In this document: positions 1 through 64,000 of the stretch, piece by piece
Layout of the letters: the number at the start of each line of letters is the position of its first letter
Numbering within the stretch: the stretch's first letter is position 1
Assembly: GCA_001940985.1 (NCBI GenBank)
Contig: MSHB01000022.1
Coordinates: forward strand, 35,393-99,392
Direction of reading: 5' to 3'
Length of the DNA stretch: 64,000 nt
Source: Mollicutes bacterium Phil14
Lineage (GTDB): Bacteria > Bacillota_I > Bacilli_A > ML615J-28 > CAG-698
Program-made: the position numbers and the translations under genes
The notes under the pieces: model-generated
Seen by the model: only the letters and a program-made list of their open reading frames with translations
Told to the model about the DNA's origin: nothing
Databases searched by the model: none

Positions 1-93
1 AATAACATCACTATTTTTAAATAATGATTTATAGTGATTAGCCTCTTCACTACTACCACCTTTTCCATGCACATAAACAACAACTTGTTTCAT
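1..93 (-). CDS. N-terminal 31 codons of an unidentified protein (MKQVVVYVHGKGGSSEEANHYKSLFKNSDVI...). The gene runs off the window start.
   Basis: ATG at 93-91 on the minus strand, preceded by an AAGAGG ribosome-binding site. The frame stays open to the window edge. Too short to assign a function. Confidence 0.4.
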   Translation of the reverse strand, partial: MKQVVVYVHGKGGSSEEANHYKSLFKNSDVI

Positions 94-214
94 ATTTAAC
101 CTCTTTAAATTTTTTATTATTTTTCTTATATATTACTTAAATTAGAATATTCTTTCTAAGTCTTATTGCATATTAAAGCTACATTAAAAGACCTACAAAA
201 TATATAGGTCTTCA

Positions 215-1336
215 CTATTTTTTCTTTATTAATTTGCTTTTTTCTTTGTATAATTTCTTATCAGCGCATTCTAAAAATTTTGCTATATCCATTGCATCTT
301 CAAATTTAGAATAACCAATACTTACTTTTAAATCATACTCTTTTTCAGTTGCCATCATAGCAATTTTATCTTTAACATACTCAACAAATTCTTTAACCTT
401 TACTTCATCATCATAGCGACATATGATTACAAATTCATCTCCACCAACTCTTGCTGCATAAACCTTCTTTTCATGTTCTACTTCTTTTAGTGCATCAGCA
501 ACTATGCATAAAACTTTATCACCAACAGTATGCCCATATGTATCATTTATCATTTTAAAATCATCAATATCTAAATATAAGGCATATAGTATTTGATTTG
601 AATTCTTGTGTTTATGGGTAGAAGTTTGATAATCTAAAAAGTTAAGTAAATCAAACCTATTATTCAAATTTGTCAAATAATCTTTAGTTATCTTTTGATT
701 TTGAATTTCAATAAATATACTCATTATCGAAAGTGTAGCACCTATTGCAATAAGTGGGATTCCTTTTAAGAATACTTGTGCTAATCCAAATGCAATAGGA
801 TATATTGCAAATTTAGAAACGCTTCTTGCTTTAATTCTCACTGTATAACTTTTATTTCTAGAAAAAGAAAGATTTCTAATTGATGCAAGTATCATATATC
901 CAAATGTAATTAGAGGTTGAAGAAAATAAAAATCACCTCTTTGATAGCAATTGTTTTCATCAAGGACATATATAATTTTATCAGAAAATGAAAGAAAAAT
1001 TAATATTAATGCTGGTATAAAAGTGATAAAATACCTTATCTTTTTTTGAAAGAATTTTGTATTTAAGAAAATTTCTGAGTATACCAACCAAGTATATGCA
1101 AATACACCTGATGTGGCAAAATATAGGGAGCAACATAAATATACTATAGTTCTATATTTTGTACCATTAAAAATTTTCCAAACGATATCAGAACCAAAGA
1201 AGGACATCATCATTATGAAAACAATATTTAAAACTTTTCTATCTTCTAACTTTTCATGGCTAAACACTTTAATAAACATTAAAAATGATATTGCCATACA
1301 AAAGGCATTTATCTCAATATAAAGTAGTTTTTCCAT
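215..1336 (-). CDS. Membrane-anchored diguanylate cyclase (multi-TM N-terminal domain plus GGDEF domain).
   Basis: 373-aa ORF with about six predicted hydrophobic helices. The C-terminal domain carries an intact RVGGDEF motif (YAARVGGDEFVIICRY) and the upstream DxDxFKxINDxxGH motif typical of GGDEF cyclases. Confidence 0.85.
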   Translation of the reverse strand: MEKLLYIEINAFCMAISFLMFIKVFSHEKLEDRKVLNIVFIMMMSFFGSDIVWKIFNGTKYRTIVYLCCSLYFATSGVFAYTWLVYSEIFLNTKFFQKKIRYFITFIPALILIFLSFSDKIIYVLDENNCYQRGDFYFLQPLITFGYMILASIRNLSFSRNKSYTVRIKARSVSKFAIYPIAFGLAQVFLKGIPLIAIGATLSIMSIFIEIQNQKITKDYLTNLNNRFDLLNFLDYQTSTHKHKNSNQILYALYLDIDDFKMINDTYGHTVGDKVLCIVADALKEVEHEKKVYAARVGGDEFVIICRYDDEVKVKEFVEYVKDKIAMMATEKEYDLKVSIGYSKFEDAMDIAKFLECADKKLYKEKSKLIKKK

Positions 1337-1352
1337 TCCCTCACCACCAATT

Positions 1353-1898
1353 TTATTTCAGTTTTTTATATACTTCGTTTAAAGGAAGTCCCATAACGGT
1401 ATAATAGTCACCATCTATTTTTTCAATAAATTTAGCAAAGATACCTTGAATTGCATATCCACCTGCTTTATCATATGGTTCAGCCGTATTAATATACTCT
1501 TCTATTTCATTTTCGCTCATTTTGCTAATATATACCTTTGTTTTTGTTACAAAAAGGTCGTAGTTAGCGTTATTTTTTTTAATGTAAACAGCTGTTAAGA
1601 CGTGATGATATCTACCATTTAACATAGTTATCATTTTTTTGGCGTCATTTTTATCTTTGGGCTTTTCTAGTATTTCTTTATCTAGTGTTACAATAGTATC
1701 AGCACAAATAACAGTATCATTAGGAAATATTTTTGAAGTTGCAAGTCCTTTTTTTAAAGCTGTCTTTTTTACATACTCTGAAGGACTTCTATATACACTA
1801 ACATCTTCTAAAACGTCTGGAGTGAAGACTTTAAACTCCACTCCTAACATTTCTAATATTTCTTTTCTTCTTGGTGATTTTGACCCTAAAATTACCAT
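1353..1898 (-). CDS. maf: Maf-like nucleoside triphosphate pyrophosphatase (septum formation protein Maf).
   Basis: 181 aa. N-terminus LGSKSPRRKEIL and overall Maf/YhdE family pattern. The stop overlaps the start of the upstream gene. Confidence 0.8.
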   Translation of the reverse strand: MVILGSKSPRRKEILEMLGVEFKVFTPDVLEDVSVYRSPSEYVKKTALKKGLATSKIFPNDTVICADTIVTLDKEILEKPKDKNDAKKMITMLNGRYHHVLTAVYIKKNNANYDLFVTKTKVYISKMSENEIEEYINTAEPYDKAGGYAIQGIFAKFIEKIDGDYYTVMGLPLNEVYKKLK

Positions 1899-2917
1899 TA
1901 TTTTCCTCTAGATTCGATTTTTTCTAATTGAGCTTGTACTTTTTCACATATTAATTTTCGAATTGATTTATCAGGAAATTTACCATCTACAAGTTCTTTT
2001 GCCCAAATGATTGCTCCGGTTGCTGGAGGTACTGTCAAAACTATAATGTTACATTTTTTCTTTGTATATTCATTAATCTTTTCCTTAAAAGTTTCAATTA
2101 GTATTGGATGATCTCCTTTTACCCAAACACTGCCAGCTAAAATTACATCAACACCATCTTGAAAATTAAGGCTTTTTACACAACCACCAGCACTTCTGGC
2201 AAGGTTGTTGGCCATTTCTTTTAATAAGTCAAGTGAAACTTCATCGCCTTTTCTAGCGCATTTAAATACTTTTATTCCTAAGATTCCTAACTCTTTTCTT
2301 TTTCTTGGTAAAACATCACTTATTGCTTCCATCAAATAATATGGATCATCAATTTCTAAATATGAAAAGACGTATTCAGAAAGTAATGTTTTTTTACCAA
2401 AGCGATAGTAATAATTGTATGTTTCAGTAATTGCTCTCCTAGATAGCCAACTTCCACCAGCTTCATCGCCAACAATTCCGCCTATTCCACCAACTTGAAT
2501 ATAAGTGCCATCTTCATCTATTCCACCAGCACTAGTTCCAGTTCCATTTATAGAACATACACCACTACCGTTAGTGCTTCCTGCTTTAATGCCTAAAAAA
2601 GAATCATTAACTACTTTATAATTGGCAAATCCTAATCTAGAAACTACTTCTTCTAGTCTTTTCTTTTGATATGGAGTATCCACACCAGCAAGGCCAAAGA
2701 CAGCCGCACTTATATCATTTACAGTAATATTATTTCTTTCAAACAATTTAGTAAATTCCTCTTTCATCACACGATAGCTACCTTCAAAACTATCAGGTAA
2801 TCCTTCATGAGAACATGTACCTGCTCTATGAAAGTCTATAAAATTACATTCATTATCAAATAAGAAATAATCAGTTTTGGTATTGCCACCATCAACACCA
2901 ATAATATATTTTCTCAT
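1898..2917 (-). CDS. BadF/BadG/BcrA/BcrD-type ATPase, N-acetylglucosamine-kinase-like sugar kinase.
   Basis: 339 aa. N-terminal IIGVDGGNTKTDYFLF phosphate-1 motif of the ASKHA/BadF kinase family. Adjacent to a GH4 glycosidase gene. Confidence 0.65.
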   Translation of the reverse strand: MRKYIIGVDGGNTKTDYFLFDNECNFIDFHRAGTCSHEGLPDSFEGSYRVMKEEFTKLFERNNITVNDISAAVFGLAGVDTPYQKKRLEEVVSRLGFANYKVVNDSFLGIKAGSTNGSGVCSINGTGTSAGGIDEDGTYIQVGGIGGIVGDEAGGSWLSRRAITETYNYYYRFGKKTLLSEYVFSYLEIDDPYYLMEAISDVLPRKRKELGILGIKVFKCARKGDEVSLDLLKEMANNLARSAGGCVKSLNFQDGVDVILAGSVWVKGDHPILIETFKEKINEYTKKKCNIIVLTVPPATGAIIWAKELVDGKFPDKSIRKLICEKVQAQLEKIESRGK

Positions 2918-2920
2918 ATT

Positions 2921-4210
2921 CTATTTTTCCTTTTTAAAGAATTGTGGTAAATGTGCCTTATGAGCTTCTTTTAATTCATCGAAACATGGTTTAGCTTTCT
3001 TATAGTCACCTACTAATGGATTGATAAGTAAAGCTCTCATAGCTTCATTTTCATCACCAGTTAATGCAGCTTTTACAGCATGTTTTTCATATGCTTTCAT
3101 CATTAACATATATTCTTTAATATGTTCATTATTACAATTCGTCTTGATAACTTTAGCACCATCTTTACCAATTCTTGCACAAACCTCAACAGCATCATTA
3201 TCTTGCATGAATGGGATAGCACCATTGTTTAAACAGTTAACTACTTGAATATCATTAATATCATTATATATTGAATTAACTAAATTAATAGCAACTTCAC
3301 TATATCTAGCCCCACCACGTTTACTTAAAAGTTCTGGTTTAGTATGTAATTCACTATTTGAATAAATATCAAGTAATTGTTCTTCAATTTCCATACAAAC
3401 TTCACCACGACATTTTAAAGCTTCTTTTGCTTTAGCAAGTTGTGCATCACGATAATAATAATAAATTAAATATGAAGTGGGAATAGCACCAACAGTTTTA
3501 ATCAATTCATGAGTAAAGTTAAATGCTGGGATGTTTTGCATTACTGCACCATTAATTCCTTCATCAATAGCTTGCTGCAAATAATCAACACCATCTTGTC
3601 TAATTCCAGTAATCCATGCTAAGTGATTTAATCCAACATATTCAATTTCAGCATTAGGTAAATCCATCTTGCTCTTGATTCCATCAATAGTATTAATAGG
3701 AACATTACATAAACCTAACATTTTTATTTTTGTATTATTTAAAACTGCCTCAGCAATCATACCAGAAGGGTTACTAAAGTTAATTAACCATGCATCAGGA
3801 CATAACTCTTCCATACGATGAGCAATTTTCATTATTTCTGGAATAGTTCTCATTCCTTTGAAAAATCCACCGATACCATTAGTTTCTTGACCAATCAAAT
3901 CATACTTTAGAGGTATTTTTTCATCAAGAACTCTTGCTGGAAGTTTTCCAACTCTAATTTGAGCCAAAACAAAATCTGCTTTATCAATTGCTTCATCAAG
4001 TGATTTTGTTAAAATAACTTTGCAATCTAAACCAGCTGCTTTAATCATTCTTTGACTTAAACCACCAACAATATTTAACTTTCTATCTTCAATATCCATC
4101 AAATATAATTCTTTTAAAGGTAAACTATCTTTTTTGTTTATTAGTCCTTCAATCAATTCTGGTGTATATGTACTACCTGAACCAATAATAGCAATTTTTA
4201 AACCTTTCAT
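2921..4210 (-). CDS. Glycoside hydrolase family 4 enzyme (6-phospho-beta-glucosidase or alpha-glucosidase type, NAD+/Mn2+-dependent).
   Basis: 429 aa. N-terminal Rossmann motif KIAIIGSGSTYTPELIEGL typical of GH4 (CelF/LicH/MelA family). Confidence 0.8.
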   Translation of the reverse strand: MKGLKIAIIGSGSTYTPELIEGLINKKDSLPLKELYLMDIEDRKLNIVGGLSQRMIKAAGLDCKVILTKSLDEAIDKADFVLAQIRVGKLPARVLDEKIPLKYDLIGQETNGIGGFFKGMRTIPEIMKIAHRMEELCPDAWLINFSNPSGMIAEAVLNNTKIKMLGLCNVPINTIDGIKSKMDLPNAEIEYVGLNHLAWITGIRQDGVDYLQQAIDEGINGAVMQNIPAFNFTHELIKTVGAIPTSYLIYYYYRDAQLAKAKEALKCRGEVCMEIEEQLLDIYSNSELHTKPELLSKRGGARYSEVAINLVNSIYNDINDIQVVNCLNNGAIPFMQDNDAVEVCARIGKDGAKVIKTNCNNEHIKEYMLMMKAYEKHAVKAALTGDENEAMRALLINPLVGDYKKAKPCFDELKEAHKAHLPQFFKKEK

Positions 4211-4245
4211 ATCATCTTTCTCCTTTTTTATATGATTTATATCTT

Positions 4246-4274
4246 ATTATACCACATTAAATATTTAATTTGAA
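4246..4274 (-). promoter_or_regulatory. Sigma-A-type promoter for the GH4/BadF/maf/GGDEF gene string (TTCAAA, 17 nt, TGgTATAAT).
   Basis: Minus-strand sequence gTTCAAAttaaatatttaatgTGgTATAAT about 35 nt upstream of the GH4 ATG. An AAAAGGAGAAAG ribosome-binding site follows. Confidence 0.5.
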
Positions 4275-4288
4275 CATAAATGTATATT

Positions 4289-4321
4289 TTTTAAAAAAAG
4301 ATGACCATAAAGGCCATCTAA
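4289..4321 (-). terminator. Rho-independent terminator after the 2549-aa gene.
   Basis: Minus-strand hairpin AGAUGGCC-UUUAU-GGUCAUCU with one mismatch, followed by UUUUUUUAAAAAA. It lies directly 3' of the stop at 4327. Confidence 0.6.
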
Positions 4322-4326
4322 CTAAA

Positions 4327-7300
4327 TTACTTATCCCAACTTATATCTTCATCAGTTAATCCCCAATTTCCACCTGATGTTTTTTCATTAACAACTAAAG
4401 CAAATTCTCTAATACGATTTTTTGTTGAACCACTAATAAAGTGATACTTACCATCATATTTATTATTTAAATCTAAATCATGAAGTTTATAAGAATCGCT
4501 ATTCCATCCATATGTTCCTTTAGAACCCGTCGCAAGATATATATCATATTCATATCTTCTTCCATTAATCAAAGTACCATTACTTTCACCTTTATATTTT
4601 GGAGTAATAGCCGTAAAACCATAGCATCCACTATAATTACGTCCAAACGAATACTGATATTTTGTTGCATCAATAGGATAATAAAACATTGACATTTGAT
4701 TATTCAAACCAGTAATATATTTTGTTATGCCTTCTTTATCAAGTTCACTTGCTTCATATGGATATATAATATGATTAGGATCATTTGGATCAATCGTAAC
4801 AGAATAATCAGCTAAATCACCTTGCAATTGATAATTTTTAATGGTAATAACTACTACTTGATTCTTGATTGGAGAACTAGGATCACTGCCCAATACAATA
4901 TTACCATTAGCAAAACGATAATAAATAGTAAATCTAATAGTTAAATTATATAATATATCGCTAGCAGTAATAAAATAATAAACTGTAGATTCTCCATCTT
5001 CAGAAACAATTTTATAAAGAATAACTGTATCTTTCTCTTCATCGTTACCAATAAAATCACCTTTCAATTCAGTTGACCAATTATTAGTATCACTACCATC
5101 CCAATTACTTCCAGTATATCTATATATACTAGAACCAATAGGATTCGTAAATGAAGGACTATAGTCATCTAAACTAATATTAGTAACTTTTCCATCAATT
5201 CTAAAATACCTAACATTATCATTATCAGCACCATCATAATCAATACCACCATAGTAAGTACGTGCATCATAGAGAGTATTGCTTATTTTATTTCCTAACA
5301 TATCTACTTCATATATATTAGGATATACTAAGGTAGTATCACTATCAAGTTGAAAATCTATATCTTCTAAATAAGCACTTTTACCAAGTAATTTATCTAT
5401 TACAATACTTAGCATTTCTTTTTCTTCACCATCACGAACCAAAATAAATTTATAACCTTTTGACCCTGGCTCTAATAATGAAGTAATATTAACAGAATAA
5501 TATGTTCCTATGTTCAAATAAATCTTAGATTTCATCTCTTCTTCATCAAAAACAATTTCATCAAGCAACATTTTAATTTGTCCATTTAATACTTCTCTGT
5601 CAATTTCAAATCCAAAATCAATATCAAATGTTGTTAGTAAATCCTCACGATAAACTATAAATGTAGTACCATATTGAATGTTATTATTTTTATAGACTAC
5701 TATGTTATCTGGTTCACGTTCAACAATTCTATGAACAATAGTATTAATACTACCTACTTCATTTTCAATTACATATGTCATTACATATTCTCTATTACCA
5801 TTAGTATATGTATAATACACACTTGTTTTAATTAATTTTGAAAATTCAGAAACATATATCCTTTCGATTTCAGTATCATCTATCTTTATTACGTAACTAT
5901 CTACATTATTTAAATATGATATCTCTTCTAGATTATTTATAGTTTCAATAGTTAAATCAATGCTGTTAGTCAAACCATATTTAACTTTAGAAAACATATA
6001 TCCAAATTGAATGTAAGTAATAAAATCTGTATCTTTTTCTTCAAGAAATTCTAAAATATTACCACTTATATCATAACTAAAAGTGTTATAAAAAACATTA
6101 GTAATATTATAATATTGAGATTTTTCTTTTGTTATAAATATAGAATAATCTTCTATTATATTATCATAGTAACGATATCTGATTTCATATTCCCCAGATA
6201 TTAACTTATTACTAAAGGAAATTGTGAAACCGAATTGCCTATTATTAAGTTTTACTATTTCTAATTTATAATAAGCACTATCTATCAAAGTATTTTCTCT
6301 GTATAATCCGATAACAGAAAGTTCATATTCACTTGCCAAAACACCATTATTATCAGTGAATAAACACTCTACTTTTCCATCTGGAGAAACATTATTCTTA
6401 ATAATATAACCATTTGTGATTGAATCCACTATGCTACTAGCACTATCAACAACAGCAGAAAAGTCTACTGATAACTCTTCACTTACACACTCAATAATAA
6501 TCTTATAATCTGTTACATATTTTTCAACTAGACTACTAACATTGCAAGCTATTTCAGAATATACACGTATTTTATCTTCAAATTCTAAACGAGAATTTTT
6601 AGTTAAAGTTCCAGATATACTTGCTTCATATATACCATCTAAAACATTACTACTTCTTAAGTTATAATAATTTCTAAAATCATGGTGTTCATTAGCAGTA
6701 ATACCATATTTAGCAATTACTGCATTTTCACTTAATACTGCACTTTTAACATAATAATTCAAATCAGTCTTATTATTAACAAAATTAAAAGCACTATTAG
6801 AAACAGTAAACGTGATTGTTGGTAAACCATACTCATCACTTCCAACAAGCCCTCCTCTTAAAATCGGAGAATTATTATTTTTATCATATAAAACTAAGTC
6901 ATATAAAGTAGAACCATTATCATCTTTTTGTTGGATCAAAGACTTATCACTATAACTAATTTGAAACATTGATTTATAATCTAATAACATTTCCTCAACG
7001 TTTAAACCACTATCTATTAAATCTTTAGAACTTACATTAGACAAATCAATATATTTTATTTCATCCTTCTCATTTAATTTATACAAATCATCAATTTTAA
7101 GATTTCCTGGTAATACATCACCAGCATCTCGACCTTTGGTTGTTGCTAAAACATACATGCCATTTGGTTTATAATTAAGTGATGTTTCATTTTTAAATCT
7201 ATCTGCTAATACATCATTACTAGCTGCATATATATAATTAGCTTGTTCTGAATCCATCAAAGGAAAACTATCACTGAATATATATGTTTTACTAGTATCA

Positions 7301-10300
7301 CTCTTATCATCGGTTACTATTTCAATTTGATATTGACTAATTGTAGAACTACTACTATTAGAACCAATACTTATATTATTTTGTAATAAACTAGCCACAT
7401 TACTAGGATTAGTTACAGTTGCTCTATTACTGCTATAATTTAAGTTAGATACACTAGTATTACCTGATACAACTACATTTCCATTAATAGTAGTATTTAG
7501 ACTAATAGTTTTATTATCTGAACTTTGTTTTTTTACAGTCCTTTGAACAGTTTCAGTTGCATAATTTGAAGTGTAATTGTTACCATTTATATTTTCGTTG
7601 TATGGTGCATATCTTCTTGTACTTGTAGTTATCTCTTCATATTCAAGTGAATCTAACGTAACTGAAGTAATTCTATACGTGTAGTTATTTCCCCAGAAAC
7701 TTCTTGTAATTGTAATAGATTTTATATCACTATCTGTTAAAGCATTTACTAATTCACTTGTAGTAGTACTTCCTGTAGTATAACCAACAACTAATGCTTG
7801 TGTTGTATCATTACTTCTTGCAGAATAATACGTATCTTCTTTTCCTGTTACTTTTAATCTATAAAATATATAAGCTCCATATGAAGAACCATCCACTCTA
7901 CCAATCATATCAACTTTAGAATCCATATTTAAAATATTCACAAAGTTATTTGATTGCATTACACCACTATTACCTCTTTGTAAACGTCCAAATATTCCTC
8001 CAAAACCACGTCTTGCATTAGGATATAATGACAAACTAACTGATTGGCTTGGAAAAATAAATGTGTTTTCATCTTTATAGATATAACTTGTATCACTTGA
8101 ATTATTCATATAATTGCTATTTGTGATATCTTTTAACACGGTATATGTAAAATTACTATAATTACTGTATTTAGCTGCTTTTACTTTTCCATAATGGATA
8201 GCAGTATCAATATTACAATATGTAATAGTAAGGTTACTTGTGTCTGCACTACCTAATACATATGTAGCTCCTACAATTCCACCAGCAACATCAGTTGAAA
8301 CAATAACTCCATGATTTAACATTCTAGTCATTATACATAATCCATATGATATTACTCCACCACTACAAGCAAAAATTCCTGGTCTACGACCTTGAGAAGT
8401 TCCACTGCCGTTGTTTTGGCCACTAGTAACACGAGTTCCATCTAAATTACCTATCTTATTTGAGATTGCGGTAATATTTCCAAAATTCAATCCATTTGAC
8501 AATTTACAATTAGCTATTCTATCGCCATTACCAACTGTGCACCAAGAAAATTTCTTTTGACCATTATTACTAGAATCAATTGATGCAGTTCCCGCGGTTA
8601 ATTCAACTCCCAAAGCAACAGCTAATATTCCACCACTTCTAACATATTGATTAGCTTTTCCTGATATATTACCATTGTTTGAAGAATCAACTATTTGCGC
8701 AGGCTCTACAACTTCATCACTATAACCAGCTAAAATTGTTGCACTAGTATCGGCCATTGCACTAACAACACCACCAAGTGCAAGTCCACCATTATATGCA
8801 AAAACTAATCCACCATATAAACAATTTGGTGTATCACCACCAGCTACATAAGTAGTACCACTACTTGAATTAATATATGTGATATCACCTGAATTAGCAC
8901 AATCTTGTATAAAGTTATAATTAAAAGTAACTATTCCTCCAACGAACGTATTGCACGTACCAATAATAGTTGCCCCATTACCATCATCAGAAGTTATATC
9001 AGCTCTATTCATAGAATTAGTGATTGAACCAACATTTAAATTAAATAATCCTGCTACATAAAGATTATTAGAATTAATAGTTGCCCTGAAACTAGTACTT
9101 GTTTGTGATGTTCCACTAACACCACTAATAGATGTATTCCCACTAATATTACTAGTTATAATCTTGCCTTCATTAATACAATTTATGGCTTTGTAAGTTT
9201 TATTATTTAAACTTGGTAAAATCCAAGATATCCCTGATATATATATATCTTTATTATTGCAAATTCCATTAACTATAATGTTACCACACATTGATACGTT
9301 TTTATAATCAACTTTATTAGCTAAAGTAATGCCTGCTACTTTCATTTCCCCATTGACGTTATTTTCGCCACCATCAATTGTAATATTACCATTGTTTTGA
9401 CAATACAACAATTCACATTCTTTATCATTAACAGACATAAAAAATGATGAGATATTAATACTTTCCACACTTTCATTAAAAAATGTAGAATCATATGTAT
9501 AAGAAGCTTCATTATAAGCTCTTGATAAAATAATACCATTACCATTATCTAATATTGTTGAACTATAATATATATTTCTGTTGTTATTATAACTATTATA
9601 GTTTTCTATTTCAAAACCAGCATTATTAATCATATAAGAAAAGCTAACTTTACTAATATCTGATGTATTTACTCCAATACCAGCTAAATAGTTTTTAGTA
9701 CTTGCGTTGTATTTACTAACAATAATACCATTATTTTCAAATCTACCGCTAATTAAATCACGATTATTTTTTGATATCTTAATTCCATTATTACTTTTTC
9801 CAAACACGCCACCAACATAAATATTAGCCGAAGCACTATTATCTATGGCTCCATTTATGCTACCATCATTTGTTAAGTAAAAATATTCATTGCTAGTTTC
9901 ACTATTATTATTCATATTACCAATAATGCCACCAGCGCAAATAACTACTTCATTTTCAGTAATGACATTGTTAATTGTTTTTATATTAGCATTGTTATAT
10001 GCATATTCAACTCTTAACCCCTTTTCACTACTTCCACCTATTATTCCACCATAATAATATTCTAAAGATGTATTATAATCTGTATAATTGTGCGTAGCAC
10101 TACCATCAATAGCACCATTAAGATTACAAACATAACTAATGTTACCACTTCCGTAGCCAACTATTCCTCCTATACAAGTTTTTCCTAAACCAGAATTACT
10201 AAAATCAAAATAATTAGTATTCTCATTAACTCTATTAGTAATATTTTTAATATTTCCAGAACTCAAATATGCACTAACTATACCAGCATATATCACTTTT

Positions 10301-11976
10301 CCATAATCACTATTATCACCAACTAAAGAAATAGTTGAGTCTATAAAATTAATATTTTTAATTGTTCCCTTGTTTATACCTACTAATCCATAATACACTT
10401 CTTTTTCTGTATAGTGAGAAGTAGTAATATTTAAATTCAATATACACTTATTATTATTGGTATTTGAATCTAAAGAAAAATCATCATCTCCACCTTTTAA
10501 AACTCCTTTAAATTCCGTTTTAGGAGTAGGATAATTAACATTTTTCATATCTATGTTATTATTTAAAACATATGTATGTTCATTAAATTGCTTTCCATAT
10601 GTTTTGCTTTTTAAAGATAAAAGTTTTGAAAATGTAATTAAATCAATATCTTTCTTTATCAAGTAACAATTATTACTTTCATCATATTCTAATCCAAAAA
10701 TTTGAGGCAAACTATCGCTTGCATAGAAATGCCATATTCTCTCATCATTTATTCCCTTTGAACTTAAGCTTACACTATTAATGTTTATATTTTCACCAGT
10801 AGTTATTTTTTCACTACTATATGCGCTTATTCCCAAAACATCAAGATTATCAGTACTAATCAAATCATCGTTATAGCAAACCCCACTAATCTCCCCACTG
10901 TTTTCGCAGACAATAGGATAACTTTTAAATAAATAACTTGAACCACTACTTACTACCCTTTGACTAATGTAATAGGAATTATAAATCTTACCTGTTTTGT
11001 TATTTTTATTTACTAAACCACTAGCATAAAATGTTTGTGTTTGTACTGCTCCTAATTGCAAATTCCAAATAATACCTGAATCATCCAAAGATACACCTGA
11101 ACTAATTTTAGTGCGTTTATCTATAACTGCAGTATTATAAACTAATCCATTATTTTCTCCAACCAAAATTGATGTATTAGTTAATCCATCAGGAATATCT
11201 AATAATTCAAAAATAGGATTTTCAATTATTAAATTGCAAATTATTCCACTTTCACCAACACTTGCAAACATTGAATAATAGTTATTAAGTGCAATATCTA
11301 CTTCTGTACTTTGATCATCTTGATTAAATCTGTAAATCATTGATATATAGTCATATCCAGCCAAATATAAATTCTTTATTTTAAAACCATTACCATCAAA
11401 ACTTCCCGTGAATGGATAATAGTTTCTAGTTTTTTCTTCATCAGGAGTAATAAAATCAATTCCTAATGGAATAAATTGTTTTGACTTCATTTTCGAATAA
11501 TCAATATCATTTATTAAACAATAATTAAAACTTAAAATTGTTTTTATTGTTTTTAAATTTGGATAAATATTAGCTGTTGCTTTATTTTTCCAATTATAAC
11601 AAGCATCAACTGATAGATAGTATAACTCTTCAGGAGTTGATATCGTTACTCGTTTGTCTAAAACAAACTCATTTATTTCATCACTCATTTTTTCATCTCT
11701 AACTGAAGATGATAAAGATGAATCATTCATATACTTCTCAATTATATTATGAATACTATTGTAATCTACCATCTTTTCACTACTAGTAGATTCACTATTA
11801 ATTAAAGCATTAAAAAAAGAAAAATCATTACTAAATTTACTATCAGCAGATACTTTTATGCTATTACCTTTATCAATGAATACACATAAAAATATAAAAA
11901 CAATGATGATAAAAGTTAACAATAATCCTAAACTTTTCTTTGAAATATTTTTAAAATTCATATTAGCACCTACCAA
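4327..11976 (-). CDS. Giant (2549 aa) N-terminally anchored or secreted surface protein. It is rich in Ser/Thr/Asn/Gly and has many G-G-(I/V)-(V/I)-G-type repeats. Putative beta-helical adhesin or matrix protein.
   Basis: Uninterrupted 7.65-kb ORF with an N-terminal hydrophobic signal or anchor (LGLLLTFIIIVFIFLCVF). It has dozens of motifs such as VAGGIVG, CIGGIVGYGSG, YYGGIIGGSS, CAGGIIGN and YVGGVFG. There is no LPxTG motif and no C-terminal TM. Its start overlaps the stop of the upstream TasA-like gene by 7 nt, indicating co-transcription. Confidence 0.8.
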   Translation of the reverse strand: MVGANMNFKNISKKSLGLLLTFIIIVFIFLCVFIDKGNSIKVSADSKFSNDFSFFNALINSESTSSEKMVDYNSIHNIIEKYMNDSSLSSSVRDEKMSDEINEFVLDKRVTISTPEELYYLSVDACYNWKNKATANIYPNLKTIKTILSFNYCLINDIDYSKMKSKQFIPLGIDFITPDEEKTRNYYPFTGSFDGNGFKIKNLYLAGYDYISMIYRFNQDDQSTEVDIALNNYYSMFASVGESGIICNLIIENPIFELLDIPDGLTNTSILVGENNGLVYNTAVIDKRTKISSGVSLDDSGIIWNLQLGAVQTQTFYASGLVNKNNKTGKIYNSYYISQRVVSSGSSYLFKSYPIVCENSGEISGVCYNDDLISTDNLDVLGISAYSSEKITTGENININSVSLSSKGINDERIWHFYASDSLPQIFGLEYDESNNCYLIKKDIDLITFSKLLSLKSKTYGKQFNEHTYVLNNNIDMKNVNYPTPKTEFKGVLKGGDDDFSLDSNTNNNKCILNLNITTSHYTEKEVYYGLVGINKGTIKNINFIDSTISLVGDNSDYGKVIYAGIVSAYLSSGNIKNITNRVNENTNYFDFSNSGLGKTCIGGIVGYGSGNISYVCNLNGAIDGSATHNYTDYNTSLEYYYGGIIGGSSEKGLRVEYAYNNANIKTINNVITENEVVICAGGIIGNMNNNSETSNEYFYLTNDGSINGAIDNSASANIYVGGVFGKSNNGIKISKNNRDLISGRFENNGIIVSKYNASTKNYLAGIGVNTSDISKVSFSYMINNAGFEIENYNSYNNNRNIYYSSTILDNGNGIILSRAYNEASYTYDSTFFNESVESINISSFFMSVNDKECELLYCQNNGNITIDGGENNVNGEMKVAGITLANKVDYKNVSMCGNIIVNGICNNKDIYISGISWILPSLNNKTYKAINCINEGKIITSNISGNTSISGVSGTSQTSTSFRATINSNNLYVAGLFNLNVGSITNSMNRADITSDDGNGATIIGTCNTFVGGIVTFNYNFIQDCANSGDITYINSSSGTTYVAGGDTPNCLYGGLVFAYNGGLALGGVVSAMADTSATILAGYSDEVVEPAQIVDSSNNGNISGKANQYVRSGGILAVALGVELTAGTASIDSSNNGQKKFSWCTVGNGDRIANCKLSNGLNFGNITAISNKIGNLDGTRVTSGQNNGSGTSQGRRPGIFACSGGVISYGLCIMTRMLNHGVIVSTDVAGGIVGATYVLGSADTSNLTITYCNIDTAIHYGKVKAAKYSNYSNFTYTVLKDITNSNYMNNSSDTSYIYKDENTFIFPSQSVSLSLYPNARRGFGGIFGRLQRGNSGVMQSNNFVNILNMDSKVDMIGRVDGSSYGAYIFYRLKVTGKEDTYYSARSNDTTQALVVGYTTGSTTTSELVNALTDSDIKSITITRSFWGNNYTYRITSVTLDSLEYEEITTSTRRYAPYNENINGNNYTSNYATETVQRTVKKQSSDNKTISLNTTINGNVVVSGNTSVSNLNYSSNRATVTNPSNVASLLQNNISIGSNSSSSTISQYQIEIVTDDKSDTSKTYIFSDSFPLMDSEQANYIYAASNDVLADRFKNETSLNYKPNGMYVLATTKGRDAGDVLPGNLKIDDLYKLNEKDEIKYIDLSNVSSKDLIDSGLNVEEMLLDYKSMFQISYSDKSLIQQKDDNGSTLYDLVLYDKNNNSPILRGGLVGSDEYGLPTITFTVSNSAFNFVNNKTDLNYYVKSAVLSENAVIAKYGITANEHHDFRNYYNLRSSNVLDGIYEASISGTLTKNSRLEFEDKIRVYSEIACNVSSLVEKYVTDYKIIIECVSEELSVDFSAVVDSASSIVDSITNGYIIKNNVSPDGKVECLFTDNNGVLASEYELSVIGLYRENTLIDSAYYKLEIVKLNNRQFGFTISFSNKLISGEYEIRYRYYDNIIEDYSIFITKEKSQYYNITNVFYNTFSYDISGNILEFLEEKDTDFITYIQFGYMFSKVKYGLTNSIDLTIETINNLEEISYLNNVDSYVIKIDDTEIERIYVSEFSKLIKTSVYYTYTNGNREYVMTYVIENEVGSINTIVHRIVEREPDNIVVYKNNNIQYGTTFIVYREDLLTTFDIDFGFEIDREVLNGQIKMLLDEIVFDEEEMKSKIYLNIGTYYSVNITSLLEPGSKGYKFILVRDGEEKEMLSIVIDKLLGKSAYLEDIDFQLDSDTTLVYPNIYEVDMLGNKISNTLYDARTYYGGIDYDGADNDNVRYFRIDGKVTNISLDDYSPSFTNPIGSSIYRYTGSNWDGSDTNNWSTELKGDFIGNDEEKDTVILYKIVSEDGESTVYYFITASDILYNLTIRFTIYYRFANGNIVLGSDPSSPIKNQVVVITIKNYQLQGDLADYSVTIDPNDPNHIIYPYEASELDKEGITKYITGLNNQMSMFYYPIDATKYQYSFGRNYSGCYGFTAITPKYKGESNGTLINGRRYEYDIYLATGSKGTYGWNSDSYKLHDLDLNNKYDGKYHFISGSTKNRIREFALVVNEKTSGGNWGLTDEDISWDK

Positions 11977-12680
11977 TCAGTGTCCCAAGGGGTTTTTTCC
12001 AAATCCCAATTATTTTGTGCCCCATCATAATATTGTACTGCTTCGATAATAAATCCAATTTGAAGAAAATATCTACTATCTCTAGTACCAAACATTTTAT
12101 CCGAATAATATTCTTTAATTAAAGGAATTACTAAAGGAGAACTTTCATTAACTCTCTTTACTTTTTCCATACAATAAATAAAGCCATCTTTTTCTCTATT
12201 ATCATAAAATAGGCCACTACTAGATGATTTAAAATTATAATTAAAATCTGTATACCCATCTTGTACAACAGCTAATTCACGAGTAACATCTCCAGTTTTA
12301 TAAAGTAAAGTAAGCTGTTCATATGTAGCAACTCTAAAATATGTATCAACATCACTATATACTTCAACATCAACTCTAAAATTTTCAGCAAAATATATAT
12401 CATCACGAGCAGATATATTAATCTTCACAACTCCAGTTTTAGTAAAATCACTATCTCCTAAATCAGCAGTATAATAAACGGGATCATATATATTACCATC
12501 CTTTTCAAAATAGGTTTTTAATCTTACCTTAACAGTCCCAATGACATACTCTTTATTTTCATTAATTCTACTAGTAATATAAGCAACTGTAGTGCCTACA
12601 AATAGCAAAAAGAATAGTACAATAGCACCAAACATTACTGCCTTTTTAAATCTTAATTTATTTATAATCAAAACAGTCAC
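11970..12680 (-). CDS. Secreted protein with a SipW-cognate-type N-terminus (TasA/camelysin-like paralog).
   Basis: 236 aa. N-terminal basic region, hydrophobic helix, then GTTVAYITS (compare TasA GGGTWAAFND and CalY GGGTFAYFSD). Overlaps the giant gene start. Confidence 0.5.
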   Translation of the reverse strand: MTVLIINKLRFKKAVMFGAIVLFFLLFVGTTVAYITSRINENKEYVIGTVKVRLKTYFEKDGNIYDPVYYTADLGDSDFTKTGVVKINISARDDIYFAENFRVDVEVYSDVDTYFRVATYEQLTLLYKTGDVTRELAVVQDGYTDFNYNFKSSSSGLFYDNREKDGFIYCMEKVKRVNESSPLVIPLIKEYYSDKMFGTRDSRYFLQIGFIIEAVQYYDGAQNNWDLEKTPWDTDW

Positions 12681-12767
12681 TCCTTTCTAAAAACATAAAT
12701 GGGTATTGAAAAAAGCCAATACCCAACCAAACTCTTTAATTAAATAATTGTTAAATAGTATTGAGTA

Positions 12768-13268
12768 TCATTCATCCTTTTGATGTGTTTTTAACAATTT
12801 GTATAATGAATTAAACAAAATCACTAGTACAACAATTATTGCTATTGACAATATAACGAAAGGATTTCTAATAAAATTTATTATAAATCCTAATATAGGA
12901 ATTGAAAAAGCATATATACCTTTTACTTGGCTAGCCTTTATTGGGGCATCATTAGCACTATTTTCATCTATACCTTTAGTTATTATTATATCTTTTTCTT
13001 TATCATAACTAATAACTCGATGAGTAACTGCCTTTCCATCTTCTCTTTCATAAGTTATAATAGTATCATTTTTTATTACGTCATAAACATCACTTTCAGA
13101 AATCTTTTTATAATACATAAGCGAACCTGTATAAATACGTGGTTCCATACTACCTGAAAGTACAATTTTTGCGCGATAATTACATATGTATAATCCTAAA
13201 GAAAATACTATTATAACTGCAAAAAGTCCTATTAATATATATTCAACAATATTTATTACTTTTTTCAT
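12768..13268 (-). CDS. sipW: Signal peptidase I, SipW (ER/archaeal) type.
   Basis: 166 aa. N-terminal TM, catalytic Ser box VLSGSMEP (near-identical to the Bacillus subtilis SipW box), a His box (THRVIS) and a C-terminal TM anchor. Confidence 0.8.
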   Translation of the reverse strand: MKKVINIVEYILIGLFAVIIVFSLGLYICNYRAKIVLSGSMEPRIYTGSLMYYKKISESDVYDVIKNDTIITYEREDGKAVTHRVISYDKEKDIIITKGIDENSANDAPIKASQVKGIYAFSIPILGFIINFIRNPFVILSIAIIVVLVILFNSLYKLLKTHQKDE

Positions 13269-13278
13269 TTTTACTTAT

Positions 13279-13881
13279 CTATTTTGCAAGCCCTGTTGTA
13301 AAATCAATATTTGCCATATTTTCCCATAAAACATATTCTGCTTGTTTTCCTTCAACTACAATAGTAATTGTATATGATTTCCCAGAATAATCATTTCCTA
13401 CTTTGCTTCCATCAAAAGTCATATTTACATTAAAATTTAAAACATCACCAACAGAAGGAACTGTAGCAGCACTAATATTAGCACTATCATCAGTTAATGA
13501 AGTAGGTTTTCCTTTATAATACCAGTAATCACCATCATTTACCCAATCAGAATTTTCATCAAAAGTTATTTCAACTATATCAGTTATTAAATCTGTTTTA
13601 TCTTTTTCAGTAACAGTTATTTTCACTCTTACGTTTGTAGCTACAGTTGATTTATTAGTAATAGTAATAGCATCAGCATTAAAAAGAGGTTGACCAGGTA
13701 CTACTATACTATCACTATTAATATTAAACTGACATTCGTAATTAACATCACCCATAACAAAGTTAATGTTTGAAGTCTTTGTGTCTGTTAACCATGCTAG
13801 AGTTGTTGCTACAAGACCAGCAAGCAAAACAACAATAGCACCACTTAAAAGTATAATTTTCTTTTTTAAATTCTTTTTCAT
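13279..13881 (-). CDS. TasA/camelysin-like secreted protein (SipW-cognate signal peptide).
   Basis: 200 aa. N-terminus ...LLAGLVATTLAWLTDTK. The C-terminal strand TIVVEGKQAEYVLWEN resembles the TasA C-terminal FSFEATQWNG. Confidence 0.6.
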   Translation of the reverse strand: MKKNLKKKIILLSGAIVVLLAGLVATTLAWLTDTKTSNINFVMGDVNYECQFNINSDSIVVPGQPLFNADAITITNKSTVATNVRVKITVTEKDKTDLITDIVEITFDENSDWVNDGDYWYYKGKPTSLTDDSANISAATVPSVGDVLNFNVNMTFDGSKVGNDYSGKSYTITIVVEGKQAEYVLWENMANIDFTTGLAK

Positions 13882-13892
13882 ATTTTTTCCTC

Positions 13893-14501
13893 CTAAGAAA
13901 TATCTATGGCAAAACCTAATTCATTCCATTCAACATAATCTTTTTGTTTTGCTTGAAAAGCTATTTTTATTATTAATTTTACATTTCTGTTTCCCATATT
14001 ACCATAGTTGTCACCATTAACACTTAAACTTTCTAGTACCGTGATACTTGTGCTTTCAGAACCCTTTATTACACTACCACTAATACTATCGCCATCAATA
14101 ATTCCACCATAATACCAACATCCTTTAAAATAAACCCAATCATCACCAATACTAGCTTTTATTTGTTGATTATTGGTATCATCAAATCCATTCCACTTCT
14201 CATTATCAATTGGACTATTTGCATCAGTAACAAATTGATAAAAAAGTTGAAACCTTATTTCAGAATCCACACTACTATGATTTGTTAGTATATATGGGTC
14301 ATTAATCAATGGTTTTTCAGGAACAATATAATCTTGTTCACATAAATTACCAACCAAATCATAACGAACTTCTCCACTAACAAAAACAATAGAGCTACTT
14401 CTTCTTAAAGAAATAAGCCATGCATATGAAGATGTGGCAAGCGTTATAGCTAAAATGAAAAGTGCTATTATGCTAATCAAACTTTTAGCATTTCTTTTCA
14501 T
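13893..14501 (-). CDS. TasA/camelysin-like secreted protein. It is the first gene downstream of c-di-GMP riboswitch copy A.
   Basis: The ORF track gives 13893..14534, but the first 11 codons would lie inside the riboswitch aptamer. An internal ATG at 14501-14499 is preceded by GGAGGA (MKRNAKSLISII...). N-terminus ...LAITLATSSYAWLISLRR. C-terminal IKIAFQAKQKDYVEWN. Confidence 0.6.
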   Translation of the reverse strand: MKRNAKSLISIIALFILAITLATSSYAWLISLRRSSSIVFVSGEVRYDLVGNLCEQDYIVPEKPLINDPYILTNHSSVDSEIRFQLFYQFVTDANSPIDNEKWNGFDDTNNQQIKASIGDDWVYFKGCWYYGGIIDGDSISGSVIKGSESTSITVLESLSVNGDNYGNMGNRNVKLIIKIAFQAKQKDYVEWNELGFAIDIS

Positions 14502-14502
14502 A

Positions 14503-14600
14503 CAATCCTCCGTTTTCTGGCGACTGGCTGTCATACACTAATTAGCTTCAGACCCTATAGTTTTGCGTCATCACTTTTCAGTGATTTTGCCTTTTTCTTT
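14503..14600 (-). promoter_or_regulatory. c-di-GMP-I (GEMM) riboswitch, copy A.
   Basis: Minus-strand RNA AAGGCAAAAUCACUGAAAAGUGAUGACGCAAAACUAUAGGGUCUGAAGC...GACAGCCAGUCG. It has GGCAAA, a perfect 6-bp hairpin capped by a GAAA tetraloop, then GACGCAAAaCUAUAGGG (receptor-like). This matches the Vc2 pattern GGCAAACCAUUCGAAAGAGUGGGACGCAAAGCC. About 75% identical to copy B at 23141-23215. Confidence 0.8.
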
Positions 14601-15242
14601 TTTTATATCCTCAAGTATTTTTTTCCTGATTTTTTCTCTTTCTGCTTCAATAAATTTTTGTTTTTCTTCATCATTTTTCTTATTTTGACTAGCGATTTTT
14701 TCCTCTTTAACCGCTATAAACATTTTTCCTATTTCAATGATTAAAAGAAAGAAAAACAATAACATTAAAATTAAAAATATTAAACTTCTGTGATTTGCAA
14801 TTAAACCACCAATTTTAAACAGTGTTAAAACCTTAACAACTTTTCCCACATAATTTTCCTTAGTAACAAACTCTGTATCAAAAGTACTATTATTAACACC
14901 TTTCATAATAAACGAACCATCTAAATTAACATCAACAATTCTATGAACTATATATATCTTATTGCTTTTTGAATAATAAATAATATCATCACCAATTGTT
15001 AATTTTTCAAATGGCACTTCTTTTGAAAGAATGAAATCACCTTCATTTATTACAGGTTCCATTGAATCAGTTGGTACAACCGAATATATATAACCAAATA
15101 TTTTTGTAGGTTTGTTGTTTTTATAAGCATTAATTCCAACGATTATTATGGCAATAGCCAAAACAAACAATAAACAAGTAAATATCCCTAAGCATTTGCT
15201 GATGATACTTTTTACTTTAGGTTCTTTCATACTATTCACCAA
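14571..15242 (-). CDS. SipW-type signal peptidase I paralog with a C-terminal TM and a charged tail.
   Basis: 223 aa. N-terminal TM, VVPTDSMEPVINEGDFIL Ser box, IVHRIVDV His box, then a second TM (LIFLILMLLFFFLLII) and a K/E-rich tail. The last about 10 codons overlap the riboswitch A aptamer. Confidence 0.7.
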   Translation of the reverse strand: MVNSMKEPKVKSIISKCLGIFTCLLFVLAIAIIIVGINAYKNNKPTKIFGYIYSVVPTDSMEPVINEGDFILSKEVPFEKLTIGDDIIYYSKSNKIYIVHRIVDVNLDGSFIMKGVNNSTFDTEFVTKENYVGKVVKVLTLFKIGGLIANHRSLIFLILMLLFFFLLIIEIGKMFIAVKEEKIASQNKKNDEEKQKFIEAEREKIRKKILEDIKKEKGKITEK

Positions 15243-16017
15243 TACTATTATCTATTATCAAATTTTTAATAACTAATCTTTGATTAGAATAAAACCTGCC
15301 ATCAAAAGATATATCACTAGGAATAATATCTTGATATATACTAGGAAAAATGGGTTCTGGTTGAAACTTTACTGTAAAATATAGCACTACATTTTTGCCA
15401 GCTTCTAATTTAAAATCTTTTAGTAAATAATAATTAGTTAAATCCTCGCCTTCACTATTAATAGTGTTAAAGTATGTAAATTCAGGACTAATCATACTAT
15501 TAGTTGTAATCTTTTTCCATCCCCATTCCTCAATTTTTTCATCGCTTGGAACAGTGATTAATTCATTTTCTTTTTCTTTTATTTCTGTTTTATACGGAAC
15601 TTCAACAAGCAAATCGCATCTATAACTATATGAATATTGTATCTTTTCATAGGCATTTTGATAATCACTTGTAAAGACTCCATCATTAAATCTTTCAGAA
15701 TGCAAATCAGAAAAATAAACATTTAAATTACAAACATCTTTACTTGTATTAGAAAGTATCAAAAGAAATATATTCATCTCTCCTGGCATCGCTTTTTCAG
15801 CAGTATAAGTATCAGATTGAATAATATTGTTACCTATAACTTGTGAGAACTGATATTCATAACCGTTTTCTCCAACACTAGCCACAAAGCTAGCACTATT
15901 ACTTTTAACAGTTACAAACCAAGCATAACCAACACTAACAAAAGCTATTAAAGATAATATGCATGAAAACAAGGCCATTAAAAACATTTTATTTTTAAAC
16001 ATTTTTCTCATCACCAT
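15232..16017 (-). CDS. TasA/camelysin-like secreted protein (SipW-cognate N-terminus).
   Basis: 261 aa. N-terminus ...LIAFVSVGYAWFVTVKSN. Overlaps neighbours at both ends. Confidence 0.55.
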   Translation of the reverse strand: MVMRKMFKNKMFLMALFSCILSLIAFVSVGYAWFVTVKSNSASFVASVGENGYEYQFSQVIGNNIIQSDTYTAEKAMPGEMNIFLLILSNTSKDVCNLNVYFSDLHSERFNDGVFTSDYQNAYEKIQYSYSYRCDLLVEVPYKTEIKEKENELITVPSDEKIEEWGWKKITTNSMISPEFTYFNTINSEGEDLTNYYLLKDFKLEAGKNVVLYFTVKFQPEPIFPSIYQDIIPSDISFDGRFYSNQRLVIKNLIIDNSIGE

Positions 16018-18010
16018 TTTGGTCCTTATTCATTAGTTTAATTAATTTATCTTTATTTTTGCTTTTTTCTTCGTTAGCTTTTTCAATTTCTTTTTGTTTC
16101 AATTCTTTTCTAACTTTTTCTGTTTGTGAGCGAGATTTTTCTTTTTCTTTCAACTTAAATTCTTTAATTTTTTTATCTTGAATTTCTTTTTGTTTTAATT
16201 TCTTTTCTTTTTTAGCCTTTAAGATTTTATCTAAATTAGCTTTTTCCAAAGCAATAATATCATTAACTTTCTTTGAATGAGCAGCTTGCATTTCTTTAAT
16301 TTTTTGTTTAGTTCTTTCTTTTTCATTTTTACTAATTTCACGCATCTTCTCTTTCAAAGTATCATTTATTAGTTTAAGACTATTCTTTGAGTCTTCCTTA
16401 GCCTTAACAACCTTTATTTTTTTACCATCTAAAGTTACCACACTAGAAGTAGCTTTAGCCTTAGCTTTTTTGTATATATCTATTTCTTTATCTAAATTAT
16501 TCTTAACTTCAAAAATAGCATCTTCATTGGTTTTTCCTTCTAAACTTTTAATAAGTTTAGTACTGGCTTTAGCCATATCTTTATTAAGACGTTTCTCAAG
16601 TCGAATTGCATTGTTATAATCAACTTCTTTTACTTCTCTAATTATCTTAGCAATTTGAGCTTTCTTTTTCGTTTCATCAAACTCTTCTTTAGGATCAACA
16701 TCCTTAACAAGTCTTGTAAATATATCTTCGTCTTCTAATTCAAAATATGATTGATATAAAGCATTAGATATATTATTCACCATGCGAATTGCTTGCTTTA
16801 ATGCAACTTCATCACTTGATGCTGTTTTTTTAAATTCATCTATGTTTTTCTTAAACATATTTTTATATTGTTTTAAATAATATTCATTTATACTATTATC
16901 TTCCTTAGAAAGTACTTCTGGATTAGTGATGATATCATCTTCATTTTTCTTAATCTGTTTAGCACTTTTCTTAATTGTCTTTTCATCACTCTTACCATCA
17001 AACTTTGTCTTTCTAACTGATTCATTAGCCTCACTAGAAAGATAGGCAAGCATTGCTGTTTGATTAAATCCATGTTCTATTTTTTTATCTATTTTTTTGT
17101 TCTTTTCTTTTACTATCAAATCATATGCCAACTTATTATATTTATCTAAAAACAACCACAACATATAGCAATTTTTAAAATCAGGATTTTTCATAATAAT
17201 ATTTGTTTGCATAATTGGAGGATTAACTTTAGGGGCATTAATCAATTTCTTGTATAACTCGGAATTTTTATATGCCATTATCATACGATTTAATTTTTCA
17301 ACACGCTTTAGTAAATATAAATTATTTTTTTCGTTTTGACTATTAACAGTTTTCTTGATTACCACATCAACATTTATATTTACCGAAGCATTGTTAATGT
17401 TAAAGTCAGACGATATATTAACATGATTTTTGTTTGATGATAAAACATTATCTTTAATAACATTGTATCTGTTATTTACAAAAACAAACAATCTATCTAT
17501 CAATGTTTTAATAAATCTATTTTCATAAATTGAGAATTCTTGTTCCGCATAACTTGTTAAAATCTTTTTGGGAATTACGTAATTTCCATCTCTTACTTCT
17601 TTTACAAAATGTGTATGTGAAGCAAGATGTCTTACTGATTCAGAATTAATTTTCTTAGCCTTTTCAACAGGAACTATTTCTTGCTCATATCTGATTCCTG
17701 TTTTAGGAGTGTTTGCAATCTTATCAATACTTGGAAAATATGATTCTAATGTTTTTATCCATTCTTCATCAAAAACTTTTGTTTCAATAATATCTTTTTG
17801 ATATATAACTCTATCACCAGATAAATATGAATCATAGAAAAGTTTGGCAAAAGCACTATCCACTTCTAATTCATCTAAATTAGTAGAAACTGTCTCAAAA
17901 TATTCATCTATATCCAAATCATCTGAATTTAAATCTAAAGGAGTTGCCTCACTTTCTTCTTTTTCTTTTTCGTTAACAAAGATATCGTCCATAGCAACCT
18001 CCTTAAACAA
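15995..18010 (-). CDS. 671-aa acidic, coiled-coil protein. Partner of the adjacent McrB-family NTPase. Function unknown.
   Basis: Acidic N-terminus (DLNSDDLDIDEYFE), a central globular region and an extremely K/E-rich predicted coiled-coil C-terminal half. No signal peptide. It sits 6 nt downstream of the AAA_5 gene. Confidence 0.6.
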   Translation of the reverse strand: MFKEVAMDDIFVNEKEKEESEATPLDLNSDDLDIDEYFETVSTNLDELEVDSAFAKLFYDSYLSGDRVIYQKDIIETKVFDEEWIKTLESYFPSIDKIANTPKTGIRYEQEIVPVEKAKKINSESVRHLASHTHFVKEVRDGNYVIPKKILTSYAEQEFSIYENRFIKTLIDRLFVFVNNRYNVIKDNVLSSNKNHVNISSDFNINNASVNINVDVVIKKTVNSQNEKNNLYLLKRVEKLNRMIMAYKNSELYKKLINAPKVNPPIMQTNIIMKNPDFKNCYMLWLFLDKYNKLAYDLIVKEKNKKIDKKIEHGFNQTAMLAYLSSEANESVRKTKFDGKSDEKTIKKSAKQIKKNEDDIITNPEVLSKEDNSINEYYLKQYKNMFKKNIDEFKKTASSDEVALKQAIRMVNNISNALYQSYFELEDEDIFTRLVKDVDPKEEFDETKKKAQIAKIIREVKEVDYNNAIRLEKRLNKDMAKASTKLIKSLEGKTNEDAIFEVKNNLDKEIDIYKKAKAKATSSVVTLDGKKIKVVKAKEDSKNSLKLINDTLKEKMREISKNEKERTKQKIKEMQAAHSKKVNDIIALEKANLDKILKAKKEKKLKQKEIQDKKIKEFKLKEKEKSRSQTEKVRKELKQKEIEKANEEKSKNKDKLIKLMNKDQNGDEKNV

Positions 18011-18015
18011 AACAA

Positions 18016-19572
18016 TTAGCTATTTTTAATAAAATTTTGAATACAATTAATACTTTCTAAGCAAGTATTTTTACCAAACAATTTGTCAAGTAAAGTAATT
18101 AATTGATTTAATTCTTCATGTAAGAAACTTAAATTTAAAGTTTCAAATTTTCTTATAACTTTATATGCCAAAAAGTAATCTAAACCTTGAACATCAGTTC
18201 CACCACACGCTACATAAACTGGAACAAATGTATTAATTTGTTTCATAATACGATTACCAAAAGTTATCTTAAACTCTTTAGTAATAAATTCATCTAGTTT
18301 TTGAATCTTTTCCACTAATTTCGCATCAAGTGGATATGCTTTTATTCCTTCTTGAAAAAGGTGCTCCATATATTCATAATTCATATTAACATTTTCTGTG
18401 TATGGTGCATCAATTAATTCAGCACGGGCATCCATTTCAATAGTTGTTGCACGATCATAAACTTTATCAGTAATTGTAAATGTTGAATCATCACGGTTAG
18501 CTGTACCAACAAACCAAACATTTTGAGGAATCAATAATTTTCCATCAACTAGTTTCTTAGGATCATTTGCTAAAGTATCTGGAACCAAATCTATTTTCCA
18601 TTCATTCTTATCTGGCATTTCCATTATTGATAAAAACTCAGCAAAATAATACTCAATTCTAGCTAAATTCATTTCATCTAAAATAATGAAATTCATATCA
18701 TCGCGATAGCTAGTTTCATAAACAGCTTTCAAAAAATCAGTTTCATTAAACTTTTTAGTGAATTCATTCAAATATCCAATTAACTCAGTTCTATCTCTCC
18801 ATGAAGGTTGAACAGAACAAATTGCCGCATCGTTTTTAAAAAACTTTCCCATCGCATACGGTAAAGATGTTTTACCAGTACCAGATATACCTTGTAAAAT
18901 CAAAATTTTGCTTGTGGCAAGTCCAGCGAAATATGCTCTAATAACTTTTTTATCATAATACAAATGTAATTGTGACGCTGAAAAATTAATAAATCTATTA
19001 ACTAATTCTTGTAAATTAAGCATATCATCAGGTCCCATCATAATTGATGTAATCTTTGTTTTGTATTCTTCATCAACAGCACTAAGTTTAATAAATCTTA
19101 AATCGCTAACAACTTTTTTGTCTTTAGACATTTCATTAGTAAGATTTTCTTCATCACTTTTTTCAGAATAATTATTCACACCACCAAGACCTAAATTAGA
19201 AACCTTTAATGCTAAAATCTTATTCTTTTCATCAATCAATTCTGCAGTCTTAGTATTTAATTGTGATACTTCTTCTAATAAGTCATCTTTCTCTATTTCT
19301 CTTCTTACAAATCTAACATATCTTCTAAGAATTTGGAAAATTCTCAAACCTAAGAAAATAAAGAAAGCAACTATTATAAGCATTGTAATAATTTCACAAA
19401 TCCAATCAAGAGCATTAAACTCATTACTGCCATTGATTAAATCTTCAAAATAACTAACAATATCTTTAAAAAATGCATGAGAAAATGCCTCCCATAATCT
19501 TACAAAGAACATCTTGAAATTATAGAAAAATGTTCTTAAAAAACCTATGAAATACCTAGCGAAGTTTACCAT
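18016..19572 (-). CDS. Membrane-anchored McrB-family (AAA_5) GTPase/ATPase.
   Basis: 518 aa. N-terminal TM (ITMLIIVAFFIFLGLRIF). Walker A ILQGISGTGKTS. McrB-type Walker B with NxxD region FIILDEMNLARIEYYFAEFL (compare McrB IDEINRANxxxxFGEL). Sensor motif VWFVGTANRDDSTFTITDKVYDRATTIEM (compare McrB IIGTMNTADRS). Confidence 0.7.
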   Translation of the reverse strand: MVNFARYFIGFLRTFFYNFKMFFVRLWEAFSHAFFKDIVSYFEDLINGSNEFNALDWICEIITMLIIVAFFIFLGLRIFQILRRYVRFVRREIEKDDLLEEVSQLNTKTAELIDEKNKILALKVSNLGLGGVNNYSEKSDEENLTNEMSKDKKVVSDLRFIKLSAVDEEYKTKITSIMMGPDDMLNLQELVNRFINFSASQLHLYYDKKVIRAYFAGLATSKILILQGISGTGKTSLPYAMGKFFKNDAAICSVQPSWRDRTELIGYLNEFTKKFNETDFLKAVYETSYRDDMNFIILDEMNLARIEYYFAEFLSIMEMPDKNEWKIDLVPDTLANDPKKLVDGKLLIPQNVWFVGTANRDDSTFTITDKVYDRATTIEMDARAELIDAPYTENVNMNYEYMEHLFQEGIKAYPLDAKLVEKIQKLDEFITKEFKITFGNRIMKQINTFVPVYVACGGTDVQGLDYFLAYKVIRKFETLNLSFLHEELNQLITLLDKLFGKNTCLESINCIQNFIKNS

Positions 19573-19599
19573 AATTTATCCTCTTTCAAGAAGAAATAA

Positions 19600-20391
19600 T
19601 TACTCTTTTATTTCTTCATTTTTTTCTTTTTTTTCCAATTCTGCTAGAAGTTCAGCACGCATCTTTTCTTTTTCATTTTCTAATTCAGCTTTAATGCGAG
19701 CAAGTTCATCTTCATGTTCCTTCATCATTGTTTCTTTATTCTTATGATTTTTAATTCTTAAAAAATTCATTACAAGCATTATTGCTTCAAAAACAAAGAA
19801 CAATGCCGTTGGCAATACTATACAAAGCAAGAATCCATTTGATGTTTGCAAGAACTTCATTGTATTGCCTGCACCAGTCCATTTACCAGTATAAACAGCT
19901 TTAATATCTTCATATGATATAGTTTCAAATTTAGCACTACTTAAGTTATCAGGATCATATTTGTATGCAGGGTTCATAGCATATTTATCACCTTGAGTTC
20001 TTATATATTGCTTACCATCACTACCTGTAGAAAAATCTACAATTCTGTGGGTATTAAGAATTGTTCTTCCTATCTCATCAGAATAATAGGCAAATGTAAC
20101 TATATCTCCAATTTCTAATTTACTAACTATTTTTTCTCTATTTTTTTCAGTTATAACTTTAACAAAGATTAAATCTTTTGGAGTAAATGAATCTTCTTCT
20201 TCTCCATCCATTGACGAAGTTTGAACTGTTAAATATCCTTTACCAAAAATACTTGGAATATCTAATTCAGTCTTCATTCCTAAATTACTAATTGAAAATA
20301 TTAATAATATTGCAACGAATAGATAAAACACACAATTCAATACAACACTAACAACCTCCCACCATTTTTTTTCTTTTTTCTCTTCTAACAT
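19600..20391 (-). CDS. Divergent SipW-type signal peptidase paralog with a C-terminal TM and coiled-coil tail.
   Basis: 263 aa. N-terminal TM, Ser box YLTVQTSSMDGEEED (the SM is retained but the usual EP is replaced by DG plus an acidic insert), His box NTHRIVDF, then a TM and a K/E-rich coiled coil. Confidence 0.6.
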   Translation of the reverse strand: MLEEKKEKKWWEVVSVVLNCVFYLFVAILLIFSISNLGMKTELDIPSIFGKGYLTVQTSSMDGEEEDSFTPKDLIFVKVITEKNREKIVSKLEIGDIVTFAYYSDEIGRTILNTHRIVDFSTGSDGKQYIRTQGDKYAMNPAYKYDPDNLSSAKFETISYEDIKAVYTGKWTGAGNTMKFLQTSNGFLLCIVLPTALFFVFEAIMLVMNFLRIKNHKNKETMMKEHEDELARIKAELENEKEKMRAELLAELEKKEKNEEIKE

Positions 20392-20419
20392 ATTGTCCTC
20401 TTTCTAAAACGAAGTTTTA

Positions 20420-20454
20420 TGTATAACAGAGGCAATTAAATGCTTCTGTTATAC
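20420..20454 (-). promoter_or_regulatory. Intra-operon stem-loop (13-bp stem) between the TasA-like genes and the downstream SipW paralog.
   Basis: Minus-strand GUAUAACAGAAGC-AUUUAAUU-GCCUCUGUUAUAC with one mismatch. No U-tract follows, so it is a candidate partial terminator, attenuator or processing site. Confidence 0.35.
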
Positions 20455-20478
20455 ATATTTAATTTTTAAAATATTTTA

Positions 20479-21381
20479 TTAATTTTCACCTAATGTTAAA
20501 CCTAATTTTACTGATAAAATTTGTTTGTATAATGCGTTAATGCAATCATAATCATATCCTTCAAGCCATACAATTACTGTAACTTTTGTAGCTGTTTTTG
20601 AAACAGTACCTAATTTTATATCAGCAGTTCCATTAATTGCTTGTGTAGTATAATTAGTTGAAGCAGGAATATTTGTACTAGTAATTTCAGTTCTAGCCTT
20701 TAAGTAGCCCATTGCTCCAGTTGTATCAGTGTTTGTTTGTAATCCGGCTGTATTATCATTTTGGCCAGCGCCTTTTTCTAAAATAACAGCAGTATTAGTT
20801 CCTAATTTCACCATAACTCTAGCGGCGTTACTAACTTTAAATTTTTCTGTTGCTGTACCTTGCTTAATATCATCACCAACAGTCTTATCAGGTGTCCAAG
20901 AAGAGTTATTACCAGCACCTTCAGTAATTAAAGAATTTGATAAATCTAAATATAATTCTTCTGTATCTTTAGAAGAATCTTGAGCTAATCTAACAGAAAA
21001 TTCTAATTTTAAAATACCAGCAGTTCCTAATATATCTTTAGCATCAGCTAAAGTTCCAATATCAGTTAATGATGCAGATTTTTTTACTGAATCAATTGCA
21101 AATTTTTTAAATTTGCCGTCATTATATGTAACATCGTTAAATGAAACAAAGTTTGCGCTCTTTAAATTAGTGAAATCATCAGAAGTGATTGAAGTTTTCC
21201 AATTAGTATCATCTATACTTACTTCAATACTTCCATCACCAGCTTTAACGCTACCTTCAAATGGATCTACAGAAGCAGTTCTACTTACTACTAACCATGC
21301 ATAAGTACTTGTTCCTAATGCTATAACTGCAAATGCTACAGCAAGACATGCAATAAATAATTTTCTTGATAATTTTTTCAT
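20479..21381 (-). CDS. TasA/camelysin-like secreted protein.
   Basis: 300 aa. N-terminus ...AVIALGTSTYAWLVVSRTAS. The C-terminal VIVWLEGYDYDCINALY motif is shared with the 329-aa and 232-aa paralogs. Confidence 0.6.
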   Translation of the reverse strand: MKKLSRKLFIACLAVAFAVIALGTSTYAWLVVSRTASVDPFEGSVKAGDGSIEVSIDDTNWKTSITSDDFTNLKSANFVSFNDVTYNDGKFKKFAIDSVKKSASLTDIGTLADAKDILGTAGILKLEFSVRLAQDSSKDTEELYLDLSNSLITEGAGNNSSWTPDKTVGDDIKQGTATEKFKVSNAARVMVKLGTNTAVILEKGAGQNDNTAGLQTNTDTTGAMGYLKARTEITSTNIPASTNYTTQAINGTADIKLGTVSKTATKVTVIVWLEGYDYDCINALYKQILSVKLGLTLGEN

Positions 21382-21411
21382 TTCTCTTTTTTCCTTTCAA
21401 ATTTTTAATCA

Positions 21412-22401
21412 TTAATAAGTTTTTTTAGGGGAATAACTTGAACCCATAAATTTTAATTGAACCATTACATTATCTGCAAATATTGCATTAAAGCAATCTG
21501 CATCCCAACCTTCAAGCCATATGTTAACTTTTACTTTTGCTACGTAACTTGGTGTGCCGTCACTATTTATAACTTTTTGAAACCTTGCACACATTGAATC
21601 ATCAGTTTTTGCCTCATATGGATTTTTAAATGTTGTTAGAGAATACTTGGTGTTTGGATATTCTTTAGGAGGATTAAGAATAGTCAATCTTTTTGAATAA
21701 TACTCAAAAGCTCCTGTTTGTACTCCATAACCCATTTTTTCATTTTCACTCGGATCATAAATAATCGAAAGCAAATCTTCTTTTTCATTAACACCAAACT
21801 CATTTTCCAAATTTTCTTCTATGATTGCAATTCTTATTGCGTTTGCAGCATAGTAAGACCCAATTGAACCCTTTTTTATATCTTCTTCTCCATAAGAGAA
21901 GTCAATATCAGATACCCATTTAACCCCCTTCGACACAACAAATGTACCATCAACTTTTTTTGTTTTTGCAATTTCATATGTTATTTCATGACTAACATTA
22001 TCCACCAAAAACAATTCTTTACTTGTTGGATTATCTGTTTTAAACCATAAATCAAAAGATATATAATTATCTTTAGCATCCTTGATTTCTTCACCTTGTT
22101 TAGTAAAGAATTTCTTTCCATCAAGCGAAGTAACATTATATAACTTCGGATTTTTACCAATGATTTTTTCTAAATCTTCTTGTTTTAAACATTCAGAATA
22201 ATTCTTTCCATCAAGTGATACATAAAAACCCGATTCCGCTATAACATTAAGTTGTGCATCTTCAAGTAGCGCTTCATTACTCAATGTTATCCAAGCAAAT
22301 GTTGCTTGACTAAATGCTAAAAACGAAAACATTACTGCGAAAAGTGAAAAATAAAATTTTCTTGTTATATTTTGAATTATATTATTTTTCATCTTTCTCA
22401 C
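21412..22401 (-). CDS. TasA/camelysin-like secreted protein.
   Basis: 329 aa. N-terminus ...FLAFSQATFAWITLSNE. C-terminal VNIWLEGWDADCFNAIF. Confidence 0.6.
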   Translation of the reverse strand: MRKMKNNIIQNITRKFYFSLFAVMFSFLAFSQATFAWITLSNEALLEDAQLNVIAESGFYVSLDGKNYSECLKQEDLEKIIGKNPKLYNVTSLDGKKFFTKQGEEIKDAKDNYISFDLWFKTDNPTSKELFLVDNVSHEITYEIAKTKKVDGTFVVSKGVKWVSDIDFSYGEEDIKKGSIGSYYAANAIRIAIIEENLENEFGVNEKEDLLSIIYDPSENEKMGYGVQTGAFEYYSKRLTILNPPKEYPNTKYSLTTFKNPYEAKTDDSMCARFQKVINSDGTPSYVAKVKVNIWLEGWDADCFNAIFADNVMVQLKFMGSSYSPKKTY

Positions 22402-23080
22402 CAGAATCGATTGCTGAGAATTTCATTTGAATCTTAATCTGACCACCTAATATATCACTTGTTGTATCAGGATCTTGACCTTCTAGCCACATAAATACTG
22501 TATATTTTATTACTTGGTCAGGAAAGAAACCATAAATCTTATCACGCATTATCAATCTTTCATTAACAAATTCTAAACAATCAGGGATATCTTCATACTG
22601 TGCTTCTTTATCATCTTTTGCCATAAATAACATTTCTCGAGAGACACCATCAATTTCTGTAATCACCATAAACCTTATTGCTTTATCAACATTTTTCTTA
22701 ACAGAAGTTATTTGAACATAATAACGCAAATCCGTTGACTGACTACCAAAATTTTTAACATAGAAAGTATATGCCAAATATTTAAAATTTGGATCATTAT
22801 AACTTCCTTCTGCTTTCTTAGCTTCTTCAATATTTAGCATCGTGTATGTTATATCTCTAGCATCGTAAACCGCATCAGCTTGTATTAAAGAGCTAGGATT
22901 AATAAAATCTTTAGTCTGTGACATATATATTTGTTTTTCTTTTAAGTCAGGATCAATTGACATAACAAAATTACCAACATTAGATCCATAAAATGTTAAT
23001 ACTGCAATTATAACTAGTGCTATTCCAAAAACAGTTATTCCCATTTGAAGAAACTTTTTATTCTTAAAAAATGCATTCAT
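22382..23080 (-). CDS. Secreted or anchored protein of the same paralog family (shared C-terminal motif). It is the first gene downstream of riboswitch copy B.
   Basis: 232 aa. N-terminal TM. C-terminal YTVFMWLEGQDPDTTSDILGGQIKIQMKF aligns with the IWLEGWDxDC motif of the 300- and 329-aa paralogs. GAGGTGGTGAG ribosome-binding site. Confidence 0.5.
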   Translation of the reverse strand: MNAFFKNKKFLQMGITVFGIALVIIAVLTFYGSNVGNFVMSIDPDLKEKQIYMSQTKDFINPSSLIQADAVYDARDITYTMLNIEEAKKAEGSYNDPNFKYLAYTFYVKNFGSQSTDLRYYVQITSVKKNVDKAIRFMVITEIDGVSREMLFMAKDDKEAQYEDIPDCLEFVNERLIMRDKIYGFFPDQVIKYTVFMWLEGQDPDTTSDILGGQIKIQMKFSAIDSGEKDEK

Positions 23081-23087
23081 TATGTCT

Positions 23088-23217
23088 CACCACCTCACTT
23101 GAAACAAAAAAGCCAGAAATCTCCACAAAAAATTTGAGATAACTGGCTACCATTTCAGGCCCTATAGCTTTGCGTCACAACCTTTCGATTGCTTTGCCTT
23201 TAACATATACGCTTATT
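23088..23217 (-). promoter_or_regulatory. c-di-GMP-I (GEMM) riboswitch, copy B, with a terminator-type expression platform.
   Basis: Minus-strand aptamer AAAGGCAAAGCAAUCGAAAGGUUGUGACGCAAAGCUAUAGGGCCUGAAAUGGUAGCCAGUU. It contains GGCAAA, a hairpin with a GAAA loop and GACGCAAAGCUAUAGGG. Then comes the hairpin GCCAGUUAUCUC...GGAGAUUUCUGGC followed by UUUUUUGUUU. The terminator's 5' arm overlaps the aptamer's 3' end. Confidence 0.85.
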
Positions 23218-23243
23218 ATACTATGTTTTGGGCTATTTGTCAA
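23215..23243 (-). promoter_or_regulatory. Near-consensus sigma-A promoter (TTGACA, 17 nt, TATAAT) driving riboswitch B and its operon.
   Basis: Minus-strand TTGACAaatagcccaaaacatagTATAAT. The riboswitch GGCAAAG begins about 16 nt after the -10 element. Confidence 0.7.
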
Positions 23244-23280
23244 GAAACACTTACATATTCTCAACATATTTTTCCTACTT

Positions 23281-24753
23281 TTAATCTTCTTCAGTAGTTT
23301 CAATATTTTCTTCTTTCATAATTGGAGAAATTAAGCTCTTTAAACTTCCTTCATTATTAATGTAATTTACTACATCTTCTTGAGGAAGAGGTTTAGAAAA
23401 ATAAAATCCTTGAGCGTATTCAATACCAAATTTTTTAATTTTTTCAACTAATTCGTAGTTTTCTATTCCTTCACAAATAATAAATTTGTTACTGCTTTTA
23501 GCCAAATCTACTAATAGTTCTATATACTTATCTTGAATGAAAGACTCCTCATAGTCAAAAAAAGTTTTATCTAATTTAATAATATCTATAGGAGAATTAC
23601 CTAGTTTTACTAATGTCTTTTGATCAAGACCAACACCATCAACTGCTACTTTGAAACCAAGTTCTTTTAAGTCATTAATATTTTTATATACTATTTCATG
23701 ACGTTCAAACATCGCAAACTCAGCAATTTCAATTGTAATTGCATTAACTGGTATTTTATACTTTTTAGCAACATTTTGGAAAGTAACACCTAAGTTTTCA
23801 CTCACTAATTGTTTGGGGCTTAAATTAAATGATAATTGTAAATTTTTATGAATAAATTGCTTTTTAAGTTCGATATACTCTCTTATCAAAGCTTCAATTC
23901 CCCATATACCAACACCATTAATATCACCTGACTGTTCTAAAATATTAATAAAACTACCTGGATATAAAATACCTAGAGTTGGATGCTTCCACCTAAGCAG
24001 TGCTTCAAATCCATAAATATTATTTTCAGAAATGTTGATAATTGGCTGATAATATAAACAAAATTGATGTTCTTTTATCGCTTGTTTAATTTCATAATAC
24101 AATTGTAAATTTTCAGTATCATTTTTATCGCATTCATCACTATAAATAGTTACATTATTTCCACCACTATTTTTACAATTGAAAACAGCTAAATCTAAAC
24201 TTTTCATTAATTGCTTTAAATTGTGTCCATGATTAGGATAGAAGGCAACACCCACACTTATAGTTGGATTAATGATTGTATCAGAATATATCTTTATATC
24301 AACAGATGCCGCCTCACAAATTTTATTGGCACACTTTAAAACTTCATTTTTATCATAATCTTCTTTAACTAATATTAGAAACCTATCGTCACTAATTCTA
24401 CCAATTAAAGTCCTATTAGGTAAAACACTTCTAATATTTTTAATACTCTCATTTAGTACCTTTTTTCCATTTCCTTCACCAAAAGCATTTTGGATTTCTG
24501 TCATCTTATCATAATCAATCAAAATTAGAGAAAAGAACATATCACTAGGTAATTTGCTAATATAACTGTTTATTGAAGATATTATTTCATTTCTCTTTAA
24601 TACTCCTTCAACAAGACCCGCAACTTCGTTGTGATAATTATGTTTTTCCTTTTTCACTTTAATATATAGTAAAACACCTAAACCGGCTATTATCAATAGA
24701 GCAATCACTGAAAATAAAACATATGCTCCACTATTCCAATTTGCTAAAAACAT
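23281..24753 (-). CDS. Membrane-anchored protein with a degenerate GGDEF domain and an EAL domain. Possible c-di-GMP phosphodiesterase or c-di-GMP-binding regulator.
   Basis: 490 aa. N-terminal TM. The GGDEF position reads RISDDRF (degenerate). The EAL domain has YYQPIINIS...GFEALLRW, but the DDFGTG metal-binding motif reads DGVGLD, so its activity is uncertain. Confidence 0.75.
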   Translation of the reverse strand: MFLANWNSGAYVLFSVIALLIIAGLGVLLYIKVKKEKHNYHNEVAGLVEGVLKRNEIISSINSYISKLPSDMFFSLILIDYDKMTEIQNAFGEGNGKKVLNESIKNIRSVLPNRTLIGRISDDRFLILVKEDYDKNEVLKCANKICEAASVDIKIYSDTIINPTISVGVAFYPNHGHNLKQLMKSLDLAVFNCKNSGGNNVTIYSDECDKNDTENLQLYYEIKQAIKEHQFCLYYQPIINISENNIYGFEALLRWKHPTLGILYPGSFINILEQSGDINGVGIWGIEALIREYIELKKQFIHKNLQLSFNLSPKQLVSENLGVTFQNVAKKYKIPVNAITIEIAEFAMFERHEIVYKNINDLKELGFKVAVDGVGLDQKTLVKLGNSPIDIIKLDKTFFDYEESFIQDKYIELLVDLAKSSNKFIICEGIENYELVEKIKKFGIEYAQGFYFSKPLPQEDVVNYINNEGSLKSLISPIMKEENIETTEED

Positions 24754-24773
24754 AACTTTTCTCCTTTTTGTAA

Positions 24774-27347
24774 TTATTTCTTGTAATTATATTTTTCTAT
24801 TAATTCTAAAGCGTCTTCATAAGGAACAGCTTTACTAATTAAGAAACCTTGAATTACTTCACATCCATTTTTCTTTAAAAATTGATATTGTTTTTCATCT
24901 TCAACGCCTTCAGCTATTATTTTCATATCTAAACTTATAGCTAAAGATATAATCTTTGAAACAATAATTCTTGAACTTTTATCGGTATTAATATATTTAA
25001 TAAATTCCTTATCTATTTTTATTGCATCAATTGGCAAATCTTTTAAGTATAACATCGAACTATAACCAGTACCAAAATCATCTAAGTGAATTATGAAACC
25101 ATGTTTTTTTAATACTTTCATTTTTTCTGCCATCAGTTTTATATTCTGTACTAAAAAAGTTTCTGTAATTTCTAGAGCTATCATATTAGGATTTACTTTT
25201 TCTTCTTCAGTCATTCCTATCATTTGAGTAACAAAACCATCTTGAATAAGTTGGGCAGGAGAAACATTAATTGAAATTGTTATCCCTTGACCTTCAAGTT
25301 TCTTAGCGATTTGTAAAGCTTGTCTTATTATGATTTTTCCAATAGGAATAATCATATTATTCTTTTCTGCTAATTCAATAAAATGCTGTGGAGAGTCATT
25401 AATATATTTAGGATTATTCCATCTAACCAAGGCTTCAAAACCAATAATCTTTCTATTACTAGCATCACATTGTGGTTGAATATAAACTATCAATTCACCT
25501 TTTTTAATCGCTTTACGTAAATCTTCTTCCATTAATTGTTCTTTTTTTATTAATTTACCTAAACTTATATCATAAATTATATAATCAGAAACATTCAAAC
25601 CTTTAGCTTTTTCAAATGCTATTTCAGCATATTCACAAATTGAATTATTATCTAATCCATCATATTTTTCCATTTCAATATTAAATATACCACTATGACA
25701 TCTAATTATTAAGGCATTAGCATCTATTTCTATAGGTTTTTTCAAAGTGTTTTTTAAATTATTCAACCAACTAATTACATCATTATATGTCTCAAGATTT
25801 TTAAATAATACTGCAAATTTGTCTTTACTTAAACAATATAAAATCATATCTTCTTTTAATAGTTCACTAACTAACTTTACAAAATTTAAAACAAGTTTGT
25901 TAATCATTTTATTACCAAAGATACGAGCATATCTCTCTAATGAATCAATACAAAATACTACTAAAGAACTTTCTATTTTTATTCCATTTTTTAAACTTGT
26001 ATTAACCTTCTCTAAATGTTTTTCTAAGTCCTTTAATAAAACTTCTTTTGTTGGGAGATGAGTAATTTCATCATAACTTATTCTCTTCACAGCATAATTC
26101 ATTTCTTCATATTGCTTTGTTACATCATCACCTATTATATAGTTATTAAATCCTATTTTTAAAGAAACTAAATTTATAACAATATTTTTTCCACTCAAAT
26201 CAACCAAGTGAATCATAAAGTGATTATTTTTTTCTATGTTTTCTAATATGTTACCATCACAATAGCAATCAAAATCCATTATATTCTTATAACTATTCCA
26301 ATCAATATTAAGTTTTTTAAAAGCAGAATTTCTATATATTATTTTTCCTTTTTTGTTAACTCTAAAGATATATGGTTTTGAATAATATAAAGATAATCTA
26401 GAAGATTGGATATCTTCATTTTTCTTAAAGCAGACACCAAATAATACTGCTAGCCCAACAACTAGTATCAATGATAATATCGTTAATAATAAAACTAGTG
26501 GAATAATTAACGATTTTTCGAATCCAACCAACTTTTCTTTATAAAAAACAGATATTAAATAAAAGTACTCACTTTGCTCGTTTATAACAATTTTATTATA
26601 TGTTAAATAACATCTTTGTCCTCGAACATAATAGCTATTATCAACACCTTCACTACCATTGATAATCATATCTATTAATTTTTCTTTATCTGAGTTTGTT
26701 GAAACACTGCTTAAATAATCATCATAGAAATAATCGCCTGTTTCTTTACCATTTTGGAAATATATATATCCATTTTTATTAATCAAAAATGCGTCTGGTT
26801 CATACTCTCGCCTCATACTAAATATGGGCATTAAAAATTCGTCTGCTCTAACAATGGCTACCCTATTATCATTAAAAAAGAATATCGCACATTTGCCTAA
26901 ATCGCAATCAGTAAAGGCATCTGTTAAATCGATTACACTAAATTTTTCATATGTAAAATTAGATAGAGAAAAACCACCTTTTATTTTGTGTGTTGAAGTT
27001 TCCAATATCAAATTCGAATTTTTTATTTCGCCAAATATTATATTTTCACAATTTATTAATTCAACATCATTTATATTTTTATTTAAATCTTTTAAAGTCC
27101 TATCGTGATAAGTGTTATAGAATGCATTTAAAGCCATAATATTATAATCTATTTGACTACTAATTGCATCGCTTGTTGAAAGATTATTTACATAAACTGT
27201 ATTTTCAATTCTTTTATCAATATAACCGTCTAGTATATGTTTGTAAAAGTTGTATGATACACCAATTATACATACAAAAACTAGCAAAAACGAAATGAGC
27301 GAACTAACAATAAACTTTTTCATAAATACCCTCTTAGTACACTGCAT
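24774..27347 (-). CDS. Sensor c-di-GMP phosphodiesterase. It has a periplasmic sensor domain between two TMs, a degenerate GGDEF domain and an active-type EAL domain.
   Basis: 857 aa. N-terminal TM, about 250-aa extracytoplasmic region, second TM, GGDEF-fold region lacking the GGDEF motif, then an EAL domain with YIQPQ...GFEALVRW and canonical HLDDFGTGYSS. Confidence 0.8.
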   Translation of the reverse strand: MQCTKRVFMKKFIVSSLISFLLVFVCIIGVSYNFYKHILDGYIDKRIENTVYVNNLSTSDAISSQIDYNIMALNAFYNTYHDRTLKDLNKNINDVELINCENIIFGEIKNSNLILETSTHKIKGGFSLSNFTYEKFSVIDLTDAFTDCDLGKCAIFFFNDNRVAIVRADEFLMPIFSMRREYEPDAFLINKNGYIYFQNGKETGDYFYDDYLSSVSTNSDKEKLIDMIINGSEGVDNSYYVRGQRCYLTYNKIVINEQSEYFYLISVFYKEKLVGFEKSLIIPLVLLLTILSLILVVGLAVLFGVCFKKNEDIQSSRLSLYYSKPYIFRVNKKGKIIYRNSAFKKLNIDWNSYKNIMDFDCYCDGNILENIEKNNHFMIHLVDLSGKNIVINLVSLKIGFNNYIIGDDVTKQYEEMNYAVKRISYDEITHLPTKEVLLKDLEKHLEKVNTSLKNGIKIESSLVVFCIDSLERYARIFGNKMINKLVLNFVKLVSELLKEDMILYCLSKDKFAVLFKNLETYNDVISWLNNLKNTLKKPIEIDANALIIRCHSGIFNIEMEKYDGLDNNSICEYAEIAFEKAKGLNVSDYIIYDISLGKLIKKEQLMEEDLRKAIKKGELIVYIQPQCDASNRKIIGFEALVRWNNPKYINDSPQHFIELAEKNNMIIPIGKIIIRQALQIAKKLEGQGITISINVSPAQLIQDGFVTQMIGMTEEEKVNPNMIALEITETFLVQNIKLMAEKMKVLKKHGFIIHLDDFGTGYSSMLYLKDLPIDAIKIDKEFIKYINTDKSSRIIVSKIISLAISLDMKIIAEGVEDEKQYQFLKKNGCEVIQGFLISKAVPYEDALELIEKYNYKK

Positions 27348-27420
27348 TTAGTATAGCATTTACAAATATAATTGTCAAATGTTTAAATAAAGCTTTTTTA
27401 AACTTTAAATACGAAACTAT

Positions 27421-27453
27421 TAAAAAAAGTCATTTTAGATAAACTAAAATGAC
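27421..27453 (-). terminator. Rho-independent terminator downstream of the S4-domain gene.
   Basis: Minus-strand hairpin GUCAUUUUAG-UUUAUC-UAAAAUGAC followed by UUUUUUUA. Confidence 0.6.
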
Positions 27454-27460
27454 ATTACAA

Positions 27461-27715
27461 TTAATTTTCAACAACGCTTATAACCTCATACATGTCAGAA
27501 GCATCATCTTTTTTCACTGTTTGTTGAAGAGATAAAACTTTAACAACCATTTTTTTCTTAAAATAGTTAATTTCAATTATATCTCCAATCTTCAACTCCG
27601 TACTAGGTTTAGCAACTCTACCATTAACATTAATCCTACTAGCATCACTGACGTCTTTTGCTACAGTTCTTCTTTTAATAATTCGTGAGACTTTTAAAAA
27701 CTTATCTAATCTCAT
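27461..27715 (-). CDS. S4-domain RNA-binding protein (Hsp15/YabO-like).
   Basis: 84 aa, [21 protein letters not shown]..., typical of small S4-fold proteins. Co-oriented immediately downstream of ftsH. Confidence 0.7.
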
Positions 27716-27717
27716 AA

Positions 27718-29805
27718 TTATTTATCTTCAGATTTGTTATTATCATTATCGTCTTCTAAAGCTTTACGATAAGATTCTTCAACATCATCATTTTTACTAT
27801 CTGTAGTTTGAGGAGCATCATTTGAATCTTGTTTTGCTTTTTCCATTGCTTCAAATTGGCGGCGATAAATATCTTGAAGTTCAGCTTCTTTTTCTTTAGC
27901 AATTCTTACTGCTTCTTCTTTAGCTTTCTTCTTTTCCCACCATTCTAAGCGTCCTGTATTAACAAGTTCGTAGATATCTTCTTTTGTTAATGTTTCAATT
28001 TCTCTTAAATGGTATGCTATATTTTCTAATAAGTCTTTATTTTCAGATAAGACTTTTTTACCACGTTCATAGCATTCCTCAATAATTCTTTTAACTTCAT
28101 GGTCTATTTCTAGAGCCATTTGATCAGAGAAATTCTTTTCACTCATATAGTCTCTACCTAAAAATACTGAATGATTACCTCTTTCATATTGAACTGGTCC
28201 TAATAAACTCATACCATATTCAGTAACCATAGCACGAGCAATAGCTGTAGCTTTTTGGAAATCATTATGAGCACCAGTAGTTATTTCGCCACACATCAAT
28301 TCTTCAGAAATTCTACCACCTAAAAGTCCAGTAATAGTATCTAATAATCCTTGACGAGTTTCTAAGAATTTTTCTTCTTCTGGTGTCATTAAGGCATATC
28401 CACCTGCTTCACCACGAGGAACAATAGTAACTTTTTGAACTATTTCTGCATTTTCAAGTTTTACGCCAAGTACTGCATGACCAGCTTCATGGTATGAAAC
28501 CATTGTCTTTTCTTTGTCTGTATATTTTCTACTTCTTTTTGCAGGTCCCATTAGAACTCTGTCTATAGCTTCATCAATATCATAAATTTTAATTTCTTTA
28601 CGATTTTCTCTTGCGGCAAGCAATGCTGCTTCATTTAATAAATTCTCTAAATCAGCACCACTAAAACCAGGAGTTCTACGTGAAATATCATCAAGATTAA
28701 TCTTAGGTGATAAGTGCTTATTACGAGCATGAACTTTTAATATTTCAGTTCTACCTTTGACATCAGGATTTGAAATTCTAATTTGTCTATCGAATCGACC
28801 TGGACGAAGTAAAGCTGGGTCTAAAACGTCAACTCTATTAGTAGCGGCCATAACAATAACACCACTATTTTCACTAAATCCATCCATTTCAACTAATAAT
28901 TGGTTAAGTGTTTGTTCTCTTTCATCATGTCCACCACCAAGTCCTGCACCTCTTTGACGACCTACAGCATCGATTTCATCAATAAAAACGATACATGGAG
29001 CACTTTGTTTTGCAGTCTTGAACATATCACGAACACGGCTAGCACCTACACCAACAAACATTTCTACGAAGTCACTACCAGAAATTGAATAAAATGGTAC
29101 TTTAGCTTCTCCAGCAACCGCCTTAGCAAGCAAAGTTTTACCTGTTCCTGGAGGGCCTACAAGTAGTACACCTTTAGGAATTCTTGCCCCAATTTCAAAG
29201 TACTTCTTAGGATTTCTTAAAAAGTCGATAATTTCTTCTAATTCTTCTTTTTCTTCATCACAACCAGCAACATCTTTGAATGTCTTGTCTGTTTTCTTAT
29301 TTAAGCGAGCTCTAGTTTTACCAAATTCAAAGGCTTTATTATTGCTATTATTAACATTTTTGCTCATAAAAACAATGAATGCAATAATTAAAACAATTGG
29401 TAACACAACCATAAAAATAATACTTACCCAATCAACAGGATTTAAAGTAATAATTTCTGGGTTAATGTTATATTTTTCCATTGCCTCAGGTGTTAATAGA
29501 TTTTCTCTTGTTGTAGTTTGATCTAAAAGAATAGTAAACTTTCTTGTTTCACCATTTGCATCTAGATATCTACCAGTTATACGATAAAAGTTTCTGTTTT
29601 CACTTCCACCAGCTGGTTGAATAATAATTTTTTGGAATCTTCCTTCCTCTAACAAACCATAGAAATCTTTTTGTGTTAACTCATCAGCTTTATTAAGCGT
29701 TCTGCCAACTAACCAACCGATTCCTATTATTACTAATACGAGTATAATAATGACCCCAATGTCTGATTTTTTCATTTTTCTTTGATTAGGTGTTTTTGGT
29801 GTCAC
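27718..29805 (-). CDS. ftsH: ATP-dependent zinc metalloprotease FtsH.
   Basis: 695 aa. Two N-terminal TMs, Walker A GPPGTGKT, second region of homology, HEAGHA zinc-binding motif and an acidic C-terminal tail. Confidence 0.95.
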
Positions 29806-29819
29806 TATAACCCACCTCC

Positions 29820-30359
29820 TTATTTTTCATAAACTGATCTTTTTAATACACCTACATATGGTAAGTTACGATATAATTCATCGTAATCTAATCCAAATCC
29901 AACAACAAACTTTCCAGGAATTTCTTGACCAACATAATCAGGATATAAATTTGGTACTGTCCTTCCAGAAGGTTTATCTAATAAAGTTGCAACTCTTATA
30001 CTTTTAGCTTTGCGATCTTTAAGTAAATTCTTGATTTCTTGAATAGTTAAGCCACTATCAACGATATCTTCAACAATTATTACATCTCTATCAACTAAAG
30101 GAGTACTAGTATCTTTAGTAATAGTAACTGCTCCAGTTGAATGAACGCCGCTATAACTAGAAACCTTCATAAAATCAACTTCCATTTCGATATCAATATG
30201 CTTCATTAATTCAGCTAAAAATGGTACCGAACCTTTCAATAAACCAATAAGTAATGGCTTCTTGCCAGCGTAGTCATGAGATATTTGTTTTCCTATTCTC
30301 TCAGCAATTGCTACGATTTCCTCATTAGTTAACAATACTTCTTCAATAAAATCATGCAT
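29820..30359 (-). CDS. hpt: Hypoxanthine-guanine phosphoribosyltransferase.
   Basis: 179 aa. PRPP-binding motif VIIVEDIVDSGLT. Sits in the conserved Firmicutes tilS-hpt-ftsH arrangement. Confidence 0.9.
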   Translation of the reverse strand: MHDFIEEVLLTNEEIVAIAERIGKQISHDYAGKKPLLIGLLKGSVPFLAELMKHIDIEMEVDFMKVSSYSGVHSTGAVTITKDTSTPLVDRDVIIVEDIVDSGLTIQEIKNLLKDRKAKSIRVATLLDKPSGRTVPNLYPDYVGQEIPGKFVVGFGLDYDELYRNLPYVGVLKRSVYEK

Positions 30360-31686
30360 AATTTTCCTCCACTCTTATGATAATATTGCAGTCTTCAATA
30401 GGACTCAAAATACTACTTTTTTTAACTCCAAAGACTATTAAGACATTGTCATCTTTGTCAACTGCCAACAAGATATTCTCTCTTCTTGAAAGAGTAACTT
30501 TAGAATCAATTAACAAATCTTTAATTTTTTTAGTTTGTTTACCTTTCCCTACGATGATTTTATCTCCAGGCTTCCTTGAGCGTATATGAATTGGTAACTC
30601 TTGCATATTATAACACAACTCATTAGATTTTGTAACAAAATTATCTTTTTTTTCTAATACATTTATACAAATACTGTCATTTACTACATATCTACCTAAC
30701 TTAGTAATTTCAATATCTATATCAATTGCCTCATCAATACAACTTAAAAAACTAATCTTATTATATTCTTTCAAGAAAACAATACCTTTATATTTGTTTT
30801 TAAAATTCTTTTTACTACTATTAATCCACTTAATAAATTCTAAAATATTTTTAGATGAAAATTTATGTTTCTTTAACATTTCAAATAAAACTTCTTTTTG
30901 CATATATAAACTCAAACACATAAATTCATCTTTATCAAAACTAAAGCCATTGTTTTCAATTCTTATTTTTTCTTTAATGAAATTATCTCTAACTCTATCA
31001 ATTTCTAGACTAGCATCATTTACTTGATTAGAAAATTCCAAGAACTTTTTAACACAACCACTTTCTATTTCTTTTAAATTAGGTAAAACCAAATGGCGAA
31101 TTTTATTTCTTGTATAATCTAGATGACTATTACTTTCATCTTCATAATAAATAAAATTTGTTCTCGCTTGATATTCTTTTATATCTTTTCTTTCTAAATC
31201 TAAAAAAGGTCTAATAACATACATATCTCTAACTTTAGTAATATGTTTCATAGCGCTATAGCCTTCTAAAGAACTACCTCTTAAAATTCTCATTATAATT
31301 GTTTCAACCAAATCATCACCATGATGAGCTAAACACAAGATATTACATCCTTCTTTTTCCATTACCTCATAAAAGAAATCATATCTATAACTTCTAGCAA
31401 CAGCTTGAAAATTATCAACATTAGTAAACTTCAAACTTTTTGTATAACATTTAAGACCATTTTTTAGGCAAAAATCTTTTATAAATGCTTCTTCTAATAT
31501 TGATTGTTCTCTTCTATTATGATTAACATGACAGACAATAATATCTAAATTTTTGTCTTCTCTAATTTCTAAAAAAGAATGTAATAAAGCCATAGAATCT
31601 ATTCCCGTTGAAACTGCTATTACAATCTTTTGATTTTCAATATTAAAATTATTTTCTTTAAAAAAATTCAATAAATACTTTTTCAT
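30352..31686 (-). CDS. tilS: tRNA(Ile)-lysidine synthetase TilS.
   Basis: 444 aa. N-terminal PP-loop SGGxDS variant (VIAVSTGIDSMALL). Positioned upstream of hpt-ftsH. Confidence 0.85.
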   Translation of the reverse strand: MKKYLLNFFKENNFNIENQKIVIAVSTGIDSMALLHSFLEIREDKNLDIIVCHVNHNRREQSILEEAFIKDFCLKNGLKCYTKSLKFTNVDNFQAVARSYRYDFFYEVMEKEGCNILCLAHHGDDLVETIIMRILRGSSLEGYSAMKHITKVRDMYVIRPFLDLERKDIKEYQARTNFIYYEDESNSHLDYTRNKIRHLVLPNLKEIESGCVKKFLEFSNQVNDASLEIDRVRDNFIKEKIRIENNGFSFDKDEFMCLSLYMQKEVLFEMLKKHKFSSKNILEFIKWINSSKKNFKNKYKGIVFLKEYNKISFLSCIDEAIDIDIEITKLGRYVVNDSICINVLEKKDNFVTKSNELCYNMQELPIHIRSRKPGDKIIVGKGKQTKKIKDLLIDSKVTLSRRENILLAVDKDDNVLIVFGVKKSSILSPIEDCNIIIRVEENYA

Positions 31687-31811
31687 AATTAACCTACTTT
31701 TAAATATTATATACTAAAATAATGAAAAAATAAAGTATTATATACTTATAAACAAAGATTTAATAATCAAAATTAATTGATCATTAAATCACTTTGTAAG
31801 AGGAAAAAATT

Positions 31812-32105
31812 TTAAAGTGGTAAGTCTTTCCTTACAAACTTAACAGTTCCTAGTATATAACCTATTAAACCAAGTCCTAATAGACATCCAAATTTCCAAA
31901 TAAATGCCGTTGTTTCTTCTAATATTGAAACAACATCAAACATAGATATTATAGTAATATAATTGAAATAATTCAAAGAATCAAGTCTTACAACTGATGG
32001 AATAGTTTTACTACCGAATAGGCCTAAAATTGCGGCTACTAAAGCAAAAATACTTAAACCACCACCAATAGCCATTGAGCCACTATCAACTTGACCAGAA
32101 ATCAA
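31812..32105 (-). CDS. Small hydrophobic protein (97 aa). Possibly a remnant of the permease partner of the truncated ABC ATPase.
   Basis: 2-3 predicted TM helices. Start overlaps the stop of the upstream ABC ATPase ORF by 4 nt. Confidence 0.3.
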   Translation of the reverse strand: MISGQVDSGSMAIGGGLSIFALVAAILGLFGSKTIPSVVRLDSLNYFNYITIISMFDVVSILEETTAFIWKFGCLLGLGLIGYILGTVKFVRKDLPL

Positions 32106-32695
32106 ATTGTTTTTCCTCTTTCTTTTTCTTGATGTATAAATTCAATAAAGCGTTCTTGCATAACTGGGTCTAACCCACTTGTAGGTTCATCTAAAATCAA
32201 GACATCAGGATCACTCATAAATGCAACAACAACCGCCAATTTTCTTTTAACCCCTAAACTCATTCTTTTGGTTTCACCATTTAATGCTATTTCATCTAAT
32301 TCAAATAAATCTAATAACATTTTTAATCTTTCATTAATATGTATGCCTTGTAAATCTTGCATCATTTTAATGAATTCTTTTCCTGTTATTCCTGCGGGCA
32401 AAGCTATTTCACCTGGTATATAACCTACTTTAGCCAAAATTTCATAATGCTTATTAAATGTTTCATAGCCAAAAATTTTTGTACTCCCACTATCTGGTTT
32501 AGAAAATCCCATCAGATGACTGATTGTTGTAGACTTCCCTGCCCCATTAGGTCCTAAGAAACCAAAAACTTCGCCCTTTTCAACATCTATACTTACGCCA
32601 AAAACTCCACGACCAGAGCCATAATCCTTAGTTAAATTTTTAACTTCTATTATGCTCATTTTTCCTCCTTTTTTCAACACTGTTAACATTTTCAC
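32102..32695 (-). CDS. ABC transporter ATP-binding protein, C-terminally truncated (no H-loop). Possible decaying gene.
   Basis: 197 aa. Walker A GPNGAGKST, Q-loop, signature LSLGVKRKL, Walker B and D-loop LILDEPTSGLD. The ORF ends at TGA right after ...ERGKTI. No H-loop sequence is present in any downstream frame. Confidence 0.55.
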   Translation of the reverse strand: MKMLTVLKKGGKMSIIEVKNLTKDYGSGRGVFGVSIDVEKGEVFGFLGPNGAGKSTTISHLMGFSKPDSGSTKIFGYETFNKHYEILAKVGYIPGEIALPAGITGKEFIKMMQDLQGIHINERLKMLLDLFELDEIALNGETKRMSLGVKRKLAVVVAFMSDPDVLILDEPTSGLDPVMQERFIEFIHQEKERGKTI

Positions 32696-32798
32696 ATTGT
32701 TGAATTATAATATATATAACAATAATTGCAAAGAACAATTTTTTAATCACTGTAAAAAAATCAACACTTTTTATTAAATTGTTAAAAAGGAGTAAAAT

Positions 32799-33377
32799 AT
32801 GAAAGTTAGAAATCTAAATAACTCATCAAAAAAGACAAAAGCTTTAATTAAAAAGACCTTTGCGGAGATGATGTCAGAAAAAAAAGAATTAGGAAAAATT
32901 TCAGTGAGTGAACTAGTAAAAAGAGCCGATATAAACAGAGGGACGTTTTATGCTCACTATGATGATATCTACTGCGTAGCAGAAGATTATGAAAATGAAT
33001 TAATTGATACTTTTTTTAGTAAAGCAAAACTAATAAAATCTACTAATTATGAAGATTTTATGGATTCATTTTTTAATTATATTGAAGAAAATAATGAAAA
33101 CTACAAAATGCTTTGTAAATCTAATGATTTTCTTTTTGCAGCAAAAAAGCTATCAACAATCGCCAGCAACAAATTCATTGAACTTTTTAATAATGATTCA
33201 AGATTAAAAAATAAAGATTTTTTAAATATTGAAATTAATGTTTTTATAGAAGGTCTACTTTGTGAATATGTTAAATACTGTCGAGGTTATTCAGAAAATG
33301 GCATTACACAATTATATGAATATACAAAATATTGGGTTAAAAACTTTGTTAATAAAAGATTCGGAGAACAATTATAA
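32799..33377 (+). CDS. TetR/AcrR-family transcriptional regulator.
   Basis: 192 aa. N-terminal HTH pattern ISVSELVKRADINRGTFYAHYDD. Divergent from the ABC ATPase gene. The only convincing plus-strand gene in the window. Confidence 0.8.
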   Translation: MKVRNLNNSSKKTKALIKKTFAEMMSEKKELGKISVSELVKRADINRGTFYAHYDDIYCVAEDYENELIDTFFSKAKLIKSTNYEDFMDSFFNYIEENNENYKMLCKSNDFLFAAKKLSTIASNKFIELFNNDSRLKNKDFLNIEINVFIEGLLCEYVKYCRGYSENGITQLYEYTKYWVKNFVNKRFGEQL

Positions 33378-33917
33378 AAAATACTACTTCAACAATTAAT
33401 ATGTATGTAAATAATGACAATGATTTTCTTTCAACGTATTCATTAGATGGCAATCCTGTTATATCTAGTGAAGTTGCTAGTTTTTTGGAAAATAGTGCTA
33501 AACAGTTCCACCCCAAAGAAGAACTTACTCTTAATATATAGCAATTGCATTGATGAAAAAGAAAAAAATCTTTACAAAAAAGCTATCAAGAATTATTTTA
33601 ATTTACAAATCAAATCATGTGATTTTGCCCTGAAAAGAAAAAGTATTGTTGGTATCTCATTTTCATTAATAGGTATATTATGTTTATTTTTTCTAGTTTA
33701 AATATCAAACAAATTTGGATTGAATGCATTAACATTTTTGCTTGGGTATTTGTTTGGGGGGGGAGTAGATCAACTATTTATCGAAAGAGGTATTTTACTT
33801 TTCCAAAGAAAAAGATTAATTTCTTTTTTGAATATGGATATCATTTTCTTTAATAAAAATTAAAAATAAAAATGCGAATTAGAAATGATATATATCAAAT
33901 CAACAATTCGCATTTTT

Positions 33918-35018
33918 TTATTTATTTAATCCATTAATATTTTTTAAAACATTTGTTGGGAAAGTTGCAATCTTTAGTTTTTCTAAATATCTGCTTTTAA
34001 TTCCTTCTTGAATCATCTTATCTAACAAAGTCGTAAAATCTAGTTCATCAAAAAGATAAAAAGCAAGAGATCCGGGAATAGAGTTTATTTCATTAACAAA
34101 TAGTTTTTTACTATCTAAATCATATAAATAATCAACTCTAATTACTCCACGAACAGAAAAACTTTTGGCTATTTTTTTAGTTGTTTTCGTAATTTCATCT
34201 TTTAAATCAAGATTTTCAAATTCAGCTGGAAATACTCTACTAACATCTACTCCTTCATACTTGTTAGCAAATGTTAAAAACTCTTTTGCTCCTTTTATTT
34301 CTTCTATTGCACTACAACTATCACCTAAAATAGCTTGATTATATTCTCTATAATTTGTCAAACACTTTTCCACTATTATTTCTTTGTCATACTTAAAAGC
34401 AGTGTTTAAAGCCCAAAACAAATCTTCTTCATTTTTAACTTTAAAAATTCCAATACTTGAACCTAAACTACAAGCTTTAATTATAACTGGAAAACCAAGA
34501 CTAGTAATTGATTTCAAACATTCATTAGCGTGTAAGACCCAGTCACTTTCTAAAATGTGAACATATTCAATATTATTAATATCATAATAATTTAACAATA
34601 CTTTCGTTATATGTTTATTTTGAAAAATGCTAGCACTTAAAACTGGACATGATGAATATGCAACTCCTAATGTTTCTAAAAAACCAGCAATTGTTCCATC
34701 TTCAACATTTTTACCATGAACTGCTGGAATAACAAAATCTATTTCTCTTTTTTTCTTAATTAAGCCTTCTCTTTGTAAATAAAGCTTATTCCCCTTATTT
34801 ATAAAATAGACGTCTTTCCCAAAAACATCATGCCTAAATGTTTCAATTTTATCAAAGTCACTATTTTCTAATAAACGATAATCATTAGTTAAATAAATAG
34901 GTATTACATTATACTTATTTTTATCTAAAGCATTTATTGTTTGAATGGCAGTAATGGTTGATATATCTTTTTCAACGCTATTTCCTCCAAACAATACAAC
35001 AATATTTTGTTTTTCCAA
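33918..35018 (-). CDS. ddl: D-alanine--D-alanine ligase.
   Basis: 366 aa ATP-grasp protein. N-terminal VVLFGGNSVEKDISTITA Ddl signature. Adjacent to a murF-like gene. Confidence 0.85.
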   Translation of the reverse strand: MEKQNIVVLFGGNSVEKDISTITAIQTINALDKNKYNVIPIYLTNDYRLLENSDFDKIETFRHDVFGKDVYFINKGNKLYLQREGLIKKKREIDFVIPAVHGKNVEDGTIAGFLETLGVAYSSCPVLSASIFQNKHITKVLLNYYDINNIEYVHILESDWVLHANECLKSITSLGFPVIIKACSLGSSIGIFKVKNEEDLFWALNTAFKYDKEIIVEKCLTNYREYNQAILGDSCSAIEEIKGAKEFLTFANKYEGVDVSRVFPAEFENLDLKDEITKTTKKIAKSFSVRGVIRVDYLYDLDSKKLFVNEINSIPGSLAFYLFDELDFTTLLDKMIQEGIKSRYLEKLKIATFPTNVLKNINGLNK

Positions 35019-35152
35019 TAAATTCCCTCCATATCAATACAATATATGCTTTTAAATAATAAATATATCATTTATTTATTTAAATTATGCTATTTATAGT
35101 ATTTTTTAAACTTAAAAACAAATTAAAAAGCACCACTAAGTGATGCTTAAAT

Positions 35153-36694
35153 TTATATTTTATATATATCTGTAATATCATTTTCAATCAATAATATTTT
35201 TTCTTTTTTAATACCTTTATATATATCAAATCCTTCATTAAAACTATTAACAATAGCTACATTATCATAACCTAATTCTTCTAAACCCTTCTGAATATAA
35301 CTTGATGCTTTATTTTTAACTAAAATTACCATATCACAAGATTCTTTTATATATTTAGCAAGAGAATAGTTAATTTCTTCTTCTAATTTGCCTCCTTCAA
35401 CAATCCCCGGAGTTATTAAAACTTTGTATGAGTCAAACATCTTCAAAGTATCTAAGGCATTCCTAAATCCGACTTTATTAGAGTTGTAACTATCGTTTAA
35501 CACAAGCTCATCATAAAAGTATTCTAATTTCAAACGGTTTTTCTCTCCATCATACATTAAAATTCCTTTTTCAATTGAACTTTTTTTAACATTAAAAACC
35601 TTTGCCATAGCTATTGCACACAAAATATTATAAATATTATGCCATCCTAAAATTTTAGTCACAATAGAATAATTTTCATCTCGACTAATCACTTCAAACT
35701 TTAGTCCTTCGCGATTATAGACAATATTTTGTGCCTTAAAATCGGCGTTTTCGTTTATTGCTACAGTTATTTTGTTTTTATATTTTTCTGATTCTTTTTT
35801 TATATTTTTATCATCTATATTTAACACTACTTTTTTAGTACTACTTGCTAAAAGCATTTTCTCATTAATTATGTTATCTAAACTTTTAAAAGTTTCTAAA
35901 TGCTGTTCTCCTATCGCAGTAACAATACCATAATCAGGTTTTACCAAATCAATCAAACGTTTTATATCATTTTTTTCACTAGCACCAAATTCAAAAATTG
36001 CTACCTCTGTATTTTTACTCATATTTTCATTAACACTTAAACAAATACCATTTAAAGTATTATAAGACTTTTCAGTTCTAAATGTTATAAACTCTTCTTT
36101 TAAAATATTATATAAAATTGCTTTTGTTGAAGTTTTTCCATAACTACCAGTAATTGCAATCTTTTTACAACCAATACGCTTTAGTTTTTTCTGACATTTT
36201 ACTTTATAAAACAAATATATTCCTTTTTCTATTGGTAACATTAAACAAGAAGATATAAAAACTAAAATGTTTTCAAATAAAATCAAAATAATAATAGCAG
36301 ATAACAACTCTTTAAGATTAAATTTCACTAATATCAAAGTCGCTAAAAGACTATTCACTATTAAAATTCCAATATATAATCTTATTATTCTTGTTGTGAA
36401 CTTTAATTTAACAATCTTTTTTTCTTTTTTTTTCAAAACTAAAAATAAAGAACCTATCAAGACAAACAATATCATTCCGTATATCTTATCACTTATAAAT
36501 ATTAATGGAATCATTGCTAAAAACAAATAGTTTTTATTTTTAAATTTATAATAATCCTTAAATATTTTTTTATAACCAGACAAATGATAATGAGCTTGTT
36601 GGTAGATTTGTAAAATATCATTAGTTATTCTTACTAAAACTAAAACACCCATCACAATTGATAAATATTCTAATATATTTCTTAATATTTCCAT
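35153..36694 (-). CDS. murF: MurF-like Mur ligase (UDP-MurNAc-tripeptide--D-Ala-D-Ala ligase family) with an unusual roughly 170-aa N-terminal transmembrane region.
   Basis: 513 aa. Residues about 1-170 are hydrophobic helices. The Mur ligase central domain follows with KIAITGSYGKTSTKAIL and TEKSYNTLNGICLSV (compare MurF TEGNxNNxIGxPLT), then a C-terminal domain. The usual N-terminal UDP-MurNAc-tripeptide-binding domain is absent. Confidence 0.65.
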   Translation of the reverse strand: MEILRNILEYLSIVMGVLVLVRITNDILQIYQQAHYHLSGYKKIFKDYYKFKNKNYLFLAMIPLIFISDKIYGMILFVLIGSLFLVLKKKEKKIVKLKFTTRIIRLYIGILIVNSLLATLILVKFNLKELLSAIIILILFENILVFISSCLMLPIEKGIYLFYKVKCQKKLKRIGCKKIAITGSYGKTSTKAILYNILKEEFITFRTEKSYNTLNGICLSVNENMSKNTEVAIFEFGASEKNDIKRLIDLVKPDYGIVTAIGEQHLETFKSLDNIINEKMLLASSTKKVVLNIDDKNIKKESEKYKNKITVAINENADFKAQNIVYNREGLKFEVISRDENYSIVTKILGWHNIYNILCAIAMAKVFNVKKSSIEKGILMYDGEKNRLKLEYFYDELVLNDSYNSNKVGFRNALDTLKMFDSYKVLITPGIVEGGKLEEEINYSLAKYIKESCDMVILVKNKASSYIQKGLEELGYDNVAIVNSFNEGFDIYKGIKKEKILLIENDITDIYKI

Positions 36695-36720
36695 ACATTT
36701 CCTTTCAAATTACCTATATT

Positions 36721-36802
36721 ATAGCAGCCATTTTATTTATCGCCAATAAAATTCAAAAGAATAGATAAAAACTTCTCTTTTTCATCCATATAACTAAAAT
36801 GC
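36721..36802 (-). pseudogene. Remnant of an alpha/beta-hydrolase gene: the last about 25 codons only (...WHFSYMDEKEKFLSILLNFIGDK*). It is homologous to the C-terminus of the intact gene at 40751..41515.
   Basis: About 90% nucleotide identity to 40755-40817. The translation matches the C-terminus of the 254-aa hydrolase (GHFSYIDEKEKFLSILLNFICS). Confidence 0.6.
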
Positions 36803-36895
36803 CACAAGATTTTAAATTATTAAAAAATAAATTTCTTTTATATTAAATATTATGTGATTCGTTATTACTTATGATTAAAATATATTAAAATATGT
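36721..36895. repeat. Direct repeat, copy L. It fuses the 3' end and the 5' UTR/promoter region of the alpha/beta-hydrolase gene with the gene body deleted.
   Basis: 36747-36802 matches 40759-40817. 36847-36895 matches 41518-41565 (AAATATTATGTGATT...TACTTATGATTA...). Copy R surrounds the intact hydrolase gene. Confidence 0.65.
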
Positions 36896-36926
36896 TATTC
36901 ATCAATCAATTTGATAGCATCTTTAA

Positions 36927-38723
36927 CTATTCATCAGCATTTTCAATTATGTATCTTTTATATTGTGATGTATACCATTTTTTATATAATCCATTTTTAT
37001 TAAACAATTCATTATGATTCCCAATTTCACACACCTTGCCATTATCTAAAATTATTATTTTATCAGCTTCCTTAGAATTAGCTATCATATGAGAAACTGT
37101 CAATGAACTTACTTCACCTTTTTCATTATAGATATTTCTAAATATCTTATCTTCTGTATAAATATCCAATGATGCTGATGGTTCATCCAAAATATAGTAT
37201 TTATTGTTAGTAAAATATGTTCTTGCCAAAGAAGTAAGTTGCCATTGTCCACCAGACATTTCGATTCCATCATCATAATATATACCAATAACTGTATCAA
37301 TTCCTTTTTCCCATGTAGAAACCAAATCAAATATTCCACTTTTCAAACAAGATTGTTTTATTAATTCATCATTATTTATTTCATTAAAATTTGATAAGGC
37401 TATAATTTCTCGAAAAGGAAGAGAATAGTTTATATAGTTTTGAAATAAAACAGCAAACTTTTTTCTAATAGTAGAAAAGTCATAATCATAAATATTTTTA
37501 TCATTTAATAAAATACTACCTCTCTCTATTTTATAAAAACACAACAATAATTTTATAATTGTTGACTTACCTGATCCATTGCTTCCTAACAAGGCAACTT
37601 TTTCTCCTGGTTCAATAGTAAATGAACAATCTTTCAAAACATAATAATTGGTATTTGGATATTTAAACCATACATTTTTAAATTCAATTTTGGGAATTGA
37701 TTTATCTTGCTTTAAACAACCTTTTTTTTCATACAAAATATTTTCATTAAAAAAATCATTTACAATAGAAACGTTATTAACATCATATAAAAAATTATTA
37801 AAATCAGAAAATATCAAATTTAAATTATCTTGAAAGTTAGTAATAATTCCTAAATAATACGATATTAAAGCAATTGTGATAGTTCCAATTTTGTACTGTT
37901 GTACAAAGACAATCAAAGAAAAAATATAGATCAATATTCCAAAAAATCTAACAAAATCGGAACTTCGGCTCTCTTTATTTTTAAAATGAAATTGATTATT
38001 ACTTAACTCGCTTTCTAGCGTTTCTATCTTTTCATAAAAAAAATCTTTATTATTAAACATTCTGGTTTCATAATTTGTAATTTTATTTTCTATAATTCCT
38101 TTATAATATAATATTTTTTTTGAAATTTTTTGAACGTTATTTGTATGTTCATTCTTCTTCTTAACCATATAATTACTTAAAAAAATTAATATTGGTAATG
38201 CTAATATAGCAATAATAAAGATACCTATATTTATCTTAATTAACACTAATATTAGCATGATTGAAGATATAAAATCACTTATTAAACTCAAAGTATTCCA
38301 TCCAATATCAGCAAAGTCATCATACTTACTTCTAATAAATTTCATTTTATCATTTAATGAACATTCTTCATAATATCTTTGATCAATGTTCCTCATTTTT
38401 TTTATAATATTTTTTTCTAAAAAAAACATCATATTCTCATTATATCTATCATTGATATAAATGTCGACTGGATTTAATACTTTTTTAAAAGAATATGCAA
38501 ATATCAATAACAAAGACAAAATCACAATTTCTTTATGAACCACATTGTTAACTTCAAATTGCGAAATTATATTACTTAAAATCTTAGAATAAAATATCCC
38601 ACTAAACGTAAATAACAAAGATATTACAATTTTAAGTATACAAAAAAAGGGACTTGCTAAAAAAGAAATTTTAACAGATTTCAATAATTCAATTATTTTT
38701 TTCTTCATTTGACCCTCCATCAA
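36927..38723 (-). CDS. ABC exporter, fused transmembrane domain plus ATPase (second subunit of a heterodimeric pair).
   Basis: 598 aa. Six N-terminal TMs then an NBD with LLGSNGSGKST, LSGGQWQ and ILDEPSASLD. Confidence 0.85.
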   Translation of the reverse strand: MMEGQMKKKIIELLKSVKISFLASPFFCILKIVISLLFTFSGIFYSKILSNIISQFEVNNVVHKEIVILSLLLIFAYSFKKVLNPVDIYINDRYNENMMFFLEKNIIKKMRNIDQRYYEECSLNDKMKFIRSKYDDFADIGWNTLSLISDFISSIMLILVLIKINIGIFIIAILALPILIFLSNYMVKKKNEHTNNVQKISKKILYYKGIIENKITNYETRMFNNKDFFYEKIETLESELSNNQFHFKNKESRSSDFVRFFGILIYIFSLIVFVQQYKIGTITIALISYYLGIITNFQDNLNLIFSDFNNFLYDVNNVSIVNDFFNENILYEKKGCLKQDKSIPKIEFKNVWFKYPNTNYYVLKDCSFTIEPGEKVALLGSNGSGKSTIIKLLLCFYKIERGSILLNDKNIYDYDFSTIRKKFAVLFQNYINYSLPFREIIALSNFNEINNDELIKQSCLKSGIFDLVSTWEKGIDTVIGIYYDDGIEMSGGQWQLTSLARTYFTNNKYYILDEPSASLDIYTEDKIFRNIYNEKGEVSSLTVSHMIANSKEADKIIILDNGKVCEIGNHNELFNKNGLYKKWYTSQYKRYIIENADE

Positions 38724-40479
38724 ATTTTTTCATTTGAAAATTGTAAAAATTATAATATTCACCCTTGCGAGACATTAACTCACTATGTGTGCCTTCTTCA
38801 TAAATTTTTCCATCTTTAAGCAAAAGTATTTTTGAAGACATCTTCCCCACAAAAATTCTATGAGATATTAAAAAAACTGTATGCTCATTAGATAATTCTG
38901 AGTATTTTTTAAACAATCGATCCTCAGCTTCAACATCTAAAGAAGCTGATGGTTCATCTAAAATAATGATATCTGATTTCTTAAAGTTCATTCTTGCTAG
39001 TGCTAATTTTTGCCATTCTCCTCCTGATAATTCTCTCCCATTATCATCAAATTTTTTAGAAATATTAGTCTCTAAATCTCTGTCAGAAAAAACATCTAAT
39101 AAATCAGCATCTTTAATAGCTTTTAATATATCTTCATCATTATTAATATTTTTCAAATCGCTTATGGCGATACTTTCTCTTAGTGACAACGAATACTTCC
39201 CAAAGTTTTGAAATAATGTCCCGATTTTTTCTCTTACAGAAGATAAATTATATTTCTCCAATTCTATTCCATTAATTTTTATACTGCCAGATAATGGTTT
39301 ATATAGTCCTAAAATTAATTTTACAACCGTACTTTTACCAGAACCATTTGTTCCAAGTAGACAAACTGTATCTCCTCTGTTGACTTTAAAACTAACTCCA
39401 TTAAGGACTAGTTGACTAGAGTTAGGATATTTAAAATACACATCATTTAATTCTAAAGTTTTGAAATCTTTCAAACAAATCCCTTCACTTGTATTATAAT
39501 TTCCACCTTGATTAATAAATTTGTAATATTTATCGTAATATAAAAAGAACCTATAACTTTGCCCCAAAACATTATTAACAAAACCTATTGAATATACATA
39601 TACCAACGAAACTATTGATACATAAAATTGTATATCACTAATAGCTATTCCATTATTAAATGCTTTTGTAAAAATTCTAATTATAACAATTCCAAAAGGT
39701 ATAATTGGTATTAATTTTATAATAATAGACAATATCATATTTTTTCTTGCTAACATTTCATTTTTATCTATATATTCTTTTTTCTCACAAAAATATTTCT
39801 TCTCAATATACTCATATGAATCGTATAATTTCATATCCCTAATAGGCACCCCATCTGTTAACATCCATCTATAATAAGCTGTTTTTCTAATGTCCGGTAT
39901 CATTTCAATATGCCAATCATCTAATTTTTTACCAAATATGAAACTTATAATTGAACAAGGTATAATTGAAACAATAAATAATATACCACCATAAAAATCA
40001 TATCCAATTAAAACATATGAATAATAAAAAAATATAATTATGCTTGTAACTTGACTCACCATAAGTAACGGGGAATTAACCATAACATTTATAGATCTTT
40101 TTATAGTCGCAATAATATTATAATACCTTGGATTTTCTAAGCATTCACAATCAATGGTCAATAACTTATCATAAAAAACTTTTTGAAAATGTCTTTTAAA
40201 ATTAAAATTAATTTTGACAGTTATTAATCTTTTTATACGTTTGAATATATAAGTTAACAAAAACGCGGCAACAATTAGACATATATATACATATATAATA
40301 TCAAAATCATTTGTTAAAAAACTATCAATTATTTTTTTTACTATTAATGTATCTATATAAGGACATACATATATAGCAAATGATAAAAAACAATATGACA
40401 AAAATAATAATTTGTTTTGAATAAATATAAATTTAATTATATAATTAATTTTTTTTATTTTTTTCAATACTACCTCCAA
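38689..40479 (-). CDS. ABC exporter, fused transmembrane domain plus ATPase (first subunit). Overlaps its partner by 35 nt.
   Basis: 596 aa. Six TMs then an NBD with LLGTNGSGKST, LSGGEWQKLALAR and ILDEPSASLD. Confidence 0.85.
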   Translation of the reverse strand: MEVVLKKIKKINYIIKFIFIQNKLLFLSYCFLSFAIYVCPYIDTLIVKKIIDSFLTNDFDIIYVYICLIVAAFLLTYIFKRIKRLITVKINFNFKRHFQKVFYDKLLTIDCECLENPRYYNIIATIKRSINVMVNSPLLMVSQVTSIIIFFYYSYVLIGYDFYGGILFIVSIIPCSIISFIFGKKLDDWHIEMIPDIRKTAYYRWMLTDGVPIRDMKLYDSYEYIEKKYFCEKKEYIDKNEMLARKNMILSIIIKLIPIIPFGIVIIRIFTKAFNNGIAISDIQFYVSIVSLVYVYSIGFVNNVLGQSYRFFLYYDKYYKFINQGGNYNTSEGICLKDFKTLELNDVYFKYPNSSQLVLNGVSFKVNRGDTVCLLGTNGSGKSTVVKLILGLYKPLSGSIKINGIELEKYNLSSVREKIGTLFQNFGKYSLSLRESIAISDLKNINNDEDILKAIKDADLLDVFSDRDLETNISKKFDDNGRELSGGEWQKLALARMNFKKSDIIILDEPSASLDVEAEDRLFKKYSELSNEHTVFLISHRIFVGKMSSKILLLKDGKIYEEGTHSELMSRKGEYYNFYNFQMKKFDGGSNEEKNN

Positions 40480-40565
40480 ATTTTTTTATTAATGTAAGAA
40501 TACTATACTTTAAAAAAAGACCCTTGATTAACTCAAGAGTCATAACATTTTAATTGATTAATATT

Positions 40566-40634
40566 TTAAAACAAACATACCACAAAGAGATATGATTGAT
40601 AGGAAATTAAAATTGTTGATGACTCTTTTTTCAT
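40566..40634 (-). CDS. Small ORF (22 aa, MKKESSTILISYQSYLFVVCLF) with a strong ribosome-binding site, immediately upstream of the ABC exporter pair.
   Basis: AAAAAGGAGGTATTTGAT precedes the ATG. It lies between a consensus-like promoter and the ABC genes. Not in the ORF track because it is below the length cutoff. Confidence 0.3.
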   Translation of the reverse strand: MKKESSTILISYQSYLFVVCLF

Positions 40635-40687
40635 ATCAAATACCTCCTTTTTGGATATTTTTTTAAAATATATTTACTTATGTCTAA

Positions 40688-40716
40688 ATTCTATCACATT
40701 AATAAATAAAATGCAA
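40688..40716 (-). promoter_or_regulatory. Sigma-A-type promoter (TTGCAT, 17 nt, TAGAAT) for the small ORF and ABC exporter pair.
   Basis: Minus-strand TTGCATtttatttattaatgtgaTAGAAT about 50 nt upstream of the small-ORF ATG. Confidence 0.5.
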
Positions 40717-40750
40717 GATTTTTGTATTCTAAAGTTATCATACATCTTAA

Positions 40751-41515
40751 CTAAGAACAAATAAAATTCAAAAGAATAGATAAAAACTTCTCTTTTTCAT
40801 CTATATAACTAAAATGCCCACCACGATAAAAAACTTTCATTTCACTTCCGTTGATTAAATTATTCATTGTTTTGCTATCATTTAGAGGTACTTCTTTATC
40901 AAAAACGCTTCCAATAACTAAAGTTTTACATTTAATCATTTTCATTTCTTTCTTTAAGTCCTTTTTAACAACTTTTTTAAAAGTGCCTCTCATATTATAT
41001 GAAAGCATATTATAATCCCTTGATCCATTTTTTCTAATAAAACTATCATAATTTTTATTATTAAAAACATAAACCATTAGTTTTTTTATCTTGTATAAAT
41101 AAAGCTTTGAGTAATACTTAAAATTATGGTGGCAAATGCCAGCAGCATTAACTAAAACAATCCCCTCAACGTTAAAACTGCTAGCATATTTAATTGCTAC
41201 TCTTCCTCCAAAAGAATGTCCAACAAGTATAACTTTATCAATTTTTTCTTCTTTTATTAATTGGTGCAAGTGATTACTATAATCATCTACACCTATTGCT
41301 TTGTTTGGTTCATCACTTAAACCAAATCCTAAAAAGTCAACATTATAAATATTATACTTTATCCCACTTTCTTTTATTTTTTCAATAACATAATCAAAAG
41401 TATTATGGCTTTGACCCCATCCATGTAAAAAAATAATACTTAGAGAATCATCACTATCTAGATGTTTCTCATAATACATATCACCATTTTTTGTTTTTAT
41501 ATATAAATCTCTCAT
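40751..41515 (-). CDS. Alpha/beta-fold hydrolase (esterase/lipase family).
   Basis: 254 aa. GHSFGG nucleophile elbow (GxSxG), with IFLHGWGQS near the N-terminus. Confidence 0.8.
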   Translation of the reverse strand: MRDLYIKTKNGDMYYEKHLDSDDSLSIIFLHGWGQSHNTFDYVIEKIKESGIKYNIYNVDFLGFGLSDEPNKAIGVDDYSNHLHQLIKEEKIDKVILVGHSFGGRVAIKYASSFNVEGIVLVNAAGICHHNFKYYSKLYLYKIKKLMVYVFNNKNYDSFIRKNGSRDYNMLSYNMRGTFKKVVKKDLKKEMKMIKCKTLVIGSVFDKEVPLNDSKTMNNLINGSEMKVFYRGGHFSYIDEKEKFLSILLNFICS

Positions 41516-41600
41516 ACTAAATATTATGTGATTAATTGCTACTTATGATTATAAAATATATCAAAATAAATAAAAAGGACTTTTTAAGCCCTTTATATTG

Positions 41601-43703
41601 TCATTCATTCTTTTTAAACAAACCATATTTTAAAACCTTATCATTAAAATCTTTATACTTTAAAACAGTATCGATTGCATCTTGAGGTTTTATTATTGGA
41701 TATCCACTATAGTTCTTATCATAACATACTTCCTTAGAAACACCAGAAATAGTTACACCATCTAAAATGATATCCATATTCCTTGGGTTATATCCATATG
41801 TGACTTCGTCTGATAAAATATCAACACCGAAACTATATTTATTATCTAAATTAAATAAATTAGATATTGTTCTAGATATTGAATTATGACTTCTTACTAA
41901 ATGATATGGTTCTAAAGAAAATTCTGTTGTTTCACTACCATCATAGATAATAAATGGTACTTCAAGTAACATTCTTCTTTCAATAAGCTCTTGATATTCA
42001 TTTCCCTCTTCAAGCATATCATTAATGTCATTACTTAAGATATCTTTGTTTTCATAAAACATATTATATATATCTATTCCACATCCATGATCGCCATACA
42101 TAATAACAACAGTATCTTCTAATAATCCTGTTTCTTCTAATTTTTTTAGCGCTTTACCAATTGCAAAATCGCTATATGAAGCATGTTCTAAATATGCCAT
42201 ATATTGTTCATCAATTGCATTATATCCTAAAGGAAATATTCTTTCCTTTTCTAAGAACATATTTTTACCTTCATCAGTTAATAACCCTTTATCACTAAAG
42301 CTCATTTCATATGGCATATGACAAGAAATAGTTATTGCAAAATTGAAAATCGGCTTATTAAGTTCATCTCTTTTTTGCTTCATAAGTTCTATATTGTATT
42401 CTAAAAAGTCAACATCATTAACCCAAGTATGCACTAATCTATTTTCATCATATACTCCTACACTTTGTAATACTCTTTCATCAATATGTTCATTAAACCC
42501 ATATAGTGTTGGATGTAATGTGCTTCTTAAATAGAATGTACCAATATTAGCATGAGATGAATAACTATAATATCCCTTTTGGTTAAATAACTTAGGAATT
42601 GTTTCATAATCTGTGTTTTCAGCATATTCATAAACAGTATAAGAATATCCAGTCGGATAAAGACCTGTCAAAACTGTAAACTCAGCATCACTAGTATTAC
42701 CAATTCCTACAGTTGTATAGTAATTATCAAAGTAAGCACTCGATGTTTTTTTAACTAATCTATTTAAATTAGGAGTAACTTCTTTTATTTCCCCATTAAC
42801 ATTAACCTTAAGGCCAATCAAAAAGTTATTCATCGATTCGATTTGAATTAGAAGTAAGTTCTTCCCTTCAAACACTCCTTTATATTTCTTATTATTTAAC
42901 TCTTCTTTGACTTCATCAGTTAGATATTTTTCAAGTTCGCTAGAAACATTTTTAATTTTATCATCAGTAGGATTTTTATCACTAAAGAACAAATAATCAG
43001 CTACTTCATAGAAATAATAATTAACTACTCCAATAGTTTGAACACCTTCAGCAACCAATTTTAAATCTTCATAACCTTTTTGTTTTGTTTCTCCTCGATA
43101 AAATGCTGTTGATGATACCATAGAAATAATACCAAAAACAATTAATGCAAAAGCTAAATATAGTCTTTTTGTTTCTCCAATCAATTGATGACCTTTAACT
43201 TGAGGAGACACTTTAATTTTCTTATGAGCAAAAACAAACCAAACAACTATCAATATTAAAAGTGGTAACATAAACAAAAATTGTGCATTTCTAATAAGCG
43301 TTAACAAAGAAGAAAGCAAAAAGATAAATGCATCTCCACCACTATCTCCAGAAAATGATTTCAAATTCCAAATTGAAGGGAATGTTTTGTAATAAGAATA
43401 ATACACACTTATTACTAACATAAAAAAGGAAGTTATTCCAGTTACCCATATTAAATACTTTCCTGCTCTAATGTCACTTTTAAATATAAAAATAGCAAAT
43501 CCCAAAGAAAGAATTAAAAATCCTAAATCGCCAAAAAAACATGATAGAAAAGTGGCAAAAGTTTTAGGTAAAACCAGCATATCACGAACATATATCTTGC
43601 TATTAATCACATATAAATTTAAGAAATTCAATAATAAAAACAGCCCTATAAATATAATTTTAAAACCATTTTCACTTTTAAGGAAATTTTTAATCTTTTC
43701 CAT
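41601..43703 (-). CDS. LTA-synthase-family (LtaS-like) sulfatase-superfamily membrane protein.
   Basis: 700 aa. Five N-terminal TMs followed by a large extracytoplasmic alkaline-phosphatase/sulfatase-fold domain (architecture of LtaS/YfnI). Confidence 0.75.
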   Translation of the reverse strand: MEKIKNFLKSENGFKIIFIGLFLLLNFLNLYVINSKIYVRDMLVLPKTFATFLSCFFGDLGFLILSLGFAIFIFKSDIRAGKYLIWVTGITSFFMLVISVYYSYYKTFPSIWNLKSFSGDSGGDAFIFLLSSLLTLIRNAQFLFMLPLLILIVVWFVFAHKKIKVSPQVKGHQLIGETKRLYLAFALIVFGIISMVSSTAFYRGETKQKGYEDLKLVAEGVQTIGVVNYYFYEVADYLFFSDKNPTDDKIKNVSSELEKYLTDEVKEELNNKKYKGVFEGKNLLLIQIESMNNFLIGLKVNVNGEIKEVTPNLNRLVKKTSSAYFDNYYTTVGIGNTSDAEFTVLTGLYPTGYSYTVYEYAENTDYETIPKLFNQKGYYSYSSHANIGTFYLRSTLHPTLYGFNEHIDERVLQSVGVYDENRLVHTWVNDVDFLEYNIELMKQKRDELNKPIFNFAITISCHMPYEMSFSDKGLLTDEGKNMFLEKERIFPLGYNAIDEQYMAYLEHASYSDFAIGKALKKLEETGLLEDTVVIMYGDHGCGIDIYNMFYENKDILSNDINDMLEEGNEYQELIERRMLLEVPFIIYDGSETTEFSLEPYHLVRSHNSISRTISNLFNLDNKYSFGVDILSDEVTYGYNPRNMDIILDGVTISGVSKEVCYDKNYSGYPIIKPQDAIDTVLKYKDFNDKVLKYGLFKKNE

Positions 43704-44358
43704 ATGATTTCAACCTCACTTTCTCAATCAAAAAACGATTTAGCAAAATAAAAACTAATATAACAAAAAATATAATTAGATTTGCTAAACTCGTACTATT
43801 AATTTTTTCTAAAAATACTATTAATAATACAGAAAAAAGCAATATACAAAAAAATGCTACTTTAGAGTTCAATTTTAAAAGTCCTAATAAAAATCCTACT
43901 AAACATGATAATGCTAATAGTTCCATCAAAAAAAGCAATCCCTTTTCAGCAAATATCTTAAATACTGATGCATGCACACCACTAAAATAGTCATCAACCA
44001 AAACATAAAACAAGCTTAAGAACAATGTAATAATAATAACTTGCCCAATTTTTTTAAATGAATCATAAAAGATTTCTTTTCTAGTCAAACCAAAGCATAA
44101 TTGAAACTTAAATGATTTCTTCCCTTGAGAATAAGTATAAGTAATGCCGCCTAAGATTGCACTTATATACAAACTTCTAATCAAATCATAAGAATCAACA
44201 ATAGTATTACCTCTATTAATATCTCTTAAAAGAACTATAGAAACTAAAATTAGTGAACATATAATAATAATTATCGCAATTAGTTGCACATAATACAAAT
44301 CAAATATCGTTTTTTTATTCTTTGGCATATGCTTCACCTCGATATTTGTCAATATCAT
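43690..44358 (-). CDS. Polytopic membrane protein, function unknown.
   Basis: 222 aa with about six hydrophobic helices. Overlaps both neighbours (operon with 44315..45151 and LtaS-like). Confidence 0.5.
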   Translation of the reverse strand: MILTNIEVKHMPKNKKTIFDLYYVQLIAIIIIICSLILVSIVLLRDINRGNTIVDSYDLIRSLYISAILGGITYTYSQGKKSFKFQLCFGLTRKEIFYDSFKKIGQVIIITLFLSLFYVLVDDYFSGVHASVFKIFAEKGLLFLMELLALSCLVGFLLGLLKLNSKVAFFCILLFSVLLIVFLEKINSTSLANLIIFFVILVFILLNRFLIEKVRLKSYGKD

Positions 44359-45151
44359 ATATTGATATTACTTTATATTTTATTTTTCTCTTATCAAAAT
44401 CTTTTAATTCTTCTTTTGAATAATCATTCAAACATATAACATTATTATAAATGCCATTACAAATAATATTTCTTAATCTAATGTTTTCTTCTATAACAAT
44501 CAAAGTATCACTACCATTTACTAAAAGCACTTTATTATCTCTTGTAAAAAACAATACTTTATCAAGATATCCTTTAAAGTTACTAATATTATCAAGCTTT
44601 AAAATAACATTATTATATCTAGTTTTATTAGTTATCTCTTTAACTATTATATCTTTTCTTTCATCGAGCACTTTATAAGTTGGATTAGATATAATTAAAT
44701 TCTTTTTATCAATACAATTAAGAAGTGAAAAGTTTACTAATGTATTACCTACCTCACTAAATTTATATTCAACATCAACAGTTGTCTCTTGACGTATTTT
44801 AAATTCTTTTATCCACTTCTTAAACTTATCTTGATCAAACTCAATTTGAAATCTATTAATAAAATTTTCAGCAATAAATTCTTTTTTTAATGTATTAGTA
44901 TATACTAAAGAAAAATCTAAAAAAACTCGATTTTTAAAGTAATTCAAATTATCAAAAACATCTTTCCCTAAGTTTTTACAACTCCCACATTTTTTATTTA
45001 TGCTATTTATCCCACTAATAATAAATAAAAACTCATCAATCTTTTTTTCTTGAATTACATCACTATATATCCCTATTACTTCTCTATCGAAGAAAGATAT
45101 ATTAATAGTAGTATCTTTTATTATTAAATTTTCAATTTCAATATAAGCCAT
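44315..45151 (-). CDS. Hypothetical cytoplasmic protein (278 aa).
   Basis: Long ORF with no recognisable motif. Co-oriented and overlapping the downstream membrane protein gene. Confidence 0.45.
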   Translation of the reverse strand: MAYIEIENLIIKDTTINISFFDREVIGIYSDVIQEKKIDEFLFIISGINSINKKCGSCKNLGKDVFDNLNYFKNRVFLDFSLVYTNTLKKEFIAENFINRFQIEFDQDKFKKWIKEFKIRQETTVDVEYKFSEVGNTLVNFSLLNCIDKKNLIISNPTYKVLDERKDIIVKEITNKTRYNNVILKLDNISNFKGYLDKVLFFTRDNKVLLVNGSDTLIVIEENIRLRNIICNGIYNNVICLNDYSKEELKDFDKRKIKYKVISIYDIDKYRGEAYAKE

Positions 45152-45289
45152 ACTCTCACCTTAACAAATATATTTTACCATTTTTCATTTGAAAAATAAA
45201 GCCTTTTAATCTCAAGTGACAAATTAAAGGCAATTGTAATAAAAAAAGTTTATATATCAATTTAGAAAATATATAAACTTTCATGATAT

Positions 45290-45958
45290 TTAAAAGTTTT
45301 TCAAAATAAACATTCTTCTTGGATAGTCTTTTTCTCTTTCACTCAAAACAAATTCTTTATACTCAACAAATTCAAAATATTGTTTAAATATATTTATCCA
45401 TTCTCCATTTGTCTTTAAGTTGCCTCTAAAAATGCTATCTTTATATATGCAACAATCTTTTTTAACATATCCTATTGACTGTAAAAACTCAAAAGAAAAA
45501 TCAGGATTGATAGCAATCATTAAATAGCCATTAGGTTTAACAGCTAAACTCAAATCTTTTAATACATCATAAATAATGTTATCTGGCAAAACATCAACTA
45601 AATTTATTGACATACAAAAATCAAATTCATTTTGATAATTTTTTAAACAATTCTGATCCCCAACAATAAATTCTATATTTTTTATGTTACTAAGTTCAGT
45701 AACCTTAGAAGCACATTCTATTCCATTGATAGATTGATCAATTCCAATACCTTTTTTAAAAGCAGTAGTATAACTAGCTTCTATTAATGCCCAACCACTT
45801 CCACAACCAAAATCTAAAACTTTACTGTTTTCATTAATATATTTTTTTAATGTTGAATTAAAATTATCATCGTTAATCCATTTGCCATTAATTTTATAAA
45901 CTTCATCTGATTTTAAAGCTTTATTCCAAAAATCTAATAATTTCAAATATTGTTCCAT
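45290..45958 (-). CDS. Class I SAM-dependent methyltransferase.
   Basis: 222 aa. Motif I VLDFGCGSGW and motif post-I pattern. Confidence 0.75.
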   Translation of the reverse strand: MEQYLKLLDFWNKALKSDEVYKINGKWINDDNFNSTLKKYINENSKVLDFGCGSGWALIEASYTTAFKKGIGIDQSINGIECASKVTELSNIKNIEFIVGDQNCLKNYQNEFDFCMSINLVDVLPDNIIYDVLKDLSLAVKPNGYLMIAINPDFSFEFLQSIGYVKKDCCIYKDSIFRGNLKTNGEWINIFKQYFEFVEYKEFVLSEREKDYPRRMFILKNF

Positions 45959-46037
45959 AATCTACCTCTTAACGTAATAATTATACCATACTTTCATATT
46001 TTAAAATTTTTAAAAATAATAAAAGGGGCATATACCC

Positions 46038-48545
46038 CTAATATTTTTTAGAAATCTTTCGGCTTGTTAAAAGGATAGAAAATCCAACTGACAAGACTAT
46101 CTCAAAGAAAATAATCATAAATTCAAGCGCATTAGTCCCAACAATATCCAAATCAACAACAACTCGATTAGATATATACTTTGAAACAGGTTCTTTTATT
46201 ATTATAAATGTTATTATTGTTATTATTAGGACTATAACTCCTATTATTAACCCCTGAAAACTTAGATTTTTCAATATGTTTTTTTTACTAGCACCTAATG
46301 TCAATAATATCTTGTTTTGCTTATTAGTCTCATCAAACAATATCAATAAATAATTAGTAAATAGTCCTATTGATAATAGTGATAACGCAAACGATAAAAT
46401 TAGAACAATTACTAATACATTATCTAAAACATTTCTTATTTTATCAACCTTAATTGTATAAATGTTACAATAATCATATCCATTTTCTCTTAATTTTGTA
46501 ATATCACTTTTATCAAAACTAATAACAAATCTTCTATATGGAAAGGCTTGAAGTTCGCTACGCAACTTGCTAGTAGTAGCATCATTAACAAAAAACTTTC
46601 CTTTACTATTTTCTGTATACCCTACTATCTTAAGTTCTACCTTTTTTTCTTTAGCCCTACAATTTATACCATATTCAATATTAATAGGAAATATATCATC
46701 GCTTTTAAAATATTCATCAATAAGTTCTTCCATTGCTAATTCATAGAAATAATAATAATTCTTTTCATCTTCAATATCTTTATTATTAATAATATACTCT
46801 AAATACTTACTACCAGTAGGAAATCTTCTATCTCCTGCTTCATATAAAGCTGCGTGTTCTTTAAAAACAGCTTTTTCCATATTGTTTTCTATTTTTAATC
46901 GATATTCATAAATAATATCTAAATCTACAATTGCCTCATTATCAAGCAATTCAGTTTTTTCATCGTCAAAATAAACTATATTGGTCAAATCCGTATAATT
47001 ATTAATAAAACCAGTTTTGTTACTACTTTTCAAGTCTTCATATAACAAGTCTTTACTAAAATTTTGCAATGTGTAAGTGATTTTTGATATATTAGTATTG
47101 TTAATATCAAGTTTTTCGTTATTTACGCCACTATAAACAAACAATATATCATTTAAGCTCCAATACATGCTTTCATAAATTCTATTACTATCACAAAAAT
47201 CACTCTTAATGATACCTACTATTTCAAATTCATAGTTTTCGTCCCTAATACGCTTACCTATTATATCTTGATAATCGCTAATAAAACAAATGTTATTATC
47301 ATACTGATAACCATATTTTTTGTATTCAAGGAATATATTTTCAGATAATACAACTTCATCACTTGAAATAGGTAATCTACCATAAAGCATTTCTAACTTT
47401 AAATCATTAAAGATAGTTTCATTTATTTCCATAAAACTAGCATATTCTTTGCTAGCAGTTCCATCTAGAAACATATCTGAATATATAAATGACCTATCGT
47501 AAAAAATGGGATAAGCATTAATTCCTATTTCTTCTAATTTTTTAATGTCATCTTTTGACAAATCATAACCAAGCGCAGTATTTCTATAGTAAATATTAAT
47601 ATCATATGGTGTTTCTATACCGCTAATCATAGAATGTGTAAATCCATCTTCTTCCATTTTACTTAAAATAAAATCTGTTTTATCAAAAAGTGTAGCAGAT
47701 AAAACTATACTCAACATAGAAAAAGATATACTAGATACTAATATCATTAAAATAAGTCTTTTTACTTTTAATCTTAAATTCTTTATTCCTAATTTTAACG
47801 CTTTTAGATTACTTAAACCTTTACTTTTAGTATTTATTTCTAGTCTTTTTTCTTCCTTAATAGTATCAGTATTAATATTTCCTATTACTTCTTTTATCTT
47901 GCCTTCTTCTATTCTTACTATTATATCTCCATATTCTTTTGCATACTCTTCATTATGACTTACTACTATTACTAAATGGTCTTTTGATATCTCTTTTAGT
48001 ATATCTAATATCTGTCTCCCTGTTTTATTATCCAATGCCCCTGTTGGTTCATCTGCTAATATTAATCTTGGTTTTTTTATTAAAGCTCTCGCTATTGTTA
48101 CTCTTTGTTTTTCTCCTCCTGAAAGTTCATTAATCATTTTCTTTTCATATCCACTTAAATTAACTTTCTTTAAGTTTTCTTTTATTTCTAAATCATTAAT
48201 TTTCTTTCCTTGGAGTTCATAACTTAATGCTATATTATCATATACATCAAATTCTTCTATTAGATTATACTCTTGAAATATAAAACCTATTTCTCTACTT
48301 CTATATACATTTGCTTCTGTTTCACTTAATTTACTTATATCTATTCCATCTACTATTATTTTACCTTCATCAAATGTATCTAATTTCCCTATTAGATTTA
48401 AAAGTGTTGTCTTTCCACTTCCTGTTTCTCCTAATATAAAACACATTCCTTTATCTGGTAAATCTAAATTAATATTATCAAGTGCTACTTTTTTCTCTTT
48501 TCTTTTTGAAATATATACTTTCTTTACCTTTTTTATTTCTATCAT
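46038..48545 (-). CDS. MacB-like ABC transporter: N-terminal ATPase fused to an FtsX-type permease.
   Basis: 835 aa. N-terminal NBD ([28 protein letters not shown]), then a TM, a large extracytoplasmic domain and C-terminal FtsX-like TM helices. Confidence 0.8.
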
Positions 48546-48727
48546 TTCTAACCCCTTTTTTTTAACTAAATATCACTTACAACATATTCAAAATTTTAAG
48601 TTATAAAAATTTATGGCTTGTAATTTGCAATCTCTTAAAAAGATATCTTACAAGTATTAATTTATATTGTTACTTTTTAATATAAAAAATATGTACTGAT
48701 GACTATCATAATCTAACAGCATTCAGT

Positions 48728-48787
48728 TTAATTGAATAAATAAATGATAAAAAATAAAATTGGAGTTGTAGTTATTATTATTTTCAT
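48728..48787 (-). CDS. Small ORF (19 aa, MKIIITTTPILFFIIYLFN) with a strong ribosome-binding site, upstream of the MacB-like transporter.
   Basis: GGAAGGAGATTATTT precedes the ATG. A near-consensus promoter lies 35-70 nt upstream. Confidence 0.25.
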   Translation of the reverse strand: MKIIITTTPILFFIIYLFN

Positions 48788-48828
48788 AAATAATCTCCTT
48801 CCTATTAACGTACTCTAATTCTAACATT

Positions 48829-48857
48829 TTTTACAATTTTTGTCAATTTTTAAAAAA
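48829..48857 (-). promoter_or_regulatory. Sigma-A promoter (TTGACA, 17 nt, TAGAAT) upstream of the small ORF and the MacB-like gene.
   Basis: Minus-strand TTGACAaaaattgtaaaaaatgtTAGAAT. Confidence 0.55.
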
Positions 48858-49148
48858 GGATGTGATTTTATATTATAAATTTGCATAAAAAAGTCAAAAC
48901 CTATACCAGTTTCGACTAATTTGTTGCAAATAAATTGCCGAGCTTGAATTTCTAATTTTTTTTCATTGGAAAATTCAATCTGTATTCAGCGACGCATCGC
49001 CTTTCCACCTTTGCAATTATTATACATCGTTTTTTTATAAATGTTAACATTTTTTATTTTTTTATAAAGTATAAATATAACAATGCATTAATACTATGCA
49101 TATTTTTATTTAATCTAATAACATATTTCTTTATTATAAAAAGAGCTA

Positions 49149-50573
49149 TTAACCAATAGCTCCATTCATTTCTAGTTTTATTAATTGATTTAGTTCTATC
49201 GCATATTCCATTGGAAGTTCTTTTGAGAATGGTTCAATGAATCCCATAACTATCATTTCTAAAGCTTGAGATTCTGTCAATCCTCTACTCATCAAATAGA
49301 ATAATTGATCTTCACTTACTTTTGATACTGTTGCTTCATGTTCAATTCTTGCTTTTTGATTTTGCACAAAATTAAATGGAATAGTATCACTCTTAGATTT
49401 ATCATCCAAAATTATTGTATCACACTCTACATGGCTTCTTGCTCCAATAGCATTTACTCCATGTTTAACAGTTCCACGATAATTTACCACTCCGCCACCA
49501 CGACAAATTGATTTTGAAATAATCGTACTAGTAGTATTAGGAGCAAGGTGAATCATTTTAGCTCCTGTATCTTGAAATTGTCCACTTCCAGCAAATGCAA
49601 TAGAAATTGTAGTTCCTTTTGCACCTTCACCTTTAAGGATACATGCTGGATATTTCATATTTAACATTGATCCAATATTTCCATCAATCCATTCCATATG
49701 AGCAAATGATTCGCATAAGGCACGTTTTGTTACTAAGTTGACAATATTGTTAGACCAATTTTGAACTGTAGAATATCTACAATATCCTCTGTCTTTAATA
49801 TATATCTCGACTACAGCTGCATGCAAAGAATCTTTTGAATATATTGGGGCAGTACATCCTTCAACATAATTCAAACTTGCACCTTCATCAACGATTATTA
49901 ATGTTCTTTCAAATTGACCCATTTGTTCAGAATTTATTCTAAAATATGATTGCAATGGTTTATCTAGTTTAACACCTTTAGGAACATATATAAATGATCC
50001 ACCACTCCATACAGCAGAATTTAAAGCTGCATACTTGTTATCACTATAAGGAACAACTTTACCAAAATATTCTTTTACTAAATCTGGATACAATCTAACT
50101 GCTGTATCAGTATCACAGAATAATACACCTAAACTTTCTAATTCCTTTAAAGTATTATGATATACTACTTCTGATTCAAACTGTGTTGACACACCAGCTA
50201 AATATTTCTTTTCTGCTTCTGGTATTCCTAATTTATCAAATGTGTCTTTGATCTTTTCAGGAACATCATTCCAATCCTTTTCAACCTTTTTGCTTGATTT
50301 TATATAATATGTATAATCATCAAAATCAATAAAATCTAGGTTAGGTCCAAAATCAGGTTGAGGCATTTCCACAAACTTTTTATAGGCTTTTTTTCTAAAC
50401 TCTAGCATCCAATCAGGTTCATTTTTAAATTTAGAAATTGCTTCAACAACCTCTAAGCTCAAACCTTTACCTGTGTTAAAGATATCATCAGTTTCAGTTT
50501 TAAAACCGTATTTATAATCACCTATTATTTTTTCAATTTTCTTATTGTTATCATTATTCATCATGTTCACCAT
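49149..50573 (-). CDS. sufB: Fe-S cluster assembly protein SufB.
   Basis: 474 aa. Last gene of the sufCDSUB order. Conserved SufB C-terminal core. Confidence 0.9.
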
Positions 50574-50997
50574 TAAGTAGCTTTTCTAAAGCTTTCCAAG
50601 AAATAGTTGCACACTTAATACGAGCTGGAAATTTACTAACCCCCTCATAGACAAGTGCCTCTTCTAATTCTTCTTCATCTTCAATTTTTTCACCTTTCAT
50701 CATTGAAAAGTATTTATTGATAATATCTTTTGCTTCATCAACAGTTTTTCCACTTAAAACTTCAGTCAATACACTGGCGCTAGAGCAACAAATAGAACAT
50801 CCTTGCCCATTGTGACGAACTTCTTTTATTACGCCGTTTTCAATGTTTGCTTCAATTGTTATGTCATCTCCACAAGATGGATTTTTCAAATGAATATGTG
50901 GGTACCCTTTTAATCCTTTATTACGAGGATTTTTATAATGATCCATTATTACTTGACGATATAAGTTCTCAATATTATTCATTGTTTTCACCTTCAA
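50554..50997 (-). CDS. sufU: Fe-S cluster assembly scaffold/sulfur-transfer protein SufU (IscU-like).
   Basis: 147 aa. NPSCGDDI and [10 protein letters not shown] cysteine motifs. Confidence 0.9.
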
Positions 50998-52237
50998 ACT
51001 GACTAAAAAACTCTATGCATTCTTTTACTCTTTCTACAAATTTATCCACATCATTATAATCATTATAAATATAAAATGAGCCTCGAAGTGTTCCAACAAC
51101 CCCTAACCATTTTGTTATTAATTGAGCACAATGATGTCCAGCTCTTAAGCAAATGTTTGCTTCATCAAAGATTGTTGAGGCATCATGAGGATGTACTCCT
51201 TTGATATTAAAAGCAAGTATTGCTAATTCGCTTGTTTTATTATATATTTCTATTCCTTTTATATCTTTTAATTTATCTAAAGCATATTGATGTAGAGTAT
51301 GGCAATGTTCATTAATATTATCAAAGCCTAAACTTTCAATAAAGTCAATAGCTTCTCCTAATCCAATAACCTCAGCGATTGCTGGTGTACCAGTTTCAAA
51401 TCTGAACGGGATATCTTTTACAGTTACACAATCTAAGCATACCTCATCATTCATATCTCCACCATATTCTAATGGTTCTAATTTTTCTAATATTTCCTTT
51501 TTACCATACAATACTCCAACGCCTGTTGGTCCCATCATTTTGTGTGATGAAAAAGCTAAAAAGTCGCAATCAAGTTTTTTAACATCGATTTTAAAGTGAG
51601 CTACAGCTTGAGCGGCATCAACGATAACTTTTGCACCAACTTCATGAGATAATTTAATAATCTCTTCAATTGGTGTGACATATCCCATAACATTAGAAAC
51701 GTATGTCAACGCTACTACCTTAACGTTTTCGTCTAAAGCTTGCTTAAAAGCATCAATTGTAATTCTTCCTTCTTCATTAAGTTTAACATAACGAAGAGTA
51801 GCTTTCTTTCTTTCACATAGTTTCATCCAAGGTAAAACTGAACTATGATGTTCAAGTTCACTAGTAATGACAACGTCTCCTTCTTTTAAATACTTTTCTC
51901 CATATGTTAAAGCAATAAAGTTTAAGGCTTCACTTACATTTCTTTTAAATACAATTTCAGAAAAACTAGCATTTAAAAATTTACTTACCTTTTCTCTAGC
52001 TTCATCATATGCTTCTGTTGCTTCATAACTTAGTCTATAGACGCCTCTGTGAATATTAACACCATACTTCTCATAATATTCATTCATTTTGTCTAAGACA
52101 CATTTTGGTTTTAATGACGTAGCACCAGTATCCAAATATACTAAATCAGGATGATTTTGATATATTGGAAACATCTCACGAATTTTTTTTACATCAAACA
52201 TTTTCTTCACCCTTTTTATAAAACCTTTTTTATCCAA
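50975..52237 (-). CDS. sufS: Cysteine desulfurase SufS (PLP-dependent).
   Basis: 420 aa. Class V aminotransferase fold, SSHKMMGPTG Lys-PLP region, RAGHHCA active-site Cys loop. Confidence 0.9.
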   Translation of the reverse strand: MDKKGFIKRVKKMFDVKKIREMFPIYQNHPDLVYLDTGATSLKPKCVLDKMNEYYEKYGVNIHRGVYRLSYEATEAYDEAREKVSKFLNASFSEIVFKRNVSEALNFIALTYGEKYLKEGDVVITSELEHHSSVLPWMKLCERKKATLRYVKLNEEGRITIDAFKQALDENVKVVALTYVSNVMGYVTPIEEIIKLSHEVGAKVIVDAAQAVAHFKIDVKKLDCDFLAFSSHKMMGPTGVGVLYGKKEILEKLEPLEYGGDMNDEVCLDCVTVKDIPFRFETGTPAIAEVIGLGEAIDFIESLGFDNINEHCHTLHQYALDKLKDIKGIEIYNKTSELAILAFNIKGVHPHDASTIFDEANICLRAGHHCAQLITKWLGVVGTLRGSFYIYNDYNDVDKFVERVKECIEFFSQFEGENNE

Positions 52238-53103
52238 TCTAAACTATAAGACTTCACACTTTCATCTTTTAGTTCATTAATAAAAGGATGAATAAACCCT
52301 TCAACAATCAATCTTTCACTATTTTCTCTAGTAAGTCCTCTACTCATTAAGTAATATAACTCTTCTTCGTCTATTGCTCCAATTGATGCTCCATGACTTG
52401 CCATACAATCATACTCATCAATTACAAGCCAAGGATTAGCACTAATTTGAGATGTTTCATCTAACAAAATTCCTTTTGTTTTTTGATTTAAATTTGTACC
52501 ATTAGAACCTTTCAAAATTGTTCCATTAGTATTCATATGAATAACAGAGTTATTCTTACTTATACAATAATTATGCATTTCAGAAGAACTGTTACGAACA
52601 CTATGAATAGTATTGAAATTGAAAATTTGACTCTTACCACTACTATTAATAACAATATCTAAAGAATCAATTTTGCTATTTTCTGCTAACAAATCAAATT
52701 CTTGATTATATAAAACATCAGACAAAATTGCAGTTATATTCTTATTTTCAATATATGCACCTTCATATATCTCTGTCTTGACATTTATCCTAATATTAGA
52801 CGCATTTTCGCTTTTCTTAAAACTTAAATATTCTAATTTACTATTTTCCTTACAAGTAATATTGATATTAATCAAAACATCACTTTTGATTTCATAAAAT
52901 ATTTCTTCTAAATGAACCACTTTATCTTTATCAATTACTAAATTAATATTTGTATCTTTATCAATAAAATGAATTACCTTAAGATTCATTGACTCACTGA
53001 TATTTAAACTTGCGCCACTGCTTTCAACTATTTCACCGTTTTTTAAGATTATATAGTCACTATCTTTAACTATATCTTTCAAAGAATCAACCATTTTTAA
53101 CAT
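52216..53103 (-). CDS. sufD: Fe-S cluster assembly protein SufD (short form, 295 aa).
   Basis: Its position between sufC and sufS and its C-terminal similarity to SufB/SufD (LYYLMSRGL...) support the call. It is shorter than the typical roughly 430-aa SufD. Confidence 0.75.
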   Translation of the reverse strand: MLKMVDSLKDIVKDSDYIILKNGEIVESSGASLNISESMNLKVIHFIDKDTNINLVIDKDKVVHLEEIFYEIKSDVLININITCKENSKLEYLSFKKSENASNIRINVKTEIYEGAYIENKNITAILSDVLYNQEFDLLAENSKIDSLDIVINSSGKSQIFNFNTIHSVRNSSSEMHNYCISKNNSVIHMNTNGTILKGSNGTNLNQKTKGILLDETSQISANPWLVIDEYDCMASHGASIGAIDEEELYYLMSRGLTRENSERLIVEGFIHPFINELKDESVKSYSLDWIKKVL

Positions 53104-53104
53104 C

Positions 53105-53944
53105 TTATTTTGCCTCTGTTTTTTTCTTAATTGCGCAGCTACCTAAAACAACATGTTGTTTTCTTTCTTCTTCTTCGTCTTCAAGTCCTAATTCTTCTTT
53201 CAACCAATCATAACCTAAAGCATCAATCTTAGCTATTAACTCTTTTCCACCTGTTTTAACTATTCTACCATTCATCATAATATGAACATAATCAACATTA
53301 ATATAGTCTAATAGTCTTTCATAGTGAGTAATAATTAATGCCCCAAAATCATCACCACGCATATTATTAACATTTTCACCAACTACTTTTAAGGCATCAA
53401 CATCAAGTCCAGAATCAATTTCATCTAAAATAGCAAAATTTGGTTTTAACATTTTCATTTGTAAAATTTCATTACGTTTCTTTTCCCCACCACTGAAACC
53501 TTCATTTAGATATCTATGTGGAAGATCGCTTCTCATCTTCAAATCGCTTACAGCTTTATCCAAAGACTTGATAAACTTAAACAAAGATACATGTTCATCT
53601 TCACCTAATCTTGCTTGCATTGCTGTTTTTATAAAATCAGAATTAGTAACACCGCTAATTTCATTAGGATATTGCATTGCTAAAAATATACCTTTTCTAC
53701 TTCTTTCATCAACTTTCATATCTAAAAGATTTTCGCCATCTAAAGTTATTGTTCCATCAGTAACTTCATATTTATAGTGTCCCATTATAGTTGATGCTAA
53801 AGTACTCTTACCAGTACCATTAGGTCCCATTATTGCGTGCATTTCTCCAGTTTTTATAGTTAAATCAACGCCTTTTAAAATTTCTTTTCCTTCCACACTA
53901 ACATGTAAATTTTTAATTTCTAATACTTTTGCCATTTTCTTCAC
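53105..53944 (-). CDS. sufC: Fe-S cluster assembly ATPase SufC.
   Basis: 279 aa ABC-type ATPase. GPNGTGKST, LNEGFSGGEKKR, LDEIDSGLD. Confidence 0.9.
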   Translation of the reverse strand: MKKMAKVLEIKNLHVSVEGKEILKGVDLTIKTGEMHAIMGPNGTGKSTLASTIMGHYKYEVTDGTITLDGENLLDMKVDERSRKGIFLAMQYPNEISGVTNSDFIKTAMQARLGEDEHVSLFKFIKSLDKAVSDLKMRSDLPHRYLNEGFSGGEKKRNEILQMKMLKPNFAILDEIDSGLDVDALKVVGENVNNMRGDDFGALIITHYERLLDYINVDYVHIMMNGRIVKTGGKELIAKIDALGYDWLKEELGLEDEEEERKQHVVLGSCAIKKKTEAK

Positions 53945-53989
53945 CTTATTTGTTATTATATTTTATTGTTTAAGTAAATAATAGTTTTA

Positions 53990-54030
53990 TATTTCTATTA
54001 TAACAGATTTTATTTTTTTTGCATTAAATA
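53990..54030 (-). promoter_or_regulatory. Putative extended -10 promoter (TGtTATAAT) for the suf operon.
   Basis: Minus-strand ...AATCTGTTATAAT... about 60 nt upstream of the sufC ATG. The -35 element is weak. Confidence 0.35.
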
Positions 54031-54096
54031 TGCTAATTTTTTTATATTAAAAATCTACCATAAAAATGGTAGAAGTATTTTAGAGTATATGTATTT

Positions 54097-54699
54097 TTAA
54101 AATTTGTCTACCCACTCATCAAAATATGCTACAACATCATCATATGCTAATGAGTCAGATGTAGCTTGCAAAATCTCTTCGCGAACATGTTGATAATTTT
54201 TATCCCAATCATTCAAATTAACATCTTTTGAATTTTCATCATAATGATAAGTATTATAACAAATTATCATTATCATCTCTTCAACCAGATCATCACACAA
54301 AGTTTTTATTTCTTCTTGCATATCGTGCAATTCTTTGTTTTTTTCATTCCATTCTTTAAAGAAATCTTTAGCCGCATTATCAGTCTTTTTATAGCTTATA
54401 ATTGCTAAAACTAAAAGTGCTAAACAAATAGCATATAAACCGCCAATTAAATATTCATTCTTTAGCCCACCTAAAATAAAGTAAACTGTTAAAACCACAA
54501 GCAAGCATATGCATATACCAATTAAATATATCTTATTTTTAATTCTTTTTTTAGTTTGATCAAAAATTGGCCAATATGCTTCACTTACTGCTTTGTAATC
54601 CACAGCGTATTTATCTTTTAAGTTGTGTAGTCTTACTACTTGTTCTTTGTATTTTTCATTTCTTTTTATTTCTTTATGACTATTTTGCATAATTATCAC
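54097..54699 (-). CDS. Hypothetical membrane protein (200 aa, two central TM helices).
   Basis: Continuous ORF. A terminator-like hairpin (CUACCAUUUUUAUGGUAG plus U-tract) lies at about 54055-54075 downstream. Confidence 0.45.
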   Translation of the reverse strand: MIIMQNSHKEIKRNEKYKEQVVRLHNLKDKYAVDYKAVSEAYWPIFDQTKKRIKNKIYLIGICICLLVVLTVYFILGGLKNEYLIGGLYAICLALLVLAIISYKKTDNAAKDFFKEWNEKNKELHDMQEEIKTLCDDLVEEMIMIICYNTYHYDENSKDVNLNDWDKNYQHVREEILQATSDSLAYDDVVAYFDEWVDKF

Positions 54700-54739
54700 C
54701 TATACTATTTTATCATAAAAAATAAAAATGTAAATCGTT

Positions 54740-55156
54740 TTAAGAAAAAACAACTAACATCGTTCCAACAATTAAGACAATTAATCCTATTATTGTCATT
54801 ATGGTTAGTTTTTCTTTCAAAAAAATTGCTGAAATAAAAGTAGAGAAAACTATACTAAACCTATCTATTGCTACAACCTTAATAACTGTTCCTTTTTTAA
54901 GGGCCAGAAAATAAAAAACCCATGTAAAGAATGTTGCAAAAGATGCCAAAGCAATATACTTCCATTCCCTTGGCGATATATCTTTTATGTTTTTTCCTTT
55001 ATTCATAAATAATATTAAAATCCATAGAAGTATAAATACCATACTTGTTCTTAAGCCTGTTACCAAAGTTGAATCTAAATTCTTTAAACCAACTTTCATA
55101 AAAATCGTCATCAAACTAGCAAATAAACTAGATAAAATTGCAAATATTAACCACAT
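54740..55156 (-). CDS. Small EamA/DMT-family membrane protein (4-TM half transporter).
   Basis: 138 aa with four hydrophobic helices. The pattern is similar to single EamA-domain proteins. Confidence 0.55.
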   Translation of the reverse strand: MWLIFAILSSLFASLMTIFMKVGLKNLDSTLVTGLRTSMVFILLWILILFMNKGKNIKDISPREWKYIALASFATFFTWVFYFLALKKGTVIKVVAIDRFSIVFSTFISAIFLKEKLTIMTIIGLIVLIVGTMLVVFS

Positions 55157-55275
55157 AAAATCACCACTATTAAATTACTAGTACTTATTATTTCCAAATT
55201 AAAATATAAACATACATATAGTAATAAAAATAAAAACTAGCCAAGTATTTTATGACTAGTTTTATATATAATTTT

Positions 55276-57669
55276 TTAAGCTCTTAAAGTTGCTTGATAT
55301 CTCTTTTCTAATTCTTTTAATATCTTATTAACTTTAGAGTTAATTACATCATCTGTTAATGTTTCATATGATGTAAATGTTAATTTAATAGCTAATGATT
55401 TTTCATCTTCTGCCACTTTATCACCAACGTACAAATCGAATATCTTAACATCACTTAACAATTTCTTATCAACACTAATAATTGTATCAATAATATCACT
55501 TGCATTAATATTCTTTTTCATTACTAAAGCGATATCTCTTTCTACGCTTGGCACTTTACTAATTGGTTTATAAATTACTGTTTCAAGTTCATTATTTAAG
55601 ATTTCATTTAATTTTATTTCAGCTACATAAACATCTTTCAAATCTTCTTTTTGAGCAAATTTAGGATGTAGCGCTCCAACATAACCACATAACTTGCCAT
55701 TGTAATGAATAGTAGCAGTTCTTAATGGATGCATCTCTTGACATTCTTTTTCAAGTGGACGATATTCAAATTTTATTTTCAAATTCTTAAATGCTGTATC
55801 AATTATTCCTTTAATTAAATAGAAATCACATTTTTCAACATTTCCACGCCATAAAAGCGAACTAAAATTATTACTCATAACTATTGAAAGAGTTTCTTCT
55901 TCAATAAACTTATTGTTCTTTTCATAATATACTTTACCAATTTCATAACTAGCTACGTCTTTAATCTTACGGTTAGTACAATATTTCATATAGTCAATAA
56001 TACTTGGTACTAATCCTTTTCTCATTTCGCTATGATCACTACTAATAGGATGCATCAACTTAATTGGATTAGATTCTGTATCGTGCAATATTGTAAACGT
56101 CTTATTTTCTTGCTCACTAACTAATGAATAAGTAATTACTTCGTTTAATCCCATATCAACTAAAGTATGTTTTAGTTCTTTTCTATTCTTTTGATAATTA
56201 GTTAACAAACCACTTCTACTATCATTAGGTAAAGTCAAAGGCATTTTTTCATATCCATATATACGACCAACTTCTTCAACCAAATCAGAAGGAATCGTTA
56301 TATCCATTCTTCTACTTGGAACTAAAACTTTAATATTTTTGCCTTCTATTTCACATTTAAAGTTAAGACGTTTAAAAATATCTATAATTTCTTCATCTTT
56401 TAATTCTATTCCAAGTCTAGATGAAATAAATTCATTTGTAACAATGATTTCTTTATTTTCTTTTTCTTTTTCACCTTTAAAACTAATGTTTTTACTTACC
56501 TTAGCATTAGCTAAAGTCTTGAATAAATAAGTTGCATACTCTAATGCTAACTCACATCTATTAGTGTCAACACCTTTTTCATAGCGATTAGATGATTCAC
56601 TTCTTAATCCTAATCTACTAGATGTAAGCCTAATGCATGTTGAATCAAAAACAGCAGTTTCTAATACCATATCTTTAGTATCAGTTGTTATTTCAGTATC
56701 AAGGCCGCCCATAACACCAGCTATTGCTACAGGTTTTTCTCCATCAGTAATAACTATATCATTTTTATTTAATGTTCGTAAATTATTATCTAAAGTAGTA
56801 ATTTTCTCATCTTCATTTGCTTTTCTTACTACTATTTTATTTCCTAATTTTTGATAATCAAAAGCGTGTAATGGTTGACCAAAAAGAGCTAAAATATAAT
56901 TTGTTATATCAACAACATTATTAATAGGTCTAACTCCAAAACTAATCAAACGTGAACGAAGCCATCTTGGAGATTCTTGAATTTTCAAATCTTTAAATAC
57001 TCTAGCATAGTATACTTTACAATCACTTGTTTGAATTTCAACATTAACACTATCTTCAAGCTCACCCTTTACTAAATCAAATGCAATTGGTTTTAAAGGA
57101 CGATTGAATACTGCACTTACTTCATAAGCAACTCCTAGCATACTTAAAAGATCCCCACGATTAGGAGTTAATCCTAATTCTATAACTTCATCTTCTAATT
57201 CTAAGCACTTTAAGGCATCATCACCTGGAGTAACTTTATCTTTGAAATAATAGATACCATTTTGATATTCTTCACTAATATATTTAGATTCTAATCCTAT
57301 TTCTTTTAATGAACATAACATTCCAAATGATTCAACACCACGAATCTTTGATTTTTTAATTTTGAAATCACCTGGTAAAACGGCATCTAGCATTGCTACT
57401 ATTACAAATAATCCAGCCTTTACATTAGGTGCTCCACATACAATTTGTAATACTTCGTCTCCAACATTTACCTTACAAATATGCAAGTGATCTGAATCTG
57501 GATGATCTACACATTCTAAAACTTCACCAACTACTAAATTAGTGCCACTAACAACTTTTGTAACTCCCTCAACTTCTGTTGAATATAAACTTAAAGTATT
57601 AACTATATCTTCTTTTGACAAACCCTCAAGGTCAACTAATTCTTTTAACCAATTTAATTTTACGTTCAT
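55276..57669 (-). CDS. pheT: Phenylalanine--tRNA ligase beta subunit.
   Basis: 797 aa. N-terminal tRNA-binding (EMAP-like) domain, B3/B4 and B5 domains and a C-terminal FDX-ACB domain. Directly downstream of pheS. Confidence 0.9.
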   Translation of the reverse strand: MNVKLNWLKELVDLEGLSKEDIVNTLSLYSTEVEGVTKVVSGTNLVVGEVLECVDHPDSDHLHICKVNVGDEVLQIVCGAPNVKAGLFVIVAMLDAVLPGDFKIKKSKIRGVESFGMLCSLKEIGLESKYISEEYQNGIYYFKDKVTPGDDALKCLELEDEVIELGLTPNRGDLLSMLGVAYEVSAVFNRPLKPIAFDLVKGELEDSVNVEIQTSDCKVYYARVFKDLKIQESPRWLRSRLISFGVRPINNVVDITNYILALFGQPLHAFDYQKLGNKIVVRKANEDEKITTLDNNLRTLNKNDIVITDGEKPVAIAGVMGGLDTEITTDTKDMVLETAVFDSTCIRLTSSRLGLRSESSNRYEKGVDTNRCELALEYATYLFKTLANAKVSKNISFKGEKEKENKEIIVTNEFISSRLGIELKDEEIIDIFKRLNFKCEIEGKNIKVLVPSRRMDITIPSDLVEEVGRIYGYEKMPLTLPNDSRSGLLTNYQKNRKELKHTLVDMGLNEVITYSLVSEQENKTFTILHDTESNPIKLMHPISSDHSEMRKGLVPSIIDYMKYCTNRKIKDVASYEIGKVYYEKNNKFIEEETLSIVMSNNFSSLLWRGNVEKCDFYLIKGIIDTAFKNLKIKFEYRPLEKECQEMHPLRTATIHYNGKLCGYVGALHPKFAQKEDLKDVYVAEIKLNEILNNELETVIYKPISKVPSVERDIALVMKKNINASDIIDTIISVDKKLLSDVKIFDLYVGDKVAEDEKSLAIKLTFTSYETLTDDVINSKVNKILKELEKRYQATLRA

Positions 57670-57678
57670 AGTTACCTC

Positions 57679-58701
57679 CTAAAATTGCTTCAAGAAACGA
57701 GGATCTGAGATATAGAAATTTCTAATATCATCAATACCATGTTTCAACATTGTAATTCTTTCAATTCCAATACCAAAAGCAAAACCTTTATATACATCTG
57801 GATCATATCCAGCCATTTTCAAAACATTAGGATGAACACTTCCTCCACCTAACACTTCAATCCAACCACTGCCTTTGCAAAGTGGACAACCCTTACCACC
57901 ACATTTGAAGCAAGTTACATCAACTTCAACGCTTGGTTCAGTAAAAGGAAAGTATGATGGTCTAAATCTAATTTTACAATTCTCACCTAACATTTTTTTC
58001 ATAAGCAAACTTAAAGTTCCCTTTAAATCACTCATTTTTATATCTTTATCTACTACTAGTCCTTCAAGTTGCATAAATTGATGTGAATGAGTTGCATCAT
58101 CATCATCACGGCGATATACCTTACCAGGGCATATTACTTTAATTGGACTACCTTTTGCTTTTAACATAGTTCTTGCTTGAACTGGAGAAGTATGAGTTCT
58201 AAGCAAAATATTAGGATTAATATAAAAAGAATCTTGCATATCACGGGCAGGATGATCATGAGGAAGATTCATCATCTCAAAGTTATACAAATCTTCTTCT
58301 ACTTCAGGGCCTTCAACTACATCATATCCCATCCCTACAAATATTTCTTCCATTTCTTCGATAGTTTTTGTTAACACATGCAAGTTTCCTAAAGGAATAT
58401 CTTTACCAGGTAAAGTTACATCAATAGCTTCACTTTTTAGTTTGCGTTCAACTTCTTCTTCTTTAATTTTTTCAAGACGTTTATTAACTTCTTCTTCAAT
58501 CATGTTCTTGAATTCATTAACTTTTTGTCCAATTTCTTTTTTCATATCGCCACTAAACTCACGCATATGAGACATAATTTCTTGTAATGGACTCTTCTTT
58601 CCTAAATACAAAGCTTTAGTTTCATTTAATTCTTGAATGCTTTTAGCTTCTTGAATTTTTTTCTTTGCAATCTCTCGCATTTCTAATAATTTTGTAATCA
58701 T
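57679..58701 (-). CDS. pheS: Phenylalanine--tRNA ligase alpha subunit.
   Basis: 340 aa. Class II aaRS motifs ([23 protein letters not shown]). GGAGGAAAGAA ribosome-binding site. Confidence 0.9.
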
Positions 58702-58704
58702 TTC

Positions 58705-58955
58705 TTTCCTCCAAATAAAAAATCCTTAGAAAATTAATTCTAAGGACGAAATCTTCGCGGTACCACCTTAGTTCAAAATACAAATGTATTTTGCACCTCA
58801 ACTGTAAAATTAACGCTTTTACTTAAACGGACTCTATTAAAGCCACTCCAAGGGTGAATTCATAGGGTTTTTACTATAAGAAATTTCAGCTACATTCTTA
58901 CTCTCTGAAAATAAAAACTAATCTACTACTACTTCCTTATCACAGTATTATATAC
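58705..58955 (-). promoter_or_regulatory. T-box leader (tRNA-Phe-responsive riboswitch) upstream of pheST, with a terminator/antiterminator.
   Basis: The minus-strand leader contains an AG-box (CAGAGAG), a candidate specifier region with UUC (GAAAUUUCUUA) and the conserved T-box sequence AAGGUGGUACCGCG. A terminator hairpin CCUUAGAA-UUAAUU-UUCUAAGG plus UUUUUUAUUU follows. A promoter TTGATT...TATAAT lies at about 58960-58990. Confidence 0.85.
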
Positions 58956-59000
58956 AGATATTATACCACTATTATAATTTTAATCAAGAACTTTTTATTC

Positions 59001-60641
59001 TTATCTTACGTATTTATACTGTTTTTTTATGATATTCATAGCATCAGAAAGACTCATTTTATTTTTTATAACATCAGTTCTCCAAAAACTTTTTGGACTA
59101 TATTTTATATCTTTAATAGAATATAAATCAACCACTTTGTTTTTTACAGGAATAATATGCAAGTCACTAGAAGAATATAAAGAAGAACCTATTTTATATA
59201 ACTTATCATATTTATACTCTTTAAAAGTAGTTGCATCATATATTTTATAATCTTCTTGTAACAAGTAAAAATATACGATTATATAATCTTGGCTCAAAAA
59301 GAAATTTCTTGCACTATCTAAATTTCTATATTCATCTAATTCTATTAACAAATTAATTGTTTCATCACTTTTAATGTTACTAAAAATGTCTTCAACAACT
59401 TTACATGTTAAAAGCATATGTTTTTTACTATTACTATCAATATATGGATTTTCATCAACAGAAATAACTTCTAATTGAGCAAATGATTGTCCATCTTCTT
59501 TCTTATAACTATTATAAAAAATTGATATACATCCAAGGTCTTTTACATTAATCCATAAGGTACGTAGACTATCATATAACTTTTCAAGTGACATACCATC
59601 AGTTATATATTTACTATAATTAGAATATTTTGTAACATCTCTTGTATATACTGAAACTTCTTCAATCGCATGTAAATTAACTTTATTATCTTTTATAGGA
59701 ATTATACTTAAAAAGTTTTCCAAACATGTGATATACATTTTTTCTTCGTATTGTAATTCCATATAATAACATAGAACATAATCTTGATTCAAAAGAAATT
59801 CTCTTGCACTTTCAAAATCTTTAAAATTATTTAAATCTATAAAAAGTTCTACTTTGCTTCGTCTTTCTTTTCTTTCAAAAAAGTCTTCAACTATTCTACA
59901 ATTTGCTATAAGATATTTTCTATCTTCTTCTCGATATACTCCTTCTAATATATTTTCTATTTTGAAAAGTGATAAAGCGCAATTATCAAAATCAGCATAT
60001 ACTTCTTCAATAGAACGATTATTTTCGAAACTTGTTGAAAAAGTTCTTAGATTTTGTTTTACATCTTCAAGACTCATATTATTTCTTATATAATCTTGAT
60101 ATGGAAAAGCACTATTTTGTTTTCTTACTTTACCTATTGCTTTTAAATCTACTTTATTATCTTTAATAGGAATTATACTTACTACACTATCAAGACATGT
60201 TCTATATGTTTTACTAAGGGCTAATTCTTCTAATGTAGCTTCATCATATACTTTATAACGATCTTCAAATAATAAAGTAAAATAAGCAATGATATAGTCT
60301 TGATTTAATAATACTTCTTTTATAGCCTCAACACTTTTATATTCACTTATATCTATTAAAAGATCTATAACTCTTCCATTAAGAAGTGAATCATAAAAAT
60401 CTTCGATAACTTTACACTTCACTTTTATGTATTCAATTGTTTCATCATCATTAGTATGCTTATATTTATTATCACTAATATCAATTACTTCTAATTGGGC
60501 AAATGATCTTCTCATCTTTTTTTCATATACTTCTTCAATAGATACATCTAAATACTTTTTATCAATGCTTTCTTCTTTTTCCTTACAAGCGAATAACATA
60601 AGACAAAAAGCAAGCATAAATAATGTTAGAATCTTTTTCAT
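59001..60641 (-). CDS. Lipoprotein with three tandem internal repeats of about 170 aa, function unknown.
   Basis: 546 aa. Signal peptide with lipobox LFAC. Three repeats, each containing ...SFAQLEVI(D/S)...KVxEDF...LLNQDY(I/V)... followed by ...IIPIKDNKVDL... Confidence 0.65.
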   Translation of the reverse strand: MKKILTLFMLAFCLMLFACKEKEESIDKKYLDVSIEEVYEKKMRRSFAQLEVIDISDNKYKHTNDDETIEYIKVKCKVIEDFYDSLLNGRVIDLLIDISEYKSVEAIKEVLLNQDYIIAYFTLLFEDRYKVYDEATLEELALSKTYRTCLDSVVSIIPIKDNKVDLKAIGKVRKQNSAFPYQDYIRNNMSLEDVKQNLRTFSTSFENNRSIEEVYADFDNCALSLFKIENILEGVYREEDRKYLIANCRIVEDFFERKERRSKVELFIDLNNFKDFESAREFLLNQDYVLCYYMELQYEEKMYITCLENFLSIIPIKDNKVNLHAIEEVSVYTRDVTKYSNYSKYITDGMSLEKLYDSLRTLWINVKDLGCISIFYNSYKKEDGQSFAQLEVISVDENPYIDSNSKKHMLLTCKVVEDIFSNIKSDETINLLIELDEYRNLDSARNFFLSQDYIIVYFYLLQEDYKIYDATTFKEYKYDKLYKIGSSLYSSSDLHIIPVKNKVVDLYSIKDIKYSPKSFWRTDVIKNKMSLSDAMNIIKKQYKYVR

Positions 60642-60661
60642 TTTTTACCTCCTACTTTTAA

Positions 60662-62599
60662 TTAATTTTCATCTTTAAGTTTTTTCTTATCAAATTCTGA
60701 TAGTTCACCTTCATTTTTAATTAGTATAATTACACCATTAGGCAAAATATATCTATCACCTTCATTAAACATATTTAAACCATTTAATTTTCTATCCGTA
60801 ATAATAAATCCTATTTCAGCTTGCCCATTGCATAGTAAGCATGTTGCAAATCTATCACCAGATGTGAAAGAGTCACTAGAAACTACATGTCCTTGATTTA
60901 CTGAAATACCACAACAGCAGAAAGCTTTATGCTTTGTATAATTTAACCAATCATATTCATGATTATAATTATGGTTAATATAACTAGTACTGATACTGTA
61001 ATTTATGCTACCACTATTATTAACATTACTAACAACTGCATATAGTTCAACTATATCACTACCAACATTATTTAAATCAATACTATATTGATTATTTGCT
61101 CCTACATTACCATAAATTATATTATGATTACCTGAACTATCTATTGTATATATCTGCACTTTACCACCACTACTGTCAAAATTAACCGTCAAATTCATAG
61201 AGTGGCTATTTACTGAAGAAGGAACACTTATTTTATAATAATTGCTAGCATAATAATCTACTGAATTGTTAGTAGAACTAGCAGACCCGTTTAAATATCT
61301 CATAAGTGGTAAACCATCAGAATAATCATAATCTAAATAATAGCTGTACCATTCATATGGTTTTGTTAAATATGTTGCCATTTTTATGTATACATCTTCA
61401 AAACTACCACTACTATTTGCTGATATTCCATTTGTAACAATTGTTTTCAATTGAGAAAAATTAGGAACACCTTCAAATAACTTATATTGTTCATATATTG
61501 ATTCTATTGTGCTAATTCCCCCAAATTCATTTTCTATCGTTATAGGGAAAAGAACTGAAGAGTACCCTCCTGTTTCAGTTATAGAAGTTTCTAATAAGTT
61601 ATCTAGGTAATTGTAAATATAACTTTGTGTTTCAGAAAAATCATCGCAAACGACTGTTGGTGCCCAAGATGCAAAGGCCTCAGTGAACCACCCATGTTGA
61701 CGATTATATGCACTTTGAATAGCATGAAAGTATTCATGTACAATTGTTGCTTCTACACTATTGATCAAAGAATAAAAACCGTATATCGTAATATAAGTTG
61801 CACGTGCATTTGGATTGCTACTAGGATTACTAACACCAATATTAGATCCAAGAATTTGACCATTATAATTATGATCTAATATCAAGCGATACTTGCTATA
61901 ATTTTCTTCAAGTACAGGTGTTTCAAAACCAAAATTTATAAACTGTTGCCTAATTGTTTCACAGTAATTTGCCACATTTTGTGCTTTATATTGTTGTATA
62001 TGGGTTTCATCATAATATATTATAAAATTATCACTTTGATAAGATGAAAGTTGTGTATCACTATTATCTACTAACGTACCATCAGCACTTCGATATTGAA
62101 ACAAAACATTTTCTACCTTTTGTGATAAAGCATCATTCTTAACATCACTTGATTCATAATATTCTCTTAGTTCATCATATACCATTGTCAAACAACTAGT
62201 ATTTTTAAAATTTTTGTTGCTAAGCAAATCGCAATAACTTTCAATCTTATCTTGATATGATATTATTCCTTCTTCGCATAACCAACTTGCGATATCATAT
62301 TTGCTTTTTTTATCGAAATTATAATAATCATTGATTTTTTTTACTGAATTTTTGACTAATACAGTTCCATCTATATTAAACACATCATCATCTATTATAG
62401 AAGAAATTATTTCTTTTTTCGAAGAATTAATCTTCAATATCTTCGCTTTAGATAAAGCTTCTATTTTATTTTCGATACTACATTCATTTTTTTCAAAATC
62501 AATTGCACTTATATTATTACTACTTGTAGAAAATAATACATTTAGCATTAATGCTAAACATATAAATATGAAAACTTTTTTAATTATTTTTTTAAGCAT
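60662..62599 (-). CDS. Secreted putative zinc metallopeptidase (HExxH) with a Cys-rich C-terminal region.
   Basis: 645 aa. N-terminal signal peptide. The HEYFH motif (TIVHEYFHAIQ) is followed by EAFASW. C-terminal HKAFCCCG...CLLCNG cysteine cluster. Confidence 0.6.
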   Translation of the reverse strand: MLKKIIKKVFIFICLALMLNVLFSTSSNNISAIDFEKNECSIENKIEALSKAKILKINSSKKEIISSIIDDDVFNIDGTVLVKNSVKKINDYYNFDKKSKYDIASWLCEEGIISYQDKIESYCDLLSNKNFKNTSCLTMVYDELREYYESSDVKNDALSQKVENVLFQYRSADGTLVDNSDTQLSSYQSDNFIIYYDETHIQQYKAQNVANYCETIRQQFINFGFETPVLEENYSKYRLILDHNYNGQILGSNIGVSNPSSNPNARATYITIYGFYSLINSVEATIVHEYFHAIQSAYNRQHGWFTEAFASWAPTVVCDDFSETQSYIYNYLDNLLETSITETGGYSSVLFPITIENEFGGISTIESIYEQYKLFEGVPNFSQLKTIVTNGISANSSGSFEDVYIKMATYLTKPYEWYSYYLDYDYSDGLPLMRYLNGSASSTNNSVDYYASNYYKISVPSSVNSHSMNLTVNFDSSGGKVQIYTIDSSGNHNIIYGNVGANNQYSIDLNNVGSDIVELYAVVSNVNNSGSINYSISTSYINHNYNHEYDWLNYTKHKAFCCCGISVNQGHVVSSDSFTSGDRFATCLLCNGQAEIGFIITDRKLNGLNMFNEGDRYILPNGVIILIKNEGELSEFDKKKLKDEN

Positions 62600-63165
62600 T
62601 GTTTTTATCTCCTATCATATATTTTTTTGTATCGATTTAATAATTTTATTTAATAAAGTATTCAATAATATGCGTTAGAAATCTGGTTAATTTAATTTAT
62701 AAACTTAACCAAACAAAAGTGCAGAAGATTATTGTCCCATTAAATAAATAAATTTTTCTTTTTTTAAAAAAATCATTTGCTTCACCACCAACCTATTCTT
62801 TCCAATCTCATTATATCAATATTTACTTTTCTTGTCAAATATATGATTTTTTAAAGTTATATTATCTTTTTTTCACAAATAATTGTATTATAAGAAAAGA
62901 ATTTTTTAACTACAAAATTAAATTAAAATAAGAATTATATATATGCAAGTACTAATAAAGCATTAATAATAAATTTTGAAAAAATAAGTAAAAACTTTGG
63001 TTTTATTAAATAGTATATAAAGGTTGTACTTTTAATGGTTATAACATCATACATTGCTAGTCCCCAACACAACATTATTAATATTGTTATCCATATCTTA
63101 TCTTTTTCTTTGATATTAAATTTTGATATAGTTTTAAAATGTCAATACTTTTTTAAAAAAATAAA

Positions 63166-63205
63166 AAAAGCTATGATTAATATAATTAAAAATCACAGCT
63201 TTAAT
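63166..63205 (-). terminator. Rho-independent terminator downstream of the partial ABC exporter gene.
   Basis: Inverted repeat AAAGCUGUGAUU...AAUCAUAGCUUU with one mismatch, followed by a U-rich run on the minus strand. Confidence 0.5.
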
Positions 63206-63212
63206 TTTAAAA

Positions 63213-64000
63213 TTATTGATAACTATCTTTTTCAAATTGCATCATATATAAATTATAATACTTACCTTTTTGTTTTAATAATGATTGATGATCACCTTGT
63301 TCTATTATTCTACCATTTTGGAAAACAAATATTTTGTTTGCATGTTGGATAGTTGACAAACGATGAGCTACCATTATCATAGTATTATTATTAATAATCT
63401 TTTCTAAAGAGTCTTGAATAATACTTTCAGTTTGAGTATCGATATTAGATGTTGCTTCATCTAAAATAATTAATTTTGGTTTATGAGCAACTGTTCTAGC
63501 AAATGATATTAGTTGTCTTTCACCAAGTGATAGATTGTTTCCTCTTTCATAAACTTCTTCATTTAAACCTTTTGGTTTTTTATTTATTATTGGAGTCAAA
63601 CAAACCTCATCGCAAGCTTTTTGGATATCTTTATCAGTAATTCTATCATCATCTAAATTAATATTAGACTTAATGCTTCCGCTAAATAAGAATACATCTT
63701 GTAACATTTGTCCAATTTGACTTCTCAGTGAAGATAACTTAATCTTTTTGATATCTATTCCATCGATTAGAATTTCTCCTTTTTGGATATCATAGTTTCT
63801 TGTTATTAATGATAGTATTGTTGTTTTGCCACTTCCTGTTGCCCCAACAAACGCCACAACATCTTTAGCATTAATTTTAAATGATACATCTTTTAATATC
63901 CATTCATCTTCAACATACTTAAACCAAACATTTTTAAATTCAATGTTTCCTTGTAAATCAATATCAATAGCGTCTTTATCTTCTTTTATTTCACTTTCCA
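63213..64000 (-). CDS. ABC exporter ATPase domain (C-terminal part of a fused TMD-NBD protein). The gene continues beyond the window end.
   Basis: The ORF track starts it at a GTG (63857). The frame stays open upstream to position 64000 (...NVWFKYVEDEWILKDVSFKINAKDVVAFVGATGSGKTT). It has Walker A, LSLGERQ signature and ILDEATSNID. Confidence 0.8.
   Translation of the reverse strand, partial: ESEIKEDKDAIDIDLQGNIEFKNVWFKYVEDEWILKDVSFKINAKDVVAFVGATGSGKTTILSLITRNYDIQKGEILIDGIDIKKIKLSSLRSQIGQMLQDVFLFSGSIKSNINLDDDRITDKDIQKACDEVCLTPIINKKPKGLNEEVYERGNNLSLGERQLISFARTVAHKPKLIILDEATSNIDTQTESIIQDSLEKIINNNTMIMVAHRLSTIQHANKIFVFQNGRIIEQGDHQSLLKQKGKYYNLYMMQFEKDSYQ

Follow-up and report, generated by a model that had tools for sequence, protein, structure and literature searches.

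The gene at positions 35153..36694 (-) of the window, the 64,000-nucleotide stretch of DNA that we analyzed, encodes a real and widely conserved version of MurF, here called TM-MurF, in which the soluble substrate-binding head is swapped for a five-helix membrane domain. The open reading frame is complete, with an ATG start and 513 amino acids plus stop. An N-terminal membrane domain (residues 1-155; 36230..36694 (-)) with five predicted transmembrane helices in an N-out/C-in arrangement is followed by a Lys/Arg-rich juxtamembrane helix (residues 156-178; 36161..36229 (-)) that extends TM5 into the ligase, a Mur ligase central ATP-binding domain (residues about 179-366; 35597..36160 (-)), and a Mur ligase C-terminal domain (residues about 367-513; 35156..35596 (-)), the last delimited from alignments and a weak Pfam Mur_ligase_C match. 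The AlphaFold model of the whole protein has a pLDDT of 89.4 and a pTM of 0.82, and homologues match it over 94-100% of its length. No description of a transmembrane MurF was found in full-text literature searches or in a Mur-ligase phylogenomics paper.

The original prediction had described a Mur ligase that retains the central and C-terminal domains of MurF, and both motifs that it named could be located: residues 183-190 read GSYGKTST, and residues 212-221 read NTLNGICLSV. The ligase part, residues about 179-513, is of the MurF type, its best NCBIfam family being murF (TIGR01143). Pfam Mur_ligase_M (PF08245) covers residues 181-364 with an E value of 3e-39, and Mur_ligase_C covers residues 396-502 weakly, with 21.6 bits, under the cut-off of 28.4. 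The TIGR01143 match spans profile positions 69-375 only and reaches 198.8 bits against a cut-off of 288.6, which the relatives L077 (247.5 bits) and L001 (226.6 bits) also miss; the other Mur families score lower on the window protein (MurC, 83 bits; MurD, 70 bits; MurE, 57 bits). When 77 relatives were compared with the MurFs of Escherichia coli and Monoglobus, the median identity was 30% with scores of 121-133 bits, versus about 24% identity and 34-43 bits for MurC, MurD, and MurE, and the two canonical MurFs are themselves 34% identical to each other.

The P-loop TGSYGKTS occupies residues 182-189, and its pattern TGSxGKTS is shared invariantly with E. coli MurF, as are E235, H265, K279, and N292 in the central domain and R387 and the DxxNxN residues D401, N404, and N406 in the C-terminal domain. 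We can thus show that the MurF-clade central and C-terminal domains keep the ATP/Mg catalytic residues, in an architecture that is itself conserved. In the C-terminal domain, the family motifs TPG(I/M)VE(L/G)G and L(I/L)END(I/L)xDxY replace the canonical GDMxELG and KGSR, so that either substrate, incoming or accepting, could be a different one. Taken as a candidate MurF, the protein has the central domain, the C-terminal domain, a closer likeness to MurF than to other Mur ligases, and a link to D-Ala-D-Ala; what it lacks are domain 1 and a score above the TIGR01143 cut-off. The best reading of these sequence features is that TM-MurF would add D-Ala-D-Ala to a MurNAc-tripeptide at the membrane face.

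The hydrophobic helices that had been noted in place of the N-terminal substrate-binding domain number five and fill residues 1-155, a region without any family match in Pfam, NCBIfam, or PDB sequence searches. Kyte-Doolittle 19-mer peaks (≥1.6) lie at about residues 3-31, 57-89, 102-128, and 126-156, and AlphaFold places helices at residues 2-33, 40-49, 53-61, 71-89, 101-124, and 130-174, with a pLDDT of 92.5 for the membrane domain. All 77 full-length relatives tested have three to six hydrophobic peaks in their first 200 residues while the canonical MurFs of E. coli and Monoglobus have none, so the hydrophobic N terminus is beyond chance. The mean number of Lys plus Arg residues is high in loop 1 (4.6), in loop 3 (6.9), and after TM5 (6.5) and low in the N terminus (0.3), loop 2 (0.5), and loop 4 (0.7), and the best reading of the modelled topology is a polytopic protein with its N terminus outside and its C terminus inside. 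In an alignment of 30 sequences, Q32, Y36, T100, R102, and R105 are invariant and P154 and E156 nearly so, all of them placed on the cytoplasmic side by the predicted topology.

A MurE/MurF-type, UDP-binding domain 1 was not found in the protein. Alignments to the MurF structures 3zl8, 1gg4, and 4qdi, the check that had been proposed for this architecture, begin only at query residues 156-173, and none of the 89 loci gave a tblastn match starting before residue 60 of canonical MurF. In the AlphaFold model, the TM5 helix runs unbroken into the juxtamembrane segment (residues 141-174), and this juxtamembrane helix aligns with the last helix of canonical MurF domain 1, the phmmer alignment to 3zl8 starting at query residue 156. 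MAFFT set the TxRxxR motif of the membrane domain beside the canonical TTDTR, but a domain 1 remnant was rejected, hhalign giving a probability of 0.05 when the N-domain profile was compared with the N-domain of E. coli MurF. A likeness to EpsG, seen as a weak precomputed match of one N-domain fragment, was also rejected, as 18 members gave scattered and inconsistent subthreshold matches.

The original prediction had left room for an artefact, with a murF gene truly starting near residue 170 and a small membrane gene wrongly joined to it, a reading that is now effectively refuted. A promoter-like site (TTGGCG-17-TGcTATAAT; 36746-36718 (-)), found by a consensus scan with 10/12 matches plus a TG extension, which is not proof of function, and a ribosome-binding site (GAAAGGA; 36706-36700 (-)) 5 nt ahead of the ATG at 36694 both lie at the upstream start; a putative terminator-like hairpin from the same kind of scan lies between the murF stop and ddl (35128..35148 (-)). 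A single, uninterrupted ORF of about 500-545 amino acids is present in 78 of 80 genomic loci, each from a different species, and relatives do not show a normal MurF starting near residue 170 behind a separate membrane gene. Database entries of 150-250 amino acids that hold only the N-domain do exist and would fit a split gene, but both of those examined were rejected as such, L088 having a −1 frameshift in a poly-A run and L087 an in-frame TAG, with the ligase reading frame running on in each. Furthermore, the identical window protein occurs in independent assemblies, and a product starting at residue 170 would be left without any domain 1. The other option that had been offered, a membrane-bound MurF variant, is borne out by the recurrence of the architecture in relatives and by the invariant membrane residues, with one refinement: the N-terminal region is more than a tether, being a compact, conserved domain whose cytoplasmic face carries invariant polar residues.

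The adjacent ddl gene that had been noted lies directly downstream of the TM-MurF gene and encodes D-alanine--D-alanine ligase (33918..35018 (-)), which was identified with Pfam and NCBIfam and is a conserved partner, holding this position in 70 of 80 loci. Its product keeps the DdlB catalytic residues E15, S150, K215, Y216, R255, D257, E270, and N272, and the active site, as judged from these residues, is of the D-Ala-D-Ala type, Y216 included. The conserved upstream partner is an alpha/beta serine hydrolase of 254 amino acids (40751..41515 (-)), detected by tblastn with hydrolases from neighbor clusters; against 66 of these, the window hydrolase shows 33-39% identity in the ten best matches, with E values down to 8e-42. 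All 67 sequences compared share the triad S101/D206/H234 and a GSxDY motif. In 66 of 80 loci, the hydrolase gene is the one immediately upstream of TM-murF, as it also is in the close relatives L081, L082, and L086. In the window, two MsbA-like ABC exporter genes (36927..40479 (-); Pfam and NCBIfam) sit between the hydrolase gene and TM-murF. The pair is missing from this position in the same three relatives, and it is lineage specific and outside the conserved module, whose gene order is hydrolase-murF-ddl.

Several loci place this module among other peptidoglycan genes: murD is the second gene upstream in L056, murE is the next gene downstream in L048, and murG or murC lies within 10 kb of TM-murF in L009, L005, and L069. 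A tilS-hpt-ftsH group adjoins the locus in the window and its relatives, whereas in Lachnospiraceae, TM-murF is downstream of Pth- and Mfd-like genes and is followed in some loci by a SpoVT/AbrB-like gene, these last three being judged from sequence. A glutaminase gene is absent among the conserved neighbors of TM-murF. The neighbors in L042 (Cyclonatronaceae) were considered as a dcw cluster without murF, a candidate that was rejected given that their translations, by eye, look like glycogen-metabolism and outer-membrane genes.

Protein clusters with the fused architecture number more than 100, and the genomic loci that encode it at least 588. The membrane-domain profile alone matches 1918 representative proteins, and in 148 of the best 150 profile matches the domain is N-terminal. 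The hosts include Lachnospiraceae, Oscillospirales, Erysipelotrichaceae, and small-genome Bacilli, with cultured members that include Butyrivibrio, Stecheria, Anaerolactibacter, and Gracilibacillus, and some hosts are labelled Acholeplasmataceae or Mycoplasmatota. In the Bacillaceae, the module is sporadic and confined to a few genera. Similarity across the family follows a roughly vertical pattern. The curated genome record of Butyrivibrio hungatei MB2003 names its TM-type protein MurF; its gene lies at about 2.97 Mb on the chromosome, near bhn_I2651, which is the only gene listed as murF in Butyrivibrio supplements, a weak piece of evidence. The 90%-identity cluster of the window protein has a member on a contig of 1.49 Mb, which suggests a small genome.

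We propose, with a probability of roughly 0.62 for the explanation as a whole, that TM-MurF is an integral-membrane ligase of the MurF clade in which a five-helix domain stands in for domain 1 and which adds D-Ala-D-Ala at the membrane face. The membrane domain would replace the soluble domain with which canonical MurF binds the UDP moiety of its substrate, and the last membrane helix is predicted to lead straight into the ATP-binding domain, which would hold the ATP-dependent domains at the inner membrane face. Q32, Y36, T100, R102, R105, and E156, located where TM1, TM4, and TM5 end on the cytoplasmic side, may form a new putative acceptor site, and the predicted topology would let this site bind the nucleotide-diphosphate end of the acceptor. 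The Ddl, presumably co-transcribed, would supply D-Ala-D-Ala, and its joining to MurNAc-tripeptide would yield the pentapeptide precursor next to MraY. The conserved serine hydrolase, presumably cytoplasmic, is the third member of the module. In the small-genome organism of the window, TM-MurF is probably the housekeeping, and only, MurF.

An alternative that we regard as unlikely, though deserving of consideration, is that TM-MurF is an accessory paralogue, working with the hydrolase and Ddl as a self-contained membrane module beside a canonical soluble MurF. Its job would be a specialized one, for example completing stem peptides locally or under stress, salvaging recycled peptides, or supplying an altered precursor pool. 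The module does have its own Ddl and a conserved hydrolase with an apparently active triad, the C-terminal motifs are unlike those of canonical MurF, and canonical MurF, searched for with the Monoglobus protein, is common in other Clostridia. In the few Bacillaceae genera concerned, the setting looks like that of an accessory module, as a VanX-like M15 dipeptidase gene follows in L077 and L038, accompanied in L077 by a class B PBP gene, and in Gracilibacillus the flanking genes have no relation to the cell wall. However, neither a canonical MurF nor a second Ddl was found within 10 kb in about 90 loci, and a search of plasmid records returned canonical MurF only and no TM-type protein. The breadth and roughly vertical pattern of the family and its housekeeping neighborhoods also argue against a paralogue, and hosts with genomes of about 1.5 Mb make a duplicate pathway unlikely.

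Two further possibilities concern the acceptor. The membrane domain could bind undecaprenyl-diphospho-MurNAc-tripeptide (lipid I/II tripeptide), in which case the pentapeptide would be completed after the MraY step and not on the UDP-linked precursor, an idea that we find improbable. It is equally doubtful that, together with a dedicated Ddl and serine hydrolase, such an enzyme would constitute a membrane-face pathway completing or editing the pentapeptide outside textbook peptidoglycan synthesis. The complete loss of the UDP-binding domain in favor of an unrelated membrane domain is consistent with a lipid-linked acceptor, as are two arginines and a threonine, all invariant, at the boundary of membrane and cytoplasm, the place expected for a lipid diphosphate, and there is precedent in Mur-ligase relatives without domain 1 that act on non-UDP substrates, such as MurT on lipid II. 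On the other hand, recognition of a nucleotide would explain the invariant Tyr, Gln, and Glu no less well, a tripeptide precursor would have to be a routine substrate of MraY, and it is simpler to assume a tethered enzyme that still works on the soluble, UDP-linked substrate. Very unlikely is a role outside peptidoglycan, with D-Ala-D-Ala or another Ddl product being joined to a different carboxylate-bearing envelope molecule. An LtaS-like sulfatase-family gene upstream of the hydrolase in the window, L081, L082, and L086, the Acholeplasmataceae or Mycoplasmatota labels of some hosts, and the position of the window protein under the curated MurF cut-off could point that way, but the LtaS association is confined to these close relatives, murD, murE, murG, or murC are neighbors in other loci, and the catalytic part is clearly nearest to MurF.

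In the textbook scheme, MurA to MurF are soluble cytoplasmic enzymes and MraY catalyzes the first membrane step of peptidoglycan synthesis. A supposedly cytoplasmic step appears to be carried out by an integral membrane protein in many gut Firmicutes. If TM-MurF is the working MurF of its hosts, the last "cytoplasmic" step would be membrane bound in many dominant gut and rumen Firmicutes, inhibitors and structural models based on domain 1 would not be transferable to these hosts, and the partner hydrolase would point to an undescribed step tied to the addition of D-Ala-D-Ala. Whether a Mur ligase can act on a lipid-linked acceptor could also be tested directly with this family. Because TM-MurF misses the MurF cut-off, its automated label is often just "Mur ligase family protein," and if it is the working enzyme, reconstructed pathways may for this reason list murF as absent in error.

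Compared with the canonical MurFs of E. coli (1GG4), Acinetobacter baumannii (4QDI), and Thermotoga maritima (3ZL8), TM-MurF shares the P-loop, the Mg/ATP residues, and the DxxNxN motif, and its identity of about 30% is not far from the 34% that MurFs from different phyla share. The canonical enzymes have a soluble domain 1 of about 80-100 amino acids whereas TM-MurF has an unrelated five-helix membrane domain of 155 amino acids. Genomic pairing with ddl is common to both, Bacillus having a ddl-murF operon, but the TM-MurF order is hydrolase-murF-ddl.

MurT, the subunit of the lipid II isoglutaminyl synthase MurT/GatD, is soluble and without transmembrane helices, unlike TM-MurF, and it pairs with a glutaminase and amidates its substrate while TM-MurF would add a dipeptide. 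A MurT-like identity was rejected, as the window protein reaches 28 bits with MurT models, whose cut-off is 800, a glutaminase neighbor is lacking, and MurF is much closer. The poly-gamma-glutamate synthetase PgsB/CapB is an amide ligase of the Mur-ligase family with an N-terminal hydrophobic membrane segment and small membrane partners. It has, however, a single anchor helix, a different substrate, and no linkage to ddl, in contrast to the conserved five-helix domain of TM-MurF, and Pfam and NCBIfam gave no match to PgsB/CapB or PgsC/CapC, with the membrane domain scanned up to an E value of 5. Fused Mur enzymes, namely, MurE-MurF (8F5D), MurF-alanine racemase (PRK11930), and MurC-Ddl (PRK14573), turn up as families among the TM-MurF matches. 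These add soluble enzymes and keep domain 1, whereas TM-MurF has, instead of domain 1, a membrane domain of no known enzymatic fold. Nevertheless, they show that MurF tolerates fusions uniting neighboring steps of the pathway.

The window has a G+C content of ∼26% and carries nearly every gene on the minus strand, among them TM-murF (35153..36694, minus strand), which encodes 513 residues. The Mur ligase middle domain is recognized at residues 181-364 (E value of 3e-39), residues 396-502 give a weak match to the C-terminal Mur ligase domain, and four to five hydrophobic stretches occupy residues 1-155, bearing out the original prediction of a MurF-like ligase with a hydrophobic N-terminal region. 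The motifs quoted there are found in the ORF, and ddl indeed lies directly downstream. The top NCBIfam model is MurF TIGR01143, which aligns over profile positions 69-375 only, with a score of 198.8 bits that does not reach the curated cut-off of 288.6. The nearest solved structures are also MurF, and only the part of the protein from residue ∼156-173 onward aligns with them. TM-MurF and the Escherichia coli MurF have in common the P-loop, E235, H265, K279, N292, R387, and the DxxNxN motif. For 77 relatives, the median identity to canonical MurF is 30% (121-133 bits) and that to MurC, MurD, and MurE ∼24% (34-43 bits); the E. coli and Monoglobus MurF are themselves 34% identical. The C-terminal motifs TPG(I/M)VELG and L(I/L)END(I/L)xDxY are particular to the TM-MurF family, whereas canonical MurF has GDMxELG and KGSR at these places. 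By sequence, the ligase part of TM-MurF is MurF, and the comparisons show a predicted MurF-clade ATP-dependent ligase with its catalytic core intact.

An internal start near residue 170 or a mis-joined upstream ORF had been proposed as the alternative to a genuine fusion. Scanning a single genome for each species gave at least 588 relatives; of the 80 loci retained, 78 show the same architecture as a single intact ORF of ∼500-545 residues. Coverage of the query is 94-100% in more than 100 protein clusters, whose lengths are 490-556 residues. A profile built from residues 1-165 alone matched 1918 representative proteins at E values up to 1e-3 and 829 at up to 1e-10, and among the best 150 listed, which are ∼510-560 residues long or shorter, the domain is N-terminal in 148. 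Two short matches are explained by a -1 frameshift in a poly-A run (locus L088, 1990-2010) and an in-frame TAG (locus L087, 3235-3250), with the ligase sequence resuming where expected in both. In the window, the annotated ATG is preceded by a promoter-like site found by consensus scan (TTGGCG-17-TGcTATAAT) and by the ribosome-binding site GAAAGGA. Because of six lines of evidence, including the architecture, the invariant residues of the membrane part and the start signals, and because independent assemblies carry the exact window protein, we rejected both alternatives and, judging from sequence, consider the fusion real.

The Lys-rich linker that follows TM5 has poly-A runs in its coding sequence; these give frameshifted or shortened gene calls in public assemblies, and apparent stand-alone N-domain proteins are therefore overcounted. 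In L086, which comes from a 1.49 Mb contig (GCA_021628625.1), the whole locus is full of such breaks.

Residues 1-155 of the window protein match no known family, no Pfam family was found for the membrane domain across 18 members even at E values up to 5, and comparison with the E. coli MurF N-domain detected no similarity (hhalign probability of 0.05). AlphaFold predicts this domain confidently, with a pLDDT of 92.5 and a pTM of 0.87 for the domain alone and a mean pLDDT of 89.4 and a pTM of 0.82 for the full protein with a 30-sequence alignment. Helices are predicted at residues 2-33, 40-49, 53-61, 71-89, 101-124, and 130-174, the last running unbroken from the membrane to the first strand of the ATP-binding domain. 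Family means for Lys plus Arg are 4.6 in loop 1, 6.9 in loop 3, and 6.5 in the segment after TM5, against 0.3 at the N terminus, 0.5 in loop 2, and 0.7 in loop 4. This clear positive-inside pattern predicts five transmembrane helices with the N terminus out and the ligase cytoplasmic, in agreement with the requirement for ATP. In the 30-sequence alignment, in which identities fall as low as 31%, the membrane part contains invariant positions, namely, Q32 and Y36 in the motif LxxxQQxxY and T100, R102, and R105 in KLKxTxRIKR, and P154 and E156 (PIE) are nearly invariant. Given the predicted topology, all invariant residues of this domain would therefore sit where TM1, TM4, and TM5 end on the cytoplasmic side, and the alignment shows a polytopic N-terminal domain with a putative conserved cytoplasmic face.

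Clustering of all neighboring ORFs of the 80 loci gave two conserved partners, Ddl and an alpha/beta hydrolase. Ddl is encoded immediately downstream in 70 loci (33918..35018, minus strand, in the window) and is assigned as a D-Ala-D-Ala-type ligase since the catalytic residues of DdlB (E15, S150, K215, Y216, R255, D257, E270, and N272) are conserved in it; the gene order shows a conserved predicted operon of TM-MurF with this ligase. The hydrolase, of ∼255 residues and predicted to be cytoplasmic, is encoded immediately upstream in 66 loci and has a Ser-Asp-His triad (S101, D206, and H234) and an invariant GSxDY motif (67 sequences); its own relatives are generic esterases or S33-like only. 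A tblastn search with the neighbor-cluster hydrolases located it in the window at 40751-41515 (minus strand).

In close relatives, an LtaS-like gene, the hydrolase, TM-murF, and ddl follow one another without interruption, and then come tilS-hpt-ftsH; the window locus is syntenic with this order. Two lineage-specific insertions split the module in the window. One, a pair of genes for MsbA-like ABC exporters (36927-40479, minus strand), separates the hydrolase from TM-murF and is absent from relatives L081 and L082; the other (32102-33377) comprises a TetR-like regulator, an ABC ATPase, and a small membrane ORF and lies between ddl and tilS. A terminator-like hairpin with a T-run (35128-35148, minus strand) directly follows the TM-murF stop, and the gap to ddl is 134 nt, compared to 0-50 nt in most relatives; the hairpin might weaken ddl expression or uncouple it from TM-murF. 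Several Mycoplasmatota- or Bacilli-labelled genomes have a very large ORF (∼2400 residues where complete) shortly downstream of ddl (L021, 14244-21383, immediately after ddl; L026, 3765-11396; and L045).

Beyond Ddl, peptidoglycan genes are only occasional beside the module: murD two genes upstream of TM-murF in L056, murE directly downstream in L048, and murG or murC within 10 kb in L009, L005, and L069. Pth- and Mfd-like genes precede the module in Lachnospiraceae, and at some loci a SpoVT/AbrB-like gene comes after it (all named from sequence, without a family scan).

Hosts are found in Lachnospiraceae, Ruminococcus, Acutalibacteraceae, Oscillospiraceae, Peptococcaceae, Erysipelotrichaceae, uncultured "Bacilli," Mycoplasmatota-labelled genomes, and a few Bacillaceae, and include the cultured Butyrivibrio hungatei, Stecheria intestinalis, Anaerolactibacter massiliensis, Gracilibacillus massiliensis, and Gracilibacillus kekensis; a plasmid search did not find the TM type. 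Two Cyclonatronaceae genomes (Balneolales-type, 49-54% G+C) have a TM-type MurF without adjacent ddl or hydrolase (L042, 9911-11554, adjoining genes judged by eye, without a family scan, to be glycogen-metabolism-like; L071, 1465-3064), which may represent transfer outside Firmicutes. The Firmicutes-type module is also present on Muribaculaceae-labelled contigs L012, L028, and L048, which are probably mis-binned; L012 and L048 have a G+C content of 24%, and L028 has upstream Pth- and Mfd-like genes as in Lachnospiraceae.

Databases name the family MurF or, more recently, just "Mur ligase family protein," a split seen in the database records, RefSeq among them, of relatives P0278, P0322, P0498, and P0499. 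All three members scored against TIGR01143 fell under its cut-off, which probably explains the vaguer name, and automated pathway reconstructions may call murF missing in these genomes.

Elsewhere in the window, two c-di-GMP-I riboswitches (14516-14601 and 23135-23208, minus strand) each precede runs of ORFs without a Pfam match, one ORF being of 2549 residues with no recognizable domain (4327-11976, minus strand). Two GGDEF-EAL proteins are encoded just upstream (23281-24753 and 24774-27347, minus strand) and a GGDEF protein at 215-1336; the stretch 4327-27347 (minus strand) looks like a putative c-di-GMP-controlled gene cluster. A T-box leader (58739-58952, minus strand) upstream of pheS-pheT (57679-58701 and 55276-57669) is an ordinary arrangement.

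We propose that TM-MurF is a membrane-resident enzyme whose active site lies on the inner side and that it would use the D-Ala-D-Ala made by the co-expressed Ddl to extend the MurNAc-tripeptide. In place of domain 1, the invariant Gln, Tyr, Thr, Arg, Arg, and Glu would grip the diphosphate-nucleotide end of the acceptor, and the product would be freed beside MraY. We give this reading, including a housekeeping role in the window organism, a probability of about 0.6. It is rather unlikely that TM-MurF is instead an accessory paralogue working alongside a canonical MurF, as could be supposed from the self-contained module, from canonical MurF elsewhere in Clostridia (e.g., Monoglobus murE-murF-mraY), and from the Bacillaceae context, in which the module is followed by a VanX-like M15 D-Ala-D-Ala dipeptidase in L077 (13086-16790, Pseudalkalibacillus, together with a class B PBP) and L038 (12771-13493, Aquibacillus), additions that resemble a precursor-remodelling cluster. 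However, no second MurF or Ddl was found within 10 kb of TM-murF in ∼90 loci, which hints against a paralogue. The window protein is 98% identical to its cluster representative, and a 1.49 Mb contig carrying a member of its 90%-identity cluster suggests a small genome, a further hint in the same direction. So is the B. hungatei MB2003 record, which calls the protein MurF; the gene, at ∼2.97 Mb on a 2758-gene chromosome, fits bhn_I2651, the only one listed as murF. That the acceptor of the membrane-seated enzyme is lipid-linked we regard as more doubtful still.

Full-text searches of the literature and a Mur-ligase phylogenomics paper yielded no description of a transmembrane MurF. The nearest conceptual relatives, none of which has the TM-MurF membrane domain, are MurT, a Mur ligase that lacks domain 1 and has lipid II as its substrate; PgsB/CapB, a Mur-like ligase anchored in the membrane; and fused Mur enzymes such as MurE-MurF. 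TM-MurF differs from the curated MurF family in two defining features, domain 1 and the TIGR01143 cut-off, but in its clade, and probably in how it works, it is like MurF.

Follow-up and report, generated by a model that had tools for sequence, protein, structure and literature searches.

A strain-variable ABC exporter island at a hydrolase/murF-ddl junction and its likely descent from a radical-SAM RiPP operon

A described counterpart of the locus reported here is bmrBCD of Bacillus subtilis, in which a heterodimeric ABC exporter is controlled by ribosome-mediated attenuation at a leader ORF (PMC4191407). The stretch of DNA that was analysed, 64 kb long and hereafter called the window, carries a locus of the same layout, namely, a promoter, a small ORF, a terminator with alternative stem-loops, and two overlapping genes for ABCB-type half-transporters. 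Unlike bmrBCD, however, its leader has no sequence relationship to bmrB, its terminator follows the small ORF whereas that of bmrBCD lies inside the bmrB ORF, its two nucleotide-binding sites look canonical in the translations (Walker B LDE, H-loop His, and signature LSGGE/MSGGQ in both subunits), and a leader of this type normally heads an entire RiPP operon.

Two other kinds of locus are comparable in content. In contigs L022 and L040, which represent two more distant lineages, the rSAM/SPASM maturase best matches CcpM, and as in CcpM-type rSAM RiPP clusters (TIGR04068, with the ACP-like TIGR04069) there are an ACP-like protein, adenylating enzymes, an ABC pair at the 3' end, and a precursor of 52-56 aa with a C-x-C-x-S-C-x-C core. 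The window differs in having none of these biosynthetic genes, which are present in L022 and L040 and partly in L037, and the L022 maturase scores below the curated cutoff. Orphan bacteriocin immunity/exporter loci are similar in that biosynthesis has been deleted, purifying selection has preserved the export module together with its regulation, and the locus is polymorphic within a species, but what the window retains is an ABCB-type pair (putative immunity) and not a dedicated immunity protein or a LanFEG-type ABC-2 pump. For the arrangement of the flanks, transformation-driven tandem duplication through interchromatid pairing is a precedent for the origin model given below (PMC3784515), and homology-facilitated illegitimate recombination is the other mechanism for comparison (PMC3240628). 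Both mechanisms, like the proposed origin, combine a homologous pairing with a non-homologous or alternative one, and leave foreign DNA between resident duplicates without mobile-element genes. The documented merodiploids, however, are 100-900 kb in size with IS-repeat borders (PMC3784515; PMC3240628), whereas the unit in the window would be a single 0.85-kb gene, later reduced to 59 + 66 nt.

The insert and the repeats that flank it

The features of the hydrolase locus and of the insert limits are as follows.

41574-41594, minus strand: intrinsic terminator that closes the LtaS-like gene upstream and marks the native 5' limit of the hydrolase locus (terminator scan)
41503-41568, minus strand: U, native hydrolase 5' region and first codons, R copy (82% identical to 36827-36892)
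40751-41515, minus strand: intact alpha/beta-hydrolase gene, 254 aa (Pfam Abhydrolase_1/6)
40760-40818, minus strand: E_R, hydrolase 3' end, the copy adjoining the left junction, J1 (58/59 against 36745-36803)
36804-40759, minus strand: inserted DNA, 3956 nt, not in empty-site strains (alignment to L018 and L027-L034)
36827-36892, minus strand: U', diverged hydrolase 5' copy with ATA for a start, at the distal end of the insert (82% to U)
36745-36803, minus strand: E_L, non-coding remnant in native position just upstream of murF (59-nt direct repeat)
36718-36746, minus strand: murF promoter, TTGGCG-17 nt-TATAAT with TG (promoter scan)
35153-36694, minus strand: Mur ligase resembling MurF, extended by a hydrophobic N-terminal stretch, natively the gene downstream of the hydrolase (Pfam Mur_ligase_M)

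All genes in the region are on the minus strand. The ABC cassette had been described as lying between direct repeats of hydrolase sequence, and these repeats are real. Repeat E, 59 nt long and identical at 58 positions, is about the last 20 codons of the 254-aa hydrolase and ends 7 nt short of the stop codon, while repeat U, 66 nt long and 82% identical with one 2-nt indel, holds the hydrolase 5' region and the first 4-8 codons. The local-alignment scores, 56.5 for E (shuffle maximum 19.5) and 33.5 for U (shuffle maximum 17.5), were reached by none of 2000 dinucleotide-preserving shuffles, and the identity of the two segments is thus well above shuffled background in both repeats. Elsewhere in the window the best match to either segment scores no more than 16, and a 33-nt core of U has exactly two occurrences in the 64 kb against 0 expected. 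Copy L has ATA in place of the start codon and lacks about 690 nt of hydrolase coding sequence; the gap from U' to E_L is 23 nt, or about 45 nt if counted from the conserved U core, which agrees with the spacing given earlier. Copy L is a decaying hydrolase remnant with an internal deletion. A WalR-type or other direct-repeat operator in U and U' was weighed by eye and dismissed, since neither the spacing of the half-sites nor their sequence fits.

That the cassette is accessory at the hydrolase locus, as the preliminary description proposed, is borne out by nine same-species metagenome contigs (L018, L027-L034) which have an empty site, that is, a single hydrolase followed directly by murF-ddl and no cassette. 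Positions 1-837 of L018 align to 41596-40760 of the window and positions 779-1137 align to 36803-36445, and E_R is positions 779-837 of L018, which align to both copies of E. These contigs fix the insert limits exactly, with a 59-nt target duplication on either side. In L018 the terminator of the LtaS-like gene is contiguous with the hydrolase, and the U region is 99.6% identical to that of empty-site strains. The R hydrolase likewise agrees with those of the empty sites (mismatches: 3 in 837 nt to L018, 1 in 756 nt to L030 and to L028), except that its last two codons and stop (…ICS*) are supplied by the insert in place of the native …GDK*, so that filled alleles encode 254 aa ending in ICS and empty-site alleles 255 aa ending in GDK. 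On the other side, the -35 hexamer of the murF promoter begins at the final two bases of E_L, and J1 falls exactly between ATT and GGCG. Synteny of the MurF-like gene and the hydrolase is seen in L001-L016, and in 14 of 17 related Erysipelotrichaceae loci the Mur ligase directly follows the hydrolase, the other three having no upstream sequence; the outgroups have no island at this site. The MurF-like protein scores 198.8 bits against NCBIfam murF, under the cutoff of 288.6.

The window's junctions recur in four independent assemblies (L021, L035, L037, L038) and therefore the cassette arrangement is not an assembly artefact. The island is a strain-variable insertion at the hydrolase/murF-ddl junction of an AT-rich Erysipelotrichaceae-like gut bacterium. 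It is absent from most strains of the species: among 14 listed cluster members the hydrolase ends in GDK (native, empty) in 11 and in ICS (filled) in 2, and the empty allele is the majority. Exact look-ups of the window's hydrolase and of P0254, a cluster member identical to it, matched no recorded entry. The cassette had also been called recently rearranged, and this does not hold. Between filled alleles the divergence is 0.9-1.8% (dS 0.02-0.06), which equals the difference between flanking housekeeping genes, and since this is about 1% the insertion is not recent. Copy L has gained 1-4 substitutions, varying by strain, and E_L differs from E_R at one position in the window and at 2-4 positions in L021, L035, and L037. 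The flanks of the empty-site contigs are 99.2-99.9% identical to the window, and the window's flanks are nearer to those of empty-site strains (99.6-99.9%) than to those of other filled strains (98.2-98.8%); LtaS is 100% identical between the window and the empty L030, yet 98.8% identical between the window and the filled L021. Gain, loss, and exchange of the island cannot be put in order from these flank similarities.

A transposon or integrative-element origin was rejected because the leader ORF and two ABC proteins are all that the insert encodes, with no transposase, integrase, or recombinase gene, and has no terminal inverted repeats among the 71 inverted pairs found. In addition, the 59-nt flanking duplication far exceeds the length of duplications made by transposases.

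The exporter pair and related RiPP operons

The coding part of the insert and the junction next to it consist of the following.

40486-40511, minus strand: deletion scar, where a longer allele has 2277 nt (L037 junction alignment)
38689-40467, minus strand: ABC1, ABCB-type half-transporter, 592 aa, TTG start after GGAGG (Pfam ABC_tran)
36927-38708, minus strand: ABC2, second half-transporter, 593 aa (Pfam ABC_tran and ABC_membrane)

The ATG of ABC2 is 20 nt ahead of the ABC1 stop, so the two reading frames overlap by 20 nt. Both proteins match ABC_tran (ABC1 1e-31, ABC2 5e-25), and the motifs of the nucleotide-binding domain, GTNGSGKST/GSNGSGKST, LSGGE/MSGGQ, ILDEPSASLD, and SH(R/M), are found in both translations. 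ABC2 matches ABC_membrane (PF00664) at 1.4e-7 (31.9 bits, cutoff 28) and aligns to TM288 over residues 84-585; ABC1 has no Pfam match to a membrane domain and aligns to MsbA over residues 54-575, its best PDB matches being the NBDs of ABCB1/ABCB4. Both exporter genes are intact and held under purifying selection, with dN/dS values of 0.15-0.29 for ABC1 and 0.09-0.11 for ABC2 beside 0.03-0.24 for neighbouring genes. Neither protein reaches a family cutoff among the curated NCBIfam models and their substrate is therefore not readable from homology. A C39 peptidase domain, which in PCAT bacteriocin exporters takes up about 130-150 aa at the N-terminus, had no match in the 592- and 593-aa proteins, and alignments to the PCAT models TIGR01193 and TIGR03796 start at profile position ~157 or later, past the N-terminal peptidase region. 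The terminator scan found no terminator after ABC2, so transcription past ABC2 would run on towards murF-ddl.

The cassette is not a self-contained ABC module, as the longer alleles show. Window positions 43800-40512 align to 1419-4741 of L037 and positions 40485-36050 align to 7019-11463; the 2277 nt in between encode an AMP-binding enzyme, a truncated 217-aa gene, and a 54-aa Cys-rich precursor. This long allele occurs at the same junctions in two samples, L037 and L038. L022 and L040 both have the full operon, its genes in the same order and the ABC pair last: the leader, an acyl/aminoacyl-adenylating enzyme, a 475-aa protein, an ACP, and a second ligase are followed by a CcpM-like rSAM maturase, small proteins, the Cys-rich precursor, and the two ABC half-transporters. 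The L022 maturase matches TIGR04068 (CcpM) at E = 8.5e-125 with 417 bits, below the curated cutoff of 500, and the exporter of the L022 operon is 69% identical to ABC1. When nine biosynthetic and precursor proteins of L022 were compared with the 64-kb window by tblastn no match was obtained. By these alignments, the insert is a radical-SAM RiPP operon reduced by two successive internal deletions, the first of about 4.9 kb and the second of 2.3 kb, to its promoter, the leader ORF and terminator, and the genes of the exporter pair. It is most likely that the pump continues to export the Cys-rich peptide of relatives with the full cluster and thereby protects against it, in which case the exporter-only allele would be an immunity-only allele.

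The leader region

Upstream of ABC1 the leader consists of three elements.

40688-40716, minus strand: operon promoter TTGCAT-17 nt-TAGAAT with TG before it (read from the sequence)
40566-40634, minus strand: leader ORF, 22 aa (MKKESSTILISYQSYLFVVCLF), with the SD GGAGG at 40643-40647 (conserved in four lineages)
40512-40551, minus strand: intrinsic terminator, stem 40541-40519 and T-run (terminator scan)

The content of the cassette is as described before (promoter, 22-aa ORF, and two overlapping ABC genes), except that the terminator between the small ORF and ABC1, with its 9-bp stem and T7 run, had been missed. The ORF is also more than a small gene, since together with the terminator it forms a regulatory leader conserved in four lineages. 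The promoter hexamers and their spacing are conserved in L022, L023, and L040, and the promoter, the SD (8 nt ahead of the ATG in the window), the ATG, the ORF length (22-26 aa), and the terminator are kept in all four lineages. In L023 this module heads an RsgA ribosome-GTPase paralogue and the same pump. The window lineage reads the middle of the ORF in a different frame (A6 against A7, with a compensating +1 indel) while SD, ATG, and ORF persist, and therefore it is the RNA and the ORF that are conserved and not the peptide.

Codons 3-9 of the ORF (~40609-40627) make up the antiterminator segment b, which is complementary to segment d (40535-40551), that is, the terminator 5' arm and the nucleotides just upstream of it. 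Because the register of L040 is shifted by 2-3 nt from that of the other three lineages, support for the pairing was taken from duplex energies against shuffles. The b:d duplex has -18.8 kcal/mol in the window (-13.7 to -18.8 across the four lineages) and was reached by 0 of 1000 shuffles in the window and in L022, 1 of 1000 in L023, and 12 of 1000 in L040, which retains the pairing with a different sequence; the a:c duplex was reached by 9-34 of 1000. Since three of the four lineages are invariant in the key segments, support from covariation comes mainly from L040. The leader fold has a z-score of -5.6 and forcing the antiterminator costs just 2-6 kcal/mol above the MFE. The a:c and b:d pairings are nested in a pseudoknot-like manner and are not strictly exclusive, and masking of ribosome footprints during folding gave no consistent prediction of read-through across the lineages. 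Rfam 15 gave no match at E <= 1 on either strand of 36400-41900, and a JGI metagenome scan with the leader pattern gave none either; a JGI scan with the terminator only returned a single contig, L039, which was rejected as a coincidental terminator after an unrelated gene in a higher-GC organism.

The promoter, the 22-aa ORF, and the terminator are probably a translation-sensing transcription attenuator. The first ~10 codons of the ORF would pair with the terminator 5' arm to form the antiterminator, and a second pairing is possible between the SD region and the 3' half of the ORF; because the antiterminator pairing overlaps the ORF, ribosome position would decide read-through into the ABC genes. 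It could be argued that the ORF instead encodes a functional small hydrophobic peptide, a pheromone or toxin exported by the ABC pair, and that the hairpin is a leaky terminator of the kind common after the structural gene in RiPP and bacteriocin operons. The ORF does have a strong SD and heads a RiPP operon, and the compensated frameshift leaves both the MKK N-terminus and the hydrophobic C-terminus (…VCLF, …VCLLF, …CVQLF) in place. However, residues 4-16 are frame-shifted in the window lineage where the nucleotides are still 80-90% conserved, what the L040 peptide has in common is mainly the residues that the RNA-pairing core encodes, the pairing with the terminator arm has statistical support in all four lineages, and the operons already have a separate, typical Cys-rich precursor, and we regard an exported peptide as quite unlikely. 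We can suggest, tentatively and with more doubt than conviction, that the leader belongs to an undescribed attenuator family heading CcpM-like RiPP operons and that the orphan allele is kept as an inducible immunity pump against a peptide of neighbours with the full cluster. With the link to ribosome sensing and RsgA, that peptide might then act on translation.

Origin of the island and what it means

Within copy L, E has diverged at 1 of 59 positions and U' at 12 of 66 (Fisher p = 0.0025). Because of this difference a single duplication of the resident hydrolase locus does not explain both halves. Thus, the duplication followed by internal deletion that had been proposed earlier survives as a part of the best model but not as one event for the whole of copy L. 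U' is nearly identical among filled strains and far closer to the U of its own species than to the upstream region of a sister species. In the model that we prefer, U' would have come with the island from a related donor which had the island directly upstream of its own hydrolase. Integration, across sister chromatids, would have relied on homology at the hydrolase 5' end for one side and on an illegitimate join (J1) for the other, to give hydrolase-island-hydrolase, and the second hydrolase copy would afterwards have lost its ~690 nt internally. The 59-nt repeats would now permit precise loss of the island and, with homologous exchange between strains, the locus would stay polymorphic. The evidence that points to this origin is the unequal divergence of U' and E, and the E copies could instead have been homogenised by gene conversion; the route by which the duplication arose is one that we infer. 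Among the recovered contigs there was neither a donor with the order LtaS-island-hydrolase nor an allele with two full hydrolase copies. Taken as a whole, the explanation that combines a RiPP-remnant insertion, an intact pump, an attenuator leader, and a donor-derived U' is in our judgement likely.

Three other histories have to be weighed against it. If the filled allele were the old one, many or most empty sites would be products of precise deletion between the 59-nt repeats, which are a classical deletion substrate, and such a product would look identical to a naive site. The interleaving of empty and filled strains in flank similarity, as in LtaS, fits this, but homologous exchange of either allele between strains gives the same pattern, and the outgroups are without the island here while the empty allele is in the majority; this polarity is somewhat improbable. 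Alternatively, a non-replicating circle carrying E, the island, and U' could have crossed over once with the chromosomal 59-nt E in the Campbell manner. A single crossover in E predicts the exact order that is observed, hydrolase-E-island-U'-E-murF, makes the near-identity of the E copies expected, and renders a second deletion step unnecessary. The circle, however, needs a ready-made fusion of U' to E, that is, a deleted hydrolase allele which is itself unexplained, the insert has no recombinase, replication, or transfer gene, and a homology of 59 nt is short for RecA-mediated recombination, all of which makes such a circle unlikely. Finally, the hydrolase locus could have been duplicated in tandem in situ, with the island inserted between the copies and the distal copy internally deleted, which was the first option of the preliminary description. 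In its favour, the two ends of the hydrolase locus both occur in copy L, correctly ordered and oriented. Here three independent events are required, and U' is 18% diverged from U and E_L 2-7% diverged where strain-to-strain diversity is only ~1%; duplicates of equal age should diverge alike unless gene conversion hit E only. We consider this very unlikely.

The locus, well documented yet fairly ordinary as a strain-variable island, presents four decay states of one island, namely, the full operon (in relatives), the core-deleted form, the exporter-only form, and the empty site, and the species-level alleles all have base-exact common junctions. The 59-nt duplication together with a foreign-looking 5' copy of the target would be a rare footprint of integration without mobile-element machinery, and it lies just where the essential murF-ddl genes have their promoter. 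The leader is a testable candidate for a new attenuator controlling a poorly studied RiPP class. A regulated pump that selection retains once the chemistry is gone is consistent with immunity-only cheating in bacteriocin ecology.

The hydrolase-murF locus with and without the insert

The G+C content of the window is 27% and the minus strand carries almost all of its genes. The locus is laid out as follows.

Features of the insertion locus (source of the call in brackets)
43703-41601, minus: LtaS-like sulfatase-family gene
41594-41574, minus: terminator of the LtaS-like gene (terminator scan)
41515-40751, minus: alpha/beta-hydrolase gene, 254 aa (Pfam)
40716-40688, minus: promoter TTGCAT-17-TAGAAT (read from sequence)
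40634-40566, minus: GGAGG and 22-aa ORF
40541-40519 plus T7, minus: intrinsic terminator (terminator scan)
40467-38689, minus: ABC1, half-transporter (Pfam)
38708-36927, minus: ABC2, half-transporter (Pfam)
36926-36695, minus: non-coding stretch between ABC2 and the MurF-like gene
36694-35153, minus: MurF-like Mur ligase (Pfam, NCBIfam)
35018-33918, minus: Ddl (Pfam)

ABC1 and ABC2 share 20 nt of overlapping reading frame. The preliminary description does not mention the terminator at 40541-40519. Since the terminator scan found none 3' of ABC2, read-through would run on towards murF, whose own promoter (36746-36718) is retained and begins with the final two bases of E_L, the left one of two 59-nt direct repeats. 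The MurF-like ligase (35153-36694, minus) has a hydrophobic N-terminal extension of ~170 aa, common to its relatives in the related loci L001-L016, and scores 198.8 bits against the curated murF model, under the cutoff of 288.6.

E_L (36803-36745) lies inside the non-coding stretch and is identical at 58 of 59 positions to the hydrolase 3' end, E_R (40818-40760). Sitting 23 nt upstream of E_L is the 66-nt segment U' (36892-36827), with 82% identity to U (41568-41503), which spans the 5' region and initial codons of the hydrolase gene; the hydrolase ATG reads ATA in U'. None of 2000 dinucleotide-preserving shuffles equalled either the E or the U match and nothing comparable to E or U occurs elsewhere in the window. 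Therefore, the preliminary description of an ABC exporter pair between direct repeats with a deleted hydrolase copy was accurate as to the repeats.

At 99% identity, P0001 is the nearest relative of the hydrolase protein, and its C-terminus is GDK as against ICS in the window; the remnant ORF in copy L (U' plus the E_L remnant) encodes exactly GDK. In L018, the contig of P0001, positions 1-837 align to window 41596-40760 and 779-1137 to 36803-36445 at 99.4-99.6% identity, so that the 59 nt at 779-837 are present once in L018 and twice in the window. This two-part alignment shows that L018 is the empty site and gives base-exact edges to the insert, which is 3956 nt long (40759-36804). LtaS, hydrolase (255 aa), murF, and ddl are in series on 15-20-kb contigs of eight more samples (L027-L034) with flanks 99.2-99.9% identical to the window. 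The C-terminus is GDK in 11 and ICS in 2 of the 14 members listed for the hydrolase 90% cluster. Of 17 related Erysipelotrichaceae loci drawn from species-representative genomes, 14 have the Mur ligase as the next gene after the hydrolase, the other three being without upstream sequence. The filled arrangement is not an assembly artefact because it recurs with identical junctions in four independent assemblies (L021, L035, L037, and L038).

In the sister species (L019:7204-8199 and L020:5208-6203, ~80% nucleotide identity) hydrolase and murF are separated by another ORF, of 191 aa and with no assigned family, and the hydrolase end is not duplicated. Insertions thus seem to recur at the hydrolase-murF junction. 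The record of the closest species-representative locus, L001 (CAZHCP010000045.1; same synteny, 61-74% amino-acid identity), names an 'uncultured Muribaculaceae bacterium', and this label or the binning is probably wrong because its genes and synteny match Erysipelotrichaceae-like loci.

Origin of the duplication and strain dynamics

The two parts of copy L differ in their divergence from the right-hand counterparts, 1/59 for E as against 12/66 for U' (p = 0.0025). U' is near-identical across all filled strains and is far closer to the upstream region of this species than to that of the sister species. The right-hand hydrolase is the native copy, differing from the empty-site alleles by 3/837 nt (L018) and 1/756 nt (L030 and L028). 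The insert has no transposase, integrase, or inverted ends. All of these data fit a model of four steps. The island would have come from a related donor where it was directly upstream of the donor's hydrolase; its hydrolase-proximal end would have paired homologously with the recipient gene; its other end would have undergone an illegitimate join at ATT|GGCG to produce hydrolase-island-hydrolase; and the distal hydrolase copy would later have lost ~690 nt. Interchromatid pairing of this type, driven by transformation, has been documented (PMC3784515). Alternatively, a circle carrying E-island-U' may have been integrated by a single crossover, or an in-situ duplication may have been followed by gene conversion.

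The preliminary description regarded the locus as a recently rearranged accessory cassette. It holds as an accessory insertion and copy L holds as a deleted hydrolase copy, but the event is not recent, because the cassette varies by 0.9-1.8% among filled alleles and E_L has acquired 1-4 changes specific to individual strains. The flanks of the window are nearer to those of empty-site strains than to those of other filled strains, and its LtaS is 100% identical to that of empty L030 and 98.8% to that of filled L021. The alleles are thus being reassorted, whether through homologous exchange, precise deletion across the 59-nt repeats, or the two together.

The hydrolase itself varies. Codon 16 of the hydrolase is an in-frame TAG in L018 (L018:127-129) and GAA in the window (41470-41468). 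Since the database protein P0001 shows Q at this codon, genes in its source were apparently called with a code that reassigns TAG; the contig is flagged as not translating to this protein. Another cluster member, P0250, is a 94-aa hydrolase fragment with a frameshifted tail called as a product on an NCBI contig of 1,487,367 nt. The TAG and this fragment suggest that the hydrolase is dispensable and under loss in some strains. A second strain polymorphism lies ~1.8 kb beyond ddl, with a breakpoint at ~32100 next to an ORF at 32102-32695 (minus). The alignment of the window to L030, L021, and L035 ends at 32100, past which these three have an apparent ABC-2-type transporter operon. Its ATPase genes (312 and 302 aa) are intact in L030 and L035, while the L021 contig ends within the second, and a 616-aa membrane gene is in L030 only. 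The window and L027 have only fragments of this operon, followed by tilS.

The insert as the remnant of a RiPP operon

Beyond the species, the closest homologues of ABC1 are ~70% identical and are in other genomic contexts. The ABC pair closes a 10.8-kb operon in L022, a more distant lineage recovered from the sample that also yielded the sister-species locus L019. Its order is promoter, 23-aa ORF, terminator, AMP-binding enzyme, 475-aa protein, ACP, second adenylate-forming ligase, radical-SAM/SPASM enzyme, three small proteins, a 56-aa precursor with the core GGSCSCSSCDCDE, ABC1', and ABC2'. The best match of the radical-SAM enzyme is TIGR04068, 'Cys-rich peptide radical SAM maturase CcpM' (417 bits, E = 8.5e-125, under the curated cutoff of 500). 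L040, from a more distant lineage, keeps the L022 order throughout at 27-53% amino-acid identity.

Two samples of the window's own species, L037 and L038, share these hydrolase-murF junctions and have a longer allele, with 2277 extra nt 3' of the leader terminator and the ABC pair after them. This segment encodes the AMP-binding enzyme, a form of the 475-aa gene truncated to 217 aa, and a Cys-rich precursor. L037 is collinear with L022 save for the absence of L022 4818-9680, and the window lacks a further 2277 nt relative to L037, with a scar at 40511-40486. None of the L022 biosynthetic proteins has a match in the 64-kb window. Thus, what had been described as an ABC cassette is not a simple ABC module but what two deletions have left of a RiPP operon: its promoter and leader and the exporter end. 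In the long allele a perfect 12-bp hairpin (AAGAGTATCATT…AATGATACTCTT, L037:6975-7010) lies 3' of the precursor gene, and the window retains just its 3' half (~40490-40505), so that the 2277-nt deletion has its right edge here. The exporter genes show no such decay: their dN/dS among filled strains (0.09-0.29) is within the range of LtaS, hydrolase, and murF (0.03-0.24).

The leader ORF and its terminator

Promoter hexamers and their spacing, SD, ATG, ORF length, and terminator are kept in the window, L022, L023, and L040. The run after the leader ATG (window 40626-40631) is A6 in the window, L021, and L037 and A7 in L022 and L023. In the window lineage this frameshift is offset by a compensating +1 indel 50 nt later, so that leader residues 4-16 are in a different frame while the nucleotides are conserved. 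This points to constraint on the leader RNA and on the presence of the ORF and not on the peptide sequence. Slippage on the A-run could switch leader translation.

The leader fold has a z of -5.6 against shuffles. Two pairings are conspicuous, a:c, of the SD/AUG with the 3' half of the leader ORF, and b:d, of ORF codons 3-9 with the terminator 5' arm and the nucleotides just upstream.

Leader pairings in four lineages (b:d energy; shuffles as good, of 1000)
Window: -18.8 kcal/mol; b:d 0, a:c 9
L022: -17.7 kcal/mol; b:d 0, a:c 16
L023: -17.8 kcal/mol; b:d 1, a:c 31
L040: -13.7 kcal/mol; b:d 12, a:c 34

In L040 the sequence flanking both b:d partners is unlike that of the other three lineages and yet the pairing is significant (12/1000), with ~14 contiguous base pairs when the sequence is read by eye. 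Forcing b:d carries a penalty of 2-6 kcal/mol relative to the terminated fold. An Rfam search of 36400-41900 on both strands found no matching family. The architecture is similar to that of the bmrB leader of Bacillus subtilis bmrCD (PMC4191407), although the sequences are unrelated. We infer that the leader would act as a translation-sensing attenuator. Folds computed with ribosome footprints masked did not agree among the lineages on the ribosome position that favours read-through.

In L023:6734-11607 the same leader (79% nucleotide identity) is followed by an RsgA-family GTPase gene (163.6 bits against TIGR00157, cutoff 100) and then by the ABC pair. RsgA is a ribosome-biogenesis GTPase, and its family member behind this leader hints at a link with ribosome state. 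The L023 leader and pump are directly upstream of genes for products with Mur-ligase, MraY, and Mur-ligase domains, and ABC2 there, unlike in the window, has a proper terminator after it. L023 adds a third genomic context for the module of leader and pump, once more beside cell-wall genes.

The insert is thus a decaying biosynthetic island with a regulated exporter left behind, a fresh example of a feature type that is already known. It is of moderate interest because an island has integrated at the end of a gene with no mobile-element machinery, leaving a 59-nt duplication, and because a conserved, apparently undescribed leader, predicted to be an attenuator, heads a CcpM-like RiPP operon.
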